The notes beneath the pieces are model-generated. The model made no database searches and had not been told where the DNA came from. It saw only the letters and a program-made list of their open reading frames with translations. A program made the position numbers and the translations under genes. A stretch of DNA of 64,000 nucleotides from Candidatus Woesearchaeota archaeon (GTDB taxonomy: Archaea > Nanobdellota > Nanobdellia > Pacearchaeales > GW2011-AR1): assembly GCA_964372205.1 (NCBI GenBank), contig CAYJQB010000001.1, positions 226,967 to 290,966 on the forward strand. The letters are read 5' to 3'. Every line of letters starts with the position of its first letter. Within the stretch, counting starts at the first letter, position 1. Positions 1-64,000 of the stretch are shown piece after piece.

Positions 1-89
1 CCTCCATCAACAATAACGTTAGAAGGATTCATATCTCCATGAATAAGAGCAATATCTACCTTTTTAAAGTCCTAGTTTCCTTATATTAA

Positions 90-641
90 GTGGAAATCTA
101 TTTCGTTAGACATGCCGAAAAAGAAAAGGATGTAGAAGACCCCTGGCTAACTGAAAGAGGAATCAAACAAGCAAAACTGCTGGCCAAGAGACTCAAGGAA
201 GAGAAGTTCACCCATTTCTATTGTAGCGACACTAAGCGAACGAAACAAACAGCAGAATATTTGGTTAAAGAGATAGGCATGAAACCTGAAATTGTGCCTT
301 GTTTGAACGAATATAGTTCAAAAATGCTAAAAACAGATACGGATGAATGGGAAGAGGGCGAGGCTATAAGATATACTGAACTTTTAAGTTTCTTAAAAAA
401 AATATCTGCCCACGCTTCCGAAACTAAAAAAATCTTAATTATAGCGCACGGAGTAACAAACAGACTGATAATGGCCGCACTACTCGACATTAATTTACAA
501 AATATAATCAGATTTGCACAACTTGAAGCCACAATTAATGTTGCTTATTGGGTTGAGCGTTTTGGTAACTGGAGATTACGTTACTGGAATGATAATAACT
601 ATCTTCCAAGTGAACTCAGACACAGCTTGGACGGATATTAA
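90..641 (+). CDS. histidine phosphatase superfamily protein (phosphoglycerate-mutase-like); GTG start
   Basis: N-terminal FVRHAE (RHG-type catalytic motif variant) and IIAHG second-His motif; 183 aa ORF. Confidence 0.6.
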   Translation: MEIYFVRHAEKEKDVEDPWLTERGIKQAKLLAKRLKEEKFTHFYCSDTKRTKQTAEYLVKEIGMKPEIVPCLNEYSSKMLKTDTDEWEEGEAIRYTELLSFLKKISAHASETKKILIIAHGVTNRLIMAALLDINLQNIIRFAQLEATINVAYWVERFGNWRLRYWNDNNYLPSELRHSLDGY

Positions 642-912
642 TTTTTCTTAAAAACCATTATTCCCTTCGGAGGAAATAAGTCTGGTTTTTCAAAATTGGC
701 CTTTATAAATTCGTAGTATTGGCATCGGAAATCTTTATCGGATAGTCTATATCGAAGGGTATTCTTTCAATAGATAACACCTCTCCAGATATTCTCATGC
801 GAGAGATTATTTGAATATGTATAAAAATCTTTCTTTAAACAGAGAATTTTAATTTTCATCTGATGAAATATATCGCAAGCCAAGTTTTTATGGGAGAGTT
901 ATTTATGCCTTC

Positions 913-1170
913 CTAGCAACAAGAAACGTCATAGAATTGTCTTCGCTGAAGAACTCTTCTTAATCTTCCAATTGCGTTATCTCTTATCTGTTCTACTCTC
1001 TGACGCGTCACGCCAAGAGATTGCCCTATGTCTTCTAGCATATTGTGTCCAAAATATATCTCTTCAAGAACAGTCCTTTCCCTTTCAGGCAAGAAACTCA
1101 TCCCATAAGTCAAAAGGTCTCTCTGTTCATGAGTTTCTATTGGAGAAACCACCAATGTTCGATAAACCAT
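913..1170 (-). CDS. small sigma-70 region-4-like HTH protein
   Basis: LPERERTVLEEIYFG...LEDIGQSLGVTRQRVEQIRDNAIGRLRR matches the sigma70 region 4 / ECF HTH pattern (RE..VL....G.....IG...GVTR.RV.QI...A...LR). Confidence 0.5.
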   Translation of the reverse strand: MVYRTLVVSPIETHEQRDLLTYGMSFLPERERTVLEEIYFGHNMLEDIGQSLGVTRQRVEQIRDNAIGRLRRVLQRRQFYDVSCC

Positions 1171-1266
1171 TATCTCCCAACCTCGCCAATATCAAGTTCA
1201 TCATTCAGCTTCCGGATAATATCGGAATCCATATTTACCTTTCAGAAAGTAAGGATTTAAGCATTT

Positions 1267-1704
1267 CTATAGTCCAATTTCTTCACATCTTTCAGTATCT
1301 TCTCCATAAGGAAACACTTCAGCATGACCGGATTTCACAACTTCTCTATTTACAAAAATGCCATCAGAATAAACATATCTAAGAAGCCTCCCATAAGAAT
1401 CTCTATCAGAAACATCACTTTCTAGCATAACATCCCTATCCAGTATAAGCTCTGAAAGATATTGAGTAGCTTCAACATATCCTGCTTCCCCAAATTCCGG
1501 AGCATCAACACAAATTAGTCTAACAATCTCTCCAGTTCCTATCTGGAATGTGTCTCCATCTATCACACTTACAACTCTATATGTCTGTTCATATCGAATT
1601 TGGTCAGATGGATAATCAAATCCTGGATTTCTGAAGATTATAATAAACATAACTATCAAGAAAACAATTAACATTCCAAGAAGCAATTTCCTATTTCTAA
1701 ACAT
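1267..1704 (-). CDS. membrane-anchored thermonuclease (staphylococcal nuclease / SNase-like)
   Basis: N-terminal TM helix; VIDGDTF...VRLICVDAPE...GYVEA...DRDSYGRLLRYVY motif set typical of SNase homologues. Confidence 0.75.
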   Translation of the reverse strand: MFRNRKLLLGMLIVFLIVMFIIIFRNPGFDYPSDQIRYEQTYRVVSVIDGDTFQIGTGEIVRLICVDAPEFGEAGYVEATQYLSELILDRDVMLESDVSDRDSYGRLLRYVYSDGIFVNREVVKSGHAEVFPYGEDTERCEEIGL

Positions 1705-1773
1705 GAAATTCCAAGTTTTCTTTATTTATAATTTGTTCCAAAGTTATATTAACTTTCGTAACTTAAGAATATT

Positions 1774-2037
1774 ATGAGTCTTCTGAAAAGAATTGAACCT
1801 TTCCCTAATCCAATTCCACGTGTGGACGAAGAATTAGAACCTCCTCCTCCAATGATTGATGTTCTGACATTTCAAGCACTAAGTGGAATTCCTCTTCCGA
1901 TAATTGTAGGATACATTGAAGAAAGAGCACAAAGGCATTATTCCCCTATCCCAATTTCACTGATAGCCCCTCAAGCCACATCAGATAGATCGATAATACT
2001 ATATTCCGGACCTGGATTGGACTATCAAGTTGATTAG
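1774..2037 (+). CDS. hypothetical Pro-rich small protein (doubtful)
   Basis: 87-aa ORF in a divergent intergenic region; no recognisable motif. Confidence 0.2.
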   Translation: MSLLKRIEPFPNPIPRVDEELEPPPPMIDVLTFQALSGIPLPIIVGYIEERAQRHYSPIPISLIAPQATSDRSIILYSGPGLDYQVD

Positions 2038-2072
2038 CCAAGCCTTAAATATATTTAATTCCAGATAGTCTT

Positions 2073-2537
2073 ATGCTAAATCTTACCACAATTGTTATTG
2101 TCATAATTGCTTTAATTGCAGTCTTCATAGCATTTCGTCTAGGTCAGAAATACGGAGCTTTTAGGAAAGAGCAGTACTGGCTCGGAGAACTTCCAAATCA
2201 CAGAAAGGATGCCATAATGAAGTCTCGAGCAGTTTTAGGAGGACACTTCACGGAGAATCTTGCTCCGTATTTGCCAAATTTTCCTTTTGTTCCAACAGAA
2301 TGTAGGTTTGTAGGAAAGCCTGTAGATTTTCTTGTGTTTAAAGGAATGGATGAAAAAAAGATAGATGAAGTCATTTTTGTAGAAGTGAAGAGTGGAAATG
2401 CCAAACTCTCTCCTCAAGAAAAGAACTTGAAGGAAGCCATAGACAAAAAACGAGTTAAGTTTGTTGAATACAGAATTCCTTCAGAACTGACGGACAAAAA
2501 TGACATTGAAGATAAGTTAGGTGAATTTTTAGATTAA
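2073..2537 (+). CDS. membrane-anchored PD-(D/E)xK nuclease-like protein (Hjc-like core)
   Basis: N-terminal TM helix; PVDFLVF...EVIFVEVKSGNAKLSPQEK resembles the D...E-V-K-S...Q core of archaeal Holliday-junction-resolvase-type nucleases. Confidence 0.45.
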   Translation: MLNLTTIVIVIIALIAVFIAFRLGQKYGAFRKEQYWLGELPNHRKDAIMKSRAVLGGHFTENLAPYLPNFPFVPTECRFVGKPVDFLVFKGMDEKKIDEVIFVEVKSGNAKLSPQEKNLKEAIDKKRVKFVEYRIPSELTDKNDIEDKLGEFLD

Positions 2538-2541
2538 TATC

Positions 2542-2829
2542 TTAACTGCCTCTTGGAAAACTTTCCATGTATGCTGGTCCAGATCTGTAAGGAGCATCTA
2601 CCTCTTGAGCCGCTCTAAAGAAATCTTCTTTTATTTGGCTTGATCGATGTTCAGGTGCTCCAACAATTATCTCTGTAGGCATTGAATCGATAGCAGTTAA
2701 TCCTTCTAAAACATGATATCCTTTCTCTCTCAAAGGTCGTATTAACCTCTCCTTCTCTTCTGAACTGAACTTTCCTCCAACAACTCTATTTTGATCAAGA
2801 TCAAATCTCTGGTACACTGCATTTGTCAT
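2542..2829 (-). CDS. hypothetical protein
   Basis: 95-aa ORF, no motif recognised. Confidence 0.3.
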   Translation of the reverse strand: MTNAVYQRFDLDQNRVVGGKFSSEEKERLIRPLREKGYHVLEGLTAIDSMPTEIIVGAPEHRSSQIKEDFFRAAQEVDAPYRSGPAYMESFPRGS

Positions 2830-2853
2830 GAAAAACTCACTTTTTGTCCATAT

Positions 2854-3459
2854 TTAAATATTTGCGCTTTGATTGGCACCAAGTCTTCTTCCTGTTTTCA
2901 TATTCTCAATTATAATTCCAACTCTCTTCATCCTTGTTTCAGGCCTCTTCGCATGAAGTAGCCATCTGAAATACATTCTCTTTTGAGATGGGGGAAGTTT
3001 TTCAAAATTCTCCTTGGCTGTTTTATTCTTCTTTTTTTCAAGCTCCGCCTTCAAATCCTCTGGCATATCAGGATTCTTAGGTATTCCATGATCATGCGGT
3101 TTCTTAGTCAAACCGAGTTCAAACATCTCTTTTCCAAAATCAGACATTTTCCCTTGAGAAATCATCTCTCTAGCTCTTGCAAAAGTGTTATCGCTCCATC
3201 TGCTTGTCTTTTTTCTCTTAACAAATGTAACTCCATACTTTTCATCATCTATTCTTTTCAACGTTGTATCAATCCATCCAAAACATATTGCCTCATTCAT
3301 AGCAATACTTTGATTGAACATTCCTTTTCCAGTATGTTTTTTGTATCTTATTAGCAGAACTCTATCTTCTTTCAAGTGATTCTTTTCAAGCCATGCTCTC
3401 CACTGCTCAACATTTTCACAAGTGATTTGTTTTATTTTCTCTTTATTATTCATCATCAT
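2854..3459 (-). CDS. YdeI/OmpD-associated (OmdA-domain) family protein
   Basis: W..WL..NH at N-terminus, CFGWID motif, C-terminal LPPSQKRMYFRWLLHAKRPETRMKRV typical of the YdeI/OmdA family. Confidence 0.55.
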   Translation of the reverse strand: MMMNNKEKIKQITCENVEQWRAWLEKNHLKEDRVLLIRYKKHTGKGMFNQSIAMNEAICFGWIDTTLKRIDDEKYGVTFVKRKKTSRWSDNTFARAREMISQGKMSDFGKEMFELGLTKKPHDHGIPKNPDMPEDLKAELEKKKNKTAKENFEKLPPSQKRMYFRWLLHAKRPETRMKRVGIIIENMKTGRRLGANQSANI

Positions 3460-6400
3460 AATCTTTCTATTGTTGTCCAGCCAACTAATCTTCTTAAATT
3501 ATCTATAAGTTTTGCCCATCCGTTACCCTCTCCTTCTGGAGAATAATTCAAGTTTCCTATTGGCGCTCCCCCAGAATTCATAAAGATACTATTTATCTCT
3601 GCATCACTTAAATCTCTATCGTAGAAACGAAATTCATCCATCATTCCCGTAAATTGATTAGCCGAGTTCCAAGGGTCTGCACCAAGAGCAAGAACATGAG
3701 TGAGTGTTAAGATAGGACCAGAAGCTGAGATTTCTTCTACTTTCTGCCCATCAATCCACAAACTAAGGAATAATCCATCATAGCGAACCACATAATGATG
3801 CCATTCCTCATCTCCAACTATAGTATGGGAAAGCCCGTAGGTATTATCATCAGTCGCAAGTCCTGCCGTAACCGTATTGGCGTCTGAAAAGCTCAGAGCA
3901 ATCTTATTGGGATGTGCATAGAATACCTTCCCGTCAGAATCAGAAAGATTACGCTTCACCCAAACGCCAATAGTAACAGCCTCAAGACCATTAAGTTCAG
4001 AAAAGTGCGTTTGCTGTAGATAACTAATGTTAGTAGTTTCTGAGAAAATCAATGAATTGCCATTAACTCCTTCACCATAAGTAGGTTCCATATTAGTAAG
4101 AAGTAAATGATTTCCTCGTCCAGACATATCAATATATTGACCATCAAAAGGCATGTAAACCAAAAGATCTGGATCCTCCGTATTTACTACCTGAATAGTT
4201 TTCTGATGGATATCTGTTCTGCCTGAAGAATCAACAGCAGTCAATGAAATAGCATGTTCTTCAACGAGAACAGTACGCAGGGAAAAGGTTGCATTGTTAA
4301 TGCGAATCCTATTCGTATCTCCACCACATCCAAGAGATTCCTTCTTCAGATAAACAGGACGAAGATCATTCTGCGGTGAGATACGGATATAATCGCTACC
4401 AATCTCTCGGATGATATATATTCTCGCATTTGACAGAGGAGAAGGAAGCCCCGTTCCATCAAAAGCAGTAACCATGACGAACTGTTCCAAAAATAGTCCA
4501 GTTGGATCAATGTATAATTTGCTAAACTCTAACTCTTGCTCATCCGTCAAATCATAATAAAAACATTCCCCATTGTCGTAATAATGTGTAGGAGGAAGGT
4601 TGAAGTGAAACTCCTTGAAATCAAGAGCACTATCAGCAGTATCCAGTTGAAGTGAAAGAGTATCTCCGTTGCCAACTACATTACCATTATCTTTCCATTC
4701 TTCACTTTGCAAAGATCCAACGCAAGCATAAGACCCGCTATAGAAATCAATCTCAGAACCACTAAAAACAAACTTGTTATTACCAGTTTTCAACGGATCA
4801 CTTCCAATAAGAGAAACTGGATTAGAGGAAATCTCGCAAGGTCTAAAATAACTCCAAGGTCCTTTTCTCGGAGTGGAATCTTCAAGATAAGATAAGTCTA
4901 CTACTTCTCGAGAACTATCCTCCAGGAGAGAATCATCCGGCCCGACAAAGCCGTAGGCTCCCCGTTCACGATTAACAGTTGGATATACAGTACCAATAGT
5001 CAATTCATCTCTGAATGTAGAATTAAGAGTATCGTGATTATTTGAAACATCCTGAGAATTAGTCATATTTTGTTCAGGAAAATCAAAATCGCTGAAGACC
5101 GCATTGACAGCAAATAAGTTCTTTTGCAGTTCTCCGTCAAGTTCAGGTACTTGAGTACCTCTTTCTCTCCAAACCCAGTTAACTCCGGGATTTCCAAAAT
5201 GCGCAAAGTAAAGATGATCCGTTGCTGCTGGTTGATTCTGAACAGGACCATCATTGATATTTTCAACAAAGACATTAACGAACGCCAAATCACTGATGCC
5301 ATATATGGCACAATCATAGAGGATGTTCTGGCTACCTAAAATACGATGTGCCAACACCCCATAATTAATTACATTTTCTACACGTCCATTGCACGAACCT
5401 GAAAAATATTGGAACACGTCCGTGTGATGGTCCAAAATGGAACCATCTAACCAATATATTTCTGTGTTTAAGACTAATTTAGAATTTTGCACCACGTCAC
5501 CAGATGACTTCTCAATCAACGATCCACGAAGGAGTTGCGCATCCGTAAATCCGTAAATCATGTCATAAGAATGAGAATTTGTTACATAGTAGCCAGAGTA
5601 ATCGGTTCTGAACGGACTAGACCCTCCATTGGAGTCTCCCCATCCTTTAGATTTTGTAATGAGGACATCGTCCAGCCAGACAGCATAATTTGTGTAAAAC
5701 TGAGAAACACGTGAAAAATCAACAGCAATATCCTGTAACTTTAATCGTTTTAGCTTTCCTCTCAAGTCGCTGTGGATAGGAAGATTCCAGCTATCCCAAT
5801 AAAAAAATAATCCATCTACATCTGGGTCATAAGCATAATTAACATCATCAGGATACACAGTTCCTTGGTCAATACCATAGGTTAGAAATACCTTTTTGCC
5901 ATTAATACTAGGATCGGAAGTGATTGTTACCCAGTGTTCAAACCCAGATAATGTACCACTTCGCATATTTGTTACACCATAATGGCCTTCTTCAAGCAGA
6001 ACAATCGTGCTCCCTTCATACCTTGCAGGATCGCTTGCCATGGTTTCAAAAGCTTGCCTGATAGTTCGATGTGGATTGTCCCTTGACCCATCAGTAACAG
6101 GTTGTTGATTGCTTGGTTGCACATACAATGTAGCAGAATTGGTATATGTATCGTTGCTATTTGTATACAAAAACATCGAATGTTCTCCAATCGTGATACG
6201 TTCTGTTCCAGGAATGTTATCATAGAGTTTGGTTCCATCAATTGCTCCTGATAGAACTCGCGGTTTCCCTTCGAAGGGATATATTATGGCGCGTACTTCA
6301 ATCATTTGGTCAGTAACGCTTGATGCGTTCACGCCGACAGTGTACTCATAGACATCCGTTCGTGAATTAAGAGTCATTTCGGAGACTGCTAAAAAAGGTC

Positions 6401-7418
6401 CTCCGTTAAGGGAGAACTCCAGCCTATTAATTCCTACCTTATGAAACGCAACAATTCCCAAGTTAAAGAGATTCCCAACCATATCACTGCTTCCACCAAA
6501 GCGTTGATAAGGAACAACGTCCCACCTTGCAATTGCCTGTGCATCTTCTTCAACCCCAATTGTCTCAGATATAGTATTTCCAAAACTATCAATTATTGGT
6601 CCGCTGTTGTCAACTAAAATTCCGTTTTCAAACCTCCAGTCACCATTAAAGCCCAAACCAGGAACAAGGATGACTCCATTCTCAGTAACATTTCCTTCAT
6701 CAGTTTCATCTCCATCATCCGTGCTTTGACATCCAGGATCAACCGGAAAGTCAATAAGTCCATCACCATCATCATCAGCTCCATTAGAACAAGCAGGAGA
6801 GCTTCCTCCACCTCCTCCCCCACCGCCACCTCCTCCTCCGCCTCCTCCATTCCCACGAGTTCCATCATCCCCATCTCCACCTTCATCTAACTGACAATTT
6901 ATAGGAGAGACAGCAGAACAATACCCAAAAGATTCAGAACCAGCAGATATCTGAACATAATCAACACTCGACACTTCATCTCTAGAAAAGCTGAACTCTT
7001 TACTTCCAGGAGATAAATCGACTTTTCTCACAAACGGAAGGAATGCAAGCCAATCAATAGTTTTTCTTACGGCAATGCTCAAAGGAGAAAAATAAACATC
7101 TTCAGAAAAACTATCGTCAAGGTTTTCAGTTGGATCTCCAAAAACAAAGTTTATAGAATCAACATTATCCAGATTTCCCTCAACAGTAACTTTCACTTCA
7201 TCATTATCATATAAACAAGAAATCGGTCTTACAGAAGCTTCACTACAGAACTCTTCCAAAGACTGAGTTGTTCCTTCTGCTCCAGAACTTGTACCCTTTC
7301 CATCTGTAATAAGTTGAGGAAGAAACACAAGAAGTATTCCAACTGTAACAACAACTATAGCAAGAACTAGATAATGCACTGGCTGTAATGTAAACCACCC
7401 TCTTTTAATCATTTTCAT
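3456..7418 (-). CDS. giant secreted/surface protein (1320 aa) with N-terminal signal anchor, 16-Gly tract, DDDGDGLID Ca-binding-type motif, C-terminal ConA/LamG-like lectin domain
   Basis: Continuous 1320-aa ORF; N-terminal TM (LVLAIVVVTVGILLVFL); poly-G plus acidic D-x-D-G-D motifs; C-terminal region with lectin-like HYVVRYDGLFLSLWIDGQKV pattern; paralogue of the adjacent gene. Confidence 0.85.
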   Translation of the reverse strand: MKMIKRGWFTLQPVHYLVLAIVVVTVGILLVFLPQLITDGKGTSSGAEGTTQSLEEFCSEASVRPISCLYDNDEVKVTVEGNLDNVDSINFVFGDPTENLDDSFSEDVYFSPLSIAVRKTIDWLAFLPFVRKVDLSPGSKEFSFSRDEVSSVDYVQISAGSESFGYCSAVSPINCQLDEGGDGDDGTRGNGGGGGGGGGGGGGGGSSPACSNGADDDGDGLIDFPVDPGCQSTDDGDETDEGNVTENGVILVPGLGFNGDWRFENGILVDNSGPIIDSFGNTISETIGVEEDAQAIARWDVVPYQRFGGSSDMVGNLFNLGIVAFHKVGINRLEFSLNGGPFLAVSEMTLNSRTDVYEYTVGVNASSVTDQMIEVRAIIYPFEGKPRVLSGAIDGTKLYDNIPGTERITIGEHSMFLYTNSNDTYTNSATLYVQPSNQQPVTDGSRDNPHRTIRQAFETMASDPARYEGSTIVLLEEGHYGVTNMRSGTLSGFEHWVTITSDPSINGKKVFLTYGIDQGTVYPDDVNYAYDPDVDGLFFYWDSWNLPIHSDLRGKLKRLKLQDIAVDFSRVSQFYTNYAVWLDDVLITKSKGWGDSNGGSSPFRTDYSGYYVTNSHSYDMIYGFTDAQLLRGSLIEKSSGDVVQNSKLVLNTEIYWLDGSILDHHTDVFQYFSGSCNGRVENVINYGVLAHRILGSQNILYDCAIYGISDLAFVNVFVENINDGPVQNQPAATDHLYFAHFGNPGVNWVWRERGTQVPELDGELQKNLFAVNAVFSDFDFPEQNMTNSQDVSNNHDTLNSTFRDELTIGTVYPTVNRERGAYGFVGPDDSLLEDSSREVVDLSYLEDSTPRKGPWSYFRPCEISSNPVSLIGSDPLKTGNNKFVFSGSEIDFYSGSYACVGSLQSEEWKDNGNVVGNGDTLSLQLDTADSALDFKEFHFNLPPTHYYDNGECFYYDLTDEQELEFSKLYIDPTGLFLEQFVMVTAFDGTGLPSPLSNARIYIIREIGSDYIRISPQNDLRPVYLKKESLGCGGDTNRIRINNATFSLRTVLVEEHAISLTAVDSSGRTDIHQKTIQVVNTEDPDLLVYMPFDGQYIDMSGRGNHLLLTNMEPTYGEGVNGNSLIFSETTNISYLQQTHFSELNGLEAVTIGVWVKRNLSDSDGKVFYAHPNKIALSFSDANTVTAGLATDDNTYGLSHTIVGDEEWHHYVVRYDGLFLSLWIDGQKVEEISASGPILTLTHVLALGADPWNSANQFTGMMDEFRFYDRDLSDAEINSIFMNSGGAPIGNLNYSPEGEGNGWAKLIDNLRRLVGWTTIERL
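6783..7418. repeat. ~640-bp direct repeat, copy 1 (5' end of giant gene 1; the first ~240 bp are 100% identical to copy 2, the rest ~90%)
   Basis: Nucleotide comparison of 6783-7418 with 11023-11656 by eye. Confidence 0.8.
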
Positions 7419-7444
7419 TAACCGAAGAATTTCTATTTAAACAT

Positions 7445-10400
7445 TTATATCTCTTCTATTGAAAACCCCAGAATTTTTTTAAAATTATCTATAAGTTTTG
7501 CCCATCCGTTACTCTCTTCTTCTGGAGAATAATTCAAGTCTCCTACAGGCAAGCCTCCACCCCCTAAACACGGATATGCACCCACATACCCTCCATCGTC
7601 AGCCATGGAGCAAGGATCTACAGGAGGTTCTCCAATAGGACTGGATTCTGTAAGATGATAATCTCCATTTGCTTCATCAATGAATACCAATGACATGTCA
7701 AGTTCCTGGCTTTCAAAATAGTTGCTAAGATTATAAGTCCTCTGTTGCCAATGATCTGTAACAAACAAGTTATGGTGACGATCATAATTTGGACCAACAG
7801 CACCCCCACCAAAAATATTATTTTTTACAACTACATTCTGGAAGTTGTCTCCGAATCCGATAGAACCAACAAGAGAATTACGTTCAATAGTGATTCCATT
7901 AGGGCTCCTTCCTTCATAGGACGAGTTCCAGCCAGATATGCCTACATTTCCGTGATTATACCTGAAGGTTATTCGTTCAGATTCTGAAACAGTCATATCA
8001 GTTGCATTAATAACAGTATTATTTTCTACTAATATGTCTTGGCTATTCTGGTATGTGGATATGGAATTGCCGTGCTGTCCAGCGCTATCATGAATATAGT
8101 TATCAGAGATTATTCCATCTTTAGCAAATGCAAAGTATATACCAGTTCTTCCCACACGAGTAATTTCATTACTTCTAACTAAAAATCCCGTACCCTGAAC
8201 TGACGAATTTCTTCCCCCTATACTTATTCCTCTTCCAATCAAAGTATCATGGATATAATTGTTTTCAATCAAGAGGTTATCTGCGAGGAGAATGCCAATA
8301 GAGAATCCTTTGATATGCCTTAGCTCATTATTTCGAATCTCAATATTTTGAATATCTGAATTGCTACCTTTATCGCGATTAACGATAGGCGTTCCCACAT
8401 ATCCTTCAATAGTAAATCCATCAATGATAATGTTGTTTTTTCCATTTAGCTCAAAAGCAATATTTTTACCAAATTCCTGTATGTTGTTTACAGAAGAAAG
8501 AGGCCAAAGATAGATTCTTGACATATCATAATCAACATAAAACTCTCCAGGCTCGTCCATAATCGATGGATGATTCCAAAGAGAATAAGTGTCTTTATCC
8601 TGTTCAAGAGAGGTATCTAAAGATTCGAAAGTAACTATGTGTAAATTAGGGTCATAAGTAAGAATCTCACGATAAAAGATGTTATTATTTCCTGAGTGGA
8701 TAATTAAGTAGCTTCCAACCCAGTAATTTGAATCAGGGTGAGTAAACACTGCAGCATCCGTGATAGAAGTTTGAGTAATTTCGGATGGACTGTACCATCC
8801 ATCAGGCTTATTAAAATATAATTTGTCTACAGGTGTTGGATCTTGTGCAACACTAAGCAAGGTGCTCTCCTCAAATAGCACAACTTCTTCTATTGGAGGA
8901 AGATTCGATTTATTAACATAATATACATTCTGCCAATTCGGATTATCTTGGCATTCTGCTTGCGAGGCACAGAGTTGCCAACCTGGAAGACTACTAAATC
9001 CAGAGACGACTGGTTTTTCCCCAGGGTACGCCTTAAATGTTATTGGTTGCCCCGGAAGCCCTTCATTATTAAACCAGACCGAAATATCTTCATCTCGCGC
9101 ATCGTAATGATAACCAATTTCATCGTAGACTCCTTCTCTGACTAAAACTGTATCTCTAGGCTGTATAACATCTGCTGCATGCTGTAGTGTTTTCCAAGGT
9201 TGTGAAATTGTTCCAGGATTTCCATCATTTCCGGAGGTGCTGACATAATAAGTAGCTTCTTCATCAGTGCTATTCTCTGTATTGTCATCGGAAGATAAGC
9301 ATTCAAGATCAAGCCCATAATCAATAAGTCCATCTCCATCATTGTCTTCAAAGTCTCTGCATTCAGGAGGATTTATTCTATACTTATTCCACATAGCTTC
9401 TGCAAATCCACTGATGTATCCAGCGCCGCCAGTATTGTTGTCTTGTCCATGTCTATATGGAAATCTTCCAATTCCATCAGAAGGGTCACTATCCATTATA
9501 CATGAGCTGAGATTGTTTGGATTTTCTCCATAAGTCACTTTATAGAACTCAGGTATCAGATTCTCACATCTGACTCCTCCACAATCATCATTAGGAGATG
9601 GTCCATGATCTACTCCACAAAGTTGGCCATTATAATCTCCTCCATTACATTGTCCCCCAGCACAATATCCATTAGGACAGGCGTTCACGTTCGCGTAAGT
9701 GCATACATTTCCATTATTGCTTCCTCCAACACAATATCCCATCACCGGAGCACATATATCTGGTTGTGCCCACGCCCCAAGATTAACCCATCTGTTGACA
9801 TAATCCTCAAACAATTGATTATTCCAGACATTTTTTGCTTCAGGCAATAATTGATTTATAAGAACAGAGCCTTTCCATATCAAGCTGTTTATTCCTTTCT
9901 GATAACTTGTTCCTGGAACAACTCCTCCATCAATATACCCATAAGGATCGGAAAGAGTTCTGCTTGCAGAATCAGTAGCAAGAGCTCTCCAATACCAAGA
10001 GGTTCCCTCTCCAAACAAAACTGTCCCAACTCCACTATTTGCCTGTGGATAGAAAGTCAAAAATCCATCTTCTTGGAAGGTCATCTTAGGAGCATTCATA
10101 ACGTCATCTTTCCAGGTTTGATTGTTGAAAAGTAATGCCGTGAATATTATAGGAGTCTTTCTCCCACTTCCATGTCCCCCATTTGGATACCAAACTCCAC
10201 CGTTATCCATTATGTGATAAAGGTCTATTCCCATCTGCATGTAATGCACTAATTGAGGAAACTTATCTTCGTAAGTGTCATTTAACATGAATCTTAATGC
10301 AGCGTCCCCATTATCTATAGCTACTCTACCACCATAACCTCTGTAACTCCCACTCCTATTGTAATTATCATAAGGTCTTACCTGTTCACCCGGATAACTT

Positions 10401-11656
10401 CCAATATCCAATTGTACTCTTCTAAACCTGTCATCCATCCATGAAAAACTTTCAGAAGAATAACCTGTTGGAGGCTCAAGACTTAACAGAATATCTTTAT
10501 TAATTTCTAATGTAGAGTACATTGGCTTGGCATTTCCAAAGAAAGGAGGTCTGAACACTGTAAGTCCTGCATTTGCGGGAACGCTCTCAAGAACAGTAAG
10601 CACAGCAGCAGTTTGCAAACAAGGTCTACAACCAGAGTCATTCAACGGCTCTAAAGATATTGTTTTAATGATTGAATCTCCAGGTTGTGCAGTATATGGA
10701 AGCACAGGAACAAGAGAGCTGTTGTAAAGAGGACCTGCTCTTGAGTCAAATGGTTGTTCTTTAGTGGTCTTGTAATTAACAGTCCATCCATGATGGCTTC
10801 CGTCATAGTCAGGAGTCATACTTGTGATGGTTACAGGCCCCACAACCCAATAATCACCATTCGCGAACTGTCCATATTCTACATCTTCAGAAAAAGTCCA
10901 AGTTATTCCATACTGCGATAAACTAGAATTATAATCTCCTTCAGGATTGTATTCGTCATTGTCGCTAGTATCATCACATCCTGAATCTTCCAAATCAATA
11001 AGTCCATCACCATCATCATCAACACCATTAGAACAAGCAGGAGAGCTTCCTCCACCTCCTCCCCCACCGCCACCTCCTCCTCCGCCTCCTCCATTCCCAC
11101 GAGTTCCATCATCCCCATCTCCACCTTCATCTAACTGACAATTTATAGGAGAGACAGCAGAACAATACCCAAAAGATTCAGAACCAGCAGATATCTGAAC
11201 ATAATCAACACTCGACACTTCATCTCTAGAAAAGCTGAACTCTTTACTTCCAGGAGATAAATCAACCTTTCTCACAAACGGAAGAAATGCAAGCCAGTCA
11301 ACAGTCTTTTGCACAAGAATCCCAAGAGGAGAGAAATAAACATCTTCAGAAATACTATCATCAAGATTTTCAGTTGGATCTCCAAAAACAAAGTTTATTG
11401 AATCAACATTATCAAGATTTCCCTCAACAGTAACTTTAACCTCATCATTATCATATAAACAAGAAATAGGTTTTACAGAAGCTTCACTACAAAACTGTTC
11501 CAAAGATTGTGTTGTTCCATCTGCTCCTGAAGAAGTAGAATTTCCATCACTAATCAACTGAGGAAGAAACACAAGAAGTATTCCAACTGTAACAACAATT
11601 ATAGCAAGAACTAGATAATGCACAGGCTGTAATGTAAACCACCCTCTTTTAAACAT
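7445..11656 (-). CDS. giant secreted/surface protein (1403 aa) with signal anchor, 16-Gly tract, Cys-rich module and right-handed parallel beta-helix (pectate-lyase-fold) repeats
   Basis: Continuous 1403-aa ORF; first ~230 aa nearly identical to the neighbouring gene; Cys-rich CAPVMGYCVGG...CNGG block; repeated NNxIxxxxxxGI / IENNYIHD beta-helix repeats; conserved C-terminal ~40 aa shared with the paralogue. Confidence 0.85.
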   Translation of the reverse strand: MFKRGWFTLQPVHYLVLAIIVVTVGILLVFLPQLISDGNSTSSGADGTTQSLEQFCSEASVKPISCLYDNDEVKVTVEGNLDNVDSINFVFGDPTENLDDSISEDVYFSPLGILVQKTVDWLAFLPFVRKVDLSPGSKEFSFSRDEVSSVDYVQISAGSESFGYCSAVSPINCQLDEGGDGDDGTRGNGGGGGGGGGGGGGGGSSPACSNGVDDDGDGLIDLEDSGCDDTSDNDEYNPEGDYNSSLSQYGITWTFSEDVEYGQFANGDYWVVGPVTITSMTPDYDGSHHGWTVNYKTTKEQPFDSRAGPLYNSSLVPVLPYTAQPGDSIIKTISLEPLNDSGCRPCLQTAAVLTVLESVPANAGLTVFRPPFFGNAKPMYSTLEINKDILLSLEPPTGYSSESFSWMDDRFRRVQLDIGSYPGEQVRPYDNYNRSGSYRGYGGRVAIDNGDAALRFMLNDTYEDKFPQLVHYMQMGIDLYHIMDNGGVWYPNGGHGSGRKTPIIFTALLFNNQTWKDDVMNAPKMTFQEDGFLTFYPQANSGVGTVLFGEGTSWYWRALATDSASRTLSDPYGYIDGGVVPGTSYQKGINSLIWKGSVLINQLLPEAKNVWNNQLFEDYVNRWVNLGAWAQPDICAPVMGYCVGGSNNGNVCTYANVNACPNGYCAGGQCNGGDYNGQLCGVDHGPSPNDDCGGVRCENLIPEFYKVTYGENPNNLSSCIMDSDPSDGIGRFPYRHGQDNNTGGAGYISGFAEAMWNKYRINPPECRDFEDNDGDGLIDYGLDLECLSSDDNTENSTDEEATYYVSTSGNDGNPGTISQPWKTLQHAADVIQPRDTVLVREGVYDEIGYHYDARDEDISVWFNNEGLPGQPITFKAYPGEKPVVSGFSSLPGWQLCASQAECQDNPNWQNVYYVNKSNLPPIEEVVLFEESTLLSVAQDPTPVDKLYFNKPDGWYSPSEITQTSITDAAVFTHPDSNYWVGSYLIIHSGNNNIFYREILTYDPNLHIVTFESLDTSLEQDKDTYSLWNHPSIMDEPGEFYVDYDMSRIYLWPLSSVNNIQEFGKNIAFELNGKNNIIIDGFTIEGYVGTPIVNRDKGSNSDIQNIEIRNNELRHIKGFSIGILLADNLLIENNYIHDTLIGRGISIGGRNSSVQGTGFLVRSNEITRVGRTGIYFAFAKDGIISDNYIHDSAGQHGNSISTYQNSQDILVENNTVINATDMTVSESERITFRYNHGNVGISGWNSSYEGRSPNGITIERNSLVGSIGFGDNFQNVVVKNNIFGGGAVGPNYDRHHNLFVTDHWQQRTYNLSNYFESQELDMSLVFIDEANGDYHLTESSPIGEPPVDPCSMADDGGYVGAYPCLGGGGLPVGDLNYSPEEESNGWAKLIDNFKKILGFSIEEI
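11023..11656. repeat. ~640-bp direct repeat, copy 2 (5' end of giant gene 2)
   Basis: See copy 1. Confidence 0.8.
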
Positions 11657-11696
11657 GCCTTCTAAGAGAAATATTTCTATTTAAGCATTTAGAAAT

Positions 11697-12164
11697 TTAT
11701 ACAAGAGCAATATTCAAGGTAAACGCAAATCCACACCAGACTAAATAGGGCAAAAGTATCCATCTAGTTCTTCTGTCAATTTTCCCGGAGACGATTATCA
11801 TTCCAATTATAGTTATTATTATCAATGCCAGGTTTATCAAGGCAATAGTAGGTTTTTGCATTCCAAAGAAAAATATACTCCAAGTCATATTAAGAAACAG
11901 GTTAATCCCATAAATCCACGCAATACTTTTTTTCTCTTTCTTCCTGGCTTTGCTCCATGTCAGATATAGCGCTATCCCTATTAACAGATATAGAATTGTC
12001 CAAGCAATAGGGAATACAAAATCAGGTGGGGTGTAACTCGGTTTATTGATTTCATACCATTCACTATTTGCTCCGGGCGATGTGAACATACTTCCAATAG
12101 CTCCAGGCAAGAACGCCAGGATTACGCAAATCACCAATAGTTTCGTATTTACCCTCTTTTCCAT
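11697..12164 (-). CDS. tspO: TspO/MBR family tryptophan-rich sensory protein
   Basis: Five TM segments; WY..L.KPS..PP...FPIAWTILY..IGIA motif typical of TspO. Confidence 0.7.
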   Translation of the reverse strand: MEKRVNTKLLVICVILAFLPGAIGSMFTSPGANSEWYEINKPSYTPPDFVFPIAWTILYLLIGIALYLTWSKARKKEKKSIAWIYGINLFLNMTWSIFFFGMQKPTIALINLALIIITIIGMIIVSGKIDRRTRWILLPYLVWCGFAFTLNIALV

Positions 12165-12349
12165 AATTAATAAAAGAAAATAGAGTATAAAAACCTAATA
12201 GATTAGAAAAAGTATCTTCCATCAGCACCCGACATACATATCAGGAGCCAAGTTGTTTTTAATGTCTTCCTAGCTCCTGTCCATATTCCTTAGAATTTAT
12301 ATTTGTTATAGGTAATTAAAAACTAAAAAATAAAAAATATTTTGTGAGT

Positions 12350-12475
12350 TTATCTTCTAGCTCTTGTTGTTCTTCTAGCGCCTGTTGCTCTTGTTGTTCT
12401 TCTTGCAGCAGTTGTTGTTCTTCTAGCACCAGTTCTAGCTCTTGTTGTTCTTCTTTCAGCCATTTTATACCTCCT
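12350..12475. repeat. imperfect tandem repeat (unit ~ cttgttgttcttctagc) encoding an E/Q-rich 61-aa ORF on the minus strand
   Basis: Visible tandem repetition in the DNA; ORF 12316-12501 translates to EEQQ/LEEQQ low-complexity coiled-coil-like sequence. Confidence 0.4.
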
Positions 12476-12526
12476 TTCTGTAGATTACTATAGTAACTCA
12501 ATTATATAAAATTTGCTAATCTCCTC

Positions 12527-13426
12527 TTATTTACCGACGAGCTTAATGAGCACAGCTTTCTCTGCCCACATCCTGTTTTCAGCCTGATTATACACAATAC
12601 TTCTCTTTGAGTCCATCACTCCATCAGTCACTTCATGCCCCCTTCCAGCCGGAAGGCAATGCATAAACAACGCCTTTTTGCTTACATTGAACAATTTTTC
12701 GTTAACCTGGTAAGGCTTGAATATCTTCTCCCGAGACTTTTCCTGATTTGCAGGTATCTGATAACTCATCCAGCTATCCGTGTATATCACATCAGCATTC
12801 TGCACAGCTTTTTCAGCATCTTTCTCATAGACATACTTGACATTTCCAATAGCCTTAGGGTTAGGCATAAAATCTTTCCCAGAAGGGCAGGACACAACCA
12901 TCTTTGCCCCAATCTTTTCAGCTCCAAGAATCAAATCGTGAGTTACATTGTTGTTCCCATCACCCAAATATACTATTTTGATACCCTTTAACTTTCCAAG
13001 ATGTTCTTTGATTGTCATAAAATCTCCTAATATTTGGCAAGGATGATAGTAATTTGTTAACCCATTTATTATAGGCACATCGGAATTCAATGCCAGCTCT
13101 TCAATATCTCTATGCTCATACAGCCGAGCCATTACAACATCAACATATCTGCTTATAACTTTAGAAAAATCCTTTATAGATTCTTTTTTTCCAAGAGTCG
13201 AATCTCCTAAATTGTAGAAGATAGGATATCCCCCAAGCTGATGCATAGCCACCTCAAAGCTCAAATGTGTTCTTAACGAAGGTTTTGCAAATATCATAAG
13301 AAGAGTTTTCCCAGAAAGAGTTTTCATCTGTTTCTTAGGAGACTTCTTCAACTTAATTCCCAGATTAACTATCTCTAAAATTTCCTTTTCAGACAAATCT
13401 TTTATAGATAAAAGATGCTTTCTCAT
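12527..13426 (-). CDS. ornithine-carbamoyltransferase-family enzyme (OTC/PTC-like)
   Basis: Carbamoyl-phosphate motif region SLRTH (STRTR variant), HPCQ (HPxQ) and HCLP motifs typical of OTCases. Confidence 0.75.
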   Translation of the reverse strand: MRKHLLSIKDLSEKEILEIVNLGIKLKKSPKKQMKTLSGKTLLMIFAKPSLRTHLSFEVAMHQLGGYPIFYNLGDSTLGKKESIKDFSKVISRYVDVVMARLYEHRDIEELALNSDVPIINGLTNYYHPCQILGDFMTIKEHLGKLKGIKIVYLGDGNNNVTHDLILGAEKIGAKMVVSCPSGKDFMPNPKAIGNVKYVYEKDAEKAVQNADVIYTDSWMSYQIPANQEKSREKIFKPYQVNEKLFNVSKKALFMHCLPAGRGHEVTDGVMDSKRSIVYNQAENRMWAEKAVLIKLVGK

Positions 13427-14730
13427 ATAAACTTCCTCTTTTTTAGGACATTTTCAAGACTAAGTCCTATTTCAACAAGAGCATAAGTAACATTTACAAT
13501 AGGCTTCTTTGCCTTTATCAATCTGGAGAGTTTTATTGGTGTTCCGCTGACAATCACATCACAAGGAGTCCTGTTTATAGTATCTTGAAGTTCCTTTATC
13601 TGCTTCTTCCCATACCCCATTGCTGGAAGAACTTCAGTTACATGAGGATACTTAGAATAAGTTTCTTTTATAGAGCCAACAGAGTAAGGTTTTGGGCTGA
13701 CGATTGTAGCTCCACTATTCTTTGCAGCAATATAACCTGCTCCGAATTTCATCCCTCCATGAGTTAAAGTTGGACCATCCTCAACAATCAATGCTCTCTG
13801 CCCTGCTAAATGGTCTCTATCAATAGTCAGTTCAGAAGCGGCATGTATGACAATTGCTGATGGGTTGAATTTCTTTATGTTGTCTTCAATTTTAGTCACC
13901 CCTTCTTTAGGTGCTGTCTGGACTTTATTAATAACAATAACGTCAGCCATCCTAAAATTAGCTTCTCCGGGATGATATAGCAATTCATGCCCTGCTCTGA
14001 AAGGGTCCGTAACAACAATATGTAAATCCGGCTTGTAGAAAGGTAAGTCGTTATTTCCTCCATCCCAAAGGATTATGTCTGCTTCTTTTTCAGCCATTCT
14101 TATTATTTTCTCATAATCAACTCCGGCATAGATTACCATTCCTTCCCTTATCCAAGGTTCATATTCTTCTCTTTCTTCAATAGTGCAATCTTGCTTGTCA
14201 AAATCTTGATAGTTTGCAAATCTCTGCACCTCCTGTTTAATCAAATTTCCATAAGGCATAGGATGTCTTATAGCCACAACTCTCTTTCCTTTTTTCTTAA
14301 GAATCTCTGCAACTTTTCTTGTTGTCTGGCTTTTTCCACTTCCAGTCCTTACAGCACAAACAGCAATAACGGGCTTTTTTGATTTTATCATTGTGTCCTC
14401 TGCCCCCAATAAAACATAGGTTGCCCCATTTGCAATAGCTATAGATGCCTTATGCATGACTTCTTCATGAGTTATATCAGAATATGCAAATACAACTTCG
14501 TCTATCTTGTATTTCTTTATTAGTTCAGGAAGCTGTTCCTCAGGGAATATTGGAATATCTTGTTTGTATCTTTTTCCAGCAAGTTTTTTTGGAAAAGTCC
14601 TTTTTTCAATACCTGGGATTTGGGCAGCCGTAAAGAATTTAACATCATAGTGCGGACTATCTCTATATTTTACAATGAAATTATGAAAATCTCTTCCTCC
14701 AGCACCTATTATGGCAACGTTCCTCTTCAT
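13423..14730 (-). CDS. two-domain protein: N-terminal Rossmann-like domain plus MobB-like P-loop NTPase (possibly DUF1611 / cyclic-2,3-diphosphoglycerate-synthetase-like); function uncertain
   Basis: VAIIGAGGRDFHNF glycine-rich Rossmann start; Walker A VRTGSGKSQTT followed by VAIRH as in MobB-type P-loops; 4-nt overlaps with both neighbours. Confidence 0.35.
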   Translation of the reverse strand: MKRNVAIIGAGGRDFHNFIVKYRDSPHYDVKFFTAAQIPGIEKRTFPKKLAGKRYKQDIPIFPEEQLPELIKKYKIDEVVFAYSDITHEEVMHKASIAIANGATYVLLGAEDTMIKSKKPVIAVCAVRTGSGKSQTTRKVAEILKKKGKRVVAIRHPMPYGNLIKQEVQRFANYQDFDKQDCTIEEREEYEPWIREGMVIYAGVDYEKIIRMAEKEADIILWDGGNNDLPFYKPDLHIVVTDPFRAGHELLYHPGEANFRMADVIVINKVQTAPKEGVTKIEDNIKKFNPSAIVIHAASELTIDRDHLAGQRALIVEDGPTLTHGGMKFGAGYIAAKNSGATIVSPKPYSVGSIKETYSKYPHVTEVLPAMGYGKKQIKELQDTINRTPCDVIVSGTPIKLSRLIKAKKPIVNVTYALVEIGLSLENVLKKRKFI

Positions 14731-15161
14731 TTAAACCTCTTCTCATAAAAATAAAATGCATTTCCCTTTTTATATCCTATCTTTTCATTAAATTTTTGCA
14801 TCTTTTTGTTGTCAATTTTGACTATTTGAGTAATATATTTGAATCTCATTTTTTTCGCCTGTTTTTCACATTCCTCTACAAGCTTAGTGGCTATTCCCTC
14901 ACCTCTGAACTTCTGGAACACAAAAATATCGTTCAAAATTGTTTGCTTCACGCTTGGAATGTGATGGGCAATCAAGAACCCCTGTACCTCACTACCATTC
15001 TCGGCAATCAAGACAAGATTGTCTTTGTCATATTTTATCACCGCCTTAAGCCAATCTTTATCATAGGTATCTCCAGTAGCATTTGATTGCAACTCCGGAG
15101 TCTCTGTAAGTATTTTCCATAAAATATTGAAATCAGTCTCTTTTGCTTTTCGTATTTTCAT
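14727..15161 (-). CDS. GNAT family N-acetyltransferase
   Basis: QKFRGEGIATKLV acetyl-CoA binding motif (Q/RxxGxG/A). Confidence 0.7.
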   Translation of the reverse strand: MKIRKAKETDFNILWKILTETPELQSNATGDTYDKDWLKAVIKYDKDNLVLIAENGSEVQGFLIAHHIPSVKQTILNDIFVFQKFRGEGIATKLVEECEKQAKKMRFKYITQIVKIDNKKMQKFNEKIGYKKGNAFYFYEKRFK

Positions 15162-16045
15162 CTTGTAATTGTCGTCCCGCTTTTTCCTACTAATGCTTTA
15201 GTTATGTTTTCTATGTTTGTGATTATCACTTTTCCTCTTCTTTTTTCCAGAAAGTTTATCGCAGCCTGTATCTTTGGTCCCATGCTTCCAGGAGGAAAAT
15301 GACCTTCTTTGTAAAGTTTTTTTATTTCTTTCAAGCTAATTTTGTCAAGTCCTTTTTCATCAGAGGAGTTGTAGCTCAAATAAGCCCTATCAACATCAGT
15401 CACCATTATGAAAACCTCAGCCCCTGTCGAATTTGCAACGCACGCAGATGCTAAATCTTTATCAATTACAGCTTCAGCACCTTCTAATTTTCCATTTTTG
15501 TATATCACAGGAATCCCTCCTCCACCAGCAGCAATAACAACAGCCTTCTGTTTCAGAAGGTTATTTACAGACTCAGACTCAATTATTTTTATAGGATTAG
15601 GGGACGCAACGACTCTTCTGTATCCCCTGTCAGAATCTTTTTTTATTTTGAAATCATTTTTCAATCTATCAGCTTCCAGCTTTGTATAAAAAGGTCCAAT
15701 AAACTTTGTGGGATTCTTAAATCCAGAATCATTTTTATCTACAAGAACTTGAGTAATAAGAGTTATCACCTCTCTGTTCCTTAGAACATTATGCAGTTTT
15801 TGTTGTATCATATAACCTATTTGTCCTCCGGTCTCTGCATCTAATATATCAAGAGGAGCATTCTGTTGCATTAGTAAATAGCCAACCTGAGGTCCGTTTC
15901 CATGAGTTATCACAACATCATTCTTCTTTATCACAGGAGCAAGAGCCTTTATAGCTTTGGTAACATTTCTCTCCTGAGTATCAAATGTAGGTTTCTCTCC
16001 CTTTTTCAGAAGTGCATTTCCGCCAAGTGCAATCACAAGTCTCAT
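15158..16045 (-). CDS. arcC: carbamate kinase
   Basis: LVIALGGNAL...VVITHGNGPQVG hallmark motifs of carbamate kinase; 295 aa. Confidence 0.8.
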   Translation of the reverse strand: MRLVIALGGNALLKKGEKPTFDTQERNVTKAIKALAPVIKKNDVVITHGNGPQVGYLLMQQNAPLDILDAETGGQIGYMIQQKLHNVLRNREVITLITQVLVDKNDSGFKNPTKFIGPFYTKLEADRLKNDFKIKKDSDRGYRRVVASPNPIKIIESESVNNLLKQKAVVIAAGGGGIPVIYKNGKLEGAEAVIDKDLASACVANSTGAEVFIMVTDVDRAYLSYNSSDEKGLDKISLKEIKKLYKEGHFPPGSMGPKIQAAINFLEKRRGKVIITNIENITKALVGKSGTTITR

Positions 16046-17193
16046 TTCTTCAACACCCTTTCTATTTTATCCATTGCAGTTTCAATAAGTTTGTAGTCTG
16101 TTGCAAAACTACATCTTACATAACCCTCTCCATGAGGCCCGAATTCAGTTCCAGGTATCACTGCAACCTTTGCTTTTTCAAGAAGCATCTTTGCAAATCT
16201 GCTTGAGTTGTTACTATACCTCTGAATATTTGAAAAAGTGTAAAATGCTCCAGAAGGAGTTATAGTGGGCATGTTAAGTTCATTCAATCTTTTAACAATA
16301 AGGTCCCTTCTTCTTTTATACTCTTTGTTCATTGAATTGATATATTTCTTATCGAGAGAAAGAGCTTTGATTCCCATAAACTGTGGTAAGCTAGGTGGAG
16401 AGACAGTCATGTAATAGTGGGATTTATTCATATCACGAATAAGTTTTTTAGGACCGATAGCATAACCTAATCTAAATCCACACATTGCAAATGTCTTTGA
16501 GAATGTTTGGAATGTTGCAACATAGTCTTCCATACCATTCAAACTTCCAACAGACACATGTTTTTTGTCATCGTAAATTATTTGTTCGTATGCTTCATCT
16601 GAAAAGATGTAAATATTTTTGTCAACAGCAACATCTGCCAATTCCTCCAGGATTTTTTTTGAAAGAACAGTTCCGGTTGGATTTCCAGGAGTGTTGATTA
16701 TTATTGCCTTTGTCTTTCTAGGATTTATCATTTTTTTAAGCTCATCAGGGTTTATTGAAAATCCCTCTTCTTCTTTAAGTTTCAAGAATACTGGAACTCC
16801 ATTTGCAAGTTCTACAACAGGCCTATATCCAGCATATCCAGGACTTGTCATAATAATCTGTTCAGTTGGATCAATAGAAGTCAATATAGCAGAAAAAAGA
16901 GCTTCCTGACTTCCACAAGTTACTAATACCCTATCAATATCCGCATTTATTTTATTTTCTTTTTTGACTTTTTTGATTATAGCTTCTCTTAATTCTTTCA
17001 TCCCCCTAGGGTCAGAATAATGAGTAGCTTTGTCTATCATTTTCTTAGCATAGTCCAATAAAGGTTTAGGAGTGATAAAATCCGGTTCTCCAGGCCCTAG
17101 AGAAATCACTTTCTTGTCATTGATGACTCTATCAAAAATTTTAGGAAATTCCAGTTCAGGAAGTTGCAACTCTCTTTCAGACAGATGTACCAT
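16042..17193 (-). CDS. class I/II pyridoxal-phosphate aminotransferase (AspAT-like)
   Basis: FSKTFAMCGFRLGY (SxSKxFxMxGxRxGY PLP-lysine motif), 383 aa. Confidence 0.8.
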   Translation of the reverse strand: MVHLSERELQLPELEFPKIFDRVINDKKVISLGPGEPDFITPKPLLDYAKKMIDKATHYSDPRGMKELREAIIKKVKKENKINADIDRVLVTCGSQEALFSAILTSIDPTEQIIMTSPGYAGYRPVVELANGVPVFLKLKEEEGFSINPDELKKMINPRKTKAIIINTPGNPTGTVLSKKILEELADVAVDKNIYIFSDEAYEQIIYDDKKHVSVGSLNGMEDYVATFQTFSKTFAMCGFRLGYAIGPKKLIRDMNKSHYYMTVSPPSLPQFMGIKALSLDKKYINSMNKEYKRRRDLIVKRLNELNMPTITPSGAFYTFSNIQRYSNNSSRFAKMLLEKAKVAVIPGTEFGPHGEGYVRCSFATDYKLIETAMDKIERVLKK

Positions 17194-17278
17194 ATAGCCT
17201 CTTTGTCCTCTTAATTTCGGAAAGATTGTTTAAATAAGTTCCCAATAGTATTTAAAAGCCAATCCGAGCTGAGATTAT

Positions 17279-17776
17279 ATGGACGAAAGTAGAGTTTATT
17301 TCCATCGCATTCCACAGACAGATTGGACTTTCATTGCAGATTCTAAAAGGCAGATAATCGGTTCTGTAAAATCTATAAATCATGAGAGATGGAAAGCCCA
17401 TAGAGATAGAAATCAGCAATTGGTTGTGCCTAATCTGGACGCAATCATCTCTTTGGCTTATGTTAATATTCCATTCGTCTTTCCAGACTCTACAAATGTC
17501 TCCGAAGAAGTTAGAATAGCCCCCAGAGTAAGCATCCACTTTGATTTAAGAGATGTAGGGTATCTAATGAGCTTAAGGGATATGACTTGGCAGGCAGGAG
17601 AGCTCTCTGGTTTTTACACAGGAAAAGATTCAATAACATTTACACCTGAAAGAATTATAGATGCAATTTCCGACTATGACTGGGAAAGTCATATTGAAAG
17701 AATGATGCCTCTAATTACTCAACCCGTTCCTGTAAGAAAAGTAATCCACAGGGCTCATCACACAAGGGAAATTTAG
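17279..17776 (+). CDS. hypothetical protein
   Basis: 165-aa ORF; competing 95-aa minus ORF overlaps its 5' part. Confidence 0.35.
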   Translation: MDESRVYFHRIPQTDWTFIADSKRQIIGSVKSINHERWKAHRDRNQQLVVPNLDAIISLAYVNIPFVFPDSTNVSEEVRIAPRVSIHFDLRDVGYLMSLRDMTWQAGELSGFYTGKDSITFTPERIIDAISDYDWESHIERMMPLITQPVPVRKVIHRAHHTREI

Positions 17777-18246
17777 CTTTGTTTGTTCCAATCAGAATTA
17801 ATCTTAGTCAAGAACTCTTGCATTTTTGGATTGAAGTCTGCATTCCAGAATTTCACACTATCATCTATAAATTCAGCTTCTCTTTTCTTGTCTTTAGAAA
17901 GTCCAACCAAAGTATTCCTGCTTGCAAGTTCCATAGCCTTTCTTATTAGTCTCCATAGATCATTCCTTTCTTGTTGACTAAGAGATTTGCTTTCAGAATT
18001 CATTATCATGTCAGAAGGGTTTGGAAATATCAGATTATACATGTAAGAGTTCCAGTTCATCAAATTTTCAGAGATTCGCGAACAAATTTGTCTCGAGAGT
18101 GCGTCGCTAACAAAACCATCTTTCAAAATAGCATCTTTCACAAAAAATATTTTTTCAATATCTTGGAAACTTGATTTGAAGCCAAGCTCTTTCTGCATTT
18201 TTTCAAAACTCTTCTCAAACTCCTCTAAAAGTTCATGTTTGCTCAT
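17773..18246 (-). CDS. hypothetical protein
   Basis: 157-aa ORF, 4-nt overlap with downstream phosphoesterase gene start region. Confidence 0.4.
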   Translation of the reverse strand: MSKHELLEEFEKSFEKMQKELGFKSSFQDIEKIFFVKDAILKDGFVSDALSRQICSRISENLMNWNSYMYNLIFPNPSDMIMNSESKSLSQQERNDLWRLIRKAMELASRNTLVGLSKDKKREAEFIDDSVKFWNADFNPKMQEFLTKINSDWNKQS

Positions 18247-18851
18247 ATGTCTATTACAACACCTTTCTTTCCCACATTTATAACTCTTGTCTTGTCAATA
18301 AGCTCTTCCATCCCAGAGGCTTCATGTATATGCCCATGTAATAACAAATCTGGCTTAAATTTCTTTACTGCTTTTCTTATAGCTTCACTACCTTCTATCC
18401 CAGAGAATTCAGACTTACTTCCTGCAGGATGCATGTGAGTGAGCATTACTTTTTTCTCTATACCTTCAAGTCCCTTGTGTGCTTTTTCAAGTGTCTTCAT
18501 AAGTTCTCTTTCACTAACTCTTGAAAACGGTCCAACATCTGCCCCTCCTGCTCCGAAAAATCCTATCTTATCATACACTGCAGAATATCCATGTATATTT
18601 CTCATTCCATAAAAATTTGCAAGAAAGTCTGTCGTAGCAAAACTATCCCAGTTTCCAGGCAGAAGAAGAACTTTCTGATTTTTTTTCTTGAAAGGCTTTA
18701 GGAGGTTATCACTCTCTTTAAGCCCAGTTATATCTCCACAAAGAACTACTAAATCAACCCCTTCTTTTTCAGCTCTCTCTGATAAGCTCTTTGTTGCACG
18801 CGTATCTCCATGAATATCCGATGCAGCCAAGATTTTTAGTTTTCTTGTCAT
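18243..18851 (-). CDS. metallophosphoesterase (calcineurin-like, YfcE-type)
   Basis: DIHGD, LCGDITG, GNWD, HMHP and HGHIHE metal-binding motifs in canonical order. Confidence 0.75.
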   Translation of the reverse strand: MTRKLKILAASDIHGDTRATKSLSERAEKEGVDLVVLCGDITGLKESDNLLKPFKKKNQKVLLLPGNWDSFATTDFLANFYGMRNIHGYSAVYDKIGFFGAGGADVGPFSRVSERELMKTLEKAHKGLEGIEKKVMLTHMHPAGSKSEFSGIEGSEAIRKAVKKFKPDLLLHGHIHEASGMEELIDKTRVINVGKKGVVIDI

Positions 18852-19015
18852 AACTCCTAGTAAGAAATAAGGTTTAATAGCTTTACTAACTCTTAAAAAG
18901 GATGAAAAACCATTTTAACAGAGCGACACGGATTAACTACTATTCTAGATAACAATCAGGCAGAAAAGTTTAAAAGCTATATAACGATTGAAATATATAG
19001 GTTGAAATATATAAG

Positions 19016-19282
19016 ATGAAAGACAATTTCGATGTATTCTTCAGGAGAAAGCCTGCATTGATGTTAGTTGCTTTAAAGAAGCTATCAAGGGCAAGATACG
19101 GCAGTTTACTAGCAAAAGAAGTTGACTGCACATACAGCCATGCTGTAAAAATCCTTCAGGCATTAGAAAAACTAGGATTGGTTGTTTTTGAAAAGAAAGG
19201 AAGAATGAAACTTATCAAGCTTACAAAGAAAGGCACAGAAGTCGCCAATAACATAGAAAACATCAAAAGACTTATAAGTTAA
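19016..19282 (+). CDS. winged-helix transcriptional regulator
   Basis: 88 aa; LAKEVDCTYSHAVKILQALEKLGLV helix-turn-helix followed by wing. Confidence 0.45.
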   Translation: MKDNFDVFFRRKPALMLVALKKLSRARYGSLLAKEVDCTYSHAVKILQALEKLGLVVFEKKGRMKLIKLTKKGTEVANNIENIKRLIS

Positions 19283-19344
19283 GCCTAGAATTCTTAAGTT
19301 TCTAAAATCGAAAGGTTTAAAATGTACTCAAATGTTATCTTTTT

Positions 19345-19647
19345 ATGGTAGCAAAAAACTTGCAAAGAATCTTAGGTGGAGCAATTTTAGCAGGAACTCT
19401 GCTTGGAAACGCATCGTGTAGCAATAGGTATATGTCAATTCATGATAGAAAAGACGAAACAATAATCAATTATCAAGGAAAACAATTGGTAGTGGTAGAC
19501 ACCGATTTAGGACCTCTAGTAGAGGGATATCTCAAAAGCGTGAGAGCTGATGGAGAGAGAAGAGCAATAATCGTTGAACCTCTTACAGCAGAAGAGAACA
19601 AAGAGATAAGAGATTATCTAAAGGCAAATCGTTTAGCAGGATTCTAG
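19345..19647 (+). CDS. hypothetical secreted/lipoprotein-like protein
   Basis: Signal-like N-terminus ending in GNASCS; 100 aa. Confidence 0.35.
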   Translation: MVAKNLQRILGGAILAGTLLGNASCSNRYMSIHDRKDETIINYQGKQLVVVDTDLGPLVEGYLKSVRADGERRAIIVEPLTAEENKEIRDYLKANRLAGF

Positions 19648-19868
19648 TCAACAAATAACTGAATGTCGTAGCCTTTCTCAATTACATACTTCTTTATTCT
19701 ACGGAAACTTACATTGTCAGGTCTTCCTCTACCAGATTCATAATTTTTTATACTACTCAAACCGACACCAATAATTCTTGCAAATTCATCTTGAGTTAAG
19801 CCTTCTAATTTTCTAATCTGTTTTGTCACATCCGAATTAAATCTTCTTTTCAAGTAATCACTCCACAA
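19644..19868 (-). CDS. XRE-family (Cro/C1-type) HTH regulator
   Basis: LTQDEFARIIGVGLSSIKNYESG helix-turn-helix signature. Confidence 0.6.
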   Translation of the reverse strand: MWSDYLKRRFNSDVTKQIRKLEGLTQDEFARIIGVGLSSIKNYESGRGRPDNVSFRRIKKYVIEKGYDIQLFVD

Positions 19869-19945
19869 ATAACTGGGCTCACATACTTTGTCCGAAATTT
19901 AAATATATGGAAATATTTATAAACTATGAGTATTCATGACTAATC

Positions 19946-20188
19946 ATGGATACAACAACAATAACTATAGACTTGAGAGTTAAGAAGATGCTTGATAGTT
20001 TGAAGCGTGCTAGAAGAGAGTCTTATAATGATGTTCTTAGTAGAGTTCTCCCAAGTGCATCAACTGATGATGTAGAGTCATTACAAGAGACTGCTGCGAT
20101 ACTGTCAGATTCTGATACAATGGCGAGGCTAGCAAAAAGTATGGGCGATTTTAAACATGGCCGTTTAATAGATTTTAAAGATGTGTAA
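19946..20188 (+). CDS. ribbon-helix-helix antitoxin (CopG/ParD-like)
   Basis: TITIDLRVKKMLDSLKRARRESYNDVLSRVL beta-strand plus two-helix RHH pattern; stop adjoins the RelE start. Confidence 0.5.
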   Translation: MDTTTITIDLRVKKMLDSLKRARRESYNDVLSRVLPSASTDDVESLQETAAILSDSDTMARLAKSMGDFKHGRLIDFKDV

Positions 20189-20446
20189 ATGGACAAACAA
20201 ATCAAGTTCACTCTAGAAAGCAAAGAAGCACTACACTCTTTACATATAGATATTCAAAAATCGGTAAAGTTTGCATTGAAGAAACTTGCCAACGGAGAGA
20301 TTCAGGGAAAACCTCTTACTGAAAGCCTCACAGGATTTAGCAGTCTTAGAGTCGGGAACCATAGAGTAATTTACAGCGTTGAAAAAGATGTGATTATTGT
20401 TTTTGATGTCGGACATCGTAAGAATATTTACAATAAAAAATTGTAA
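20189..20446 (+). CDS. relE: RelE/ParE family toxin
   Basis: LRVGNHRVIYSVEKDVIIVFDVGHRKNIY matches the RelE C-terminal consensus (RVG.YRIIY...I..I.HRK..Y). Confidence 0.75.
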   Translation: MDKQIKFTLESKEALHSLHIDIQKSVKFALKKLANGEIQGKPLTESLTGFSSLRVGNHRVIYSVEKDVIIVFDVGHRKNIYNKKL

Positions 20447-20462
20447 TGGCCCCGAGGGGATT
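20447..20462. repeat. 16-nt direct duplicate of the tRNA-Lys 3' end (att-like scar)
   Basis: tggccccgaggggatt identical to 20531-20546 (3' acceptor plus start of T-stem of tRNA-Lys). Confidence 0.6.
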
Positions 20463-20530
20463 CCTGAAGCTTCGTGAGAAGCGAGGGCTAGCGATTTCAA
20501 TCGCTCTGTGTTCAAATCCCTGAATATAAA

Positions 20531-20674
20531 TGGCCCCGAGGGGATTTGAACCCCCGACACCTGGATTTCTCCTTTCTGGCAATCTTAGTTTCTTTGATTT
20601 CCAGGGAAACTTTCTTTTCTAAAGAAAGTAAGCCTTAAGAGTCCAGTGCTCTAACCAGGCTGAGCTACGAGGCC
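20531..20674 (-). tRNA. tRNA-Lys (anticodon CTT) with 69-nt intron at canonical 37/38 position
   Basis: Hand-folded cloverleaf: acceptor GGCCTCG/CGGGGCC, D-stem GCTC/GAGC, anticodon stem CTGGA/TCCAG with loop CTCTTAA, T-arm GGGGG-TTCAAAT-CCCCT, discriminator A; anticodon 3' strand displaced by a 69-nt insert; BRE/TATA (tttaaaaa) ~28 nt upstream. Confidence 0.8.
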
Positions 20675-20966
20675 ATGCTTAAAAAAGAAACAATTTGTTT
20701 TTAAAGCTTAGTATAAAAATATTTTTAAAGGATATTTCATAAAAAACATCATGGGTGATGATAAGAGAACAGGTTTTCAATTAAGATCTCCAAATTATAG
20801 TGATTTGACTTTATTTCCCGGAAGTTTTCCTCCATCAAGAGATTCTTTAACAGAAGATGGGAATGTAGCATATGATGAAGGAACCCGTGACATACACACT
20901 CTACCATTATTTCCCCATATTCCAACAAATCTTACAGGCGAACAGAGAAAGATATCTTACGATTGA

Positions 20967-21275
20967 TTACTTGTACACTCTCCAAGTGTGTTCACACTCA
21001 GTACACTTATAGAATTTCGTTTCAGCTTCATCTGATGAACGAGTTTGCATAGTCCAGAAAAACGCTTCTTTGTTTTTGCACTTAGGACATTTTATCTCAA
21101 CAACTGGATAAGTATTCAGTTTGTTTTCATCTATTACTGCCACTCCTTCAGTTCTTTCTATCTTCTCAGAACTTTTTATCTTGATATGGCCTTTCGGCTT
21201 GTAACCACACTTAGCACAAGCAGCTTTTTTCTCTTTAATAAGTATAATACTGCCACATTTAGGGCAAAATTCCAT
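20967..21275 (-). CDS. tfs: transcription factor S / RNA polymerase subunit M
   Basis: N-terminal CPKCG...CAKCG zinc ribbon and C-terminal CPKC...QTRSSDEAETKFYKCTECEHTWR TFIIS-type zinc ribbon with acidic hairpin. Confidence 0.8.
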   Translation of the reverse strand: MEFCPKCGSIILIKEKKAACAKCGYKPKGHIKIKSSEKIERTEGVAVIDENKLNTYPVVEIKCPKCKNKEAFFWTMQTRSSDEAETKFYKCTECEHTWRVYK

Positions 21276-21326
21276 GCCGGTTTAAAGGGAGGGACACTAT
21301 TTTAAGCTTTTGGTTAGAAAAGATAA

Positions 21327-21896
21327 CTACTTACAGAATCCTCTTTGCTCTTCAGATCTAGAGCCTTCAAAGAAGATAAGCTTTAGCCATCCAACTACAG
21401 GTATTCTCACAACGGCTTTTCCAAGGATTTTATCTTCATCTATTCTCTTCTCCTGCGCAAGCTGTCCAAAGTTATTATCTCCCTTTGTGCTGTAAGGAAC
21501 TTCATCTATCAGTCTATGAATCAAAGGATACTTGAAGTCTGTTTGAAATACGATTATGTCTCCGAGTTCATAATCTCCTCTGCCGTATATAAGAACAACA
21601 TCCCCCTTATTCAGCCCGCTTTTCATAGAAAATTCTTCAAACTCTTCTTTCTCAATACCTTCCTTCTCATACCAAACACCATTTCTGTCCCACCACTCAT
21701 CGAAATCGACGCCGTGATACATAGAACAAGATTCCACCACAACTAATGGCAAAGAGCTTCCAGTAGCAAAAGACAACAACGGGAAAAATACAAATTTTAT
21801 AACTACAAAAGTTAATATCAAGGACACAATCCACGAATCCCAGGTATCTTTTTTTAGATATTTCCAAATCTTCTTAGGATATTCGAGAATATTCAT
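21327..21896 (-). CDS. signal peptidase I (S26 family, archaeal Sec11-type)
   Basis: TM anchor followed by VVESCSMYH (catalytic Ser motif), GDVVL and GDIIVF...IHRLI boxes. Confidence 0.7.
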   Translation of the reverse strand: MNILEYPKKIWKYLKKDTWDSWIVSLILTFVVIKFVFFPLLSFATGSSLPLVVVESCSMYHGVDFDEWWDRNGVWYEKEGIEKEEFEEFSMKSGLNKGDVVLIYGRGDYELGDIIVFQTDFKYPLIHRLIDEVPYSTKGDNNFGQLAQEKRIDEDKILGKAVVRIPVVGWLKLIFFEGSRSEEQRGFCK

Positions 21897-21927
21897 TTCC
21901 TTGAAAAAGAAACAAGTTATTTAAATT

Positions 21928-22695
21928 TCACTCTTTCAAATCATTATAACTCAATGGTCTAATCCCCAATCTTCCTCTTGAAGCTTGTAGACTTGGATCT
22001 CTCAGAGCAGTATATGTTTCATCACTCAAATCTTTCACTCCAATTGTGCTAAATGTAGTGCTAGAAGCCAAAAGCTTTCCAACAAGTCCAATCAATTTTC
22101 CAATTCTGTGCTCCCCTCTTCTGAATCTTAAAGTCACTTTGTCTCCACGAGCTACTGCGCTTCTGAGGCTATCAATTTCCCCTAGATAATATTCAAATGC
22201 TCCTGGTTGAACTTGCACGTCATAGCGTTCTTTGCTTAGCAATATGAGCATGGAGTTTACATTATCAAACTCACCTGCCCTATACAACACAGCTCTCAAT
22301 GAATAGTGACTAAGTAGAGATCCATCTCCTTTCACAACTCCTGCTCCAAACTCGAACCCTTTAACACGAGGCTTTCCTAAAGAGTTTCTAACTCCTTCTC
22401 TATAAATCTCTGCATCCTCCTCACAAAGCAGTTCCGAAAATCTTCTGTTTCTGAGAGTTTCTCTTCCATGTTGAAGGTTCATAAGAGCTTCTCCTCCAGC
22501 AACAATAATTTTTCCATCAGCATCAAGAACAAAATATCCTTTGCCTCGATTGTGAAACTTTCTTTTCTCTACAGGATGACTTGTTAAGAAATCTTGTAAT
22601 TCTTTCCTTGCAAGAGTTATAGAATTTCTTTGATATTCAGATAGCTCCATAAACTCACTTCTTGCGAAACATTTAAATAGTTGCTGTATATACAA
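21928..22695 (-). CDS. hypothetical protein
   Basis: 255-aa ORF, conserved-looking but not recognised. Confidence 0.4.
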   Translation of the reverse strand: MYIQQLFKCFARSEFMELSEYQRNSITLARKELQDFLTSHPVEKRKFHNRGKGYFVLDADGKIIVAGGEALMNLQHGRETLRNRRFSELLCEEDAEIYREGVRNSLGKPRVKGFEFGAGVVKGDGSLLSHYSLRAVLYRAGEFDNVNSMLILLSKERYDVQVQPGAFEYYLGEIDSLRSAVARGDKVTLRFRRGEHRIGKLIGLVGKLLASSTTFSTIGVKDLSDETYTALRDPSLQASRGRLGIRPLSYNDLKE

Positions 22696-22726
22696 TCAGT
22701 ATACACAAAGAGTATTTCCTTAGAAG

Positions 22727-23068
22727 ATGACTGACATATTTGATACGAAGATTATCTGCACAAAATGCAACAACAGGATGGAGCAAACATTCGTGCCTAA
22801 AAATGGCTTCAAGTTAAGGGCTGTAAAATGTCCTCAATGCCACGATCAGATAATTCATCCAGCTGACCAAGCCAAGTATGAAAAGTTTGACGATTTAAAG
22901 GGAAAAACTTATAATGTCAAGCTAAGACTTGTGGGTAATAGCCACGCAGTGAGTATCCCAAAGGAAATCATAGACTTCATCCACAAGCAGGAAGAAGTAA
23001 TGGATGACATGGTAAGGCTATGTTTTGAAGACATGCATAGAATAAGCTTAATGTTTGGAGACAAATAA
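22727..23068 (+). CDS. zinc-ribbon protein with AbrB/SpoVT-like C-terminal segment
   Basis: CTKC...CPQC zinc ribbon; VKLRLVGNSHAVSIPKEIIDF swapped-hairpin-like motif; 14-nt overlap with cdc48. Confidence 0.45.
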   Translation: MTDIFDTKIICTKCNNRMEQTFVPKNGFKLRAVKCPQCHDQIIHPADQAKYEKFDDLKGKTYNVKLRLVGNSHAVSIPKEIIDFIHKQEEVMDDMVRLCFEDMHRISLMFGDK

Positions 23069-25352
23069 TATGGTAGAACAAGTAAAACTTAAAGTGTTGG
23101 AAGCATTGCAGGACGATGCATACAAAGGTGTCGCGCGTATAGACACTGAGATAATGAAAGTACTCAATTTAAAGAGGGGAGATATAATTTCTATAAAAGG
23201 CGAAAGAGAAACTGTAGCTATAGTGGATAGGTCTTATCCTGCAGATGTAGGTGAAGGCATAATAAGGATAGACGGTTTGATAAGAAGAAACGCCAAAACA
23301 GGTATTGGAGAATTTGCGACAATAAAAAAATCGCCCCAAGTTAAACCTGCTAAAAAAATAGTTCTTGCACCTGCCCAACAAGGAGTTGTCGTACAAGGGG
23401 ATCCAGAATTTTTCAGGAATGGACTTCTAGGAAGGGCAGTAGTAAAAGGCGACATCATATCTTTAGGTGGAGCACAAAGACGTAGAGATTTGATGCATGA
23501 CATGTCTGACATATTTGGAGACATAGAAGAGCTATTCGGAAACAATTTCGGATTCTCAGGATTCCAAAGAGTGCGACTACTTGTTGCAAACGTAAATCCA
23601 GCACAGCCAGTCATAATAACAGAAGATACAGAAATAACAGTCAATTCCAAATCAATGGACATTACAGAAGAGAGTGTTCCAGATGTCACTTATGAAGATA
23701 TTGGAGGATTGAAAGAAGAGATAAAGAAAATCAGAGAGATGGTTGAACTTCCTTTGAAACATCCAGAAATATTCGACAGATTAGGAATAGAGCCTCCTAA
23801 GGGTGTTTTGTTACACGGTCCTCCCGGAACAGGTAAGACTCTATTAGCAAAAGCAGTTGCAACAGAATCAGAAGCAAACTTCATTCTTCTCAATGGTCCA
23901 GAAATAATGAGCAAGTTCTATGGAGAATCTGAAAAAAAGATTCGTGATTTGTTTGAAGATGCAGAAAAGAACGCTCCAACAATCATATTCATTGACGAGA
24001 TTGATGCAATTGCTCCGAAGAGAGAGGACGTTCAAGGAGAAGTTGAAAGAAGAGTTGTTTCACAATTGCTTACAGCCATGGACGGACTTCAGTCTAGAGG
24101 GAGAGTAATAGTTATAGGGGCAACAAACAGACCTAACTCAATTGACCAAGCTCTTAGGAGACCAGGAAGATTCGACAGAGAAATAGAGATATCAGTTCCT
24201 GATAAACACGGAAGATTAAACATTCTAAAGATTCACACGAGAAACATGCCTCTTGACAAGTCAGTAAAGTTAGAATTCCTTGCAGGAAAAACTCACGGAT
24301 TTGTAGGAGCAGACCTTGCATCATTAGCAAAAGAAGCTGCTATGAATCTTCTAAGAAAGATACTTCCAGACTTCAAACTAGAGGACGGAAAAGAAATACC
24401 TCAAGAAGTGTTGGATAAAATGATAATTTCAATGGAGCACTTTGAAGAAGCTCTTAAGGTTGTAAGACCTTCAGCGATGAGAGAAGTCTTAGTTGAAAGT
24501 CCGAATATTAAGTGGGAAGATATTGGCGGTCTTGATAACACTAAGCAGATGCTTAAGGAAGCAGTAGAATGGCCTATGAAATACAAAAGTAGTTTTGATA
24601 GATTAGGAATAAAACCTCCAAGAGGAGTTCTTCTTTATGGTCCTCCCGGAACAGGTAAGACTCTATTAGCAAAAGCAGTTGCAACAGAATCAGAAGCAAA
24701 CTTCATTCAAGTCAAAGGCCCCTCATTACTTTCTATGTGGGTAGGAAAATCAGAAGAAGGAGTAAGAAAGGTCTTTGAAAGAGCAAGGCAAGTATCTCCA
24801 TGTATAGTCTTCTTTGATGAAATAGATGCGCTTGCAGGAAAGAGAGGAATGGAAACGGGTACTAAAGTGACTGAACGTGTTCTCAATCAGCTTCTTGCAG
24901 AAATGGACGGACTTGAAGGGCTTAAAGATGTTACAGTTATAGCTGCTACAAATCGCCCGGACATGTTAGACTCTGCATTATTAAGACCGGGAAGATTTGA
25001 CAGAATATTATTGGTAGATGTTCCAGACAAGGAAAGCAGAAAGAGCATATTGGAAATTCATACAAAGAACATGCCTCTTGACAAGTCAGTAAAGATTGCT
25101 GATCTGGTTAAGAAGACAGAAGGATTTGTAGGAGCAGACCTTGAGAACTTCGTCAGAGAAGCAGCCCTCACAGCATTGCGTAAAAATATAAATGTCGATA
25201 AAGTAAGCATGGAAGATTTTGAAGAGGCATTGATGAAAACCAAACCTTCAGTATCAGAAGAAACTGCAAAGCGTTACAAGAAGATAGAAGACTATTATCT
25301 AAAGACTGCCAAAGCCGGGCTGGCATCACAAGGGCCTGTATACACAGGCTGA
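23055..25352 (+). CDS. cdc48: Cdc48/VCP-like AAA+ ATPase (tandem AAA domains)
   Basis: Two Walker [16 protein letters not shown], two Walker B/second-region-of-homology segments, N-terminal double-psi barrel region; 765 aa. Confidence 0.9.
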
Positions 25353-25525
25353 TCATAGTCACTCTGTTAAGGAGCGACGTCACCTCTTATCCCAGAAGAG
25401 GACGCTTGAATCCACCTAAGTTCTAAACCCCTCTTTAATTCAGGCGTTCTCTTCCAGGGTTGAAAGTTTGATTATAATTGTCTAGCTAATCAAATACATA
25501 ACCCAAAATTATCTTAATACAGAAA

Positions 25526-26353
25526 TTACTGCTTCGTCTTTACTTTACTCAAAGGAGTGAAATCTCTCCAATTCTTCTCAAACATCTCTTTCAAAGAACC
25601 AGCAAAGAAATCACTAGCGAGCCAGACAGCAACATCATAGTTAGGATGCACCTGTTTATCATCCATCAGCATGAACATAAGTTGTTTATCATCTACCATT
25701 GCAAACCTTCCTACAGACTTTCCATCAACAGATCTTACTTCTGCATACTTGGAGAGCTCTTTAGCAACCTTGTAATTTGAAGAATCAATAGGAGCTGCAA
25801 CCTTTATGCTCACTCCACGCTTTTTTGCCTTTTCAAACGCAGGCAATAATGCTTCCATCTTTCTATTAAGACCTTCAGCACTCGTTACAATAACTGCATT
25901 CTTCTCAGCATCTTTAAGCATCATATCAAGATGATTGTACATGTTCTGTCTTCCCTTTATGCTACCAGAAAGATCAGATGGCTCAACAAATTTTATCCCT
26001 TGAGTGAACAATCCACTCAACTCTTGCAGGACTTCGTCGTCTTTCAGCTTATCGAGTCTCTTCGATTTTTCATGAGCATCAACAACAAGATTCTTCTTTA
26101 CTCTTTCAACAACCTCTTCAGGCTTAAGAGCTATAAACTTTATTGGCTTTCCCAATTTCATTATAATAAATCCTTTCTTTTCAAGTGATTCAAGTATATC
26201 ATAAGTCCTGCTTCGTGGAACGTCAGAAATATTGCTCAGCTCCCCAGCAGTAGAAACACCTCGAGAAAGCAAAGAAGTCCAGACTTTAACCTCATATAGA
26301 TTTAGGTCAAAAATTTTTCTCAACCTGCTCAAAAACTCTTCATTAACTATCAT
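25526..26353 (-). CDS. TrmB-family transcriptional regulator
   Basis: N-terminal LNLYEVKVWTSLLSRGVSTAGELSNISDVPRSRTYDILESLEKKGF wHTH typical of TrmB, plus C-terminal sensor domain. Confidence 0.6.
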   Translation of the reverse strand: MIVNEEFLSRLRKIFDLNLYEVKVWTSLLSRGVSTAGELSNISDVPRSRTYDILESLEKKGFIIMKLGKPIKFIALKPEEVVERVKKNLVVDAHEKSKRLDKLKDDEVLQELSGLFTQGIKFVEPSDLSGSIKGRQNMYNHLDMMLKDAEKNAVIVTSAEGLNRKMEALLPAFEKAKKRGVSIKVAAPIDSSNYKVAKELSKYAEVRSVDGKSVGRFAMVDDKQLMFMLMDDKQVHPNYDVAVWLASDFFAGSLKEMFEKNWRDFTPLSKVKTKQ

Positions 26354-26429
26354 TTGGTCTCGAAATCAGCCTCTCAAATTTACAATTCAAAAGACTATTT
26401 AAATCTTTTTAATCGTTATTGCTTTTAAA

Positions 26430-29303
26430 TTACGAAATTTTGATGGAAAAATGTTTTTCCTTGATGGTGAAACTTAAACTATCATTCTCAGGTTTTTCGT
26501 CGGAAAAAATTATTTTTTTAGAATTTGTCCTTTCTTTCAAAAAATCTAGATAAGGGGTAAAAATCACCATATATTTTTTCTCGCTCCAGACTTTTAATTC
26601 GATTACGTCTTCTTTTTTCATACCAAGTTTTTTTCTTTCAGATTGGATTCTTCTAGCAAGCTCCCTTGCAAACCCTTCAGCTTCAAGCTCAGGAGTAATC
26701 TTGGTGTCCAAAACTGCAGTTGTTGTAGAATTATCTTTCTTTTTTACAACCACTTCCTTAACATTAAGCTGTCTTGATATTATCTCTTTCAACTCTTCGG
26801 GAAAATATTCATTGCCAAAAAGTTTATTGCTAATAGTAGCAGTTACAGATGGCAATGGCCATCTCAATCCCACTTTTGCATTATCTCTTTCAGCAAGTCC
26901 CTTCTCAATTATTTCCAATGCTATGTTAAAACCAAACTCAAGATTCGTGTCTATCTTCTTTTCATCTACTTCAGGCCAGCTTGTCAAATGAACACTTTCA
27001 CCCTCAGCGATTCCCTTGCTTCTTAAGTTTTGCCAGATTCTTTCAGTTATGAATAATGAAACTGGAGCTAACAATGTAAGAACTCTCTTCAAACAGTGTG
27101 AGATTATTTCTCCCTTTTGTTCATCTCTGTTCATCTGCACATATCCTCTTGAAAGGTCATCAAGTATAAATCCAGTAATATCTCTGAACGCATCACTGAA
27201 TTGAAATTTATCAACTTTTTCTTTATAATCTCTAGTCATCGTTTCCAATCTCGAAAGAATCCATTCATCAGTCACATCTTCGATTTTAACATCTCCCTTT
27301 ACAGCAAGATTTTGCAGGTTCCATAACACATTCAAAACTTTTCCAACCTCTTTTTTAGCAATATCCATATTGAACTTTTGAGTTTCATAAGGTGCAACAT
27401 CCCAACAAAAGTAATATCTGAGTGTATCTGCTCCAAGTGTGTCAAGCGCCTCTTCTGCCGTCGTGACATTACCTAAAGACTTAGACATTTTATTTCCATT
27501 TCTATCAAGCACCCACCCAGTCATGCTCACTTCTTTATACGCAGGCTTTTCAAAAATGGCTGAAGAGCAGAACATCAATGAATAGAACCATCCTCTTATC
27601 TGGTCTTGTGCTTCATTTATTCTAGACACGGGAAAATTCTTCTCAAATAGTTCCTTATTCTTTTCAGGATAACCTAAGCTTGCCCAGGGAGCAATCCCCG
27701 AATCAAACCAAACATCAAGGATTCCTTTCATCTTAATAAATTTCTTACCTTTCTTTTCTATTACTATGTCATCAACTGCATGCAAATCAGATATTTTTTT
27801 CCCACTAAGTTTCTCAAGCTCTTTTCCACTTTTGATTACAATCTCTTCTCCATCTTCAGCTCTCCAAATTGGAATTGGTATACCCCAGTATCTCTGTCTT
27901 GAGATGTTCCAGTCTTCTGCATTATCAACCCAATTATCAAATCTTTCTCTTGCAAAATCAGGATACCATAGTACCTTTTCATTTTCTCTTTGGATTATCT
28001 TTTTTACCTCATCAACTCTGAAAAATAATTGCTTGCTAAGTCTGAAAATCAAAGGCGATTTGCATCTCCAACAAAGTGGGTAATTGTGTTTTATGATTTC
28101 TTTGAAAAGAAGCTTACCCTCATTTTCCAGTCTTTCAATAATCTCATTATCTGCGTCTTTAACAAATCCCGAAAATCCAGAATCTTCAGTAAAATGGGCT
28201 CTGTTATCTAAAGGCGAGACTGCGGCAAGTTTGTAATGCTGTCCGACAAGGCCATCTGTCTTTCCATGTCCTGGAGCGGTGTGAACTAAACCAGTGCCTT
28301 CCACAGTTGTCACAAACTCTTCAAAAACATCCTCACCTTTAACACCCTTTTTAGTTCTCATCTTACTTGCCACTCTTTCTTTCAAGATAGCTATCGAAGC
28401 AACAATTATATGTGATTTTCCATATTTTCCTTTTAGAAGATTTCTTTGCAAAGGAACATCTAGCAATGGTTCATATTCCTTTCCAACTAATTCCTTTCCC
28501 TTGAAAGTTTTTAGGATGCTATATCCGAATCCTTCCTGTGATAATCTTTCCAGCCTTTTCTGAGCAAGAATTACTCTTTTTCCTGCAACTTCTGCTACAA
28601 CATAATCTTCATTAGGAGCTATAGCAATGGCGACATTAGCTGGCAAAGTCCAAGGCGTTGTGGTATACACAAGAAGATGCTCATCAGAATTTTTCAACCT
28701 GAAAAGAACATATACTCCAGGATCACTGACTTCTTTATAACTATCTGTGACTTCATAACCTGCAAGGCTAGTTTCACACCTAGGACACCACATAACCGGT
28801 TTCTCTCCCTCGTAAACAAGTCCCTTTTTGTACATCTCACTAAAAGCCCACCAACCCGATGAAACATAATAATCTTCATAGGTTAAGTAAGGTTTTTTCA
28901 AGGTGTAAAGGCTTCCAAGCTTTTCATAAGCTTTCATCCAAAGGTCTTTATTCAATATAGCACTTTCCTTACATTCTTTCATGAAATTGTGCACACCAAA
29001 TTTTTCAATATCTTTTTTAGTTTTCAAGTCAAGCTTCTTCTCAACCATATTTTCAACAGGCAGACCATGGGTATCAAATCCTGGCTGGAAAAGCACATTA
29101 TACCCTTTCATAAATGCGATTCTTATAATCATATCTTTGAAAATAGTGTTCTTGATGTGGCCTACGTGAGGCGTGAAATTAGCGTAAGGAGGACCATCAA
29201 GGAGAAAATAACTCTTTCCCTCCCTAGATATCAATTTTTCATTTATTTTATTTTTCTTCCAGAAATCTCTTACTTCTTTTTCAATTTGAGCATGGTCTAT
29301 CAT
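26430..29303 (-). CDS. ileS: class I aminoacyl-tRNA synthetase, most likely isoleucyl-tRNA synthetase
   Basis: HIGH-type motif PHVGH, KMSKS motif NKMSKSLGN, PGFDTHGLPVE (IleRS-type WDCHGLPIE box), WCPRCETSL zinc knuckle; 957 aa. Confidence 0.6.
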   Translation of the reverse strand: MIDHAQIEKEVRDFWKKNKINEKLISREGKSYFLLDGPPYANFTPHVGHIKNTIFKDMIIRIAFMKGYNVLFQPGFDTHGLPVENMVEKKLDLKTKKDIEKFGVHNFMKECKESAILNKDLWMKAYEKLGSLYTLKKPYLTYEDYYVSSGWWAFSEMYKKGLVYEGEKPVMWCPRCETSLAGYEVTDSYKEVSDPGVYVLFRLKNSDEHLLVYTTTPWTLPANVAIAIAPNEDYVVAEVAGKRVILAQKRLERLSQEGFGYSILKTFKGKELVGKEYEPLLDVPLQRNLLKGKYGKSHIIVASIAILKERVASKMRTKKGVKGEDVFEEFVTTVEGTGLVHTAPGHGKTDGLVGQHYKLAAVSPLDNRAHFTEDSGFSGFVKDADNEIIERLENEGKLLFKEIIKHNYPLCWRCKSPLIFRLSKQLFFRVDEVKKIIQRENEKVLWYPDFARERFDNWVDNAEDWNISRQRYWGIPIPIWRAEDGEEIVIKSGKELEKLSGKKISDLHAVDDIVIEKKGKKFIKMKGILDVWFDSGIAPWASLGYPEKNKELFEKNFPVSRINEAQDQIRGWFYSLMFCSSAIFEKPAYKEVSMTGWVLDRNGNKMSKSLGNVTTAEEALDTLGADTLRYYFCWDVAPYETQKFNMDIAKKEVGKVLNVLWNLQNLAVKGDVKIEDVTDEWILSRLETMTRDYKEKVDKFQFSDAFRDITGFILDDLSRGYVQMNRDEQKGEIISHCLKRVLTLLAPVSLFITERIWQNLRSKGIAEGESVHLTSWPEVDEKKIDTNLEFGFNIALEIIEKGLAERDNAKVGLRWPLPSVTATISNKLFGNEYFPEELKEIISRQLNVKEVVVKKKDNSTTTAVLDTKITPELEAEGFARELARRIQSERKKLGMKKEDVIELKVWSEKKYMVIFTPYLDFLKERTNSKKIIFSDEKPENDSLSFTIKEKHFSIKIS

Positions 29304-29327
29304 GAATATACTTCTCGAATTACTTTT

Positions 29328-29597
29328 TTAAAACCTTCTTTTTCGAGTCCAAGAATGGTCTTTGCTCTTTACAAGTCCAACAGAGGAAACTATCAGTATG
29401 AACAAAGATGTGAGCGCTTCGGCGGGGCTTTTAGTCAACCAGAACCATAAGACGCTCGCTACTGAAACAATGACTAGCATCCTTAGCCAGACTCTTCCTG
29501 GAACGAGTTCATCTCTTGCAAACCATGAAACTAAAAATCCTACAGGCACAGCTAATACCAGCACAATCAGAGTTAATACCCAGCTAGTCAAGGACAA
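29328..29597 (-). CDS. small membrane protein
   Basis: Three hydrophobic segments; 89 aa. Confidence 0.3.
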   Translation of the reverse strand: MSLTSWVLTLIVLVLAVPVGFLVSWFARDELVPGRVWLRMLVIVSVASVLWFWLTKSPAEALTSLFILIVSSVGLVKSKDHSWTRKRRF

Positions 29598-29958
29598 ATT
29601 CCCCTCCCTCTTTGTTTAAAGCAATTACTAAATCAATTATAGAGACAACTCCCAAAATTTTTCCAGCTCTTATAACAGGCAGAACTTCAAGTTTATTTTT
29701 TTTCATAATCTTTCCAACCTTTTCAAGTCCAGAGTTAGGAGACACTCCGATAATATTCTTGTTCATTATTTGAGATATCTTAAGGTTCTTACCAAAATTA
29801 TTCAATAAATCATCCTTAGTTATGACTCCAAGAACATTCTTTCCATTTAGATACATAATACTAGCAGTTCTTTTCTCAGTCATGATTTTCGCAGCCTCAG
29901 ACAGATTAATATCATTATCAACTGCAATCGCCTCTCCCATTATTTCATTTACAATCAT
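29584..29958 (-). CDS. CBS-domain pair protein
   Basis: Two CBS-like repeats (VGVITKDDLL... and LGVVSIIDLV). Confidence 0.6.
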   Translation of the reverse strand: MIVNEIMGEAIAVDNDINLSEAAKIMTEKRTASIMYLNGKNVLGVITKDDLLNNFGKNLKISQIMNKNIIGVSPNSGLEKVGKIMKKNKLEVLPVIRAGKILGVVSIIDLVIALNKEGGEFVLD

Positions 29959-29964
29959 TTTGAA

Positions 29965-30732
29965 TTATAATTTTTCCTTATATTTAAGCTTTCTTTTATT
30001 ACTCCCTACAAGCACCCTCAAAATTACTCCTACAGATATCAAAATTATTCCAGTTACAAAAACTCCAAAGAAGCTGACATAAAGAAGGTGTGTAAAATTA
30101 TCTAACAGGTTTTTCAACGCCAAAGGTATAAAATCTATTTCTACTACTGAAAAAATTCTTTCCTTTATAATTCTCAACACATTCTGCTCTATTCTACTAA
30201 CTCCTAGGAAAGGCAATCCTCCTAGAAAGCTTGAAATCCCAATAAAAGTTACAGCAGATATTTTCATTATCAAAAAAAGAGCAAGGGATAACACAACAAT
30301 AATCAGGCCGAACACCCACACGGAATACTTAACAAATTCAGTCTTGCTGTCAATATTCAATTTGTTCAGCTCTAGAACTACTTGAGATTTGACTTGTTCT
30401 TTGACAGCATCAACAAACGCTTCTTTTCTCTGCTTTATCTGTTCACAATCAATCTCCACAAGACCTCCATATTTTTCATTCGAGATTGTCAGGTTTTCTG
30501 CAGATTCACATTTTTCAAGGGCTGATTGGTAGGCTTCATCAATGTTTTCCTGAGAAACCTGGTTTTGCAGAGCGATTTCTACAGTTTCATTTGCAGAATC
30601 TATCAAAATCATATCTAAATCATTTTCAACAATCTGTGTTACAGAATTTGAAATTACAAATCCAACAATAGCTAGAGCTAAAAGAATACTTATAAACACA
30701 GAAACCAAAATCTTAACTCCTGCTCCTATCAT
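29965..30732 (-). CDS. membrane protein
   Basis: N- and C-terminal TM helices; 255 aa. Confidence 0.4.
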   Translation of the reverse strand: MIGAGVKILVSVFISILLALAIVGFVISNSVTQIVENDLDMILIDSANETVEIALQNQVSQENIDEAYQSALEKCESAENLTISNEKYGGLVEIDCEQIKQRKEAFVDAVKEQVKSQVVLELNKLNIDSKTEFVKYSVWVFGLIIVVLSLALFLIMKISAVTFIGISSFLGGLPFLGVSRIEQNVLRIIKERIFSVVEIDFIPLALKNLLDNFTHLLYVSFFGVFVTGIILISVGVILRVLVGSNKRKLKYKEKL

Positions 30733-31005
30733 CTACTTTCTTATTTTATCAACCTCTTCTGCAAAATCAAAATCATTATCTGTAAGCATCTTTTGAGAAT
30801 AAGTAGTCAATAGAATTCTAACCATATTATGACTTATTAAAATGTCGGGGTGATGGTTCTGTTTTTCTGCAATCTCTGCAATCTTATTGACGAATTCAAG
30901 AGCCATTTTAAAATCGGGAAAACTGAATATCTTGACTATGGTGTTGCCTTCTAAACTCCAATTGTGCAATTTATCCATCCGTTTAGCAATATCTTGAAGA
31001 TTCAT
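30733..31005 (-). CDS. pterin-4a-carbinolamine dehydratase (PCD/DCoH)
   Basis: FSFPDF...NHHPD...HNMV...LTTY motif order typical of PCD. Confidence 0.6.
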   Translation of the reverse strand: MNLQDIAKRMDKLHNWSLEGNTIVKIFSFPDFKMALEFVNKIAEIAEKQNHHPDILISHNMVRILLTTYSQKMLTDNDFDFAEEVDKIRK

Positions 31006-31039
31006 AAACTAAGAAGAAATAACCCGTTAATAAGTTTTC

Positions 31040-31744
31040 TTATTTTTTCTTTATAACTTTTTCAAGCTTTATAGCCTCTTTTTTCTGCTTCTCAAGTTTT
31101 TTTACTTTGTTCTTTTTAAGATCTTTCTCTATAGTCTTTACCTTAGACTTTAACTCACCTAGCTGATATTTTTCTTCTTTTATGTTTTTAGCTCTCTCCT
31201 TTTCTTTTTCTTTTTCAATATACTTGAAAAGTCTTTTTGCAGGAAATTTCAAGAGCTCTAATATGATTGAAAGTATCATTATTAAAATCAATAAAGCAAG
31301 GACAACTTCAACACTAATTTTTCTAGGAGTATAAACGAACAGAATCATCGCATAAGCAATGAGATTAATAGTTAATGTTGAGCCAAGATATCTGGCAAAT
31401 TTTTCAGGCAAGAGGTGTTCAAAGTTAAATCTCATCAAGATAAGCCCTATCAAGAACAAGAACACGACTGCAATGCTCTTCGATTGGTAAGTTATAAAAT
31501 TAATTGCTCCAGCACTATCTAAGCTGTAGATATATCTCAAAAGTCCCATAGCAACAAAAAGAAAGACAAGAGAGTTACCTAGGTAGTCATTCCATCCAGG
31601 TCTTTCCTCTCTATATCTCTGGAAATAAAGCAAGAGAAGTATTGTTGCTATTGCAAGAGGTATGACTTCCCATAAAACTATCTTTTGAAAAGTTAAACCT
31701 ATAAAATGGATTAGAGTTTTATAAATTTCAAAAATCATTTTCAC
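31040..31744 (-). CDS. membrane protein with K/E-rich coiled-coil C-terminus
   Basis: Four predicted TM helices then KEKE-rich tail. Confidence 0.4.
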   Translation of the reverse strand: MKMIFEIYKTLIHFIGLTFQKIVLWEVIPLAIATILLLLYFQRYREERPGWNDYLGNSLVFLFVAMGLLRYIYSLDSAGAINFITYQSKSIAVVFLFLIGLILMRFNFEHLLPEKFARYLGSTLTINLIAYAMILFVYTPRKISVEVVLALLILIMILSIILELLKFPAKRLFKYIEKEKEKERAKNIKEEKYQLGELKSKVKTIEKDLKKNKVKKLEKQKKEAIKLEKVIKKK

Positions 31745-31806
31745 CTCCAGTCTTTAGAGAAGCTTAGATACTTAAAGTTTATCAATAGATTCTCAAACCC
31801 TTAATT

Positions 31807-32223
31807 TTACTCTTCAGATTCTTCGTCTTCAAGATTTTCATCTTCAGACTCATCGTCATAATCGTCAGCAATCTCTAATTGCTCCAGCACGTTCAGTATT
31901 TTATCTAATTTTGCGTTGATTTGTTCAAATTGCTCTGAGGACGCTCCAGATGAGTTCCCTCTATCTCTTGAGCCTCTATCATCATTCTGTCTGAAACAAT
32001 CACTACAATAAACAGGCTTCTCTCCTGTTGGTTTGAATGGAACCTGGCAGTTTTTGCCACATTTACTACAAAGAACATTATGCATTTCAGGAGCTCCTCT
32101 AGAGTCTCTTCCTCTGAATCCCCCTCTGTCTCTATCTCCGCCAAAGCTTCTTCCACGGTTTCCACCAGATCGGCCGAATCCGCCACTTCTATTGTTTGAA
32201 TTAAATCTTCCCATATAAGTCAT
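31807..32223 (-). CDS. RGG-rich zinc-ribbon protein with acidic C-terminal tail (likely start at MTYMGRF)
   Basis: CSKCGK...CSDC zinc ribbon after RGG/RG repeats; TATA-like tttatata about 25 nt upstream of the internal ATG at 32223; the 5' extension in the ORF track overlaps another small ORF. Confidence 0.45.
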   Translation of the reverse strand: MTYMGRFNSNNRSGGFGRSGGNRGRSFGGDRDRGGFRGRDSRGAPEMHNVLCSKCGKNCQVPFKPTGEKPVYCSDCFRQNDDRGSRDRGNSSGASSEQFEQINAKLDKILNVLEQLEIADDYDDESEDENLEDEESEE

Positions 32224-32269
32224 CAAAGAAGTGAGTATATAAAGCTTAGCTATTTGGTTTTTACTCAAC

Positions 32270-32434
32270 CTAAATCTTGCCCTGATTAGCCACATACCTT
32301 TTCATAAGAATTTCAAGTTCTACTTGGGGTGCGAATCCTTTCAGACTGCACATTTTCATGAAGTTATCGAATGTAACTTGATCAACCATGAAGTCAAGTT
32401 TTCTCTTTCTTGCTCCAGGAGGTGTTGCTGCCAT
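32270..32434 (-). CDS. small protein (54 aa), possibly ribbon-helix-helix-like
   Basis: Uninterrupted ATG-to-TAG frame found by hand (below the ORF-track size cutoff). Confidence 0.25.
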   Translation of the reverse strand: MAATPPGARKRKLDFMVDQVTFDNFMKMCSLKGFAPQVELEILMKRYVANQGKI

Positions 32435-32472
32435 AAAGAGTAATTAGCTTCCTTCGTTATAAATCTTCCTGA

Positions 32473-32703
32473 TTACACGCCTAAGAATTTCAATATCTCA
32501 AATACTAAGAAAGCAGGCCAAACAAGAGCTTTAAGCACCCCTAAAAATCCCATCCAGAATCCTGTAGCTGTAGAAATATAGTATATTGCAGCTCCTAAAA
32601 ATCCCAGTCCGTAGAATGCTCCTCCACACGAATTACAAGACATGCTCTTGCAGGAGCGGTCTTTGTAGGAGTAGTCTTTACTTTTGTTCATTTTCCTTTT
32701 CAT
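32473..32703 (-). CDS. small Cys-rich membrane protein
   Basis: CxxxxC...CNSCGG N-terminus then two TM helices. Confidence 0.35.
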   Translation of the reverse strand: MKRKMNKSKDYSYKDRSCKSMSCNSCGGAFYGLGFLGAAIYYISTATGFWMGFLGVLKALVWPAFLVFEILKFLGV

Positions 32704-32759
32704 TCAAAAAACAGGCTTTTCTCATTTAAATATCTTGTTAAATAGAGTTTTTTTCTTAA

Positions 32760-33176
32760 CTATTGATTTTCTACGTAATTCTTGAAATTGTTCAAAATAG
32801 CCTGCCAGCCATTTCTTTGCATCTCAATAGAGTTTTCCATCTCAGGCTCAAAAGTTACCTTCACTCTAGTATCGCCATCTTCATTCTCACCGAACATGAC
32901 TTCCACTTTTCTTCCGTCATCCATAGTGTAAGAGATTATTTCATTTTCTTCAACTTCATCATAAACTCCTGAGAAATCAAACCCCGAATTCCCATCTTTT
33001 GATTCCATTCTATAAGTAAATCTTCCACCAACTTGCAAATCATTTTCAGCTCTAGGAGTATGCCAGTCTTCAGACGCATTATTCCATTGTTTTACATGTT
33101 CTGTCTGAGTATAGAATTCCCATACCCTTTCAAGAGGGGCATCAATTATGGTTTCGACAGTTATTTTTTCAGCCAT
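32760..33176 (-). CDS. SRPBCC superfamily protein (Aha1/ activator of Hsp90 ATPase-like)
   Basis: ITVETIIDAPLERVWEFYT...W motif and length 138 aa typical of AHSA1/SRPBCC. Confidence 0.6.
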   Translation of the reverse strand: MAEKITVETIIDAPLERVWEFYTQTEHVKQWNNASEDWHTPRAENDLQVGGRFTYRMESKDGNSGFDFSGVYDEVEENEIISYTMDDGRKVEVMFGENEDGDTRVKVTFEPEMENSIEMQRNGWQAILNNFKNYVENQ

Positions 33177-33223
33177 CTTTTGTTTTGTTTCTGAGTCTTT
33201 TTAAAATCTCGTAGTAATATTTA

Positions 33224-33562
33224 CTATTTCTTATTTTTTCTAGATTGTTTTTCGAGTATGCCTCTTACAGAAGGACTTACTTGTTTATCTTTCCTATGAA
33301 TACATCCAATCCAGCAACAAGGTCTTCGCATCCCTTCCTTGAGTTCACTAACAACTCTCCCAACATGCTCTTTTCTAGTATTATCTTGCTTTACAAAAGT
33401 AGTCCAACATATCCACTCGTTTCTTGCGAGAGGTGTAAGACCTTCCCACTTCTCCAGAGCCACTTTATCAGAACTAAGAGCTTTTCGTAAATCCTCTGGT
33501 AAATTATGCACAGTTCCTCCAGAGATTTCTTTGTTTGTCATACGATATATCATTCTTTCCAA
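33224..33562 (-). CDS. OmdA-domain (YdeI/OmpD-associated) protein
   Basis: LTPLARNEWICWTTFVKQDNTRKEHVGRVVSELKEG resembles the C-terminal domain of the 2854-3459 protein. Confidence 0.5.
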   Translation of the reverse strand: MERMIYRMTNKEISGGTVHNLPEDLRKALSSDKVALEKWEGLTPLARNEWICWTTFVKQDNTRKEHVGRVVSELKEGMRRPCCWIGCIHRKDKQVSPSVRGILEKQSRKNKK

Positions 33563-33585
33563 GATTTATAAGTTTTCCATCAAAA

Positions 33586-33700
33586 ATGCAAAAGTGTATT
33601 ACGCCCGGACCAAACACAGCACACTTTTGCATAATCACTGGGACTCGTATTGATTAGCTTATTTCTTTCTAGTGGCTAGGATTTTTAAGCATTCTCGAGA
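33586..33700. repeat. intergenic repeat copy A: 12-bp perfect hairpin enclosing a 14-nt copy of the tRNA-Ser 3' end, plus motif2 (gggactcgtattgattagctt) and motif3 (ggatttttaagcattctcgaga)
   Basis: atgcaaaagtgt / acacttttgcat inverted repeat; ttacgcccggacca identical to 38774-38787; motifs shared with copies B and C. Confidence 0.7.
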
Positions 33701-33768
33701 TGGAAGTGATATGTGATTATTTCACCTCAATCGGAAGATTTATATATAAGTAAGATATTCTTACCGGT

Positions 33769-34035
33769 ATGAAAATAGAGCTAACAAAAATAAGCAGTAA
33801 GGGACAAGTAGTCATACCTTTAGACGTGAGAAGAAAGCTTGCCCTTAAGGATGGAGAGACACTTGCAGTTTCTACTGAAGATGACTTAATTGTATTGAAA
33901 AAGGTAAAGAACCCTATGGAAGAAGATGATTTGCGTACTCTTAAGGAAATAAAAGAAGCTTGGAAAGAGATTGCACAAGGGAAATATAGAAAAATGAACA
34001 AAGAAGATTTTCTCAAAGAAATTGAGACCTGGTAA
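33769..34035 (+). CDS. AbrB/MazE/SpoVT-family antitoxin
   Basis: SKGQVVIPLDVRRKLALKDGETL swapped-hairpin motif. Confidence 0.7.
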   Translation: MKIELTKISSKGQVVIPLDVRRKLALKDGETLAVSTEDDLIVLKKVKNPMEEDDLRTLKEIKEAWKEIAQGKYRKMNKEDFLKEIETW

Positions 34036-34281
34036 ATGGTAGAATATATCTTTACAGAAAAATTTGAGAAGGAATTTAAAAAAGCAGACAATTCTATTAA
34101 AGAAAAAGCACGAAAACAAATAAAAAAGATACTTGAAGACCCAGAAACAGGAAAGCCATTAAGATATGACCTAAAAGGCGAGAGAACAGTCTATGTCAAA
34201 CCATTTAGAATAATATATTCGTTCTCGAATAACACAATTTACTTCCTACGATTTGAACATCGCAGCGAAGTTTATGATTAA
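34036..34281 (+). CDS. RelE/ParE family toxin
   Basis: YRIIYSFSNNTIYFLRFEHRSEVY C-terminal RelE consensus; start abuts antitoxin stop. Confidence 0.7.
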   Translation: MVEYIFTEKFEKEFKKADNSIKEKARKQIKKILEDPETGKPLRYDLKGERTVYVKPFRIIYSFSNNTIYFLRFEHRSEVYD

Positions 34282-34293
34282 TAACTAATCCGT

Positions 34294-34352
34294 GGGACTC
34301 TGATCGATTAGCTTCTTTTCTCTGATCTCTAGAATTTTTAAGGATTGTCGAC
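34294..34352. repeat. intergenic repeat copy B (motif2 plus motif3 only)
   Basis: gggactctgatcgattagctt ... gaatttttaaggattgtcgac, about 75% identical to the corresponding part of copy A. Confidence 0.6.
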
Positions 34353-34367
34353 TACTTCCAAGAAGAG

Positions 34368-34955
34368 TCACTCAAATCTCACATTTATTACGTAAGCCTC
34401 TCCGAGAAACAAATCATAACCCTCCCTATTGAGGGTTTTTTCAAATTCTTTTATTTTTGTCTTTGGAGGAGAGTCGCAACGATCTAATCTCCTTTTTAAG
34501 GCCAACACTCCTCCTCGGTCTGCCCTTTGCTCATTATCCGAAATCGGAACGTTTGTGAATTCAAGATTAACCTTGCTTGAAGCATTATCCAGAACTTCTA
34601 ACATTGCTTTTTCTCCGACCAGAGCTTCTAGAGCGTGCGCCTCTTCATGACCTCTAACAAATTCTGTGTGAAGTCCATCCATTCCAGAGCGGTAGGAAGT
34701 TCTTAAGGTAAGGCTTATTAGCTCTTCATTATTCCCGGCTACTACGCGTGTGGCTATACATAAACCAGTTGTTTGCATGTCTGATAAAATATTGTCTATA
34801 GTTTTCAATACAGGTTTTAAAGAAGGTCTCTCTGCTTTCATTCTATAGAGAAAGTAATTTCCAACAGCTCCATCATCATAATAACGTACATCAACACCTC
34901 CAGGTACAGGGACTTCAATTCCTAATCTTTCAAGATAAATTGTGTTTGTCATCAT
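34368..34955 (-). CDS. hypothetical HExxH-motif protein (possible small metallopeptidase, ImmA/IrrE-like?)
   Basis: RGHEEAHALE... with a Glu ~20 residues downstream; local GC visibly higher than surroundings. Confidence 0.35.
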   Translation of the reverse strand: MMTNTIYLERLGIEVPVPGGVDVRYYDDGAVGNYFLYRMKAERPSLKPVLKTIDNILSDMQTTGLCIATRVVAGNNEELISLTLRTSYRSGMDGLHTEFVRGHEEAHALEALVGEKAMLEVLDNASSKVNLEFTNVPISDNEQRADRGGVLALKRRLDRCDSPPKTKIKEFEKTLNREGYDLFLGEAYVINVRFE

Positions 34956-35041
34956 TATTCTGTTCTTATCAAGAGGACGAGTTTAATATTCATATTTAAA
35001 ACTTTCTATGTTGTTACTATTATTAAGAAACAAAAATGGTA

Positions 35042-35151
35042 TTACGCCCAGACCAAACCGAACCCTATCATGCGATATTTTAGGGACGGTTTTATGTACA
35101 AGTTATATACAAGATTTGCTAGACTTTTAGGATTTTTAAGGATTGTCGAGA
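35042..35151. repeat. intergenic repeat copy C: degenerate copy of tRNA-Ser 3' end (ttacgcccagacca, one mismatch) plus motif3 ggatttttaaggattgtcgaga
   Basis: Aligned by eye with copy A and with the tRNA-Ser 3' end. Confidence 0.65.
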
Positions 35152-35164
35152 TAGAATTGATGGA

Positions 35165-35923
35165 TTAAATATACCCTTTCCATTCTTCCTCACAAGGAAT
35201 TTCAAATTTCTCAAACGGGGCCTTAGTCTTCAATGGGAAGAATAAAGACTGGTTTATGTATGCTCTTGAATCCAAATGTGCTAGCAAATTTGCTATAAAG
35301 TAAGCGAAACTTAGATTTGGGATCTCATATCCTTTAAGTGAAAATGGTTTATGTTCCCACCAAACATGCAGAAATTTTTCATCTCCTAAGGCGATGTTGC
35401 TAACTTTTTTAAAAATTGAACAATCAGTTATGTTAAAATAATCTTTTAAAGAGTCTCGAATTGTATTGATAGTGAGAAAGCATTCATAACAAAACAAGCC
35501 ATTGAATATTTTATCATTTTGTGCAACAGTTTCTATTTTTTTGCCATTTTGTTCGCATTTCTTAATAGTTTCTTTGAGATCTGAACCATTCCTAATTGAG
35601 GTCTTAACTTCGATTATAGCTCTGACTATATTCGCAGGAACAATTACAAAATCTCCTTCTGAGAATAAAACAGGTGAACGATCATCGTAGATTATTAGAT
35701 CTATTTGGTTGGTTAATTCTTTTTTTGGATTTATTACAAATCCTGTTCCAATTGAGAGATTTTTTGGCAAAAATCGAGAGATAACATTCTTTAATACAGC
35801 CTCTTTATATCTCCCATCTTCTCCCCAGTGAGCCTCTCCTATCAGACTCCTTACTCTATCCTTAACAGCAATTAATTCTTTGTTTATTGATTCATAAAAA
35901 TTTTTGAAATCTTGTTCTACCAT
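35165..35923 (-). CDS. predicted PD-(D/E)xK-fold nuclease-like protein
   Basis: QIDLIIYDD ... FVIVPANIVRAIIEVKTS gives the D...(D/E)xK arrangement with flanking hydrophobic strands; 252 aa; 7-nt overlap with upstream gene. Confidence 0.45.
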   Translation of the reverse strand: MVEQDFKNFYESINKELIAVKDRVRSLIGEAHWGEDGRYKEAVLKNVISRFLPKNLSIGTGFVINPKKELTNQIDLIIYDDRSPVLFSEGDFVIVPANIVRAIIEVKTSIRNGSDLKETIKKCEQNGKKIETVAQNDKIFNGLFCYECFLTINTIRDSLKDYFNITDCSIFKKVSNIALGDEKFLHVWWEHKPFSLKGYEIPNLSFAYFIANLLAHLDSRAYINQSLFFPLKTKAPFEKFEIPCEEEWKGYI

Positions 35924-36597
35924 TTTTCGTATTGTAAGTTTTCTATATTTACATCCATTTTTTCTTTTTTAATTATCATATCCCATACTATGTACTTTAC
36001 ATCTTTTACCTTAAAATCATAATTATATGGAATGATTATTTTTTGATTTGGAAGAATTTTTCCTTTTTGGACAGGAGCTGTATATAAAACAGTATCCCCT
36101 ATAGTGAAGATAACATCCAAGTTCACATATTCACTATAATCATCTCCTATATTTGATAACACTATCTCTCCCGAAGACGTATGAATTGTGTCATCTAATG
36201 TTTCCTCTAAAGAATTAAACAATGGAATGGATTTAGAAACACAAGTCCCAAATGTGCTTGAGCCACAACCCAATAACTGAGCTGAATAGGCGGCCAGAAT
36301 TATAGAATCTTTTGTTATGGTGATTGCATGATAATCTCCTCTTTCATTGATCTTGTAATATTCAATTTTTGCGCTATTAACTTCCAAAGGAGATGGATCT
36401 TCTCCATCTAAATATCTATCTCCATCAGTGTTTGGGTTTGTTAAGTTTGTTCCCAAATTGAGTTCTTCTTCATCACTTAATCCATCTTTGTCAGTGTCCA
36501 TTGGTTTGCTCACTAGAAAAATTATAGCTAACAAGGCTACCAAGATAATTACAATTAAGCATAGAATCCAGTGAAACAAATCACCCTTTCTATTCAT
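35917..36597 (-). CDS. membrane-anchored protein with thrombospondin-type-3-like Ca-binding repeats (likely start MNRKGDLFHW)
   Basis: TM helix ILCLIVIILVALLAIIFLV followed by DTDKDGLSDEEE and NPNTDGDRYLDGED acidic D-x-D-x-D-G repeats; ATGA start/stop overlap with the upstream small peptide gene. Confidence 0.5.
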   Translation of the reverse strand: MNRKGDLFHWILCLIVIILVALLAIIFLVSKPMDTDKDGLSDEEELNLGTNLTNPNTDGDRYLDGEDPSPLEVNSAKIEYYKINERGDYHAITITKDSIILAAYSAQLLGCGSSTFGTCVSKSIPLFNSLEETLDDTIHTSSGEIVLSNIGDDYSEYVNLDVIFTIGDTVLYTAPVQKGKILPNQKIIIPYNYDFKVKDVKYIVWDMIIKKEKMDVNIENLQYEKW

Positions 36598-36758
36598 TTT
36601 CCATATGCTCCAAAAACAACGGCTAGTACAATCAGTATTCCCATTATTCCGCCAAATAACCAACCAAACACACTTCCAAAAGCAGTGATTATAGCTGTTG
36701 CGGCTCCAGTGGACAAAACTATTATGGCCATTATTATTGTTATTATCAATTTTTCCAT
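36594..36758 (-). CDS. 54-aa Gly-rich double-TM peptide (GlsB/YeaQ/YmgE-like transglycosylase-associated family?)
   Basis: Hand-found ORF MEKLIITIIMAIIVLSTGAATAIITAFGSVFGWLFGGIMGILIVLAVVFGAYGK with GGAGGT Shine-Dalgarno-like sequence 8 nt upstream; translationally coupled to the next gene. Confidence 0.45.
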   Translation of the reverse strand: MEKLIITIIMAIIVLSTGAATAIITAFGSVFGWLFGGIMGILIVLAVVFGAYGK

Positions 36759-36940
36759 TTTACCTTACCTCCATTTTATTTCTAGTGAATAAGAAGTAGC
36801 CTCAGAGGATACCCTCCAGGGTTACCTCTTTTTCTTTCAAAACGTGGTTTGAGAGATATTTATATTTTTCTACTGGTTCTTTAACTAACTTGTATAAATT
36901 TTGTACATAAAAACAGCCCACGAGATGTTTATAACCAGAT

Positions 36941-38617
36941 CTAATTTTCTTGATAAATATTTTCAAAAGAATTGTTTGGATTTCTTCTCACCAAACGAAT
37001 ATAATCTGCTTTTATTTTTCTGGACATATTCTGAACAAATTGAGAATTTTTAAAGATGTTTTTATAGTCCAAAAAACCATCATTTTGTTCAATATATTCT
37101 TCAAAGTCGATATTTATATCTGGAGTAATTAGCTCCCAAACCTTCTTAATAGTTGCAACAAATTTGGCTTTGTTTGTTGTTATACACTCTAAAGGATCAT
37201 CAATAATTTGCTTTCCAAGGTTGTCTTCTCTCAATATCTCTGCTAATACGTGCGAGAAGAAAAAGATGGAAAGCCCGTAGTCTCTTAAATGTTCATTATT
37301 TAACAAACCTGCTTCGTTTTTAACAAGGTCATATACGACCTTCCCAAGATATATTTTATTCGCAGAGATATTTCTTGAGAAAATATGATTATATTCTTCT
37401 CCAAATAATTTTTGTTTAAGATGGGTATTATGGGGTTTACCTAAATAGAAGGCCATAATTACCTGAGCAGCAAAATCTTTTTCAATTATCTCAGCTTCCG
37501 AGTTCAATTCCTCTCCTCGCTTCCTTCTGTAAAGAATATTTCCTTCAAATGTACGTTCAAACTCAGTCTGAATGGTTTTTTGCACAGAATCGTTTGATTT
37601 TAAATCCTTCAAACTTATGGAGTTTTGATTGTTAGTATAGAAAGTTATTTTCTTTACAAGAGGAGAAGTAGGGTTCAATTTTATTATTTTAACAAGGATA
37701 AAAAGATTATTGCTCAATGAATCTCTATTTTCAAAAAATGTTAACATTGATTGACATCCGTTGATTAAGGAATATCCTCCAAGAGTAATTTTGTGATTTG
37801 TTAGGTCCTCAGAGAAGTCTCTACAAATTATTGTAATGCCATTATGATACATAAAAAAATTGTTATGTTCTGAAGTATCCAAGATAGTTTTTTTGATGGC
37901 TTTGTTTACCCTGGTATTCCCAACACCATATCTTACATTTTTATAAAAAAGAGTCCTATCTTGAATACCTTCAAGTTTGACTAACTCCTTTGCTTTAATT
38001 GCATAGGTCCTAACAAGAGTACCATCAGGGAGGTTATATTCTATTTTTGAGGGATTTTGGATTGAAAGGTCTTTTTGAGGGAAGTTTGTTTCTTGGTCTG
38101 CAAAATAAGTATACTTGTCAAATAAAATATTAGAGTCATAACCCTCAAAATCAGTTATTGTGTTTATATAATCTTTCGCAGGAGAATTAAATATTTTGTT
38201 TGTAGTAAAAATTAGAACTTTTTTGTAATGAGTCTTTTCAGACAAGTTATTTCTTTCTACAAGAGATTTTAGCTCTCTATTTGCATCACTGTTGAGTAGA
38301 TTATTTATAGAATCACTACCTTCAAACCAGATCCTTGTTCCAACAAAATTTCTTATGTCTCTATCTCCTTGATCTTGGTTGTTGTTAGGGCTGAATTTTG
38401 ATTGAAATAAGTAAATTGTTTCTTCATCATCATCTACATATAATCCATCAATTCCTTTATCATTTCTATGATCGCACACACTATCTATTGCTTCTAAAGG
38501 ATCAAGCCTAAAAAAATTTTCAAGAAACCATATCAAAAATGCAGAAGACTCTTCTCTACCCGAACTATATTCAGAGACCTCATCCCTCATCCGATTATAG
38601 AATTCAGATTGATTCAT
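36941..38617 (-). CDS. AIPR-family abortive-infection-like protein
   Basis: 558 aa; N-terminal FLIWFLENFFRLDPLEAIDSVCDHRNDKGIDGLYVDDDEETIYLFQSKFS resembles the Mrr-like DG-IDG...Q-K N-terminal nuclease module of AIPR proteins. Confidence 0.55.
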   Translation of the reverse strand: MNQSEFYNRMRDEVSEYSSGREESSAFLIWFLENFFRLDPLEAIDSVCDHRNDKGIDGLYVDDDEETIYLFQSKFSPNNNQDQGDRDIRNFVGTRIWFEGSDSINNLLNSDANRELKSLVERNNLSEKTHYKKVLIFTTNKIFNSPAKDYINTITDFEGYDSNILFDKYTYFADQETNFPQKDLSIQNPSKIEYNLPDGTLVRTYAIKAKELVKLEGIQDRTLFYKNVRYGVGNTRVNKAIKKTILDTSEHNNFFMYHNGITIICRDFSEDLTNHKITLGGYSLINGCQSMLTFFENRDSLSNNLFILVKIIKLNPTSPLVKKITFYTNNQNSISLKDLKSNDSVQKTIQTEFERTFEGNILYRRKRGEELNSEAEIIEKDFAAQVIMAFYLGKPHNTHLKQKLFGEEYNHIFSRNISANKIYLGKVVYDLVKNEAGLLNNEHLRDYGLSIFFFSHVLAEILREDNLGKQIIDDPLECITTNKAKFVATIKKVWELITPDINIDFEEYIEQNDGFLDYKNIFKNSQFVQNMSRKIKADYIRLVRRNPNNSFENIYQEN

Positions 38618-38776
38618 AAATACAAATCAGTAATTGAACTTTAAATGAATTTCTATAATTGACTTTTTAGCTCTTTTACCAGCAAATTTCTTTTGTCATT
38701 TATGGAAAATTATCAAGAAATAACTTGTATAAAACTTGTATATACTCCGTCCCATGATTATCGCACAATAGGGTTA

Positions 38777-38861
38777 CGCCCGGACCAGGATTTGAACCTG
38801 GGAATCGCTTGCGCGAAACGGGATTAGCAATCCCGCGCAGTAACCGCTGTGCCATCCGGGC
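38777..38861 (-). tRNA. tRNA-Ser (anticodon GCT), long variable arm
   Basis: Hand-folded: acceptor GCCCGGA/TCCGGGC, anticodon stem CGGGA/TCCCG with loop TTGCTAA, long variable arm, T-arm CCAGG-TTCAAAT-CCTGG, discriminator G. Confidence 0.85.
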
Positions 38862-38907
38862 ATAAATTGATTAGAAAAAGATTGCTTTTAAGTCTTATTA
38901 TAGATTC

Positions 38908-39348
38908 TTATTTACTTCTCTTTTTTGCTAGAGCAAGTTTCCCTGCACCGAATGCAGCAAGCACTACCAAACAAATGAATATCAACAAATCTCTTTCAGA
39001 TCCTGCAGTTATTCCATTAGGTATTTGCATAAACAAGAATGCTACACCAATAACAACCATCAATGGATAAGTTACCCAAGGGAATCCCCCTCCGATAATC
39101 AATGCTAGTCCAAACACAACTTCAACAATTCCAACTATAATCCCAACCCATCCAGGCAATCCGAAAGGACCAAATCCTCCAGTCAATTTAGGATATCCAT
39201 GATATACAAATATGAAACCAATCCAAAGTCTCAAGGCCAATAATGCCCATCCTCTCAAACTCTCTTTTCTCATCGTTTTTTGTAATCTCCAAGCTTTAAA
39301 AATCTTTTTATGAAAAGTATATAAACCTTGAATCATTAAGACAGTCAT
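38908..39348 (-). CDS. DoxX-family membrane protein
   Basis: WALLALRLWIGFIFVYHGYPKL motif and four TM helices. Confidence 0.6.
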   Translation of the reverse strand: MTVLMIQGLYTFHKKIFKAWRLQKTMRKESLRGWALLALRLWIGFIFVYHGYPKLTGGFGPFGLPGWVGIIVGIVEVVFGLALIIGGGFPWVTYPLMVVIGVAFLFMQIPNGITAGSERDLLIFICLVVLAAFGAGKLALAKKRSK

Positions 39349-39601
39349 GGTGATGGAAACATTATTTTTTCAAAGCATTCCTCAATCATGGTTGATATGG
39401 TTAATCCCTTTGATGATATGGGAAGCTATATGGAAAGGTGTAGGTCTTTGGAAATCAGGAAGAAATAATCACCTAGTCTGGTTCGTGTTCATCTTCTTAG
39501 TTAATTCTGTGGGAATATTGCCAATAATTTATTTAGCATTCTTCCAAAAGAAGAAGTCTCAACCTAGAAGAAGTCCTAGAAAGGTAAAAAGAAGAAGATA
39601 A
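39347..39601 (+). CDS. small membrane protein with basic C-terminus
   Basis: Two TM helices, KKKSQPRRSPRKVKRRR tail. Confidence 0.4.
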   Translation: MVMETLFFQSIPQSWLIWLIPLMIWEAIWKGVGLWKSGRNNHLVWFVFIFLVNSVGILPIIYLAFFQKKKSQPRRSPRKVKRRR

Positions 39602-39602
39602 T

Positions 39603-40070
39603 TTAATCTAGTATTTTCTGATAAACGAATAATCCTTTTTCATACTCTATCTTTTCCCAAGCCCTCATACTCTGCATATTTCCAACCTCTACAAGAAACA
39701 TTATTTCTCGGATTCCTGCCCCCCTTAAGAATGATTCCATTTCCTTCATTATCTCTCCTCCAATGCCCTTGTTCTGCATATCCCCTCTGACAGATATCTC
39801 TGTTATTTCTCCATGTTCCTCAAACTTAGAGAAATTGACACTTTTCAGAATTTTACATGCCCCAAATCCAATAACCTCTTCATTCAACTCATAGACAATC
39901 AGCTTTCTTTTATCTTCGCCAATATATTTTTTGAATCTTTCTTGAAAATCTTTTTTTTCATTATCTTTCAGCGCGAATCTTCCTGGTTTGATTTTAACTA
40001 GTTTTTTTACTAACATTTCATGAAGCAAATACACTTTATTAAAATCCTCAATTTTAGCATCCCTAATCAT
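39603..40070 (-). CDS. GNAT family N-acetyltransferase
   Basis: MQNKGIGGEIMKEM (QxxGxG) motif. Confidence 0.65.
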   Translation of the reverse strand: MIRDAKIEDFNKVYLLHEMLVKKLVKIKPGRFALKDNEKKDFQERFKKYIGEDKRKLIVYELNEEVIGFGACKILKSVNFSKFEEHGEITEISVRGDMQNKGIGGEIMKEMESFLRGAGIREIMFLVEVGNMQSMRAWEKIEYEKGLFVYQKILD

Positions 40071-40122
40071 AGTCGCATGAAGACGATAACATTTAAAAGT
40101 CCTTTCATCGCTGTATTGTTAT

Positions 40123-40198
40123 AGCGGGGTGGAGCAGCCTGGAGTGCTCACCGGGCCCATAACCCGGAGGTCGCGTGGTTCAAATCCCGCCCCCGCTA
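40123..40198 (+). tRNA. initiator tRNA-Met (CAT)
   Basis: A1:U72 acceptor pair, anticodon stem with three consecutive G-C pairs (CCGGG/CCCGG), loop CCCATAA, T-loop TTCAAAT; one mismatch/bulge in T-stem. Confidence 0.75.
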
Positions 40199-40296
40199 CT
40201 TATTGTAGTCCCTAAAGTAGTGCCTAAATATCACGTTTTTATTCTGATAACGTTACACTATATCTTTTTAAACGGCCTCTCACCAGGTTTTCCACC

Positions 40297-40908
40297 ATGG
40301 CAGCCCAAATATCCTTAGTCAAGCTTGGAGAATCTCATTATTACTCACTCATAAGGTCAGCGATAGAATCTTGGCCAAAAGAGGTAATGGGAGAAGTATA
40401 TGGAAAAACTCACTCTAGCATTCTGAAAGCTACAAACATCTACGAATTTGTAACAGCTAGAAGACGCCCTACTTCAGTATCTTACGGAAATAATGAAGCC
40501 ATGAAGCGCCTAAGACGTTTAGATGAGGTAATAACAAGAAACAAATACCTCAAAAGCAAACTATTGGGAGGATTCCATACTCACGTTATAAATCGCTCCA
40601 ATAGGACACTCACAAGAAAACAGCAAAATACTCTCTCTAAGGAAGATATAGAGTTCATAAAAGGTGAGATGGAAATAGCAGGGCTTGGAGAATGGATAGA
40701 AATTCTTGTAAGGATTGAAAAGAAGAGTTATCTGTCACCAAAGAAACCAAGCAAGACTCTCACATATAAGGGGAAGAAAATGAGAATCAATTTGATTGAT
40801 CTTCCTCATTCAGGATACGACATAACTTTTTCAGCATTCCACATAAACAGAGATTCGAAAGTCAAAGAACTAGAAATAAGGAATGGGGAAATGATAAAGT
40901 CATCATGA
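40297..40908 (+). CDS. hypothetical protein (weak MPN/JAB-like HxH segment)
   Basis: GGFHTHVINRS resembles but does not complete the JAMM motif. Confidence 0.35.
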   Translation: MAAQISLVKLGESHYYSLIRSAIESWPKEVMGEVYGKTHSSILKATNIYEFVTARRRPTSVSYGNNEAMKRLRRLDEVITRNKYLKSKLLGGFHTHVINRSNRTLTRKQQNTLSKEDIEFIKGEMEIAGLGEWIEILVRIEKKSYLSPKKPSKTLTYKGKKMRINLIDLPHSGYDITFSAFHINRDSKVKELEIRNGEMIKSS

Positions 40909-40949
40909 TACAAATCATTAAAAATCCATAGTTCTGAATAAAGTTACTC

Positions 40950-41345
40950 ATGGAAGAAACTGATTTTTCTTCAAAATGGAAAGAGACTTCTCCTCATTCA
41001 AGAATATGGGAAATAACTGTCCACAAAGAAAACCCGGTGACTTATCATGCATGGAGAGAGTTGAACGGAGATAATCAACCTGTTTATGGAATAGGCTTCA
41101 AACCTAAAAAGACTCCTAAAGGTTATGCTTATCAAACTTACATCTCCGGCACAATAACTGAAATTAAAAAAGATGTGCACTCAAAAGAAAAAGCCACTAA
41201 TCTTGGAAACGGATTAAGTCTTGTTCGCAAGGGTGGTGGAACACTTCCAAGCGGAGTAAGAGAAGGTTTAGAAGGAGCAGTAGCAAAAAGACTAGGGGAA
41301 ATCCTTGAAAGAGACATGAAAAAAAGAACTTTCACTATAAGATAA
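40950..41345 (+). CDS. hypothetical protein
   Basis: 131-aa ORF. Confidence 0.35.
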   Translation: MEETDFSSKWKETSPHSRIWEITVHKENPVTYHAWRELNGDNQPVYGIGFKPKKTPKGYAYQTYISGTITEIKKDVHSKEKATNLGNGLSLVRKGGGTLPSGVREGLEGAVAKRLGEILERDMKKRTFTIR

Positions 41346-41351
41346 GTTTAA

Positions 41352-41756
41352 TCACCCGTTTAATGCTTCATTCACAAGTTCGTCAGCTCTCTGCTGGAAT
41401 TTATCCCATCTACTAACATGCTTGTAGATTATCTTTTCAAAATTATTTTCTAACTTCTTCGCTATAAGGTTTAGTGGAACAAGCTGACTTGCTCTCACTT
41501 GATACTCTCCATTCATCTGTTTCACAACAAGCTCCGAATCCATTATCACAATTACTTCTTTTTTTGTAAACCTGATTGCATTTTCTAAAGCCTTTATCAA
41601 AGAGTTATACTCCGCAACATTATTAGTAGTCACTCCTATTTTCTCTCTGAATTCAAAAAGAATTTTATCTTCATCTCTTATTACAAATCCAATAGCCGCT
41701 TTCCCAGGATTTCCTCTGCTTCCCCCATCGCAGTTTATTGTAATTTTATCATGCAT
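41352..41756 (-). CDS. rnhA: ribonuclease HI (RNase H type 1)
   Basis: CDGGSRGNPG...NNVAEYNSLIKAL...DSELVVKQMNGEY catalytic D-E-D architecture. Confidence 0.7.
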   Translation of the reverse strand: MHDKITINCDGGSRGNPGKAAIGFVIRDEDKILFEFREKIGVTTNNVAEYNSLIKALENAIRFTKKEVIVIMDSELVVKQMNGEYQVRASQLVPLNLIAKKLENNFEKIIYKHVSRWDKFQQRADELVNEALNG

Positions 41757-41849
41757 CCATATAACTTGGAAATTGGACTTTTAATATTTTTCATCTAAGA
41801 TATGTTTAAATAAAATGGTCAATTAACTTAATTATAAGGAGGCGAAACA

Positions 41850-42101
41850 ATGAAAGCTGAAGTAATAGAAAAGATTAGCGCCTTGATGATTGCTGCTTTT
41901 GGACTTGTTGCTGCGTTAGCTTGGAATGATGCAATCAGAGCGTTATTTGTAGGTCCATGTGGAACAGACGGAGCAGGAGCACTTTGCGCAGTTTCATCTG
42001 GAGGACCATGGTTGTATGCAGTAATAGTCACAGTAATTGCAGTGGTTGCAACAATCTGGATAGGCAAGGTTGCTGATAGAGCCAACAAGAAGAAGCAGTA
42101 G
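41850..42101 (+). CDS. small membrane protein
   Basis: Two TM helices, basic tail. Confidence 0.4.
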   Translation: MKAEVIEKISALMIAAFGLVAALAWNDAIRALFVGPCGTDGAGALCAVSSGGPWLYAVIVTVIAVVATIWIGKVADRANKKKQ

Positions 42102-42153
42102 CCAGATAACTTTGATTAACAAGATTTATATAATTGTTTAAATTTCATATTAA

Positions 42154-42765
42154 ATGGAGAGTGATATCAATTTTAAGAAGATATTTCTAATTACTCTTAT
42201 AATTTCCTTAAGTATTAGCGCTCTGTTAGGAATAATAATTTTCTTGATAGGAGAATTCGGCTATACTCAAACAAGAATTCTTTTAACAACTTTGACAATC
42301 GGAGGATTTAGTCTCACAGGTTTATGTTGTGCAACATTGTTAGATAGAAAAAGGTTTTCAGCATTTGCAATCATAGGAATGATTATTTCTGTTTTAGGAT
42401 TTTTGTTCATAACTTCCTTAATTTGGGAAATTATTGATTGGGACTCATCGAGTATTATTTCGAGAACTGTGATAATAGTGATAATTCTTGCATTTTCAGT
42501 AGCTCACGCTTCATTATTATTGCTCATAAAGTCGGATAAAACAATTGTCAATGTTTCACTCTCAACAACTCTTTTATTCTTGTCTCTCGTCGCTCTTGAG
42601 CTAATTGTTCTGGTCATTAACGAATTTGGAAATGTTGAAAATATATGGTGGAGGATTTTAGGAGTGTTTGCTATTCTAGACGTACTAGGAACGATTGTTA
42701 CTCCAATACTTCTAAAGGTGACTTCTTTGCATTCCCAAGAAAAAGCAGCAGGACAGAAAATTTGA
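42154..42765 (+). CDS. polytopic membrane protein
   Basis: Six hydrophobic segments. Confidence 0.45.
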   Translation: MESDINFKKIFLITLIISLSISALLGIIIFLIGEFGYTQTRILLTTLTIGGFSLTGLCCATLLDRKRFSAFAIIGMIISVLGFLFITSLIWEIIDWDSSSIISRTVIIVIILAFSVAHASLLLLIKSDKTIVNVSLSTTLLFLSLVALELIVLVINEFGNVENIWWRILGVFAILDVLGTIVTPILLKVTSLHSQEKAAGQKI

Positions 42766-42805
42766 AAGCCAATATATTTTTATACCTCTGACTTTTTCAT
42801 TAAAT

Positions 42806-43489
42806 ATGTACATAATAGGGGTGGACGATGCCGGAAGAGGTCCTTTAATTGGTCCAATGGTTTTAGCAGGGGTTTTGATAAAAACAGCAGACCAGGATTT
42901 CTTGAAAGAATCAGGAGTAAAAGACTCCAAAATGCTCACTCAGGAAAAACGTCTTGCTCTCGATGAATTAATCAAATCAAAATCCCTTGGATATAAAGCA
43001 GTTCTAGTTCCTCCAATCGAAATCGATGATGCAGTTCTCTCAGGAAGAAACTTAAACAATCTGGAAGCAATAAAATGTGCTGAAGTAATAGACTCCTTGA
43101 ATACAGAAGACATGCATGATAAAGAGATAAAGGTTATTGTAGACTGTCCATCTCCAAACACAAAAGCTTGGCAAGCTGTTCTCATCTCACATATAAAATA
43201 TTCTAAAAATCTAAAGATAAAATGTGAGCATAAAGCAGATGCGAATCATCCGTGTGTTTCAGCAGCATCTGTTTTGGCAAAATTAGCAAGAGAAGAAGCT
43301 GTAGCAGAAATCAAATCTCAATATGGGAATATAGGTTCAGGTTATCTAACAGACCCAGTAACTCAAGCATTCATAAAAGAAAAAAGCGCAGAACTTGAAA
43401 ACTCAGGCATATTCAGAAAATCATGGTCTACTTGGACTAATCTTGTCGCAGAAAAACAACAGAAGAAACTATTCGGGATATTCTTCTAG
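42806..43489 (+). CDS. rnhB: ribonuclease HII
   Basis: IIGVDDAGRGPLIGPMV N-terminal catalytic motif and DxxS...D region of RNase HII. Confidence 0.8.
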   Translation: MYIIGVDDAGRGPLIGPMVLAGVLIKTADQDFLKESGVKDSKMLTQEKRLALDELIKSKSLGYKAVLVPPIEIDDAVLSGRNLNNLEAIKCAEVIDSLNTEDMHDKEIKVIVDCPSPNTKAWQAVLISHIKYSKNLKIKCEHKADANHPCVSAASVLAKLAREEAVAEIKSQYGNIGSGYLTDPVTQAFIKEKSAELENSGIFRKSWSTWTNLVAEKQQKKLFGIFF

Positions 43490-44341
43490 TTTTTTCATCG
43501 CTAGCTTTATTGATTTGGAATTAGACGAAAATACTTTCCAAGGATTTTTCTCAAGATATCTTGAAATGCTTTTTATTGTATATTTATCAAATTTAAAATC
43601 TGGTTTAAGCTCATTCCAAGAGAGAGGCATTGCGATTGTTCCAGGCTCTTTTGCTCTTAATGAATAAGGCACGACTTTTAGTTGAGCTCTTGCGTTTCTC
43701 AAATAATCAATGAAAACTCTCCCTTTTCTCTTATTTATTCTCTGTTCTGTTGTGAACTTGTCAGGATTTATTTTTTCAATTATCTCAGCTATTCTTCTCG
43801 AAAACTTCTTTGTTTCATTAAACGTGACGTCTCTCTTTATAGGCACAATTATGTGAAAGCCCTTCTGACCGGTTGATAACAAATAACTCTTTAATTCTAG
43901 GGAGTCAAGAATCTTTTTTACTGCATTCGTTGCCTGAACTGCATCAGAAAGTTTTTTCTCATTCGGAGGATCAATGTCCCATACAACAACCTCCGGATAA
44001 TCAATTTTGTCAATCCTTGACAGCCAATGATGAAAAATCAGAGTATCTTGATTAGCAAGGTATACTAAAGTGTCTTTATCATTGCATACAACATATTCAG
44101 TTCCATTGATTTTCTTTGTTTTAATCCACTTAGGAAAATACCCCCCAGCATTTTTCTGATAGAAACACATTTTTCCAGCACCTTCAACACATCTCTCAAG
44201 AGCAATAGGTCTATCTTTCACATAAGGAAGAATTTTGTTTGAAACTTTAATGTAATAATTAATTACATCTTTTTTGGTTATCTTTGATTTAGGATAGATA
44301 ATCTTGTCAGGATGAGTGATTTCTACTTTTCCGATTTTCAT
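43469..44341 (-). CDS. LigD-type polymerase/primase (PrimPol) domain protein, stand-alone
   Basis: ITHPDKIIYP...ITKKDVINYY...DRPIALERC...FYQK motifs as in the NHEJ LigD Pol domain. Confidence 0.65.
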   Translation of the reverse strand: MKIGKVEITHPDKIIYPKSKITKKDVINYYIKVSNKILPYVKDRPIALERCVEGAGKMCFYQKNAGGYFPKWIKTKKINGTEYVVCNDKDTLVYLANQDTLIFHHWLSRIDKIDYPEVVVWDIDPPNEKKLSDAVQATNAVKKILDSLELKSYLLSTGQKGFHIIVPIKRDVTFNETKKFSRRIAEIIEKINPDKFTTEQRINKRKGRVFIDYLRNARAQLKVVPYSLRAKEPGTIAMPLSWNELKPDFKFDKYTIKSISRYLEKNPWKVFSSNSKSIKLAMKKLEEYPE

Positions 44342-44913
44342 TTTTTCTTCTTTCCTCTTGCAATCTGCTCAAGAGTTTTTCCAGACTTTACAGACTTATT
44401 TTCTCCAGCAATCTTCTTATTTGCAAAATCATCTTTCATTTTGAATAACAGCCAGTTTTTGTTTTGTCCTTTAAATCTTATTAGTGCATAAGCTCCATTC
44501 AGTTTCTTCCCTTCAAGAAACACTTCTATCATCCCCATTTCATAAGACTTCTTCATGTCAATAGGAGTTTCTTTTTCTCCTTTGAGGTTTATGAATTTAC
44601 CTTTGTCCCAGAGCATAACAGTTCCAGCTCCGTAATTTCCTTCAGGAATAATGCCTTCAAAGTTTCCATAGTCCATTGGATGTTCCTCTGTTTCAACAGC
44701 GAGCCGTTTATCGGTAGGATTATTAGAAATTCCCTTAGGCACAGCCCAGGATTTTAGCGCTCCTTCTATTTCTAATCTAAAATCATAATGTAACTGTGAA
44801 GCATCATGTTTCTGAACAACAAATACTCCTTTCTTCCCAGAGCTTTTCTTCACTTTCCATTTCGGCTCAGGAGTCTTATCGAATTTCCTCTTTTTTTCAT
44901 ATACTGTTGGCAT
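44338..44913 (-). CDS. LigD-type 3'-phosphoesterase domain protein, stand-alone
   Basis: FVVQKHDASQLHYDFRLE...LKSWAVPKG...EHPMDYGNFEGIIPEGNYGAGTVMLWD matches LigD PE domain motifs; 4-nt overlap with Pol gene. Confidence 0.7.
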   Translation of the reverse strand: MPTVYEKKRKFDKTPEPKWKVKKSSGKKGVFVVQKHDASQLHYDFRLEIEGALKSWAVPKGISNNPTDKRLAVETEEHPMDYGNFEGIIPEGNYGAGTVMLWDKGKFINLKGEKETPIDMKKSYEMGMIEVFLEGKKLNGAYALIRFKGQNKNWLLFKMKDDFANKKIAGENKSVKSGKTLEQIARGKKKK

Positions 44914-45023
44914 CCTTTAAGGAGGAAAAAGGTATTAATTAATGTTTTCCAATAAAATATGTCTTATAACGACTAACAAAAGCCCTAAATAATCTTTAAA
45001 TAACTCATATCCCAATAGATATC

Positions 45024-47894
45024 ATGACTCACATAAAAAGGTTGGTGATACAAGGATTCAAGTCATTCGCTCCAAAGACAGAGATACACTTCGGCCAAGG
45101 TATAAACGTCATAGTTGGTCCAAATGGCTCTGGTAAAAGCAACATCTCAGACGCATTATGCTTTGTTCTCGGTAGATTGTCTATAAAGTCCATGAGAGCT
45201 GCAAAAGCAAGCAATCTCCTTTTCATGGGGAGCAAATACACAAAGCCTGCTAAAGAGGCAAGCGTTGAATTGGTATTTGATAACACTAATAAGACTTTTT
45301 CTTTTGAAGCTCCAGAAGTATCTCTTAAGAGAGTTGTCAGACACAACGGTCAGAGCATATACAAAATAAATGACGAAGTAAAAACAAGAGCTGAGATTGT
45401 AGAAACGCTTGCACATGCAGGAATAGATCCTCATGGTTTTAATCTAGTTCTTCAGGGCCAGATACAAGCAATTGTGAAAACTCACCCTGAAGAGAGAAGA
45501 AAAATAGTAGAAGAAGTTGCAGGAATCTCCATCTATGAAATGAGGAAGGAGAAGTCTATAAAAGAATTAGACAAAACAGAAGAAAGACTAAAAGAAATAT
45601 CTACAATATTAAGAGAAAGAACAGCATTTCTAAGAAATCTTGAAAAAGAAAGAAGTCAGGCTCTAAGATACAAAGAGTTAGAGACTACTATAAAGAGATG
45701 TAAAGCATCCATCCTAAGCAGAAGAATACAAGACAAACAGAAAGAAGTTGAGAATATCCAAAAAACAATTCTTGAAAAGACTGCTCAAAGAGACAAAATA
45801 AAGGAATCAATCAGACAAACACAGGATTCTATAGATGAGATGAATGAGAACATTTCCAAAATCAATAAACACATTCAAAGGTCCACAGGTTTGGAACAGG
45901 AAACTCTCAGGACACAGATATCAAACTTAAGAGCAGAGATAGAAGGCCTGAAAGTAAGGAAAGAGAATTTTGAGCATAGACAACAGGAAATAGAAAGAAG
46001 GATAGAAGAGATGCAAAAATCCATTCCAGAGAATGAATCAGAAATTCTTGAACTAAGGAAAGAATCTCCAATGGTTGCTAAAAAACAAGAAGAGCTGAAA
46101 AAGAAAAAAGAAGAACTTAAGCAGATAGAAGAGGAAAAGAAGCAAGTATACACATTAAGAACAGAATTAAACGCAGTAAAAGAGCGCATTAGAGACAAAG
46201 AACTCAATCTAGAAAGACTAAGCTCGCAATCAGATTCTATTCTAAAGCAGATAGAAGAATACTCTACAGATATAGAATATGAAACAAGAGAGTCATGTGA
46301 GAAAGAAATATCTTCCTTAAAGAAGTCTGTCCAAGATTACAAGATTAAGATTGAAGAGTTAGTAAAGTTAGAGTTAGAGCAGAACAGAAAAATAACCTCA
46401 TCAGAGACTACAATTGCTTCTTCAGAAAAGATAAAATCTCAAGTCCAGAGCATAGAAGTTTGCCCCCTTTGCCAGAACAAGATGACTCCAGATCATCTCT
46501 CACACGTTCTATCAGACTCAGATAGCAAGATAGAAGAATCAAGAAAAATAATCTCAATTTCAGAAGAAGAGATATCAAAGATATTTAACTCCAAGAAAGG
46601 TTTTCAGGAAGAGCTTCAAAAATTAGGTATGAGGCAATCCAAATTGGAAAACGAGCTCCATACTCATAGGATTATCACAGACAAAAAATCACAGATTAAA
46701 TCTTTACTAGAACAGGAAGAAAAGCTGAAAACAGAAATAAAGTCTCTTCAAGTAAAAAGAGATAATCTTCAATCCCATACATTAGACACTTCGAGAATAG
46801 ACGAGAAATATGGAGCCAAGATTATGGAGATAGAGGAAATTTCTGCAAGAACAACAGAAGACATCGACAAGACTTTGATGTACAAAGAAAGAGAGCTTGA
46901 AAGAATGAAAGAAGTCATCAAGCTAAGCAAGCGTGATTTAGGTGAGATGGAGCAGGAAGTCACAGAGATAGCAGAAACAATAGAATCTAAGATTGAAACT
47001 TTGGAGAAGAAAGAAGAAGAGGATGCAGAGCTTACAGCTAAGTTCAAGAAGCTTTTTGCAGAGAGAGACAAGCTTCAGGAGATAATCCAGGAGAAGAGTT
47101 ACGAGTTAAGTAGTTCTCAAACTTCAGCAGCACAGATTGAAGAGCAAGTCAACTATTTGAAGGTTGGAAATGCAAAATTAAGCGCCGAAAGAGAAGCAAT
47201 AGAGATGGAGTTAAAAGAGTTTTCAGGAATTGAGCTGATAAAATCGCCACTTTCCTTTCTTGATGAAAAATTGAAGAAATCTCAGGAAGCTATAAGCACA
47301 ATAGGTCCTACAAACATGAGGGCTTTAGAAGTATATGATGGAGTAAAGGAAGAATATGACAAAGTCTATGAAAAAGTGCAAACAATAGAAAATGAAAAAA
47401 ATGAGATTCTAAGAATTATAGAAGAGATAGACAAGAAAAAAAAGAAATCATTCATGAAGACTTTCAACGGGATAAGTGATCTCTTCAGTAGCAACTTCTC
47501 TAAACTTTCTTCAAAAGGTCAGGCTTTCTTGGAGTTAGAGGACAAAGAGGACATTTTCAACGGAGGAGTGAATATAGTAGTAAAACTCGCAAAGGGAAAA
47601 TATTTCGATGTCACTTCTCTATCTGGAGGAGAACAGACTCTTATCGCAATATCTCTCCTATTCGCCATTCAAGAATTCAGGCCATATCACTTTTATGTTC
47701 TAGATGAGATAGATGCAGCCCTAGACAAAAGAAACTCAGAAAGGTTGTCTGCATTACTTAGAAAATATATGAAAGATGGTCAGTATATTGTAATTACTCA
47801 TAATGATGCTCTCATAATGGACTCTGATATCCTATACGGAGTTAGCATGCATGAGGGTGTTTCTAAAATCTTAAGCCTCAAGCTAAGTGAGTAA
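45024..47894 (+). CDS. smc: SMC-family ATPase (short, 956 aa) with mid-coil CPLC motif
   Basis: N-terminal GFKSF...GPNGSGKSN Walker A and VLGRLSIKSMRA SMC signature, C-terminal LSGGEQTLIAISLLFAI ABC signature and YVLDEIDAALD D-loop; long coiled coils; VCPLCQ at the midpoint. Confidence 0.7.
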   Translation: MTHIKRLVIQGFKSFAPKTEIHFGQGINVIVGPNGSGKSNISDALCFVLGRLSIKSMRAAKASNLLFMGSKYTKPAKEASVELVFDNTNKTFSFEAPEVSLKRVVRHNGQSIYKINDEVKTRAEIVETLAHAGIDPHGFNLVLQGQIQAIVKTHPEERRKIVEEVAGISIYEMRKEKSIKELDKTEERLKEISTILRERTAFLRNLEKERSQALRYKELETTIKRCKASILSRRIQDKQKEVENIQKTILEKTAQRDKIKESIRQTQDSIDEMNENISKINKHIQRSTGLEQETLRTQISNLRAEIEGLKVRKENFEHRQQEIERRIEEMQKSIPENESEILELRKESPMVAKKQEELKKKKEELKQIEEEKKQVYTLRTELNAVKERIRDKELNLERLSSQSDSILKQIEEYSTDIEYETRESCEKEISSLKKSVQDYKIKIEELVKLELEQNRKITSSETTIASSEKIKSQVQSIEVCPLCQNKMTPDHLSHVLSDSDSKIEESRKIISISEEEISKIFNSKKGFQEELQKLGMRQSKLENELHTHRIITDKKSQIKSLLEQEEKLKTEIKSLQVKRDNLQSHTLDTSRIDEKYGAKIMEIEEISARTTEDIDKTLMYKERELERMKEVIKLSKRDLGEMEQEVTEIAETIESKIETLEKKEEEDAELTAKFKKLFAERDKLQEIIQEKSYELSSSQTSAAQIEEQVNYLKVGNAKLSAEREAIEMELKEFSGIELIKSPLSFLDEKLKKSQEAISTIGPTNMRALEVYDGVKEEYDKVYEKVQTIENEKNEILRIIEEIDKKKKKSFMKTFNGISDLFSSNFSKLSSKGQAFLELEDKEDIFNGGVNIVVKLAKGKYFDVTSLSGGEQTLIAISLLFAIQEFRPYHFYVLDEIDAALDKRNSERLSALLRKYMKDGQYIVITHNDALIMDSDILYGVSMHEGVSKILSLKLSE

Positions 47895-47936
47895 TAAAAA
47901 AATAAAAATAGAAAAAGAGAAAATTAAAAAATAAAT

Positions 47937-49184
47937 TTAGTAATAACTTTCTCCGTAGTTTTCAGCTTTTTCAGGTTTCCTTGTTAAAAGCACGATAAGC
48001 ACTACAAGAAGAACTACAAAGACTATTGCTAGGATAACAGTCAATAAAACGACTGCGTTTCCTGTAACAGCTGAGCTTCTTCCTTCCACATTAGCTGTGA
48101 ATTCAGCGCTATCTATAAGTTGTTCCTCAGAGTACACGTTAACAACGAATCCGTATTCACCATCTTCGGAAGCCATAGCTGTTATCTGTACGCTCTTACT
48201 TGAGCCTGCAGGAACTGCCACAACGCTTTCGTCGAAGTCAACACTCAATCCGCTATCAGCGTCAACAACAAGGTCATAGACCATGATGCTGTTTCCGGCA
48301 TTGACAAGTGTCAAGGTGTAAGTTTGTTCTTCACCAGCGGCAAATGTCTTGCTTTTGCTTGAGGATACAACTCTATTGTCACTAGCAGAGCTCTTAATGA
48401 AGACCTTCTTACTTGCGAAAGTAGAGGAGTCGTCATTGAATGCTTCTAGCTCAAGGGTATAAAGACCTTCTGCAACGTTTGAAGGAATTCCAACCAGAAC
48501 TCTTCTCATTACAGCGTCTTCTGAGTTATCTCCATCAATATTGTCCTTGGCATAAAGATCTCCATAGAAAACAGTTCTGCTTATTCCAAGTTCAGCTATT
48601 GTAGCTCTCAAATAAACGTCTTCTGCTTTGTGGATTCCTCTATTCTTCACGACAACATCTACTGCAAGATTGTCTCCAGCTTTTACTTCATTCAAAGCAT
48701 CAAGAGGAGCAATCTCCAATAGGTAGGAGTCCCTTTGAACTACTAAGTCAATTCTTGCTTCGTCACCAACGCCATTTTCTCCTTCAACGGTAACCACCAA
48801 TGTAAAGGCTTCCTGTAAAGGATCTAGGTCGGATGGAACTCTCATTGTAAGAGTATTGTGGTAGGTTCTTCCACCATACGCTACAAACTCTTGTGTCTCA
48901 ACAAGTGTGCCACTCTCTCCCAAAATTCTTGCGGTGACTCTTGCAGTCCAGATTGGACTTATATTGTCATCAATTGTAACTACAGTGCTGATTTCAAGTT
49001 CATCGCCAGCGAAAACGCCAGTGACTCTATCATCTTCAGCTGTAAGTTGCCCATTGACACCAATTCTATTGAAGTCTGCCCAGTCATCTAATGCCAAGGC
49101 ACCCGGAACTACAAGAATTGCTAGTGCAAAAAGTGCAACAAGTGTAACCAAAATATTTTTGGCTCTCATTTTTGTTGTGTCCAT
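47937..49184 (-). CDS. cell-surface protein with signal peptide and C-terminal TM anchor
   Basis: N-terminal signal/TM, beta-rich repeats, C-terminal VVLLTVILAIVFVVLLVVLIVLLTRK anchor. Confidence 0.5.
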   Translation of the reverse strand: MDTTKMRAKNILVTLVALFALAILVVPGALALDDWADFNRIGVNGQLTAEDDRVTGVFAGDELEISTVVTIDDNISPIWTARVTARILGESGTLVETQEFVAYGGRTYHNTLTMRVPSDLDPLQEAFTLVVTVEGENGVGDEARIDLVVQRDSYLLEIAPLDALNEVKAGDNLAVDVVVKNRGIHKAEDVYLRATIAELGISRTVFYGDLYAKDNIDGDNSEDAVMRRVLVGIPSNVAEGLYTLELEAFNDDSSTFASKKVFIKSSASDNRVVSSSKSKTFAAGEEQTYTLTLVNAGNSIMVYDLVVDADSGLSVDFDESVVAVPAGSSKSVQITAMASEDGEYGFVVNVYSEEQLIDSAEFTANVEGRSSAVTGNAVVLLTVILAIVFVVLLVVLIVLLTRKPEKAENYGESYY

Positions 49185-49296
49185 ATTTAATTAATATTTC
49201 AACCCAGAAGTCCTTTATAAACTTTATGGTAATGACATAAAAACGTAATTATAGAGTAACGAAAAAGTTTATAAAATATACCTTGGTATACCTTAT

Positions 49297-49548
49297 ATGA
49301 ACAATATAACTACTATAAAACTTAATAAAAAAACGAAGGGCAGATTAGAAAACCTTCGCACTCATAAAAGGGAGACTTACGATGAAGTCATACAAAAAAT
49401 GCTCAACATACTCAACATTTGCAAGGCAAGCCCGGAGCAGGCAAGGATAAGATTGAGAAATATAGACAGAATTAGGATAATGAGCAAACAAAATAAGTCT
49501 AGCTCTGTAAAATCTTCAGACCCTCAACACAATCCTCAACAAGAGTAG
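49297..49548 (+). CDS. hypothetical small protein (doubtful)
   Basis: Overlaps 3' end of the convergent nfo gene by 50 nt. Confidence 0.2.
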   Translation: MNNITTIKLNKKTKGRLENLRTHKRETYDEVIQKMLNILNICKASPEQARIRLRNIDRIRIMSKQNKSSSVKSSDPQHNPQQE

Positions 49549-50266
49549 GAGACTCATTAACAATTACTATCTCTTTGTTTTCAGGCAAGTTTGCAAACAG
49601 TTCTTTCCATTCATCTGTCTTTGTTGTTATATGATGTTTTTCTCCCTTTTCACCATACACAATTCCTGAAAAGTGGCAGTGCCATTCTTTTTGAGGAAAG
49701 AGCATTTTCACTTTTTCATAATCAACTCTCTTATCTCTAGCAAGCATGTGGGCAAAATCAAGACAAAAAGAACATCCAGTATCATTAACAAGTTTAGATA
49801 TCTCTTCAACACTTCCAAAAACATTTACCTTTCCCATAGTTTCAGGAGCAATTTTTATCTTCCATCCCTTTTCTTTTATTTCTTGCATCATAGAATCAAC
49901 TCCCTCTTTTATCTTTCCGTACGCACTTTCCTTGTCCTTTCCATAATATCCCGGATGAAACACAACTGTTTTAACCCCCATTATCTCTCCAATTCTACAA
50001 CAGTCCAAAATTCTTTTCTTAGTTGATTCTCTTTTCTCTTTCTCAGAGGAGTTCAAGTTCAGCCAATAAGGAGCATGAATGCTTAGGTTTATCCCAAGCT
50101 CCTTAGCTTTCTTACCGATAGCTTCTGCATCAGAATCACTCTTTATGTATATTCCATAAGTAAACGCAATTTCACAAGCTCCGAATCCAAGTTCATGATA
50201 TTTCTCAAGAGTTCGAATAGCAGTCTTTACAGGTCCAAGCCCGGCAGGTCCGATTTTAATAGCCAT
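49499..50266 (-). CDS. nfo: endonuclease IV-like AP endonuclease / xylose-isomerase-fold TIM barrel
   Basis: SIHAPYWLNL and VVFHPGYY metal-binding boxes characteristic of AP endonuclease family 2. Confidence 0.6.
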   Translation of the reverse strand: MAIKIGPAGLGPVKTAIRTLEKYHELGFGACEIAFTYGIYIKSDSDAEAIGKKAKELGINLSIHAPYWLNLNSSEKEKRESTKKRILDCCRIGEIMGVKTVVFHPGYYGKDKESAYGKIKEGVDSMMQEIKEKGWKIKIAPETMGKVNVFGSVEEISKLVNDTGCSFCLDFAHMLARDKRVDYEKVKMLFPQKEWHCHFSGIVYGEKGEKHHITTKTDEWKELFANLPENKEIVIVNESPTLVEDCVEGLKILQS

Positions 50267-50295
50267 AATATAATGGAGTTTAAGGATTTAAATTT

Positions 50296-50748
50296 TTACT
50301 GATTCAACAAGTCATCTTTGATATCATCCAAGTTGTCCACAATGTATGCATGGAGATTCTTTATCAAAATAGTCTGCAAATCCTCTTTCAACAAGCCATG
50401 GCATTTAGATAAATCTTTCTCCGGGAACGCTGTCTCTCCAATATCATAAGCACAAATCATTGCATGCCCTTCATAGTTTCTAAGCTCAAGGTCTCCTTCC
50501 TTAGCTTGTAATAGTGTCACCTCTATAGAGCATCCATCTATCTTTTTACCAACTATTCTATAATCCCATGAAGCCTCGGTTTCTTCATTAATATAATGGG
50601 CACGCCTGCATGTTTCCATATATTCGTCAAAACAAGCTTTATCAGAACATTCTTTTCCTTGCACAAACCTGAATGCAAGAATAACAGCGAGTAATAAAAC
50701 AACTAACATAACAATTGCCAGTCCAATAAACCTCTTTTTATTCATCAT
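50296..50748 (-). CDS. hypothetical secreted/membrane-anchored protein
   Basis: N-terminal TM/signal, Cys-containing ectodomain. Confidence 0.4.
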   Translation of the reverse strand: MMNKKRFIGLAIVMLVVLLLAVILAFRFVQGKECSDKACFDEYMETCRRAHYINEETEASWDYRIVGKKIDGCSIEVTLLQAKEGDLELRNYEGHAMICAYDIGETAFPEKDLSKCHGLLKEDLQTILIKNLHAYIVDNLDDIKDDLLNQ

Positions 50749-50791
50749 ATCTCTAGGATTTTATCCTATATAAATATTAAGATTCTAAGAT

Positions 50792-51964
50792 TTAGATGCT
50801 AACAAGCTGCACTTTAGAATTAGGCACATAAGCAAAATTTGTAGCCCCTAGATAAGATACTCCCTTTTCATCACAGGATTTTATAAGGGGAGATGTAGCC
50901 TGTCCATCAACTATAACTGCAAAAACCCTTTTTCTTGTTCTAACCAATACTCCTGGAAGTCCAGCAGAATTAACTCTCTTCAGCTCATTCATTCCATTGT
51001 CAAAAAGAATAGCTCTTCGAGTATCTTTTATTTCAGAATATCTTTTTCTAAGCTCCTGCTTTAGGTCTCCTGCAAAATCTTCAACATCCTCGTCCTCTTC
51101 TTCAGGTTTTGTATAGTTAGAATAATTATTTCCTCCGTTCAACAATCCTCCATTTTTTTGAAGGAATTCATCTTTAGTCATTTTCCTTCTCAGACTAATG
51201 AGAATTTCTTTTCCAACAAGCTCCTCAACTTCTTTTCCATCAGGAGCAATGGCGACATAAGAAATATCGGCATTTCCGATTACATTTTTAGCAATGAGCT
51301 TCCCACCTCTATCGCCATCAATGAATAATGTAAGTTCTTTTTCTTTCCCTAATTCAGCAATCTCAGCAGGAAGTTTAGCTCCGTTCATTCCTATGACATT
51401 ATTCACCCTGTTCTTCAGAAGGTTTACAACATCAGCCCTTCCCTCAACAACTATTACTTCAGGTCCACTAATATCTCCACAAGGAAGCTTTTCAGCTCCA
51501 TATTCTTGGATTCTAGCCACTCTGGACTCCTCTTTAAGTGTTTTGGACATCTTAAGTTCATCTCCAGAATCCAACCCTTCTAGAAGTCTTCTAGCTCTTT
51601 CAATAATATAATCTCTTTTGTTTCCCCTCACATCTTCTATTCTAAGCACTTCGATTTTAGCTTCAGTAGGTCCAATTCTATCAATGGTTTCCAAAGTTGC
51701 AGCAATAATAGTAGTTTCAGACTTATCGAGAGCGCTAGGAACTTTTATCTCTCCAACTGTCTTCCCATCAACGGTATTAAGCTCAACTTCAATTCTTCCT
51801 ATTTTTCCCTCTTTCTGTAGCTCTCTCATTTCAAGATCACTTCCTAAAAGTCCTTCTGTCTGGCCGAATATTGCACCAATAACATCAGGTTTTTCAAGAG
51901 GACCATCAGCGCTAAAGCTAGCTAAAATCATATACTTAATTGATACCGGACTTATTTTTGCCAT
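50792..51964 (-). CDS. dnaG: archaeal DnaG-type primase (Toprim domain)
   Basis: IVVEGRADVVNL and FIDGDRGGKLI Toprim motifs, ~390 aa archaeal DnaG architecture. Confidence 0.75.
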   Translation of the reverse strand: MAKISPVSIKYMILASFSADGPLEKPDVIGAIFGQTEGLLGSDLEMRELQKEGKIGRIEVELNTVDGKTVGEIKVPSALDKSETTIIAATLETIDRIGPTEAKIEVLRIEDVRGNKRDYIIERARRLLEGLDSGDELKMSKTLKEESRVARIQEYGAEKLPCGDISGPEVIVVEGRADVVNLLKNRVNNVIGMNGAKLPAEIAELGKEKELTLFIDGDRGGKLIAKNVIGNADISYVAIAPDGKEVEELVGKEILISLRRKMTKDEFLQKNGGLLNGGNNYSNYTKPEEEDEDVEDFAGDLKQELRKRYSEIKDTRRAILFDNGMNELKRVNSAGLPGVLVRTRKRVFAVIVDGQATSPLIKSCDEKGVSYLGATNFAYVPNSKVQLVSI

Positions 51965-52022
51965 TTATACTCCTTTCTGAAAGAATCAGTCGCACATATA
52001 TTCAAAGGACTAATAACGAAGG

Positions 52023-52090
52023 TCCGTGAACGTGATGATGATAGGAACTAATCCCATTCAGTGATGATAGAACTTGTTTTCACGGTATTT
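52023..52090 (+). other. structured element: two direct GTGATGAT(G)A repeats closed by a 7-bp terminal stem (CCGTGAA/TTCACGG); function unknown
   Basis: Read directly; lies in the dnaG upstream region. Confidence 0.3.
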
Positions 52091-52219
52091 AAATCTTTTT
52101 GTAAGAAAAAAGGGTAAAAAATAATTAGATGTCCGAATATATAAATCTTGTCCAAAGTCAAAAATAGACGACAAAACATTTATAAAAGATTGCGCTCACC
52201 AGAAAGATAAATAAAAAAG

Positions 52220-52345
52220 ATGGTGACACAAACTGACTTAGAAGTAAACGAGCCTTCACTTGAGTCAGAATCCGACGAAGACTTGGAAACTGACTTCAAT
52301 CTTGGAGACTTCACTGATCTCGCAAGCGGCGATCTTATTGAATAA
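52220..52345 (+). CDS. small acidic protein (41 aa) with its own TATA box and T-rich terminator
   Basis: Hand-found ORF MVTQTDLEVNEPSLESESDEDLETDFNLGDFTDLASGDLIE; tttataaaa ~45 nt upstream; hairpin-free T-rich tract after stop. Confidence 0.25.
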   Translation: MVTQTDLEVNEPSLESESDEDLETDFNLGDFTDLASGDLIE

Positions 52346-52385
52346 CAACGCCTTTATTTTTTCAGGCTTTTTTTATTTTTTAGAA

Positions 52386-52955
52386 CTAATTTTCTTTCTT
52401 TAATTTATAATACTCTCTTATGTTCCCTAACTTATCATATATCTCAAGCAGATGATTCTGCACTTGGTTTCTTTCTCCAGGCTCAAGATCGAGGGTAAGT
52501 ATCTTCTCAAAAATCTTTTTTGCCTGATTTCTTTTATCTTTCTGAAGGAAAATTTTTGCCTGCACCATATAAAAGTCCTTAAGATTTGTCTTCATCTGCA
52601 TCTTCTCTCTTTCATTTCCAAGCGCAAGAGCTTGCGCAAAAACTCTATCTGCTTCTATATAATCTCCAGACTTTACATAAAGATCAACAACTTTCATATA
52701 GTCAGTTATCTGGCCTTTGAAAGTAGTGTTTATGTCTGCAGCAGCTTTCACAGACCTAGCAGCCTCAAGATACATGCCTTTTTTTTCATAAATCTTGGCA
52801 AGTCTTATCAATGCATATTTCTTTGTTTCAAAATCAAGAGGAGATTTCAAAGCTCTTTGCAAATAGCTCATCTGTACATATTCTCCCTGTCCTTGAAGTA
52901 CAGCTTCCATCTCCCTAGATGACCTCTCTTTTATAGGCCTATCAACGCCATGCAT
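52386..52955 (-). CDS. TPR-repeat protein
   Basis: Repeated A..Y/ALG/ALKSP 34-residue helical-hairpin patterns. Confidence 0.5.
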   Translation of the reverse strand: MHGVDRPIKERSSREMEAVLQGQGEYVQMSYLQRALKSPLDFETKKYALIRLAKIYEKKGMYLEAARSVKAAADINTTFKGQITDYMKVVDLYVKSGDYIEADRVFAQALALGNEREKMQMKTNLKDFYMVQAKIFLQKDKRNQAKKIFEKILTLDLEPGERNQVQNHLLEIYDKLGNIREYYKLKKEN

Positions 52956-53055
52956 GACTTTATCACTTTGTCTTAGTTTTTAATCTTTATTGTGAAATTT
53001 TGTTAGATTTTGCTCAAATCATAAGCTTAATAAACTAAGTTCTATCTGGATATTT

Positions 53056-53286
53056 ATGGCTAATAAACATGAGCCTGAAGATAGTCTTAGGAGCAAAGAC
53101 TCTAAATTAAAAAGGATTGCTAATGATGCAATCTGCGTTGCTACTGTAATAGGATTTGGAGCAGCATATGTTACAAACCTAGCTATACAAGGAGCAAGAA
53201 GACTCTATCATGAAGGATTGTTTGGAGAAAGATCAATTCTCGATGATCATGACACTTCTTTTCCAAAATATAGATTCTATAAATAA
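53056..53286 (+). CDS. hypothetical small membrane-associated protein
   Basis: 76-aa ORF with one hydrophobic segment. Confidence 0.3.
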   Translation: MANKHEPEDSLRSKDSKLKRIANDAICVATVIGFGAAYVTNLAIQGARRLYHEGLFGERSILDDHDTSFPKYRFYK

Positions 53287-53394
53287 AAGCAGATTGCCGT
53301 TTTTACATCAATTTCTCTTTGCCAGTCTAACCTAAACTAAAACTAAATTAACACTTTTTAATATTTTCTAAGATAAAGAGGTTAAAACAAAAAG

Positions 53395-54675
53395 TTAAAT
53401 TTTCTTTGCTGTTACTTCAATACATACACCAGCTGCAACTGTTGCTCCAGCGTCTCTTATTGCAAAACCAGACATATGTGGATTTGCTGCTTGAGTCTCA
53501 ATGACCAAGTTTCCAATAGGCTTGACTCTGACTTTAGCAACTTCTCCATTCTTCAAGAAGTCTGGCTTCTCTGTTTTGTGTCCGCTTGCATCTGTCTTTT
53601 CAATAAGCTCGATGAATTGGCATGGAACCTGAGCTGTGTGCACGTGAAATACAGGTGTGTATCCTTTAGCAATAACTGTTGGGTGTGAAATGACTGCAAT
53701 CTGTGCAACGAACTCTTCAGCTATTGTAGCCGGGCTTCCTGCATCACAGACAACGTCTCCTCTTGCAACATCTTTCTTTCCAACTCCTCTGATGTTTATA
53801 CCAACATTATCTCCTGCTTCAGCAGTTGGCATTTGTTCATGGTGCATTTCAATTGTTCTAACCTCACCATTAACTCCAGTTCCAGATCTTCCAGGTAATA
53901 TTACTACTTTCTGTCCGACTTTCATCACTCCAGTCTCAATCTTTCCAACAGGAACAGTTCCAATACCTGTAATTTCATAAACATCCTGCAAAGGCATTCT
54001 CAAAGGAAGACTAGTTGGTTTTTCAGGCTGTGGGAACAAATCAAGTTGCTCAAATACAGTTGGTCCTTTATACCAAGCCATCTTATCAGATTTCTTAAAG
54101 ACATTGTCACCCATAAGCCCAGAAGCTGCGATGAATGTTACTTCAGCAGGATTGTATCTTGCTTGCTTTATAATATTAGAAACATCTTCTTTACATTTAT
54201 TGAAGGCATCTTCTTTATAATCAACTGTATCCATCTTGTTGATTAACACTGCAATATTCTTTACACCCATGGTTCTCAAAAGCCATGCATGCTCTTTTGT
54301 CTGAGGCTGTACTCCTTCTTTTGCTGCAACAGTCAAGAAAGCTGCATCAGCCTGGCTTGCACCAGTAATCATGTTTTTGACAAAGTCTTTGTGTCCAGGA
54401 GCATCAATTATTGTAACTTCTCTCTTTGGTGTGATTATCTTTTGATATGAAAGGTCAATTGTAACTCCTCTTTCTCTCTCTTCCTTGAATCTGTCCATGA
54501 CATAAGCGAATTCAAATCCAACTTTTCCATGTTCTTTTGCAAGAGCCCTTAATTTCTCCAACTCTTGTGGTGGAACCGCGCCAGAATCAAACATAAGTCT
54601 ACCTATAGTTGTAGATTTTCCGTGGTCTACATGTCCGACGAATGCGACGTTAATTATTGGTTTTTCTCTTGCCAT
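53395..54675 (-). CDS. tuf: translation elongation factor 1-alpha
   Basis: [15 protein letters not shown]1 box, [12 protein letters not shown], full 426-aa aEF-1alpha architecture. Confidence 0.95.
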
Positions 54676-54813
54676 TTTAAATTGATAATTGTGTGTATTT
54701 TTTGAGGTTTTTAAACTTTGCGGTAACTTTTGTTTTCTATGGAGACCTTGCAGATAATATTCGACAATAACTCAACAAGACATGTATAAATAGGACATAG
54801 TCTATATTTTTTT

Positions 54814-55197
54814 ATGAATGATGAAAAAGATTGGAAGAAGAAACTAACAAGGGAGCAGTATAAAATTCTTAGAGGAAAAGGAACTGAGAAAGCATTTACA
54901 GGAAAGCTTCTTCACAATAAAGAAAAAGGAACTTACAATTGTGTAGCATGTGGAAATCCACTTTTCTCGTCGGAAACAAAGTTTGATTCAGGCTCTGGCT
55001 GGCCTAGTTTTTGCGATGTTATCTCAAAAGGTAATGTAAAACTTGTAGAAGATAAATCTCTTGGAATGAGCAGGACAGAAGTTGTATGTGCAAAATGTGG
55101 AAGCCATCTAGGTCATGTTTTCGACGATGCTCCGCACATGCCAACAGGAAAACGTTTTTGTATAAATTCCTGCGCACTCGATTTCAAGAAAAAATAA
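54814..55197 (+). CDS. msrB: peptide methionine sulfoxide reductase MsrB
   Basis: Two CxxC pairs (CVACG...CAKCG), GWPSF and HLGHVF motifs. Confidence 0.8.
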
Positions 55198-55389
55198 TTA
55201 GCAGTATTTGCTAAAACTATGCTCTTCTCTTCTCTTCTCTAATTGTTTGGTTTCTTTTTTCACAAGAGTATCCATTTCTGACTTCATGAACTTCTCGACT
55301 TTTTTGCTCATGCTGTATCCTTCCTTCTTACAGAACTCTTTAAATTTTTCATAGGTTTCGTTATCAATACTAAATGTTTTGATTCCCAT
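55198..55389 (-). CDS. hypothetical small protein
   Basis: 63-aa K/E-rich ORF. Confidence 0.3.
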   Translation of the reverse strand: MGIKTFSIDNETYEKFKEFCKKEGYSMSKKVEKFMKSEMDTLVKKETKQLEKRREEHSFSKYC

Positions 55390-55500
55390 AGTTCACCTCT
55401 TTGCACATTCTTTTTTAATTAAGATTATATATTTTCAGAGATTTTAAAGCTTTCTAAAACCTCCAAATTTAAAAATTGGTTAATTATTAATTAATTTTAA

Positions 55501-55926
55501 TTAAACAACAGAATATCCAGAACCAACTCTTTCAGTATCTCTAACCTCATGAAGAATACGTACAGCCCTCGAAAAGCTGAATTCAGGGTGCGTTCTAATA
55601 AATTCTGCTTTTTCCGAACCTAAGGGATCATCTGGCCTTTGATATGAATGTCTGCCAAATCCTCTATCTGGAGGATGATAGTCTGGACAACCTGCGACAA
55701 TCTTTCCCAAAATGTCACGTGCAGAATCATACTCGCGATGCGCAAGTTCTTTCAAAGCCGCCAAGAAAAGCAAGTCCATTCTTACTTGTAAGTTTTCAGA
55801 ACCAGGGAATCTATCAAGAGCAAGCAAATCATCAATTACAGAAACTGGATCTCCCTGACCTAATCTCCTACTACTTCCCCTTCCAGGAATCACAGAATGA
55901 TGGCTACTGTATTTTCTAGCACCCAT
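55501..55926 (-). CDS. hypothetical protein
   Basis: 141-aa ORF between EF-2 and EF-1alpha genes; composition atypical (more G+C) for this window. Confidence 0.4.
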   Translation of the reverse strand: MGARKYSSHHSVIPGRGSSRRLGQGDPVSVIDDLLALDRFPGSENLQVRMDLLFLAALKELAHREYDSARDILGKIVAGCPDYHPPDRGFGRHSYQRPDDPLGSEKAEFIRTHPEFSFSRAVRILHEVRDTERVGSGYSVV

Positions 55927-55975
55927 ATTACCTTAAAGAAAAATGGCTTTATAAAATTGTTTGTAATAAATTTAA

Positions 55976-58165
55976 TTACTGGTTTTCACTCAAACCCTTT
56001 CTTTCTCTAATCTTTCTTATAGCGTTTTCTTGAAGTTCTCTTGGAAGAGGCTTGAACTGCTGGTCCATTAAACTGGAAATTCCTCTGCCTTCAGTTGCGC
56101 TTCTTAAATCATTACTCCATCCAATCATCTCTGCAACAGGAATTTGTGCTTTAATCATGACTTGCCCACTTTCTTGCTGAACATCTTGTAATACTCCTCT
56201 CTTGCTTGCAACTAAGTTTGTAAGAGTTCCCATGAATTCAAGTGGCCCTTCAACAAGATGTGTCTGAATAGGTTCAAGCATTCCAGCCCCAGCTTGCTTC
56301 ATCGCTTCATGCATTCCAAGTCTTACAGAAGGATATATTTGAGCAGGCCCTCTGTGCATGTGGTCTGTGTGAATCTTAGCGTCATGCAATATGAATTTAG
56401 TCTTCATCATAGGTTCCTTTGCAAGAGGTCCGCCATTGATTACAAGTCTCCATCCATCCATAATAGATTCTATAATATCTCCAAGCAAAACAAGTCCTCT
56501 TGTTCTGTCCTCAAAAATGTTACCTTTATAGATATCTTTCACCTGTCTAGCTTCATCCGAAGACATTCCAGCTTCCTCGAGTTTCTTCCAAAGCTCTTCA
56601 GCTTTCTTCTTTGGCCTTCCTTCAGGAATTTCATTGCCGTCTATTTTTTTATAAACTTCATCTTCAAGAGTTTCTATACTAAAGAAGAATATGTTGTGCC
56701 CATTAGGTGTTCTTGCTTCAATCTTATCACTCTTCTTTGTTACAGTCTCTCTGTAAACAACTATCGGAGGCCCTGTTTTTACCTCAAGCCCTTTTTCACT
56801 CTTTATTCTTCCTTCAATAATCTCTAAGTGCAGTTCTCCCATTCCAGATATCAAGTTCTCACCAGTTTCTTCGTTGATTTCAATCTTAATGCTAGGATCT
56901 TCCTTTCCAACTTTTCTAAGAACATCAATAAGCTTAGGAAGATCAGCAGATCTAGTTACTTCAATAGATTTAGTGATTACAGGCTGGAAGATGTGTTTTA
57001 TCTCCTCAAATGGTTGTATATCCTCTGTAGAGATAGTATCTCCAACTTCTGTATTCAATCCTACAATAGCTACAACATTTCCAGCAGGAATCGTTTCAAC
57101 CTGTCTCGGCTTGATTCCTTCATAAACTAAAACCTGTTGTATCCTAGTCTTCTTCTTAGTCAATGTAGAGTACACTTCAGCACCATTCTGCAAAGTTCCA
57201 GAGAAAAGTCTTCCAGCTGCTACTTCCTTCCCAACTCTCGGATCTATTATTATTCTTGTAATAACGAAAGCCAACTTTCCGTTCTTATCACAGGTTACAA
57301 GATTTTGACCAAGTTCGCTCTCAATCTCTCCACTCCATATTTTAGGAATCCTATATTTTTGAGCGTCTACAGGATTAGGAAGATGTTTTACAACCATGTC
57401 AAGAATTACTTCATTCAATGCCGCATTTTTCCAGACCCAGTCCTGTCTTTCAGCTTCTTCCATCTCATATATTCTATAAATATCTTTGAAGCTTATCCCT
57501 TTCTTTTTCATGAATGGAACAGACATAGCCCAATTTTCTCTAGCAGAGCCAAAAGCAACACTTCCTTCGTTGATGCTAACTTGCCATTTCTCAGCCAATG
57601 CAGGTTCTGCTATCTGCTGGACAAGATGATTGAATTGGTTGAATATTTTGATGAATCTTTCCTGCATCTGTTCAGGAGTCACCTTAAGTTCTTTGATAAG
57701 TCTATCAACTTTATTGATGAACAACACTGGTTTAACCCTTTCTCTAAGTGCCTGTTTCAATACAGTCTCTGTCTGAGGCATTATCCCTTCAACAGCGCAC
57801 ACAAGAACAACTGTTCCATCAATGGCTCTCATAGCTCTTGTAACATTTCCAGAGAAGTCAACGTGTCCGGGAGTGTCAATAAGATTAATTAAATATTCTT
57901 CACCGCCGAATTCATGGGGCATAGAAACATTCGCAGCGTCAACAGTCATAAGTCTTTCCTGCTCATCTGCATGTTGCCAAGTAGTCATTCCCTCTTCCAA
58001 ATCTCCTGCATTTTTTGCAGCCATCATACCAGCCGCAGCTAACAAATTGTCAGTGAAAGCAGTTTTTCCATGGTGGATATGCGCGCTTGTCGCTATGTTT
58101 CTTATATTCTTCTGATTACTAATCAATCTGCTTATTTTGTGTAGTCCTGTTTCTTTTTCTGCCAT
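55976..58165 (-). CDS. fusA: translation elongation factor 2 (aEF-2)
   Basis: AHIHHGKTAFTD G1, DTPGHVDF, NKVD, domain IV with diphthamide-region GRGISS...; 729 aa. Confidence 0.95.
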   Translation of the reverse strand: MAEKETGLHKISRLISNQKNIRNIATSAHIHHGKTAFTDNLLAAAGMMAAKNAGDLEEGMTTWQHADEQERLMTVDAANVSMPHEFGGEEYLINLIDTPGHVDFSGNVTRAMRAIDGTVVLVCAVEGIMPQTETVLKQALRERVKPVLFINKVDRLIKELKVTPEQMQERFIKIFNQFNHLVQQIAEPALAEKWQVSINEGSVAFGSARENWAMSVPFMKKKGISFKDIYRIYEMEEAERQDWVWKNAALNEVILDMVVKHLPNPVDAQKYRIPKIWSGEIESELGQNLVTCDKNGKLAFVITRIIIDPRVGKEVAAGRLFSGTLQNGAEVYSTLTKKKTRIQQVLVYEGIKPRQVETIPAGNVVAIVGLNTEVGDTISTEDIQPFEEIKHIFQPVITKSIEVTRSADLPKLIDVLRKVGKEDPSIKIEINEETGENLISGMGELHLEIIEGRIKSEKGLEVKTGPPIVVYRETVTKKSDKIEARTPNGHNIFFFSIETLEDEVYKKIDGNEIPEGRPKKKAEELWKKLEEAGMSSDEARQVKDIYKGNIFEDRTRGLVLLGDIIESIMDGWRLVINGGPLAKEPMMKTKFILHDAKIHTDHMHRGPAQIYPSVRLGMHEAMKQAGAGMLEPIQTHLVEGPLEFMGTLTNLVASKRGVLQDVQQESGQVMIKAQIPVAEMIGWSNDLRSATEGRGISSLMDQQFKPLPRELQENAIRKIRERKGLSENQ

Positions 58166-58264
58166 TTTGTTCCAAAATTTTAGAATAATTTCTGATAGGA
58201 GAAACGCTTTTTAAACGTTTTGCTGTTTATATAAAAAAAGAGAAAGAAATAGCACTTTAATTAT

Positions 58265-58495
58265 TTACTTGAATAATTTTACAAGCACCCACAGTCCTGA
58301 CAACCCTACAAGCAAGTAAATGATTGCAGCAAGCCAAGGAAATCCGCCAAATATAAGTGCGACAATATCCCAGCTGTAAGATACTCCGCTGAAGCTTGTT
58401 ATTCCAACAAGTCCCCAGTTAATTGCACCAATAACAACTAGGACATAAGCTATCCAGTCAGTTGCGCTTCTTTTCATAGAAACACCTCCTTTCAT
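58265..58495 (-). CDS. DUF378-family small membrane protein
   Basis: INWGLVG ... two TM helices typical of DUF378. Confidence 0.5.
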   Translation of the reverse strand: MKGGVSMKRSATDWIAYVLVVIGAINWGLVGITSFSGVSYSWDIVALIFGGFPWLAAIIYLLVGLSGLWVLVKLFK

Positions 58496-58559
58496 ATATT
58501 AACCAGATTTGTCGAATATATAAACATTATCTAGAGACTCAAATTGTAGAACAAACTCC

Positions 58560-59153
58560 TTATCTTGCAGCATCAGCCTGCTTCTCAGACTCGTTCTTTT
58601 TCTGCATAGCGTAACCTTCCATATTACCATCAGAAGCAAGCATTATTTCATTAGCTAGCGATTCAGCCATTTTTCTTTTTTTTCCGAACGATTTTTGGTA
58701 AGCTCCCTGAACAAGCCATCTCACAGCTAAACTGACTCTTCTCATAGGAGATACATCAACAGCTTGAGGGTATCTTGCTCCACCATATTCAATAGTAGTT
58801 ATCTCATCTCTTGGAGAACATGCTTCAATTGCCTTCACAAGAATTTGTAGAGGGTTTTCTTTCTTTTTCTCTTCTATTATCTTTAGAGCATCCATAACAG
58901 TCTTCATGTTAGTGTTATATTTTCCTGAAGCCCAGTGAGTAATTATTCTGTGTTTCTTTCCAATATGTCCAGGGACGGCAATTCTGTTAGCAATCCTTTC
59001 TATTATGCTCACTCTTGCGCTTGTAAACTTTCCAAGATTTCTTCCATGGGACTTTATTAAAAGACGTGCATCCAGATTGATATATGGTTTAAGAGAAGGA
59101 TCTTTTACTGCTATCCCTCCAGCATCATACACACCAAATATTTTGAATTCCAT
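58560..59153 (-). CDS. rps7: 30S ribosomal protein S7
   Basis: Archaeal S7 length and conserved VKAIEACSPRDEITT... block; position downstream of S12. Confidence 0.9.
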   Translation of the reverse strand: MEFKIFGVYDAGGIAVKDPSLKPYINLDARLLIKSHGRNLGKFTSARVSIIERIANRIAVPGHIGKKHRIITHWASGKYNTNMKTVMDALKIIEEKKKENPLQILVKAIEACSPRDEITTIEYGGARYPQAVDVSPMRRVSLAVRWLVQGAYQKSFGKKRKMAESLANEIMLASDGNMEGYAMQKKNESEKQADAAR

Positions 59154-59155
59154 TA

Positions 59156-59578
59156 TTATCTTCTTCCTTTCTCTATCTTTCCTTTAACTAAAAGATGAAG
59201 GGGTTGGTCGTTAACTTTAATCACTTGATATCTTATCCCAGGAATATCTCCTTTGGATCTTCCCATTTTACCACCAATTCTTTCAATGAGAACTTCATCA
59301 TGTTCATCTACAAATTTTTGAGCTAGATTTCTAGGTATAAACGCGCCAACCTGAACGCCATTCTTTATCAACTGAACTTTGCAACATTTTCTCATAGCAG
59401 AGTTTGGCTGTTTTGCTTCTTTCTGGAATTTTTCAGTCACAATTCCTTTAGCTTGCCAGCTTCTTCCAAGAGGATCAGATTTCTCCTTCAGTTTCATGAC
59501 TCTATTCTTGTAAGTACGCTTGCTCCATCTGAATTTGTTCCTATTGTTCTTCAGTTTCCTTGCATTGTTTAATCCCAT
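59156..59578 (-). CDS. rps12: 30S ribosomal protein S12
   Basis: [10 protein letters not shown]...PNSAMRKC...NGVQV...IPG motif set of S12/S23. Confidence 0.9.
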
Positions 59579-59629
59579 TTTATGATTTTAATAAACGCTG
59601 TTTATAAATCTTCGTGGAGAAATCGCTTT

Positions 59630-60529
59630 TTAAAGATTACTATGGGCTTGAGGGGGAATAAAGTGCTTCCTCCTCCCTTTTCCATTTTTGATATTCCAGT
59701 ACTTTCTGAACTCGCAAAGTGCCCCCTCGATATTAGTTATAGAAAGATATGGATAATTTGAAAATGCTTTCTCATACGCAATGCTTTCCCATTTTTCTGA
59801 AAGAGAATCTTTTTGCATCTCATATAGCTCATACAGCCTATGCTTAACTTCTTTATTGCTTAATTTCTTTCCATAGATTATTTCTAATCCCCACTTTGCT
59901 CCAGGCCCAACGTTCACAAAGTCGTTATCATTCCAGCCCTGCCTAAAGAATCCTAAGTAAGTCAAATCCGTCCATATTTCACACGCAAGGAACGGACCAA
60001 CCATCGGAATTCTTTTTAATATCTCGAAAGACTCTTCAGGAGTGCTACTTTGGTCTATTCTTTTTATTATTTCACTAGAATTGTTGGAAAGAATTTTCAA
60101 ATTGTTTAGGACACTAACATGTTTATCTTCACCTTTTTTCCCTGAAATAATGTAAGCATTGTTGAACAAAGGTTTACCCAATTTTTTCATCCTATCGAAC
60201 TTTTTTAGGATTTCAGCTTTAACTCCATCGTCAAACTTCTTAAACGGCTCTATCTCCAATTCCTCATACAATCCGTGTCTGTTAAAAAATCTGTAAAATA
60301 CAACATTGAGAAGAATTGATTTCCTGTCACTCAATTTGTTTAGTTTTTTCAATAAATAAATGGTGCACTTGTCAAGCTCCCTATACATATTGATTACTTT
60401 ATATTTCTGTAGAATTTTATCCTCAGTCCAAGGGGAACGTTCTTTTAGAACAAATCTCTTATGCCAAATTAAATGTCTTCTGTAAATGAAATCAAAAAAC
60501 TCTTGTTTTAAATTTTCTCGCACAGGCAT
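59630..60529 (-). CDS. 299-aa protein resembling the alpha-glutamyl/putrescinyl thymine pyrophosphorylase (aGPT-Pplase) / DNA base hypermodification family; assignment tentative
   Basis: N-terminal FFDFIYRRHLIWHKRF...PWTEDKILQKYKVINMYRELDKCT resembles the conserved FxxERHxI...PWTxDxIL..Y.F.NVYRExD block of that family (from memory); start codon overlaps the nusA stop. Confidence 0.4.
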   Translation of the reverse strand: MPVRENLKQEFFDFIYRRHLIWHKRFVLKERSPWTEDKILQKYKVINMYRELDKCTIYLLKKLNKLSDRKSILLNVVFYRFFNRHGLYEELEIEPFKKFDDGVKAEILKKFDRMKKLGKPLFNNAYIISGKKGEDKHVSVLNNLKILSNNSSEIIKRIDQSSTPEESFEILKRIPMVGPFLACEIWTDLTYLGFFRQGWNDNDFVNVGPGAKWGLEIIYGKKLSNKEVKHRLYELYEMQKDSLSEKWESIAYEKAFSNYPYLSITNIEGALCEFRKYWNIKNGKGRRKHFIPPQAHSNL

Positions 60530-60942
60530 TACACAATCTTTAGCTCTTTGCCAAAGTAATCTTCCATTATCTTTGAAAGTTCTATCAAGCGCCTTTTGTT
60601 TCTTCCTATAAGGGCTGCTTTTCCGATTGAGCCAGCTGTTAAGATTATATGTCCTTCTTTTACTTCAAGTGATTTGAAACTTACTGGGTCAACTATATCC
60701 TGGATGAATCTTTGCACATCTCGATTATCTCTTGCTTCCTTGACAACCCTTATCTTTTTTCCCAAAGTCTCCTGAATCATCTTTATGTTCTTTCCGTTGT
60801 CTCCAAGAGCTTGCCTCATCATACTTCCGGGAACAACATATATGATGGAATTGTTATAAACAAAACAATCTTTAGTATTTACTCTAGCGACTCTTCTGAA
60901 CAGGTTGATATACCTAATAGTCTGCATATTGATTGTAGTCAT
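60529..60942 (-). CDS. nusA: archaeal NusA-like KH-domain transcription termination factor
   Basis: Two KH motifs (VVPGSMMRQALGDNGKNIKMIQETLGKKIRV and AALIGRNKRRLIELSKIMEDYFGKEL). Confidence 0.8.
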   Translation of the reverse strand: MTTINMQTIRYINLFRRVARVNTKDCFVYNNSIIYVVPGSMMRQALGDNGKNIKMIQETLGKKIRVVKEARDNRDVQRFIQDIVDPVSFKSLEVKEGHIILTAGSIGKAALIGRNKRRLIELSKIMEDYFGKELKIV

Positions 60943-60943
60943 C

Positions 60944-61183
60944 TTATCTTCTTATCCCAAATATCTCTGATCGGAATTCTAGTCCAATCTTTTTTGCAAT
61001 TTCATCTTTTGAAAACTCTGAAGTATCAAACTTTATTTTGTTCGCAGCAAGAATTTTTTTTATTTCAGCACGGCAATCTGCGCTTACAATTGCTCTCTCA
61101 ATTTGATTAGACTTTTTCAAGCACTCTCTGATTCCAAAAAAAATCTTTCGAGAGTCTATAAATTTTTTCAATTCATCAACCAT
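60944..61183 (-). CDS. rpl30e: 50S ribosomal protein L30e
   Basis: 79-aa L30e/L7Ae-fold protein in the canonical position between rpoA and nusA. Confidence 0.65.
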   Translation of the reverse strand: MVDELKKFIDSRKIFFGIRECLKKSNQIERAIVSADCRAEIKKILAANKIKFDTSEFSKDEIAKKIGLEFRSEIFGIRR

Positions 61184-61246
61184 TTTATCTAAAACCTATT
61201 CAACGAATTAGTTTATAAATTTATCTTTAAACTTAGTCAGTTCGTT

Positions 61247-64000
61247 TTATTTTTTATGCTCAAGAAGTTTTTTATCGACGAGAGGACCAGTGACTCTTAC
61301 TAATAATCCAGGTAATCCAGTTCCAATAGGTACAGGTTGATTTAACATTATGTTTTCAATAACTGATGCAAGTTCATCTCTCTTGCCTTGGATTGTTGCG
61401 TTAACAAATTCCTTATCAGGAGTTTCAAAGGCTGCTCTAGCAAAAACGCTTGATTTTTCCGAGACAATTCCCATTCTAGTTACTCCTTTGACAACTCCGC
61501 TTGAAGTCATAGCATCAGCAATAAGGTCAAGATGTCTTATGTTGATGTCAAGACCTTGGCTGTCAATGACCTTTTTCAATTCACCAACTATTGTTTGTCT
61601 TGCAGCTTCAATCCCAAGAACTTCAGCAGTTTCATGTATGTCATTAGAATAGATTTTATTCTTGTCAACACCCTTTACTTCAACTACTTCCTTCAGATTA
61701 GTTCCTGCAGTAAGTACAACATAATCCTTATCTCTCTTAGAAACAACCACTTGAGAGATATTCTTAACTCCAGAGATTATTGTCTTCTTAAGTTTCTCTT
61801 TTATCTTGAACATTTCCCTAAATGACTTCTCTCCAAGACCGACGATTATTTTGTTGGTGTCTTTTGCTTTAGCCTCGAATCCTTTATCATTCAGTCTATC
61901 TACAACTTTCTGGATTCCTGAATGGATATTTCTTAGTCCATTGTTGTCCAATTCAATCTCAATTTTCTTTCCAGAAAAGTCAATGCTGATTTCTTTGGAT
62001 ATTTCTTCGATAGAAACTTCTTTTATCTTTTCAGCAATTACTCTTGCGTCTTTTTCATTATTCGCTTCTTTCTCAAGATATATCTCCATCAATGGAGTGG
62101 AAGGTTTCTTCCTTGCATCAAATATCTCAATAAGTCTTGGTAATCCGAGTGTAATCTGCATTTCTGCGACTCCGGCAGAGTGGAATACGTTCAAAACCAT
62201 CTGTGTTGAAGCTTCTCCAAAGCTTTGCGCAGTGACAACTCCTACAGATTCACCAGGAGCTACTTGCTTGTTTAAGTGAAGGCTCGCAACATCCAATCCA
62301 TCTCCTCCATATAGATACTGGATTATATTTCCAGATGCATCTCTGACAGTTCCATCATATTCAGCTCTCAAATCTTGAAGAGCGCTTACAAGTCTTCTGT
62401 AAAGATAACCAGATTTAGGAGTTCTAAGTGCGGTATCCATAAGTGAGTCTCTTCCAGTTATTGCCCCAAAGAAGAACTCTGTAGGTTTCAATCCCTCAAA
62501 GAATGACGACTTAATGAATCCTCTAGCTTCTGGGCCTATATCTTTTTTATGGAAGAATGAAAGAGTTCTGTCAGTATAACCGAAGCTGATTCTCTTATTC
62601 CAGAGTATCTGTTGTCCGACACAACATCCAATCTGTGTTATGTTAAGCATGCTACCTTTAGCTCCAGGAGTAATCATTTTGTTGATATTAGCCTCTGCAG
62701 GGAATGTTGATTTTACAACTCTTCCAATCTCAGATCTGACTTCGTTAAGTACTTGTGATATTCTCAACTCCCTAGTTTCTTCAATACTCTTTCCAGGCAC
62801 AGGAGTAAGCTTTCCATTCTCAGCTTCTTTTATTATCTCTTGAGTCTTTTTCTCAGCCTCCGAGATTATTTCCTTTGTTGTGTCTTTAACCTTAGGAGCA
62901 ACATTCAAGTCTTGTGCTGAAAGAGTGTATCCTACTCTTGAGATGTGTGTAGTTCCTAGAGTGAACGCCTTCTTTATCGCTAGAACAGTTGCATCCTTTC
63001 CAAACTCTTTGTCCAGATGTTTTATCATTACACCATCTTCCACTCCAAAAGTTTTTTCTCCAGTTAAGTCATTAGGAATCTTTATCTCCGTACCCTTCGG
63101 CAAAATCTCTACAAAGATATCTTTTCCAGAAACTGTTTTTTTCTTAATTCCACTTACAATTCCAGCAGAATACAATAGTTGTTGCGCATATTCTCTGCTG
63201 TAATCTTCCCTACCTAGAAGATACAATCCTGTAACTGCATCAGTAATACATCCAACAAGGGCAGTATTATTCTTTGAAGATATGATATTCTGGTTTATTT
63301 CCAAAAGCTTTATTGCCTCAGCTCTTGCTTCTTCTGTCTGAGGGGAGTGGATGTTCAATTCATCTCCGTCAAAGTCAGCGTTGTAAGGGAAAGTCACAGC
63401 AGGATGTATTCTAAAAGTCCTGTGAGGAAGAATTCTAGCTCGGTGAGCCATGAGACTTTGTTTGTGAAGTGAAGGGTGTCTGTTCAGTAAGACAATGTCT
63501 CCATCTTGCAGATGTCTTTCAATTTTGTATCCTGGGACTATCTCATTGCACAAATCTTCTTTCAACTCATCAGTTATCTTCTTTTTCTTTCCATCAGGTC
63601 TAACAACATAGTTTGCTCCAGGATGTTCACTTCCTTTTCTTATTAGCTTCTTCATCCTTTCCATGTTCATGCTTGTGACATTTTCAGCCACAGTGATTAT
63701 TTCTGCTATTTCGAGAGGGATTCCAATCTCATCAATATCAAGGTAAGGGTCAGGAGAACCTACAGTTCTTCCAGAGAAGTTGACTCTTTTTCCAGCAAGA
63801 TTTTTTCTGATTCTTCCTTCTTTTCCTTTAATCCTTTCAGTTATAGTCTTCAAAGGCTGGCCAGATCTATGTCTAGCAGGAGGAATTCTCGAAGTGTTAT
63901 TATCAAAATATGTTGTTACGTGATACTGAAGCAAGTCCCATAAGTCCTCAATGATAACTTCAGGAGCTCCTGCGTTAAGATTCTCCCATAATCTTTGATT
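61247..64000 (-). CDS. rpoA: DNA-directed RNA polymerase largest subunit, apparently fused A'/A'' (5' end outside window)
   Basis: Catalytic NADFDGDE, bridge-helix region (TALRTPKSGYLYRRLV) and trigger-loop region (AQSFGEASTQMVLNVFHSAGV) in one uninterrupted 895+ aa frame that continues past position 64000. Confidence 0.85.
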   Translation of the reverse strand, partial: NQRLWENLNAGAPEVIIEDLWDLLQYHVTTYFDNNTSRIPPARHRSGQPLKTITERIKGKEGRIRKNLAGKRVNFSGRTVGSPDPYLDIDEIGIPLEIAEIITVAENVTSMNMERMKKLIRKGSEHPGANYVVRPDGKKKKITDELKEDLCNEIVPGYKIERHLQDGDIVLLNRHPSLHKQSLMAHRARILPHRTFRIHPAVTFPYNADFDGDELNIHSPQTEEARAEAIKLLEINQNIISSKNNTALVGCITDAVTGLYLLGREDYSREYAQQLLYSAGIVSGIKKKTVSGKDIFVEILPKGTEIKIPNDLTGEKTFGVEDGVMIKHLDKEFGKDATVLAIKKAFTLGTTHISRVGYTLSAQDLNVAPKVKDTTKEIISEAEKKTQEIIKEAENGKLTPVPGKSIEETRELRISQVLNEVRSEIGRVVKSTFPAEANINKMITPGAKGSMLNITQIGCCVGQQILWNKRISFGYTDRTLSFFHKKDIGPEARGFIKSSFFEGLKPTEFFFGAITGRDSLMDTALRTPKSGYLYRRLVSALQDLRAEYDGTVRDASGNIIQYLYGGDGLDVASLHLNKQVAPGESVGVVTAQSFGEASTQMVLNVFHSAGVAEMQITLGLPRLIEIFDARKKPSTPLMEIYLEKEANNEKDARVIAEKIKEVSIEEISKEISIDFSGKKIEIELDNNGLRNIHSGIQKVVDRLNDKGFEAKAKDTNKIIVGLGEKSFREMFKIKEKLKKTIISGVKNISQVVVSKRDKDYVVLTAGTNLKEVVEVKGVDKNKIYSNDIHETAEVLGIEAARQTIVGELKKVIDSQGLDINIRHLDLIADAMTSSGVVKGVTRMGIVSEKSSVFARAAFETPDKEFVNATIQGKRDELASVIENIMLNQPVPIGTGLPGLLVRVTGPLVDKKLLEHKK

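What the first reader, a model, noticed from the sequence alone, without database searches (positions are those of the whole stretch)
33586..35151. Three copies of a modular ~100-170-nt intergenic repeat bracketing the TA cassette and the HExxH gene
Besides the tRNA-derived core there are two further conserved blocks. One is gggactcNNatYgattagctt (copies A and B). The other is ggatttttaagSattStcgaSa (copies A, B and C), always in the same order and spacing (core to motif3 about 80-90 nt). The copies sit in three different transcriptional contexts: a divergent promoter region, a convergent 3' region, and a tail-to-head region. So they are unlikely to be an ordinary shared promoter or terminator. 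The AbrB-RelE pair is precisely bracketed by copies A and B, like a mini-cassette. Copy A carries a perfect 12-bp stem (atgcaaaagtgt / acacttttgcat) whose 23-nt loop holds the tRNA-3'-end core. These look like recombination (att-arm) sites or a MITE-like element family.
Basis: seen in the sequence. Interest (0 to 1): 0.65.

Follow-up and report, generated by a model that had tools for sequence, protein, structure and literature searches.

The report
tRNA-Ser attachment-site repeats bounding small cassettes
The three repeats are the junction scars (attachment sites plus their flanking "arms") of small toxin-antitoxin and defence gene cassettes that were inserted one after another into the 3' end of a tRNA-Ser gene of a tiny DPANN archaeon. 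This is a known way of building genomic islands, seen here in a little-studied group and in unusually miniature, integrase-less form.

Summary
All three motifs are real, on the + strand, and absent from the rest of the 64 kb window. The core (TTACGCCCRGACCA) equals the 3' end of tRNA-Ser(GCT) at 38774-38787, in the same orientation. The stretch left of the tRNA is a 53-nt inverted copy of the stretch right of copy C.

So 33.6-38.8 kb is a tandem array anchored on the tRNA. It reads: proximal arm-core-distal arm (A) | AbrB-ParE | coreless arm (B) | HExxH | arm-core-arm (C) | nuclease/AbiU genes | arm-core/tRNA.

A profile of the distal arm finds nine copies in five related genomes. They flank seven different cargos and are never dispersed. 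In one relative a 4.65-kb element lies exactly at this 12-nt core and is absent from a 99.98%-identical strain. It carries a Xer-like tyrosine integrase and Orc1/Cdc6.

Best reading: these are attachment-site junctions from site-specific integration and accretion of cassettes resembling cis-mobilizable elements (CIMEs). No array encodes its own recombinase, and none was found for these arms. The MITE, casposon, integron attC, RNA and promoter/terminator readings are not supported.

This is a new member of a known kind, of moderate interest.

The parts
33578..33598 (+). A-type proximal (P) arm, catcaaaaATGCAAAAGTGTa. It contains the left half of the 12-bp perfect inverted repeat.
   Evidence: 94% identical to L038 8433-8467, where the same sequence abuts tRNA-Ser itself. 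Inverted repeat I25.
33599..33612 (+). Core copy A, TTACGCCCGGACCA. This is a direct repeat of the tRNA-Ser 3' end.
   Evidence: Identical to 38774-38787.
33613..33710 (+). A-type distal (P') arm. In order: AAC spacer, right half-site ACACTTTTGCAT (33621-33632), motif 2 (33640-33660), motif 3 (33679-33700).
   Evidence: nhmmer E 1.4e-27.
33769..34281 (+). Cargo 1: AbrB/MazE-type antitoxin (33769-34035) and ParE/RelE toxin (34036-34281).
   Evidence: Pfam PF04014 at 2.4e-9 and PF05016 at 1.3e-11. 92% nt identity to the L038 TA block.
34283..34369 (+). Copy B: a coreless A-type P' arm with motif 2 (34294) and motif 3 (34332). It is followed by the short hairpin GACTACTTCCAAGAAGAGTC, which overlaps the HExxH stop codon.
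   Evidence: nhmmer E 1e-15, matching profile positions 24-102 only. Also coreless in L038 7241-7323.
34368..34955 (-). Cargo 2: a 195-aa HExxH protein, a near-orphan.
   Evidence: No Pfam, NCBIfam or PADLOC hit. Only two homologs. In L035 the same gene (87% nt) lies between C-type arms.
35028..35041 (+). A-type-like P arm, gaaacaaaaatggta, at the proximal end of the TA-HExxH unit.
   Evidence: Repeat D1. The L038 equivalent, cacaaaatggtaga, lies before the core at 7797.
35042..35055 (+). Core copy C, TTACGCCCAGACCA. It has A where the tRNA has G; L029 shows the same variant.
35056..35161 (+). C-type P' arm. In order: AACCG spacer, 53-nt inverted-repeat partner (35061-35113) with tandem TRTACAAG units, motif 3 (35130-35151).
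   Evidence: nhmmer E 1.1e-22. 93.5% identity to L035 and 84% to L026.
35165..38617 (-). Cargo 3: DUF6602 / PD-DExK NucC-like nuclease (35165-35923), TSP3-repeat membrane protein (35917-36663) and AIPR/AbiU (36941-38617).
   Evidence: Pfam. PADLOC: PD_DExK 9.8e-28, AbiU 1.7e-38.
38724..38775 (+). C-type P arm, the inverted partner of 35061-35113.
   Evidence: 79% over 53 nt, E 5e-5. 84.6% identity to the flank of tRNA-Ser(CGA) in L026.
38776..38862 (-). tRNA-Ser(GCT), the anchor (attB side). Its last 11 nt plus 1-3 downstream nt form the core (38774-38787 on the + strand).
   Evidence: ARAGORN. Rfam 56.3 bits. Sequence.

Best explanation
The repeats are attachment-site junctions of a tandem array of small integrated cassettes anchored on tRNA-Ser(GCT).

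**Junction anatomy.** Each junction has three parts.
- A proximal arm of 20-55 nt.
- A 12-14-nt core identical to the tRNA's 3' end.
- A distal arm of about 100-120 nt. It contains an AAC spacer, a half-site inverted relative to the proximal arm, a GGGAC block, a subtype-specific middle and motif 3.

**Mechanism (inferred).**
1. A circular unit carrying proximal arm-core-distal arm recombines with the core in the tRNA, catalysed by a tyrosine (Xer-like) recombinase. This rebuilds the tRNA and leaves a displaced core copy at the far end.
2. Later units insert at the tRNA-proximal core. The older junctions are pushed outward. This is accretion.

**How the window's copies fit.**
- Copy A is the junction of an older proximal arm with the TA-HExxH unit.
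- Copy C is the junction of that unit with the nuclease/AbiU unit.
- Copy B is an internal distal arm that has lost its core.

**Status of the units.** The units carry no recombinase. They are cis-mobilizable (CIME-like) cassettes or decayed relics, and any movement needs an integrase supplied in trans.

**Shown versus inferred.**
- Shown: the repeat anatomy, the identity of the core with the tRNA, the inverted arms, the same arms around other cargos elsewhere, and integrase-mediated insertion at the same core in a relative.
- Inferred: that a tyrosine recombinase made these particular junctions, the order of insertion, the roles of the arm motifs, and any present-day mobility.
For: **In the window**
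- There are three direct copies of the 12-nt core and no others on that strand. The nearest other matches have 2 mismatches and lie in unrelated places.
- An intact tRNA-Ser sits at one end.
- The island GC is 0.327, against 0.355-0.358 in the flanks.
- The cargo is TA and defence genes.
- The C..tRNA unit has 53-nt inverted arms.

**In related genomes**
- An nhmmer profile of the distal arm hits only array junctions, with E from 1e-10 to 1e-27. These are window x3, L035 x2, L038 x2, L028, and L026/L027.
- L038 is the syntenic locus of a Pacearchaeota MAG. DoxX, GNAT, tRNA-Met, RNase HII and SMC lie to the right at 67-81% nt identity.
- The L038 array differs from the window's. It reads: degenerate core | the same TA plus coreless B arm (92%) | 127-aa gene | arm-core-arm | HicAB | arm-core/tRNA.
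- L026 carries the C-type arms around an MNT-HEPN pair at a different gene, tRNA-Ser(CGA).
- L035 carries the HExxH gene between C-type arms instead of A-type arms.

**An integrase at the same core**
- L027 equals L026 at 99.98% except for a 4.65-kb insertion flanked by ACGCCCGGACCAG.
- The insertion encodes a PF00589 integrase (1.4e-21; closest NCBIfam model is XerA, below its cut-off), Orc1/Cdc6 and a wHTH protein.
- An element with an 87%-identical integrase sits in tRNA-Ser(GGA), with ttaACGCCCAGACCA at both ends.

**Match to known biology**
- Tandem arrays of tyrosine-recombinase elements are described in archaea (PMC6563490).
- Integrase-less units that retain their att sites (CIMEs) are described in bacteria (PMC5704250, PMC3146451).
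Against: - No recombinase gene lies in the window. Forty ORFs were scanned. None lies in the arrays of L026, L035 or L038 either.
- The one integrase family seen at this core (Family I) has arms unrelated to the A- and C-type arms. The cognate enzyme is therefore unknown.
- No presence/absence polymorphism of the window-type cassettes was seen among near-identical strains (L001-L005, L036; L037-L042).
- No autonomous element with these arms was found in IMG/VR, phage or plasmid collections.
- A 53-nt inverted repeat flanking a direct repeat is also the signature of a transposon.
- Copy B lacks a core.
- The left arm of copy A implies a further unit to the left, for which no distal junction was found.
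Confidence: 0.72

Rival explanations
1. An active, integron-like cassette system. The mini-units (0.66-3.7 kb) are purpose-built cassettes that never encoded an integrase. A recombinase encoded elsewhere in the genome, or on a helper plasmid, routinely excises, shuffles and re-inserts them at the tRNA-Ser core. Motif 3 would then be a functional arm site or an outward-facing promoter.
For: - Four independent arrays contain only tiny units that keep both arms but no integrase.
- Seven different cargos lie between the same arms.
- The same HExxH gene lies between A-type arms in the window and C-type arms in L035.
- Homology between arrays starts or stops at motif 3: the L038 match ends at window 34350 and the L035 match starts at 34331.
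- Int-Orc1/Cdc6 plasmid-like elements using the same core co-occur with such an array in L027.
Against: - No polymorphism of the mini-units was seen among near-identical strains.
- No circular junction was observed.
- The arms of the only integrase elements found are unrelated to these arms.
- Arm copies are 50-77% identical, so no recent movement is detectable.
- Homologous recombination between conserved arms could produce the same mosaics.
Confidence: 0.3
2. A non-autonomous casposon-like or other TIR transposon. The 12-14-nt direct repeats would be target-site duplications made by staggered cleavage at the tRNA 3' end. The inverted arms would be terminal inverted repeats recognised by a transposase or casposase in trans.
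For: - The C..tRNA unit has 53-nt inverted ends next to 12-14-nt direct repeats.
- Casposons have TIRs, 14-15-bp TSDs, insert at tRNA 3' ends and form tandem arrays (PMC5137440, PMC6563490).
Against: - No Cas1, PolB or DDE gene lies in the window or in any array.
- The tips are asymmetric. A conserved AAC plus 5-8-nt spacer separates the core from the inverted repeat on the distal side only. On the proximal side the repeat abuts the core.
- The A. boonei TSD overlaps the tRNA by only 5 bp (PMC5137440). Here 11 nt of the repeat lie inside the tRNA.
- A tyrosine-integrase element uses exactly this core.
Confidence: 0.06
3. A MITE or generic dispersed intergenic repeat of this genome, unrelated to the tRNA.
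For: The repeat is modular, intergenic and short. Copy A has a hairpin.
Against: - There are no copies outside the array in the 64 kb window or in related loci.
- All copies share one orientation and one order relative to tRNA-Ser.
- Copies are divergent, at 57-67% identity within the genome.
- The core equals the tRNA 3' end.
Confidence: 0.03
4. Regulatory DNA or a small RNA: a shared promoter, terminator or operator, or an sRNA gene, duplicated along with its neighbouring genes.
For: - Motif 3 contains an A/T-rich TATA-like stretch with a BRE-like CGACAA on the minus strand.
- In B, C, L026 and L035 it lies 13-15 nt beyond the stop codon of a minus-strand gene.
- The T5 run could terminate the TA operon in B.
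Against: - The contexts differ: divergent, convergent and tail-to-head.
- There is no Rfam match even at E 1.
- B and C fold no better than shuffles, z +1.1 and -1.1.
- The promoter/terminator scan is at background level.
- This reading does not explain the tRNA-derived core or the inverted arm at the tRNA.
Confidence: 0.08

Closest known systems
Tandem accretion arrays and cis-mobilizable elements (CIMEs) at tRNA/tmRNA genes. Examples are ICESt1/ICESt3-related islands of Streptococcus and the ssrA genomic islands of Dehalococcoides (PMC5704250, PMC3146451).
   Same: - Several units lie in tandem downstream of one RNA gene.
- Each unit is bounded by a direct repeat of the gene's 3' end.
- Conserved sequence lies next to the repeats.
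- Some units lack any integration module but keep their att sites.
- New elements insert at the gene-proximal site.
   Different: - The host is archaeal (DPANN/Pacearchaeota).
- The units are far smaller, 0.66-3.7 kb against tens of kb.
- No parental autonomous element with the same arms was found.
- The arms come in two subtypes that are mixed within arrays.
- Dehalococcoides uses a serine recombinase.
Archaeal tRNA-integrating elements with tyrosine recombinases, and arrays of cryptic integrated elements (PMC6563490). The SSV- and pNOB8-type integrase literature is recalled from memory.
   Same: - Integration into a tRNA 3' end.
- Short att sites (the thaumarchaeal median is 17 bp).
- Re-use of one site, giving arrays.
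- Plasmid-like Int plus Orc1/Cdc6 elements, as in L027 and L029.
   Different: - The window's units have no integrase.
- No ORF reads through the core in a conserved frame, so there is no sign of an SSV-type split integrase gene.
- The long distal arm with conserved motif 3 has no described counterpart that I could find.
Integron cassette arrays with attC sites, including those reported in Archaea (PMC9668308).
   Same: An array of small cassettes with one or two genes each, rich in toxin-antitoxin pairs, separated by repeats of about 100 nt. The same gene is found in different cassette frames.
   Different: - No IntI, attI or Pc lies next to the array.
- The repeats are not individually palindromic. 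Only copy A folds.
- There are no R/L boxes.
- The array is anchored on a tRNA core.
- Genes lie in both orientations.
Casposons, family 2 (PMC5137440, PMC4779613).
   Same: Insertion at tRNA 3' ends, direct repeats of about 14-15 bp, inverted ends and tandem insertions.
   Different: - No Cas1 or PolB.
- There is an asymmetric spacer between repeat and inverted arm.
- The repeat lies mostly inside the tRNA.
- An integrase element uses the same core.

Membership tests
tRNA-targeting integrative element / att sites of a tyrosine recombinase | Direct repeats identical to the 3' end of an intact tRNA gene, in the same orientation, bounding the inserted DNA | tested here: met
   TTACGCCCRGACCA occurs at 33599, 35042 and 38774. 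tRNA-Ser(GCT) is at 38776-38862.
tRNA-targeting integrative element / att sites of a tyrosine recombinase | Integrase gene inside the element, usually next to the tRNA-proximal att site | tested here: not met
   No PF00589 hit among 40 window ORFs. The feature is met only in relatives L027 and L029, whose Family I elements use the same core but have different arms.
tRNA-targeting integrative element / att sites of a tyrosine recombinase | Occupied versus empty site between close relatives, with the breakpoint at the core | tested here: inconclusive
   Met for the Family I element: L026 versus L027, 99.98% identical flanks, breakpoint in ACGCCCGGACCAG. For the window's own units only between-species array differences were seen (window versus L038). 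No within-population polymorphism was found.
tRNA-targeting integrative element / att sites of a tyrosine recombinase | Recombination at the core catalysed by the integrase | not testable with these tools
   Needs in vitro or in vivo recombination assays, or junction reads.
Cis-mobilizable element (CIME) in an accretion array | Retains both att sites but lacks integration and transfer genes | tested here: met
   The unit 35042-38787 has a core plus arms at both ends and no recombinase. The unit 33599-35055 is the same.
Cis-mobilizable element (CIME) in an accretion array | Derived from, and mobilised by, a related autonomous element with the same att specificity | tested here: inconclusive
   An autonomous element with the same core exists (L027, L029), but its arms are unrelated. 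No autonomous element with A- or C-type arms was found.
Casposon | Cas1-family casposase and family B DNA polymerase | tested here: not met
   Neither was found in the window or in any array.
Casposon | TIRs directly abutting a 14-15-bp target-site duplication | tested here: not met
   The direct repeat is 12-14 nt. The inverted repeat abuts it on the tRNA side, but on the distal side it is separated by a conserved 5-8-nt AAC spacer.
MITE | Many dispersed, similar, non-coding copies with TIRs and short TSDs | tested here: not met
   Copies occur only in the tRNA-Ser array, share one orientation, are 57-67% identical and enclose genes. The whole genome could not be searched.
Integron (attC cassette array) | intI gene with attI and Pc next to the array | tested here: not met
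   No tyrosine recombinase lies in the 64 kb window.
Integron (attC cassette array) | Each repeat is an imperfect palindrome that folds as a hairpin | tested here: not met
   Only copy A folds (z -4.2). Copies B and C give z +1.1 and -1.1.
Known RNA family (Rfam) | Covariance-model match | tested here: not met
   No match at E up to 1 in 33400-35300.

The most novel reading that the evidence does not exclude
DPANN (Pacearchaeota-like) archaea may keep a tRNA-Ser-anchored cassette platform that works like an integron but is built from ordinary att logic. In this reading, mini-cassettes of one to three TA or defence genes carry only a ~110-nt distal arm and a 20-55-nt proximal arm around a 12-nt tRNA core. 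A Xer-like integrase supplied in trans captures, shuffles and exchanges them between species; small Int-Orc1/Cdc6 plasmids that use the same core are a candidate source.
Probability: 0.3. Interest if true: 0.65.

Novelty: new member of a known kind. Interest (0 to 1): 0.45.

Why it matters
DPANN archaea have tiny genomes, and their mobile elements and defence-gene traffic are poorly charted. This locus and its relatives show that a tRNA-Ser 3' end serves as a recurrent landing pad. TA and abortive-infection genes are stacked there and swapped between species, and the boundary sequences are recognisable enough to be searched for. If the cassettes prove to be mobilised in trans, this would be a minimal archaeal analogue of CIME or integron gene capture. 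The 12-nt core plus arms would then be a ready-made substrate for studying an archaeal Xer-like integrase. If they are only decay relics, the finding is an ordinary genomic-island scar, though a cleanly resolved one.

Tried and rejected
**Exact-pattern scans of IMG/VR**
- Motif 3 and the core gave 5 and 11 hits. None shows any flanking similarity, so they are chance hits.
- C-type arm patterns, the A-type proximal arm with core, and motif 2 gave nothing.
- A protein-based scan of IMG/VR with the L027 integrase also gave nothing.

**Other collection searches**
- The GTDB genome scan with the tRNA-Ser 3' half returned four distant DPANN MAGs. None has extra core copies or arms, so they were no use for breakpoints.
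- BLAST of the arms against phage and plasmid collections found no match.

**RNA and regulatory readings**
- RNA gene: no Rfam hit, and no fold beyond copy A.
- A sigma-70 promoter and terminator scan was at background, and it is not designed for archaea.

**Other mechanisms considered**
- SSV-type split integrase: ORFs crossing the core in A and C use different frames and are not conserved. Rejected.
- Simple inverted duplication of the tRNA flank: rejected, because in copy C the core keeps the direct orientation while the flank is inverted.

**Cargo-based searches**
- HExxH protein: only two homologs. The AlphaFold model has pLDDT 42.6, so no fold search was run. The PDB sequence hits are spurious armadillo-repeat matches.
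- ParE homologs of 80-86% identity (P0130, P0132, P0146, P0126; loci L043-L073) lie in other contexts: IS4 transposases, TA islands and other tRNAs. None has the arms.

**Organism name**
Full report

Yes.

- The 20-nt core occurs at 33596-33615 and 35039-35058.
- Motif 2 occurs at 33640 and 34294.
- Motif 3 occurs at 33679, 34332 and 35130.
- All are on the + strand and none is elsewhere in the window. Chance expectations are 0.00-0.02 matches.

Gapped BLAST of 33.0-39.2 kb against the window gives these similarities:

| Pair | Identity | Length | E-value |
|---|---|---|---|
| A~B | 78% | 67 nt | 4e-7 |
| A~C around motif 3 | 88% | 34 nt | 2e-5 |
| A~C around the core | 88% | 26 nt | 0.03 |

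The 12-bp perfect inverted repeat around the core of copy A is present. It folds better than all 200 shuffles (z -4.2).

**2.

The window has a tRNA-Ser(GCT) on the minus strand at 38776-38862 (ARAGORN; Rfam 56 bits). Read on the + strand, its 3' end is TTACGCCCGGACCA at 38774-38787. These are the same 14 nt as the cores of A (33599-33612) and C (35042-35055, with one G-to-A change), in the same orientation. Allowing two mismatches, these are the only three copies of the 12-mer on that strand apart from one unrelated 2-mismatch hit at 49428.

The 53 nt to the right of core C (35061-35113) reappear inverted immediately to the left of the tRNA core (38775-38724). Identity is 79%, E 5e-5. This is not a simple inverted duplication of the tRNA flank, because in copy C the core keeps the direct orientation while the flank is inverted.

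The segment 33613-38773 has 32.7% GC, against 35.5-35.8% on either side. It encodes only accessory genes:

- an AbrB/MazE antitoxin with a ParE/RelE toxin;
- a near-orphan HExxH protein;
- a PD-DExK/NucC-like nuclease (DUF6602);
- a TSP3-repeat membrane protein;
- an AIPR/AbiU protein.

The rest of the window is chromosomal backbone of an archaeon. It includes IleRS, CDC48, EF-1alpha, EF-2, RNA polymerase A', SMC, TrmB and an intron-bearing tRNA. No integrase, Cas1 or transposase was found among 40 ORFs.

**3. Related loci**

A metagenome scan with motif 3 returned L026, L027 and L028.

*L026.* It carries a C-type distal arm ending in a perfect motif 3, then a nucleotidyltransferase plus HEPN-like pair, then a proximal arm. 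That arm is 84.6% identical to window 38724-38801 and abuts a different gene, tRNA-Ser(CGA).

*L027.* It is the same organism (99.98% over 9,967 nt) but has an extra 4.65 kb between that proximal arm/core and the tRNA. The insertion is flanked by ACGCCCGGACCAG. It encodes:

- a 378-aa tyrosine recombinase next to the tRNA (PF00589 at 1.4e-21; closest NCBIfam model is archaeal XerA, below its cut-off);
- an Orc1/Cdc6 protein;
- wHTH proteins.

This is a direct presence/absence polymorphism at exactly the window's core. It also shows accretion in progress, because the older cassette's junction is pushed outward.

The integrase family is large, with 2,565 proteins at E<=1e-10. An element with an 87%-identical integrase sits in tRNA-Ser(GGA), with ttaACGCCCAGACCA at both ends. 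That core carries the same A variant as copy C. The arms of these 'Family I' elements are unrelated to the window's arms.

*L035.* It was found through the only homolog of the HExxH protein (78% identity). In window orientation it reads:

1. a PHD/RelE-like TA pair, 85% identical to window 19941-20430;
2. a degenerate core plus a C-type arm (93.5% identical to 35088-35149);
3. HExxH (87% nt);
4. a C-type proximal arm, then core TTACGTCCTGACCA, then an A-type distal arm (80% identical to copy A).

The same gene therefore lies between C-type arms there and between A-type arms here. Homology to the window begins at the start of motif 3 (34331) and ends 14 nt before core C.

*L038.* It was found through a 98%-identical ParE. 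It is the syntenic locus of a Candidatus Pacearchaeota MAG (GCA_002763075.1). tRNA-Ser(GCT), DoxX, GNAT, tRNA-Met, RNase HII and SMC follow in the same order at 67-90% nt identity. Its array differs from the window's:

1. a degenerate core, CCGCCCAAACCAAAC;
2. the same TA pair plus a coreless B arm (92% over 622 nt; homology ends at window 34350, the end of motif 3);
3. an unrelated 127-aa gene;
4. proximal arm, then core ACGCCAAGACCA, then an A-type distal arm;
5. HicA/HicB;
6. proximal arm, then the core of tRNA-Ser.

The HicAB unit is only 660 nt from core to core. Its proximal arm, catcatgaaaaATGCAAAAGTGTaat, is 94% identical to window 33578-33612. So the left half of copy A's hairpin is a proximal arm of this family. 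Copy A is therefore a proximal arm-core-distal arm junction, as expected between two tandem units of the same type.

*Profile search.* A profile of nine distal arms (nhmmer) hits only these junctions, with E from 1e-10 to 1e-27. It hits nothing else in the window, in four distant DPANN tRNA-Ser loci, in the Family I loci, or in 33 further loci carrying ParE homologs. Arm copies are 47-77% identical over their full length.

**4. Anatomy of a junction**

Reading on the + strand towards the tRNA, a junction contains:

- **Proximal arm.** The A-type ends ...ATGCAAAAGTGTA(T/A)T. The C-type ends ...ATTATCGCAYRATRGRGTT.
- **Core.** ACGCCCRGACCA. This is the last 11 nt of the tRNA (3 nt of T-stem, the 7-nt acceptor strand and the discriminator) plus 1-3 downstream nt.
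- **Distal arm**, made up of:
  - a conserved AAC and 5-8 nt;
  - a half-site inverted relative to the proximal arm, 12 nt in A-type and 53 nt in C-type;
  - a GGGAC block;
  - a subtype-specific middle, TCGTATTGATTAGCTT in A-type or tandem TRTACAAGTT units in C-type;
  - motif 3, TAGGATTTTTAAGGATTGTCGA, which holds two AGNATT hexamers 10 nt apart.

Homology among copies, and between arrays, stops at or just after motif 3. Motif 3 therefore marks the inner edge of the arm.

The spacer is asymmetric. The inverted half-site abuts the core on the proximal side, but sits 8-10 nt away on the distal side. This asymmetry is conserved in all copies.

Family I junctions also have short inverted half-sites flanking the core: ACTTWTAGT ... 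ACTNNWAAGT. One position co-varies between L027 and L029 (by eye).

**5. Mechanism**

*Best-supported.* These are att junctions made by site-specific recombination at the tRNA-Ser core, with successive units accreting at the tRNA-proximal site.

*Shown.*
- The anatomy of the junctions.
- The identity of the core with the tRNA.
- The family of arms around seven different cargos at two tRNA-Ser isoacceptors.
- An integrase element inserted at the same core.

*Inferred.*
- That a tyrosine recombinase made the A- and C-type junctions.
- That the inverted half-sites and motif 3 are protein-binding sites.
- The order of insertion, with A oldest and the nuclease/AbiU unit most recent.

The G/A difference in core C fits an element-borne core with crossover to its left, but a point mutation explains it equally well.

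The units have no recombinase. That matches the definition of cis-mobilizable elements in accretion arrays (PMC5704250; also proposed for integrase-less ssrA islands, PMC3146451). Arrays of tyrosine-recombinase elements are known in archaea (PMC6563490).

Whether the units are still mobile is open. Their uniformly tiny size with both arms kept, and the same gene sitting in two arm frames, argue for trans-mobilised cassettes. The lack of any polymorphism among near-identical strains, and the 50-77% arm identity, argue for old and largely fixed relics.

**6. Rivals**

- **Casposon-like or TIR transposon.** The direct repeat plus inverted ends resemble one. However, there is no Cas1, PolB or DDE gene, and the tips are asymmetric. 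The repeat lies 11 nt inside the tRNA, against 5 bp for A. boonei (PMC5137440), and an integrase element uses the same core.
- **MITE.** There are no dispersed copies, only one orientation, the copies are divergent and the units contain genes.
- **Integron attC.** There is no IntI or attI, and only copy A folds.
- **RNA or regulatory element.** There is no Rfam hit, no shared fold, the contexts are inconsistent and the tRNA core is left unexplained. A promoter embedded in motif 3 (minus strand CGACAAtccTTAAAAAT) remains possible and would be compatible with the att model.

**7. Verdict**

The att-arm interpretation is supported and the MITE alternative is rejected.

This is a new member of a known kind: an accretion array of integrase-less units at a tRNA gene. 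It is notable for its DPANN host, the miniature cassettes and the two shuffled arm subtypes. The cognate recombinase and the role of motif 3 remain unknown.

Noticed in passing
window 20447-20463 and 20531-20547; tRNA 20531-20674(-); TA pair 19946-20446: There is a second att-like scar. The 17-nt ATGGCCCCGAGGGGATT, the 3' end of an intron-containing tRNA-Lys(CTT), is repeated 84 nt away. Rfam finds this tRNA but ARAGORN misses it. A PHD/RelE-like TA pair ends 1 nt before the distal copy. The same TA pair (85% nt) sits next to a tRNA-Ser-type core and C-type arm in L035.
   Followed up: partly
window 34368-34955 (-): The HExxH protein is almost an orphan. It has two homologs among 5.8 billion proteins, no Pfam, NCBIfam or PADLOC hit, and an unusable AlphaFold model (pLDDT 42.6). 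It occurs only as array cargo.
   Followed up: partly
window 59630-60529 (-): A protein with the 5-hmdU DNA kinase helical domain (PF18723, E 2.4e-50). This is a phage-type DNA hypermodification function, sitting in an archaeal chromosome near the RNA polymerase genes.
   Followed up: no
window 43469-44913 (-): The LigD primase-polymerase and LigD 3'-phosphoesterase domains are encoded as two adjacent ORFs, forming an NHEJ-like module in a DPANN genome.
   Followed up: no
L027 9967-14614; L029 7949-12829; L030; L033: A family of roughly 4.7-5 kb Int (Xer-like with a C-terminal zinc ribbon) + Orc1/Cdc6 + wHTH elements. They integrate into tRNA-Ser 3' ends or, in other members, sit beside tRNA-Glu/tRNA-Gln genes (att sites not examined there). 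The integrase family has 2,565 members. Contigs of about 5 kb may be the complete elements.
   Followed up: partly
L053, L054, L064-L069; L059/L060: Close homologs (80-86%) of the window's ParE toxin lie next to IS4-type DDE transposases or inside TA-rich islands (MNT/HepT, MazEF, PIN, UPF0175/DUF3368), without the tRNA-Ser arms. The TA pair travels on several kinds of vehicle.
   Followed up: partly
window 34350-34369; L035 (reverse complement) about 1452-1475: A short hairpin, GACTACTTCCAAGAAGAGTC, directly follows motif 3 in copy B and in both L035 copies. In B it overlaps the HExxH stop codon. Its function is unknown.
   Followed up: no
window 2854-3459 (-) and 33224-33562 (-): There are two OmdA/YdeI-domain paralogs in the window. 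The second starts 33 nt from copy A.
   Followed up: no

Follow-up and report, generated by a model that had tools for sequence, protein, structure and literature searches.

Three overlapping genes

Three overlapping genes of an archaeon, coding for a small membrane peptide, a calcium-repeat membrane protein and a nuclease-like protein, raise the question of whether so tight an arrangement reflects a single functional system. The genes belong to a 64-kb stretch of DNA (hereafter the window), whose host we placed as a Pacearchaeota/Woesearchaeota/Nanoarchaeota-like DPANN archaeon. They follow one another on the reverse strand: pep54 (36758..36594), a coding gene for a 54-aa Gly-rich peptide predicted to form a two-TM helical hairpin; the TSP3 protein gene (36597..35917), encoding a type-II membrane-anchored protein of 226 aa, counted from the ATG; and the DUF6602 gene (35923..35165), encoding a 252-aa protein with a predicted NucC-like PD-(D/E)xK fold. 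Direct reading of the sequence located a Shine-Dalgarno-like GGAGGT at 36772..36767 of the same strand, 8 nt upstream of the pep54 ATG. The TGA of pep54 (36596..36594) and the ATG of the TSP3 gene (36597..36595) are fused in an ATGA, giving a 4-nt overlap, and the TAG of the TSP3 gene overlaps the start of the DUF6602 gene by 7 nt (ATGGTAG). An earlier sequence-only reading had pointed out the two-TM peptide, both overlaps and the GGAGGT, all of which we found as described, and had proposed that the three genes form a single functional unit and a candidate novel defence or effector system. A longer TTG start of the TSP3 gene (36663, 248 aa) was considered and rejected, since all homologues begin at the MNK/MNR position.

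All three genes are co-oriented, and the DUF6602 gene has no intergenic room for a promoter. Taken together with the 4-nt and 7-nt overlaps, this makes co-transcription likely and translational coupling conceivable. The same three-gene arrangement recurs in contigs of several metagenome samples, indicating that it is stable at least within the lineage. Coding sequence accounts for ∼89% of this compact genome, and overlaps occur in 11 of the 46 same-strand neighbour pairs of the window, as counted in a rough gene set based on ORFs. Since short overlaps are common in such a genome, they argue for co-transcription and not for shared function, and the three genes are probably co-transcribed simply as a result of tight packing. 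A TATA-like box ∼20–30 nt upstream of the DUF6602 ATG, likewise present in DPANN homologues, gives a weak hint that this gene may have a leaderless promoter of its own; in an AT-rich genome such a box carries little weight, and conserved residues of the TSP3 protein are encoded within it.

Fold and active site of the DUF6602 protein

The 252-aa protein matched Pfam PF20247 (DUF6602) with 78.8 bits against a cut-off of 27, and this domain is carried by all of its homologues among the matches listed (at least 120). PADLOC assigned it to the PD_DExK (1e-27) and NucC (9e-18) families, and a profile of its family compared with the sequences of the PDB retrieved NucC (3e-12). NucC, a homotrimer that assembles into a hexamer once its ligand is bound, is the cA3-activated endonuclease of type III CBASS and of some type III CRISPR systems (PDB 6P7O, 6P7P, 6Q1H, 6UXF and 7ZGV). 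When the AF2 monomer model of the 252-aa protein (pLDDT 88.3) was compared with the PDB using Foldseek, the best 14 matches were all NucC (E 6e-14 to 1e-10, 229–253 aligned columns, TM 0.58–0.72, 16–20% identity), while the weak matches included BbvCI and SgrAI (E of ∼0.03 at best). Among the family members compared, D75 and K107 are invariant (151/151) and E105 is shared by all but one (150/151); the three residues align with D73, E104 and K106 of E. coli NucC in a motif ID-x29-EVK. As judged from the model and the alignment, the NucC fold of the PD-(D/E)xK nuclease family extends over the full length of the protein, with a conserved catalytic triad, which bears out the PD-(D/E)xK core recognised in the earlier reading.

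The cA3 pocket of NucC consists, according to the excerpted account of this enzyme, of Arg53, Tyr81 and Thr226, and mutation of any one of them abolishes activation. Arg53 aligns with N55 of the protein studied here, and an Arg occupies this position in 6/151 family members. Tyr81 aligns with S83 or with a one-residue deletion; Ser is found in 12/13 members of the clade to which the window belongs, and Tyr or Phe in 58/151 members of the family overall. In the model, a region of 11 residues (129–139, pLDDT ∼71, no His or Tyr) joins the helix 113–128 to the strand 140–148; it is likened by its place in the fold only to the gate-loop hairpin of NucC, which bears the latch residues His136/Tyr141, and its length varies across the family. 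The trigger of the nuclease is probably not cyclic tri-AMP.

Searched by tblastn, 50,697 phage records gave no match to the nuclease, and scans of viral contigs recovered only distant matches to the N-terminal core of DUF6602. When metagenomes were scanned with the single 252-aa sequence as query no relative was obtained, and with an alignment as query DUF6602 relatives were recovered.

Genomic neighbourhoods of the DUF6602 family

The neighbourhoods of the nuclease gene were compared in 160 loci from archaea and bacteria (L012–L171; 35–79% identity). Searched by tblastn against these loci, pep54, the TSP3 protein and the product of the AIPR gene that adjoins the three genes in the window scored 0/160, a count that very divergent TSP3 analogues would escape. 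The locus with a 79% identical nuclease (L092) has as upstream gene a divergent RadC gene, 71 nt away. Recurrent neighbours across the set were C5-methyltransferases (13 loci), integrases (10), DUF4145 (10) and type I R-M subunits; no gene accompanies the nuclease throughout the 160 loci, and the contexts are defence or mobile ones. Clustering of the neighbours revealed no recurrent cyclase in this set. A relative from Methanococci inspected by hand (L101, about 47–50% identity) has the nuclease gene in a type III-like operon, with a weakly Cas10-like gene on one side and RAMP genes on the other. As for the window, PADLOC and Pfam scans of its 64 kb detected no CD-NTase, HORMA or Cas10, and all but two of the 35 PADLOC families that were matched could be traced to CDC48, SMC/Rad50, AIPR or DUF6602. 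No methyltransferase was found in the island described below or among the scanned window genes.

The two-TM peptide and the calcium-repeat protein

External gene callers predict pep54 as 45 or 54 aa. Its homologues P0127 and P0128 are 66–71% identical to it, and their alignment displays a common STGA...GW.FGGIMG motif and a dN/dS of about 0.1–0.3 (0.12–0.26). Judged by this conservation, pep54 is a real conserved coding gene, and the 54-aa ORF of the earlier reading stands. Hydropathy analysis distinguished two segments that together cover nearly the whole peptide.

For the TSP3 protein, hydropathy and the AF2 model predict ∼7 cytoplasmic residues followed by one N-terminal TM helix (about residues 8–30). 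It contains two DxDxDG (TSP3-type) calcium motifs, DTDKDGLSDEEE and NPNTDGDRYLDGED, which are invariant in six family members, and a C-terminal beta-sandwich with a hydrophobic loop bearing a Cys pair. The protein scored 24.4 bits with the Pfam model TSP3_bac, whose cut-off is 25, and PF18884 is annotated in four of the five homologues found in a search of 5.8 billion proteins. The second gene was rightly described as coding for a membrane-anchored calcium-repeat protein. Its TSP3-domain family amounts to 36 cluster representatives in 1.84 billion, a very small and rare family of surface proteins that is probably archaeal; scans of viral contigs matched the protein through its repeats only. 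Both pep54 and the TSP3 protein would be envelope proteins, the bulk of the latter being predicted as extracellular, and a surface or adhesion role is likely. With ∼7 cytoplasmic residues in the TSP3 protein and ∼5 in pep54 (also read from hydropathy and the AF2 model), they would offer nearly no surface to contact a soluble nuclease.

For six relatives of the TSP3 protein, seven distinct neighbourhoods were recovered (L007, L008, the P0124 contig, L009–11, L184, L185 and L186/187), none of which contains a DUF6602 gene and three of which have a convergent gene downstream of the TSP3-family gene. The overlapping peptide/TSP3 pair is repeated in one other contig only, L008, in which the gene of a homologous peptide (40% identity) shares 4 nt with the TSP3-family gene. 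In L007, a two-TM ORF weakly similar to pep54 lies 48 nt upstream of the TSP3-family gene and may be a further case of the pairing, and an upstream overlapping two-TM peptide was not found in L009–11, L184–187 and L183. The closest relatives of pep54, P0127 and P0128, adjoin a LMW phosphatase gene or a gene for an unknown soluble protein, and none of the three contigs that carry them has a TSP3 gene beside the peptide. Overall, synteny between homologues of the three genes was not seen elsewhere (0/160 DUF6602, 0/7 TSP3 and 0/2 pep54 contexts), which the earlier reading itself had named as grounds for refutation, so that the proposal of a single functional three-gene unit did not hold up.

An island at a tRNA-Ser gene

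The three genes form part of an island next to a tRNA-Ser (GCU) gene, which ARAGORN located at 38776..38862 of the reverse strand (Rfam tRNA, 56.3 bits) and whose 3′ end constitutes the left att-like boundary. A 14-nt core, TTACGCCCGGACCA, made up of the 3′ end of tRNA-Ser and 2 further nt, is found on the forward strand at 38774..38787; a second copy, TTACGCCCAGACCA, at 35042..35055 (forward strand) marks the right end of a 3.7-kb segment, and a third one at 33599..33612, also on the forward strand, the outer end of a second segment. Three copies in the same orientation compare with 0.02 expected by chance in the 64-kb window. In addition, a 25-nt repeat, TAGGATTTTTAAGGATTGTCGAGAT, is located just downstream of the DUF6602 stop codon (35128..35152, forward strand), with a second copy at 33677–33701 and a partial one at 34330–34351 (0 expected by chance). 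An Rfam scan of the region from 33.0 to 39.5 kb yielded the tRNA only, so that the 25-nt repeat does not correspond to any known RNA.

Segment 1 (35056–38773, 3.7 kb) is low in GC and contains the AIPR, pep54, TSP3 and DUF6602 genes. The AIPR/AbiU-like abortive-infection gene (36941..38617, reverse strand, 558 aa) matched Pfam AIPR (PF10592) with 1.7e-35 and 123.6 bits against a cut-off of 25, PADLOC AbiU with 1.7e-38 and the PHROG ‘Abi alpha-like’ with 1.1e-53. The tRNA-linked island with an Abi gene, which the first reading had noticed, was confirmed. The AIPR gene was considered as a fourth member of the system and rejected, given its absence from 160/160 DUF6602 loci. Segment 2 (33613–35041, 1.4 kb) carries on the forward strand an AbrB/MazE-like antitoxin gene (33769–34035) followed by a RelE/ParE/YafQ-like toxin gene (34036–34281), a pair supported by NCBIfam (AbrB 9e-12, YafQ/RelE 2e-6 to 2e-5) and by the precomputed Pfam annotation of L003 (ParE_toxin, MazE_antitoxin). 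It also carries, on the reverse strand, an orphan ORF of 195 aa (34368..34955) that had no match in Pfam, PADLOC, NCBIfam and PHROGs. GC content is 0.31–0.32 for the AIPR, TSP3 and DUF6602 genes, 0.39 for the orphan ORF and 0.365 for the window. Pfam, PADLOC and NCBIfam detected no integrase between 33.6 and 38.8 kb; this result, together with the very short segments (3.7 and 1.4 kb), suggests that the island is a decayed remnant of tRNA integration.

As a separate observation, pep54, the TSP3 gene and the DUF6602 gene share one att-bounded segment, which implies that they arrived or persisted together.

Weighing the explanations

The locus is very probably an accreted variable (defence) island at the tRNA-Ser gene of a DPANN archaeon and not a three-gene system, given that homologues of the three genes show no synteny elsewhere and that each has its own distribution. 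The island would be composed of two segments in tandem, delimited by copies of the 3′ end of the tRNA, and the four genes of segment 1 (AIPR/AbiU, pep54, TSP3 and DUF6602) would evolve independently of one another. The DUF6602 nuclease would act as a stand-alone effector of the family reported as ‘Damona’, and not as a cA3-dependent NucC. We infer for it a nuclease activity and an anti-virus function, in which Mg2+-dependent DNA cleavage via D75, E105 and K107 would be directed either at invading DNA or, as abortive infection, at the DNA of the cell itself. The apparent operon would then result from the dense packing of genes in a very compact genome, and calls for caution in inferring function from gene overlaps in DPANN archaea.

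Could the products of the three genes nevertheless make up one lineage-specific functional system, for example one in which a membrane sensor or a holin-like component controls or complements a NucC-like DNase? Two overlaps of 4 and 7 nt behind a single SD-led first gene, with no internal intergenic region, speak in its favour, as do the location of all three genes in the same 3.7-kb att-bounded segment, their unchanged arrangement in several metagenome samples and the published precedent of ‘Epona’, in which, by the excerpt available, a nuclease is joined to a two-TM holin-like domain. We regard this as quite unlikely, however, considering the co-occurrence counts (0/160 DUF6602 loci, 0/7 TSP3 neighbourhoods and 0/3 contigs with pep54 homologues), the 79% identical nuclease that stands alone, the membrane proteins nearly devoid of cytoplasmic residues, the frequency of overlaps in the genome and the (weak) hint of an own promoter given by the TATA-like box before the nuclease ATG. 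That a stand-alone NucC-fold nuclease, having lost the cA3 pocket, was captured into an operon and now works with the two-TM peptide and the calcium-binding surface protein seems to us very unlikely; if true, their joint action, in which DNA degradation would for instance be linked to a sensor of envelope damage or virus attachment, or to a holin-like peptide, would represent a newly born system limited to this lineage.

Beside the stand-alone effector of an accreted island that we favour, the nuclease could be a true NucC-type homotrimer, activated by cyclic oligoadenylate from an in-trans CD-NTase or from the Cas10 of a type III CRISPR system. The full-length NucC fold, the PADLOC NucC matches and the relative L101, flanked by weakly Cas10-like and RAMP genes, would agree with such an effector, which we still consider unlikely since two residues of cA3 activation (R53 and Y81) are not conserved, the 64-kb window is free of CD-NTase, HORMA and Cas10, and most of the 160 loci have no cyclase neighbour. 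Very unlikely, in our view, is a restriction-modification endonuclease whose methyltransferase is encoded elsewhere: most family loci have no adjacent methyltransferase, and neither the island nor the scanned window genes include one. Such an enzyme would fit the kinship between NucC-fold proteins and type II restriction enzymes, stated in the excerpted NucC account, and the presence of BbvCI and SgrAI among the weak Foldseek matches. It would also fit the C5-methyltransferase that adjoins the nuclease in 13/160 loci and the type I R-M subunits of several loci. Methyltransferases are common in defence islands anyway.

Comparison with known systems

Damona, an integron cassette of Vibrio cholerae with anti-phage function, encodes a DUF6602 protein related to NucC, as described in the excerpted preprint (bioRxiv 10.1101/2024.07.02.601686). 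On the strength of that excerpt, the nuclease family is already described as a defence gene. This, together with the fact that the three genes are not found together elsewhere, weighs against the candidate novel defence or effector system. Within what the excerpt covers, both proteins share their Pfam domain as well as their secondary matches (Cas PD_DExK and CBASS small endonuclease), and neither has a fixed partner gene, both being stand-alone genes of mobile or defence contexts. They differ in that the host here is a DPANN archaeon whereas Damona was tested in bacteria, the two being likened by domain and not by sequence.

With NucC, the DUF6602 protein shares the fold of the whole protein, a length of ∼250 aa and the core, which reads LP...IDx(29)EVK here and IDx(30)EAK in NucC. 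In contrast, Arg53 and Tyr81 are not conserved, DUF6602 is a separate Pfam family, and a cyclase partner is lacking from the window and from most family loci. Stand-alone genes for NucC-fold nucleases without cA3-binding residues and without such a partner are widespread, DPANN archaea included, which raises the question of their switch. Type II enzymes of the SgrAI/NgoMIV/BbvCI kind have in common with it the PD-(D/E)xK core and the metal-binding D...ExK, and some relatives of the DUF6602 protein adjoin methyltransferases as well; however, the structural similarity is weak, and no methyltransferase is adjacent here.

The TSP3 protein resembles bacterial TSP3-repeat (PF18884) surface proteins in placing DxDxDGxxDxxE calcium motifs outside the membrane, before a beta-sandwich domain. 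It departs from them in that its C-terminal domain, with the hydrophobic Cys-pair loop, defines a tiny family (36 representatives), and in its pairing with a two-TM peptide, which is limited to two loci. A small and probably archaeal calcium-repeat family that is sometimes accompanied by such a peptide could bear on the envelope of episymbionts and their dealings with the host.

Finally, the island is comparable to tRNA-targeted integrative islands, in which direct repeats of a tRNA 3′ end bound a low-GC cargo of Abi, nuclease and toxin-antitoxin genes, and differs from them in its very short segments and in the lack of a remaining integrase. In a reduced archaeal genome, it would offer a clear case of decayed tRNA-Ser integrations, arranged in tandem and carrying defence genes.

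Three overlapping genes in a probable decayed tRNA-Ser island

The three genes lie on the reverse strand. The gene of pep54, a 54-aa peptide with two transmembrane (TM) helices (36758..36594), is preceded by a GGAGGT located 8 nt 5′ of its ATG, and its TGA forms an ATGA overlap with the start of the gene encoding a 226-aa calcium-repeat protein (TSP3 protein, 36597..35917), whose TAG falls within the first codons of the gene encoding the 252-aa DUF6602 nuclease (35923..35165), an overlap of 7 nt. Upstream we found an AIPR/AbiU-like gene (36941-38617) and a tRNA-Ser (38776-38862), and downstream a 195-aa orphan ORF (34368-34955, reverse strand) and an AbrB/MazE-RelE/ParE pair. Coding sequence takes up about 89% of the window, and in a crude ORF-based gene set an overlap is seen in 11 of the 46 pairs of adjacent genes on one strand; gene overlap is therefore ordinary in this genome.

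The 14-mer TTACGCCCRGACCA, which corresponds to the tRNA-Ser 3′ end plus 2 nt, has three co-oriented copies in the window (38774-38787, 35042-35055 and 33599-33612; 0.02 copies expected by chance), thus defining two tandem segments. The first (35056-38773) carries the AIPR, peptide, TSP3 protein and nuclease genes, with a GC content of 0.31-0.32 for the AIPR, TSP3 and DUF6602 genes against 0.365 for the window; the second (33613-35041) carries the orphan ORF and the toxin-antitoxin pair. Neither segment retains an integrase. A 25-nt motif, TAGGATTTTTAAGGATTGTCGAGAT (35128-35152, 33677-33701 and, in part, 34330-34351), closely follows genes in both segments, the nuclease gene among them; it has no match in Rfam and may be a terminator or a relic of the end of the element. 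Searches of Pfam, PADLOC, NCBIfam and PHROGs gave no match to the 195-aa ORF, which shares its own att-bounded segment with the toxin-antitoxin pair; at 0.39, its GC content exceeds the 0.31-0.32 of the AIPR, TSP3 and DUF6602 genes in the first segment.

The remaining window genes are housekeeping archaeal genes (CDC48, TrmB, class I tRNA synthetase, EF-1alpha, EF-2, RNA polymerase, LigD modules and Rad50/SMC). The closest relatives of the 252-aa protein sit in MAGs of Pacearchaeota, Woesearchaeota and Nanoarchaeota, which places the host among the DPANN archaea. Next to the host's ribosomal protein and RNA polymerase genes, a 299-aa protein (59630-60529, reverse strand) matches Pfam HMUDK_hel (2.4e-50), the helical domain of 5-hydroxymethyl-dU DNA kinase, a family linked to thymidine hypermodification in phage DNA.

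Features of the three proteins

The 252-aa protein belongs to DUF6602 (PF20247; 78.8 bits, cut-off 27), and in PADLOC it hits the models 'PD_DExK, Cas-associated' (1e-27) and NucC (9e-18). A profile of 37 relatives matched PDB NucC chains by sequence over residues 31-123 (3e-12 to 1e-6). The AlphaFold2 model (pLDDT 88.3, pTM 0.87) aligned with NucC structures across 229-253 columns, and all 14 structure matches with E < 0.001 were NucC (E 6e-14 to 1e-10, TM 0.58-0.72), followed by the BbvCI restriction enzyme at E of about 0.03. Residues D75/E105/K107 align with D73/E104/K106 of E. coli NucC (E. coli numbering); all 151 family members collected from the fetched loci keep D75 and K107, and 150 keep E105. 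Profile and model together predict that the 252-aa protein has the fold and chemistry of NucC.

Two relatives of pep54 are called genes (66-71% identity), with the common motif STGA...AFGS..GW.FGGIMG.LIVL, and a dN/dS of about 0.12-0.26 indicates that pep54 is a real gene. The 226-aa protein begins with a short basic stretch (MNRKGD), followed by a single TM helix, two calcium motifs of DxDxDG type, both invariant, and a C-terminal beta-sandwich (pLDDT 83-93). The sandwich is broken by a hydrophobic, Gly/Ala-rich loop of low pLDDT with a conserved Cys pair (36210-36312, residues about 96-129), which might insert into the membrane and is missing from one subfamily (P0125/P0126). What the sequence-only reading had said of the single genes and their setting was borne out: the two overlaps and the GGAGGT, the tRNA-linked island with an AIPR Abi homologue, a 54-aa ORF conserved as coding, a membrane-anchored protein with calcium repeats, and a PD-(D/E)xK core, whose fold the full-length NucC match of the model confirms.

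Neighbourhoods of the relatives

We fetched 160 loci with relatives of the 252-aa protein (35-79% identity), and tblastn found neither pep54, the 226-aa protein, AIPR nor the 195-aa orphan in any of them. Clustering of all neighbours within 3 kb revealed no constant DUF6602 partner, the commonest being C5-methyltransferases (13 loci), integrases (10), DUF4145 (10) and type I R-M subunits. In L092, whose homologue is 79% identical, a RadC gene lies 71 nt upstream in divergent orientation, and the downstream neighbours are a toxin-antitoxin pair oriented convergently. A different pair precedes the gene in several DPANN homologues of 61-66% identity, namely a nuclease-like 'PDF...EVK' gene of 183-192 aa and a small, divergent winged-helix-like gene; it may form a small cassette distinct from the window's arrangement. 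The PDF...EVK protein, with weak VRR-NUC/TnsA matches, precedes DUF6602 in L013 (5029-5846), L094 (1235-2052), L095 (5136-5970), L096 (5399-5977) and L098 (18-835); the winged-helix-like gene (about 70-92 aa) is also upstream in four of these five, another small divergent gene replacing it in L096, and in L016 and L093.

A second, divergent DUF6602 paralogue adjoins the first in five loci (L042, 3728-4576; L043, L125, L126 and L152), directly upstream in four and downstream in one, raising the possibility of hetero-oligomeric nucleases. In a Methanococci MAG (L101, 122-4958), DUF6602 is flanked by a weakly Cas10/Cmr2-like gene on one side and two RAMP genes on the other, an arrangement resembling a type III CRISPR operon; some members may thus be CRISPR-linked, the window's member not being one of them.

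The TSP3-family survey covered seven distinct neighbourhoods of six relatives (L007, L008, the P0124 contig, L009-11, L184, L185 and L186/187), plus a short fragment (L183), and no DUF6602 gene was found in any. The gene downstream of the TSP3-family gene is convergent in three of the seven. In L184 (1576-2615) the family member adjoins a ThsB-type TIR gene and an Rx4H-motif protein, another defence-like context. The sole family common to both sets of neighbourhoods, indirectly, is DUF4145, found directly downstream of DUF6602 in 10 Bacteroidota loci (L078, 6742-7380, and nine more) and immediately 5′ of the TSP3-family gene in L009-L011 (L009, 306-923).

The two close pep54 relatives neighbour an LMW phosphatase gene (L172/L173) or a soluble protein without known function (L174), and neither relative has a TSP3 gene next to it. 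In L008 a more remote copy (40% identity) shares 4 nt with the start of the TSP3 homologue, and in L007 a weakly similar two-TM ORF lies 48 nt upstream of the homologue. This thin evidence suggests that the peptide/TSP3 pair recurs once or twice, the nuclease never being part of it.

Independent cargo or a single system

Taken together, these findings make it quite likely that the three are cargo genes of a decayed island, independent of one another and probably co-transcribed here through compaction. Across the loci surveyed, the nuclease shows no link to the two membrane genes. With at most about 7 residues in the cytoplasm, the peptide and the calcium-repeat protein, both predicted to be envelope proteins, would have little means of signalling to a soluble enzyme. 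The tight coupling had been taken to imply one functional unit and a candidate novel defence or effector system, a proposal that the surveys do not support, as the trio recurs, in the same order or otherwise, nowhere among the loci examined. That it is a lineage-specific system is very improbable, given that 0/160 DUF6602 loci carry pep54 or the 226-aa gene and 0/7 TSP3-family neighbourhoods carry DUF6602.

It is also improbable that the nuclease is a NucC effector activated in trans. As described by Lau et al. (bioRxiv 10.1101/694703), NucC is a homotrimer that binds cAAA through Arg53, Tyr81 and Thr226, its gate loop closes and is latched by His136/Tyr141, and activation is lost when any one of these residues is mutated. 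The 252-aa protein has N55 in place of Arg53 (a position where only 6 of 151 relatives carry Arg) and S83, or a one-residue deletion, in place of Tyr81; Ser occupies the latter position in 12 of the 13 members of the window's clade, an aromatic residue is found there in 58 of all 151 relatives, and the L101 member has Tyr. PADLOC, with all 35 matched families named, detected no CD-NTase, HORMA or Cas10 among the 71 window proteins. The 252-aa protein was rejected as a cA3-activated NucC on both grounds. All the matched families but two trace to CDC48, SMC/Rad50, AIPR or the 252-aa protein; the two, PDC-S10 (4e-14) and C3a212 'SNc+LTD' (4e-10), match proteins of the window. A restriction enzyme with a distant methyltransferase is likewise very improbable.

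As independent cargo, the nuclease would be a stand-alone effector of NucC fold and Damona type, cutting DNA through D75/E105/K107 upon a trigger that is probably not cA3. In the Vibrio integron preprint (bioRxiv 10.1101/2024.07.02.601686), the systems are mostly single genes, and Damona is reported as an anti-phage cassette whose protein carries DUF6602; its secondary matches equal those of the 252-aa protein. Stand-alone DUF6602/NucC-like nucleases are thus a kind already known, of which the window holds another member, in a defence island.

What the first reader, a model, noticed from the sequence alone, without database searches (positions are those of the whole stretch)
36941..38617. AIPR-family abortive-infection homologue immediately adjacent to tRNA-Ser
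The 558-aa protein has the N-terminal FLIWFLE...DKGIDGLYVDDDEETIYLFQSKFS module. From memory this matches the Mrr-like nuclease head of AIPR (abortive infection phage resistance) proteins, followed by a long alpha-helical region. AIPR proteins are mechanistically uncharacterised and rare in archaea. Its location as the first gene after the tRNA, inside the inferred insert, fits acquired defence.
Basis: partly seen in the sequence, partly recalled or inferred. Interest (0 to 1): 0.55.

Follow-up and report, generated by a model that had tools for sequence, protein, structure and literature searches.

The report
AbiU/AIPR defence nuclease on tRNA-Ser islet
This gene encodes an ordinary member of the widespread AbiU1/AIPR family of anti-virus nucleases, carried on a small piece of foreign DNA inserted next to a tRNA-Ser gene in a DPANN archaeon; it is a well-documented example, not a new kind of system.

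Summary
A 558-aa ORF (36941-38617, minus strand) starts 158 nt downstream of tRNA-Ser(GCT) and contains the quoted motif.

- **Family:** it is a solid AIPR (PF10592, 123.6 bits) and PADLOC AbiU match. The AIPR domain covers residues 224-502, not the N-terminus.
- **How common:** about 4,300 clusters at 50% identity. Homologues of 58-67% identity occur in bacteria and archaea, with no conserved partner gene. AbiU is reported as one of the commonest archaeal defence systems, so "rare in archaea" is wrong.
- **Insert:** the inference holds. A relative (flanks about 89% identical) has 249 bp where the window has 5,171 bp. The insert is bounded by 14-bp repeats of the tRNA 3' end, has low GC, and consists of two tandem modules. 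The AIPR module has 53-nt inverted ends and no recombinase.

Verdict: a new member of a known kind. The mechanism is inferred, not shown.

The parts
36941..38617 (-). AbiU1/AIPR-family gene, 558 aa, intact
   Evidence: ORF; Pfam AIPR 1.7e-35; PADLOC AbiU 1.7e-38; full-length alignment with homologues
38093..38617 (-). N-terminal Mrr/FokI-like PD-(D/E)xK nuclease domain (about residues 1-175)
38396..38449 (-). Predicted catalytic motif D57 ... Q72-S-K74 (GIDG...FQSK)
   Evidence: D57 56/56, Q72 56/56, K74 48/56, D53 55/56 in alignment A3; invariant in A2
37112..37948 (-). AIPR domain proper (residues 224-502): alpha/beta core with invariant R229, N259-G260, N286-G287-x-Q289, N329-x-Q331, followed by helices
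36944..37111 (-). C-terminal helical tail (residues 503-558)
   Evidence: Secondary structure of the AF2 models
38776..38862 (-). tRNA-Ser(GCT), intact; its 3' end is the insertion site
   Evidence: ARAGORN; Rfam; same sequence in relative L048, read by eye
33602..38772 (.). Strain-specific 5,171-bp insert (two tandem modules), replaced by 249 bp in a related genome
   Evidence: blastn synteny breakpoints against L048; GC 32.8% against 36.9%, with 0 of 194 equal-size windows as low
38774..38787 (+). 14-nt direct repeat TTACGCCCGGACCA (last 11 nt of the tRNA plus 3 nt)
   Evidence: 3 copies in the window against 0.04 expected
35042..35055 (+). Direct-repeat copy B (1 mismatch), the boundary between module 1 and module 2
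33599..33612 (+). Direct-repeat copy A (exact), the distal boundary of the insert
38724..38775 (+). Terminal inverted repeat of module 1, tRNA-proximal arm
   Evidence: I3 and I10; about 43/53 identical to the other arm; motifs found 2-3 times against 0.00 expected
35061..35113 (-). Terminal inverted repeat of module 1, distal arm
36889..36919 (+). Third, partial copy of the repeat-end motif immediately after the AIPR stop codon
   Evidence: I1
35165..35923 (-). Co-resident DUF6602 / NucC-like PD-DExK nuclease gene in the same module; not linked to AIPR elsewhere
   Evidence: Pfam DUF6602 3.4e-22; PADLOC PD_DExK 9.8e-28 and NucC 9e-18; PDB NucC 3.8e-8; no linkage in other loci
35917..36663 (-). 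Co-resident membrane protein with a TSP3-type repeat (plus a small TM ORF at 36594-36758)

Best explanation
The gene encodes a stand-alone, single-polypeptide anti-virus nuclease of the AbiU1/AIPR family.

**Shown**
- It is an intact AIPR/AbiU-family protein.
- Its N-terminal roughly 175 residues form a Mrr/FokI/MspJI-type PD-(D/E)xK domain with a conserved D57...Q72-x-K74 site.
- It has no conserved partner gene.
- It sits in a 5.2-kb low-GC insert at the 3' end of tRNA-Ser(GCT) that a closely related DPANN (Pacearchaeota-like) genome lacks.

**Inferred**
- The head cleaves DNA.
- The AIPR core is a remote ParB/sulfiredoxin-fold module related to DndB and DUF262. It acts as the sensing or licensing part, binding DNA and perhaps a nucleotide, so that the nuclease is unleashed only during infection or on foreign DNA.
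- The outcome is early damage to viral (and possibly host) DNA. This is compatible with the weak protection and delayed phage transcription reported for lactococcal AbiU.
- The gene arrived by horizontal transfer as cargo of a small mobile module.
For: - **Family:** Pfam AIPR 123.6 bits; PADLOC AbiU 1.7e-38; 30% identity (E 3e-16) over the core to the AIPR protein of a Lactococcus plasmid that sits next to a HEPN_AbiU2 gene.
- **Stand-alone:** no neighbour family is shared by more than 3 of 26 loci.
- **Mobile or defence context elsewhere:** integrases, C5 methyltransferases and an OLD-like ATPase nearby; 119 plasmids carry homologues.
- **Insertion:** empty site in L048; direct repeats; low GC.
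- **Horizontal transfer:** 58-67% identity to bacterial and other archaeal homologues, while the host IleRS is only 60-63% identical to hits that carry a Pacearchaeota name.
Against: - No biochemical or genetic data exist for this protein or for any AIPR protein in the papers I could reach. The review lists the AbiU mechanism as unknown.
- The ParB/Srx assignment is weak here. Foldseek against PDB found nothing significant (best E 0.86). A profile search of PDB sequences gave 0 hits. hhalign against BrxU was negative. No DUF262, ParBc or DndB appeared among the 25 most frequently hit Pfam families (34 were hit in all).
- The motif is NGCQS. The Arg of the GxxR/DGQQR phosphate-binding motif that I recall from ParB and DUF262 is absent, so nucleotide binding is uncertain.
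- The window protein's own Mrr_cat score is below threshold.
- Reported AbiU protection is weak, a 10^-1 to 10^-2 drop in efficiency of plaquing.
Confidence: 0.6

Rival explanations
1. It is a Type IV, modification-dependent restriction enzyme rather than an abortive-infection protein. The AIPR core would recognise modified viral DNA directly, following the logic of GmrSD, BrxU and SspE. The Mrr-like head would cut only that DNA, and the cell would survive.
For: - The closest structural matches of the head are Mrr-family or modification-dependent enzymes (AF1548, MspJI, AspBHI).
- There is no cognate methyltransferase as a conserved neighbour.
- The literature groups AIPR with COG1479/DUF262.
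Against: - Catalytic-domain fold says nothing about substrate choice.
- The only phenotype on record is abortive-type delayed transcription with weak protection.
Confidence: 0.25
2. The protein serves the mobile module itself rather than host defence. It could be an addiction or stabilisation nuclease, or part of the machinery that moves the module with its inverted-repeat ends.
For: - Module 1 has 53-nt inverted ends and 14-nt flanking repeats but no integrase or transposase.
- It does encode two PD-(D/E)xK-type nucleases and a ParB-like domain.
- A partial copy of the end motif sits right after the AIPR stop codon.
Against: - Homologues in 26 other loci have no shared neighbours.
- Among the strongest flank matches reported per locus there were no comparable inverted repeats, though the method was insensitive.
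- Several homologues sit next to ordinary tyrosine integrases.
- The inverted-repeat motif was found nowhere else in the metagenome or viral collections.
Confidence: 0.07
3. It acts on RNA, as older annotation of AIPR N-termini as HEPN domains and the delayed-transcription phenotype of AbiU might suggest.
For: - Makarova et al. [quoted passage not shown]
- AbiU delays phage transcription.
Against: - The N-terminus of this protein is a PD-(D/E)xK fold with D...QxK, not HEPN.
- No HEPN family is hit.
- In Lactococcus the HEPN domain lies in the separate AbiU2 protein, and no such partner exists in the window.
Confidence: 0.05
4. It is a decaying, non-functional passenger gene.
For: It lies in a recombinase-less, possibly fossil islet.
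Against: - It is full length with no frameshift.
- All family-invariant residues are present.
- A metagenome contig differs by only 1 nt in 4,241 and encodes an identical protein.
Confidence: 0.03

Closest known systems
Lactococcus lactis AbiU1 (AbiUi), the founding AIPR protein
   Same: - Same AIPR core: 30% identity over residues 208-395, E 3e-16.
- The PADLOC AbiU model matches at 1.7e-38.
- Similar size (558 against 589 aa).
- A nuclease-like N-terminal domain is reported to resemble FokI.
- It acts as a single gene.
   Different: - The N-termini are barely alignable.
- The lactococcal protein has no Mrr_cat hit and is followed by a HEPN AbiU2 gene, which the window lacks.
- The host here is a DPANN archaeon.
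Mrr_cat-AIPR proteins annotated 'AIPR family protein' in bacteria and archaea (for example Moranbacteria GW2011_GWF2_34_56, Flavobacterium sp. UMI-01, Bathyarchaeia)
   Same: 58-67% identity over the full length, with the same domain order and the same invariant residues.
   Different: Nothing of substance. Only the host and the insertion site differ.
GmrSD / BrxU / SspE (DUF262 ParB-like NTPase fused to a nuclease) and DndB
   Same: - Same design logic: a ParB/Srx-superfamily module fused to a DNA nuclease in one defence polypeptide.
- The literature groups AIPR with COG1479 and DndB.
   Different: - The nuclease here is an N-terminal PD-(D/E)xK domain, not a C-terminal HNH/DUF1524.
- The motif is NGCQS rather than DGQQR or DGQHR (those two recalled from memory).
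- No sequence-profile link was detected here.
MzaE of the MZA system
   Same: Contains an AIPR domain.
Mrr / MspJI / AspBHI / FokI cleavage domains
   Same: Same fold and same D...QxK-type catalytic motif.
   Different: Those enzymes use SRA-like, winged-helix or sequence-specific recognition domains. Here the partner is an AIPR domain.
tRNA-targeted integrative islands; casposons (terminal inverted repeats plus 14-15 bp target duplication at tRNA 3' ends, recalled from memory)
   Same: The insert lies at the tRNA 3' end with 14-bp direct repeats, tandem modules and 53-nt inverted ends.
   Different: No integrase, Cas1 or polymerase was found among the tested ORFs of the window. The module is only 3.7 kb.

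Membership tests
AIPR (Pfam PF10592) | Match to the family HMM above the gathering score | tested here: met
   123.6 bits against a cutoff of 25, E 1.7e-35, residues 224-502; 57/57 homologues also match
AbiU (PADLOC PDLC02357) | Match to the AbiU model | tested here: met
   E 1.7e-38, 131.1 bits, model positions 241-535 of 537
AbiU (lactococcal two-gene locus) | Adjacent HEPN AbiU2 gene | tested here: not met
   The Lactococcus locus has HEPN_AbiU2. The window neighbours are a membrane protein and a DUF6602 protein. AbiUi alone is reported to be sufficient, so this partner is not essential.
AbiU / AIPR | Confers phage resistance with an abortive phenotype | not testable with these tools
   Needs expression and virus challenge
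Mrr_cat (PF04471) / PD-(D/E)xK nuclease | HMM match above the gathering score | tested here: inconclusive
   The window N-terminus scores 16.6 bits against a cutoff of 21. 29/34 and 37/57 homologues match, best 1.1e-9.
Mrr_cat / PD-(D/E)xK nuclease | Restriction-endonuclease-like fold | tested here: met
Mrr_cat / PD-(D/E)xK nuclease | Conserved D...(E/Q)xK catalytic residues | tested here: met
   D57 56/56, Q72 56/56, K74 48/56
ParB/Srx superfamily (DUF262, DndB) | ParB/Srx fold of the core | tested here: inconclusive
ParB/Srx superfamily (DUF262, DndB) | Sequence-profile relationship and the GxxR / DGQ(Q/H)R motif | tested here: not met
   No DUF262, ParBc or DndB among the 25 most frequently hit Pfam families; hhalign against BrxU gave probability 0.13; the motif is NGCQS, without Arg. 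A single-sequence template is a weak test.
MzaE (NCBIfam NF041935) | Equivalog score | tested here: not met
   23.9 bits against a cutoff of 1050
tRNA-integrated genomic island | Present or absent between related genomes, bounded by a duplicated tRNA 3' end | tested here: met
   Breakpoints at 38773 and 33601 against L048; three repeat copies against 0.04 expected
tRNA-integrated genomic island | Cognate integrase inside the island | tested here: not met
   No integrase or recombinase family in any ORF of the insert or among the tested ORFs of the window (tblastn)
Casposon | Cas1 casposase and family-B polymerase | tested here: not met
   None among the tested ORFs. Only the end architecture resembles a casposon.

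The most novel reading that the evidence does not exclude
Module 1 (35056-38773) may be a non-autonomous mobile cassette of an undescribed or casposon-like type. It has 53-nt terminal inverted repeats, a 14-bp duplication of the tRNA-Ser 3' end, tandem accretion with a second module that shares the same roughly 135-nt distal end, and no recombinase. It would shuttle defence nucleases (AIPR plus a NucC-like DUF6602 protein) between DPANN archaea and be mobilised in trans. A bolder version is that its own PD-(D/E)xK and ParB-like proteins take part in its movement.
Probability: 0.12. Interest if true: 0.55.

Novelty: new member of a known kind. Interest (0 to 1): 0.25.

Why it matters
The gene itself adds little. 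Mrr-head AIPR proteins are already annotated automatically, number in the thousands, and are common in archaea.

The useful points are these:
1. A clean domain map that corrects which part of the protein is "AIPR".
2. Structural support for reading the family as a PD-(D/E)xK nuclease fused to a remote ParB/Srx-like module. This gives a testable mechanism for a defence family that still has none.
3. A textbook occupied-site versus empty-site pair showing recent acquisition of defence genes at a tRNA hotspot in a reduced DPANN genome. The unusual ends (inverted repeats and no recombinase) may deserve a look by people who study archaeal mobile elements.

Tried and rejected
- **MzaE/MZA membership:** rejected.
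- **HEPN N-terminus:** rejected.
- **PDB relatives by sequence:** none with a single sequence or a profile.
- **Foldseek of the C-terminal model against PDB:** nothing significant.
- **hhalign of the family profile against BrxU (DUF262):** negative, but this was a weak test with a single-sequence template.
- **Weak Pfam hits to DUF262, ParBc or DndB across 57 members:** none among the 25 families listed.
- **Conserved partner genes:** none. DUF6602, the TSP3 protein and the small ORFs are found only in the same population.
- **tRNA adjacency as a family trait:** rejected, 2 of 29 loci.
- **Scans for the inverted-repeat motif:** the first two used a wrong spacer (N7 instead of N6) and are void. 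The corrected pattern matches both arms in the window but nothing in the metagenome or viral contigs.
- **The blastn-short screen for flanking repeats in other loci:** too insensitive for imperfect inverted repeats. It nearly missed the window's own, so absence elsewhere is only weak evidence.
- **Source genome:** not among the loci returned by the AIPR-pattern scan of the GTDB representative genomes.
- **Integrase or Cas1 in the window:** Pfam scans covered 41 of the 48 ORFs of at least 150 aa plus several shorter ones, and none was found. The other small ORFs and the rest of the genome were not tested.

Full report
**Observation.** The window has an ATG-initiated ORF at 36941..38617 on the minus strand. 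tRNA-Ser(GCT) lies at 38776..38862 on the same strand (Rfam 56.3 bits). That puts the ATG 158 nt downstream of the tRNA 3' end, and no ORF of 50 aa or more lies wholly between them. Homologues of 558-566 aa align from the first Met to the end, which supports this start and shows the gene is intact.

**Family tests.** Pfam gives a single hit, AIPR (PF10592), with E 1.7e-35 and 123.6 bits against a gathering score of 25. The hit covers residues 224-502, not the N-terminal motif. The PADLOC AbiU model matches at 1.7e-38. NCBIfam's MzaE equivalog scores 23.9 bits against 1050, so this is not MzaE. No solved structure is related by sequence, either with the single protein or with a family profile.

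**N-terminal head.**
- In 34 close homologues, D49, D53, G55, D57, D62, E66 and Q72-S73-K74 are invariant.
- In a 57-member alignment reaching down to about 23% identity, D57 and Q72 are 56/56, D53 is 55/56 and K74 is 48/56.
- Pfam Mrr_cat is hit by 29/34 close members and 37/57 divergent members, best 1.1e-9.
- The window's own N-terminus reaches only 16.6 bits against a cutoff of 21, alongside a weak HamA hit.

It is a separate domain from Pfam's AIPR.

**AIPR core.** Residues of roughly 200-400 are alpha/beta, not purely helical. They carry the family's invariant polar residues: F224, R229, N259-G260, N286-G287-x-Q289 and N329-x-Q331. A separate model of residues 186-558 is confident (pLDDT 92, pTM 0.77).

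The link is not robust in my hands. Foldseek found nothing significant. No DUF262, ParBc or DndB appeared among the 25 most frequently hit Pfam families. hhalign against a single BrxU sequence was negative. I treat the ParB/Srx assignment as likely but unproven.

**How common it is.** An exhaustive HMMER search of 1.84 billion cluster representatives finds 4,313 clusters at E<=1e-3 and 1,930 at <=1e-10. Most of the best are about 560 aa and match end to end.

- Homologues of 58-67% identity occur in Moranbacteria, Syntrophorhabdaceae, Flavobacterium and an unclassified archaeon, and also in Caldiserica, Cytophagia, Bathyarchaeia, Iainarchaeum and Methanosarcinales. In all, 11 of 36 genome loci are archaeal.
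- A defence-system survey lists AbiU among the eight most frequent archaeal systems and finds it significantly more frequent in archaea than in bacteria (bioRxiv 10.1101/2024.10.26.620412). "Rare in archaea" is therefore not supported.
- 119 plasmids carry more distant AIPR genes, usually annotated "AIPR family protein".
- On Lactococcus cremoris plasmid pC42, a 589-aa AIPR protein is followed by a HEPN_AbiU2 protein, the classical AbiU arrangement. The window protein shares 30% identity with it over the core only.

**Context of homologues.**
- ORFs within 4 kb of 26 homologues share no family in more than three loci. The recurring ones are AAA_14/DUF4143 ATPases (3 loci), C5 DNA methyltransferases (2) and tyrosine integrases (2).
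- In one archaeon, integrase plus AIPR form a two-gene islet between RuBisCO and a metallo-beta-lactamase gene.
- In a CdvA-encoding archaeon the gene sits beside an OLD-like ATPase-TOPRIM gene.
- In Moranbacteria it is a solo gene between housekeeping genes.
- Two Bacteroidota loci have 78-nt and 109-nt direct repeats flanking the gene.
- tRNAs are nearby in only 2 of 29 loci.

The protein is a stand-alone, horizontally mobile defence-island gene.

**The insert.** The host is a DPANN archaeon.
- Its IleRS is 60-63% identical to proteins named Candidatus Pacearchaeota.
- The window carries archaeal housekeeping genes.
- It also has a 144-nt, presumably intron-containing, tRNA.

One IleRS homologue is 91% identical and lies on a 27-kb NCBI contig (GCA_053534795.1), fetched as L048.

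- blastn shows collinearity at about 89% identity on both sides. L048 1100-1936 matches window 39603-38773, and L048 2186-10302 matches window 33601-25521. Window 33602-38772 (5,171 bp) is replaced in L048 by 249 bp encoding a 65-aa membrane ORF.
- The breakpoints coincide with copies of TTACGCCCGGACCA, the last 11 nt of the tRNA plus 3 nt. This sequence occurs three times in the window (38774, 35042 with one mismatch, 33599) against 0.04 expected.
- The insert has 32.8% GC against 36.9% elsewhere. None of 194 equal-size windows outside it is as low.
- It consists of two modules. Module 1 (about 3.7 kb) carries the AIPR gene, a small TM ORF, a TSP3-repeat membrane protein and a DUF6602 protein. 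Module 2 (about 1.4 kb) carries two unannotated ORFs.
- Module 1 is bounded by an imperfect inverted repeat of about 53 nt, 35061-35113 against 38724-38775, roughly 43/53 identical. A partial third copy lies just after the AIPR stop codon.
- The two modules share a similar distal end of about 135 nt, including a 25-nt motif found only inside the insert.
- No integrase, transposase or Cas1 was found in the insert or among the tested ORFs of the window.
- A metagenome contig (ERZ13693099) matches window 38748-34508 with one mismatch.
- The inverted-repeat motif has no exact match in the JGI metagenome or IMG/VR collections. Two earlier scans used a wrong spacer and are void.

How it moved is not resolved.

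**Mechanism.** What is shown: an intact two-module protein with a conserved PD-(D/E)xK site, no conserved partner, and recent horizontal acquisition.

What is inferred: the Mrr-like head cuts DNA, and the AIPR core (with its helical tail) senses or licenses. This is by analogy with other fusions of a ParB/Srx-like domain and a nuclease (GmrSD, BrxU, SspE), with DndB, and with the finding that a DndB-like ParB-fold protein binds ATP and GTP.

The only phenotype on record for the family is lactococcal AbiU: delayed phage transcription and a 10- to 100-fold drop in plating efficiency, with the mechanism listed as unknown (PMC13064643). Whether the enzyme aborts infection by also hitting host DNA, or acts as a Type IV-like enzyme on modified viral DNA, cannot be decided here. 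I give the second about 0.25. A role in maintaining or moving the module, an RNA target and a dead gene are each unlikely, for the reasons listed under the rival explanations.

**Verdict.** This is a correctly recognised, ordinary member of a large, already annotated defence family, so it counts as a new member of a known kind. The open mechanistic question about AIPR is real but is not made more tractable by this particular copy.

The most interesting by-product is the architecture of the tRNA-Ser islet: 14-bp duplication, 53-nt inverted ends, tandem modules and no recombinase. It resembles casposon-type ends, a comparison I make from memory and did not test. It might represent a non-autonomous archaeal mobile cassette. 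I put that at about 0.12.

Noticed in passing
window 35165-35923 (-): The gene two ORFs downstream of AIPR, in the same module, is a DUF6602 protein related to NucC, the cA3-activated nuclease of CBASS and type III CRISPR. Scores: PADLOC PD_DExK 9.8e-28, NucC 9e-18, PDB Serratia NucC 3.8e-8. No cyclase or CRISPR partner is nearby. It is not linked to AIPR in other loci.
   Followed up: partly
window 33599-33612, 35042-35055, 38774-38787; 35061-35113 / 38724-38775; 36889-36919: Three direct copies of the tRNA-Ser 3' end and a roughly 53-nt terminal inverted repeat delimit two tandem modules without any recombinase. The layout is casposon-like or attachment-site-like, and the motif is absent from the metagenome and viral collections.
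   Followed up: yes
window 33677-33701, 34330-34351, 35128-35152: A 22-25-nt motif (ATCTCGACAATCCTTAAAAATCCTA on the minus strand) lies immediately after the stop codons of three consecutive minus-strand genes. A search of the whole window for the 25-nt form (up to 3 mismatches) found only the two outer copies, both inside the insert. It could be a terminator or a cassette-end signal.
   Followed up: partly
L048 1937-2185 (GCA_053534795.1), equivalent to the window insertion site: At the same tRNA-Ser site the related genome has a different 249-bp segment encoding a 65-aa membrane ORF, with no second copy of the 14-nt repeat. The site is a variable hotspot with at least two alternative contents.
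   Followed up: partly
window 39604-40087 (GNAT gene 39603-40070): The GNAT acetyltransferase gene between tRNA-Met and DoxX is absent from the related genome L048, which has about 30 bp there. This is a second small indel close to the tRNA pair.
   Followed up: partly
window 20531-20674 (-): Rfam finds a 144-nt tRNA (53 bits) that ARAGORN in bacterial mode missed. It presumably contains an intron, consistent with an archaeal host.
   Followed up: no
window 59630-60529 (-): A 299-aa protein between ribosomal protein S7 and RNA polymerase subunit A' matches PF18723, the helical domain of 5-hmdU DNA kinases, at 2.4e-50. That family is known (from memory) from phage thymidine hypermodification. 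Finding it in a conserved archaeal gene neighbourhood is unexpected and might bear on the host's DNA modification status. It has no PDB relative by sequence.
   Followed up: partly
window 43469-47894: LigD-type primase-polymerase and 3'-phosphoesterase genes lie next to Rad50. This is an NHEJ-like repair cluster in a small DPANN genome, and no ligase domain was seen among the ORFs tested.
   Followed up: no
window 3456-11656 (-): Two giant ORFs of 1,320 and 1,403 aa carry Laminin_G_3 and beta-helix domains. They are probably surface or adhesion proteins.
   Followed up: no
L016 3909-3986 / 9701-9778; L017 1411-1519 / 3991-4099: In two Bacteroidota genomes the AIPR homologue is flanked by long direct repeats: 78 nt at 96% identity and 109 nt at 88%. 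In L017 the repeats enclose little more than the gene itself, which suggests cassette-like insertion there too.
   Followed up: partly
L002-L005, L015 (archaeon, 4.2-kb contigs): A tyrosine integrase and the AIPR homologue form a minimal two-gene islet between a RuBisCO large-subunit gene and a metallo-beta-lactamase-fold gene.
   Followed up: partly
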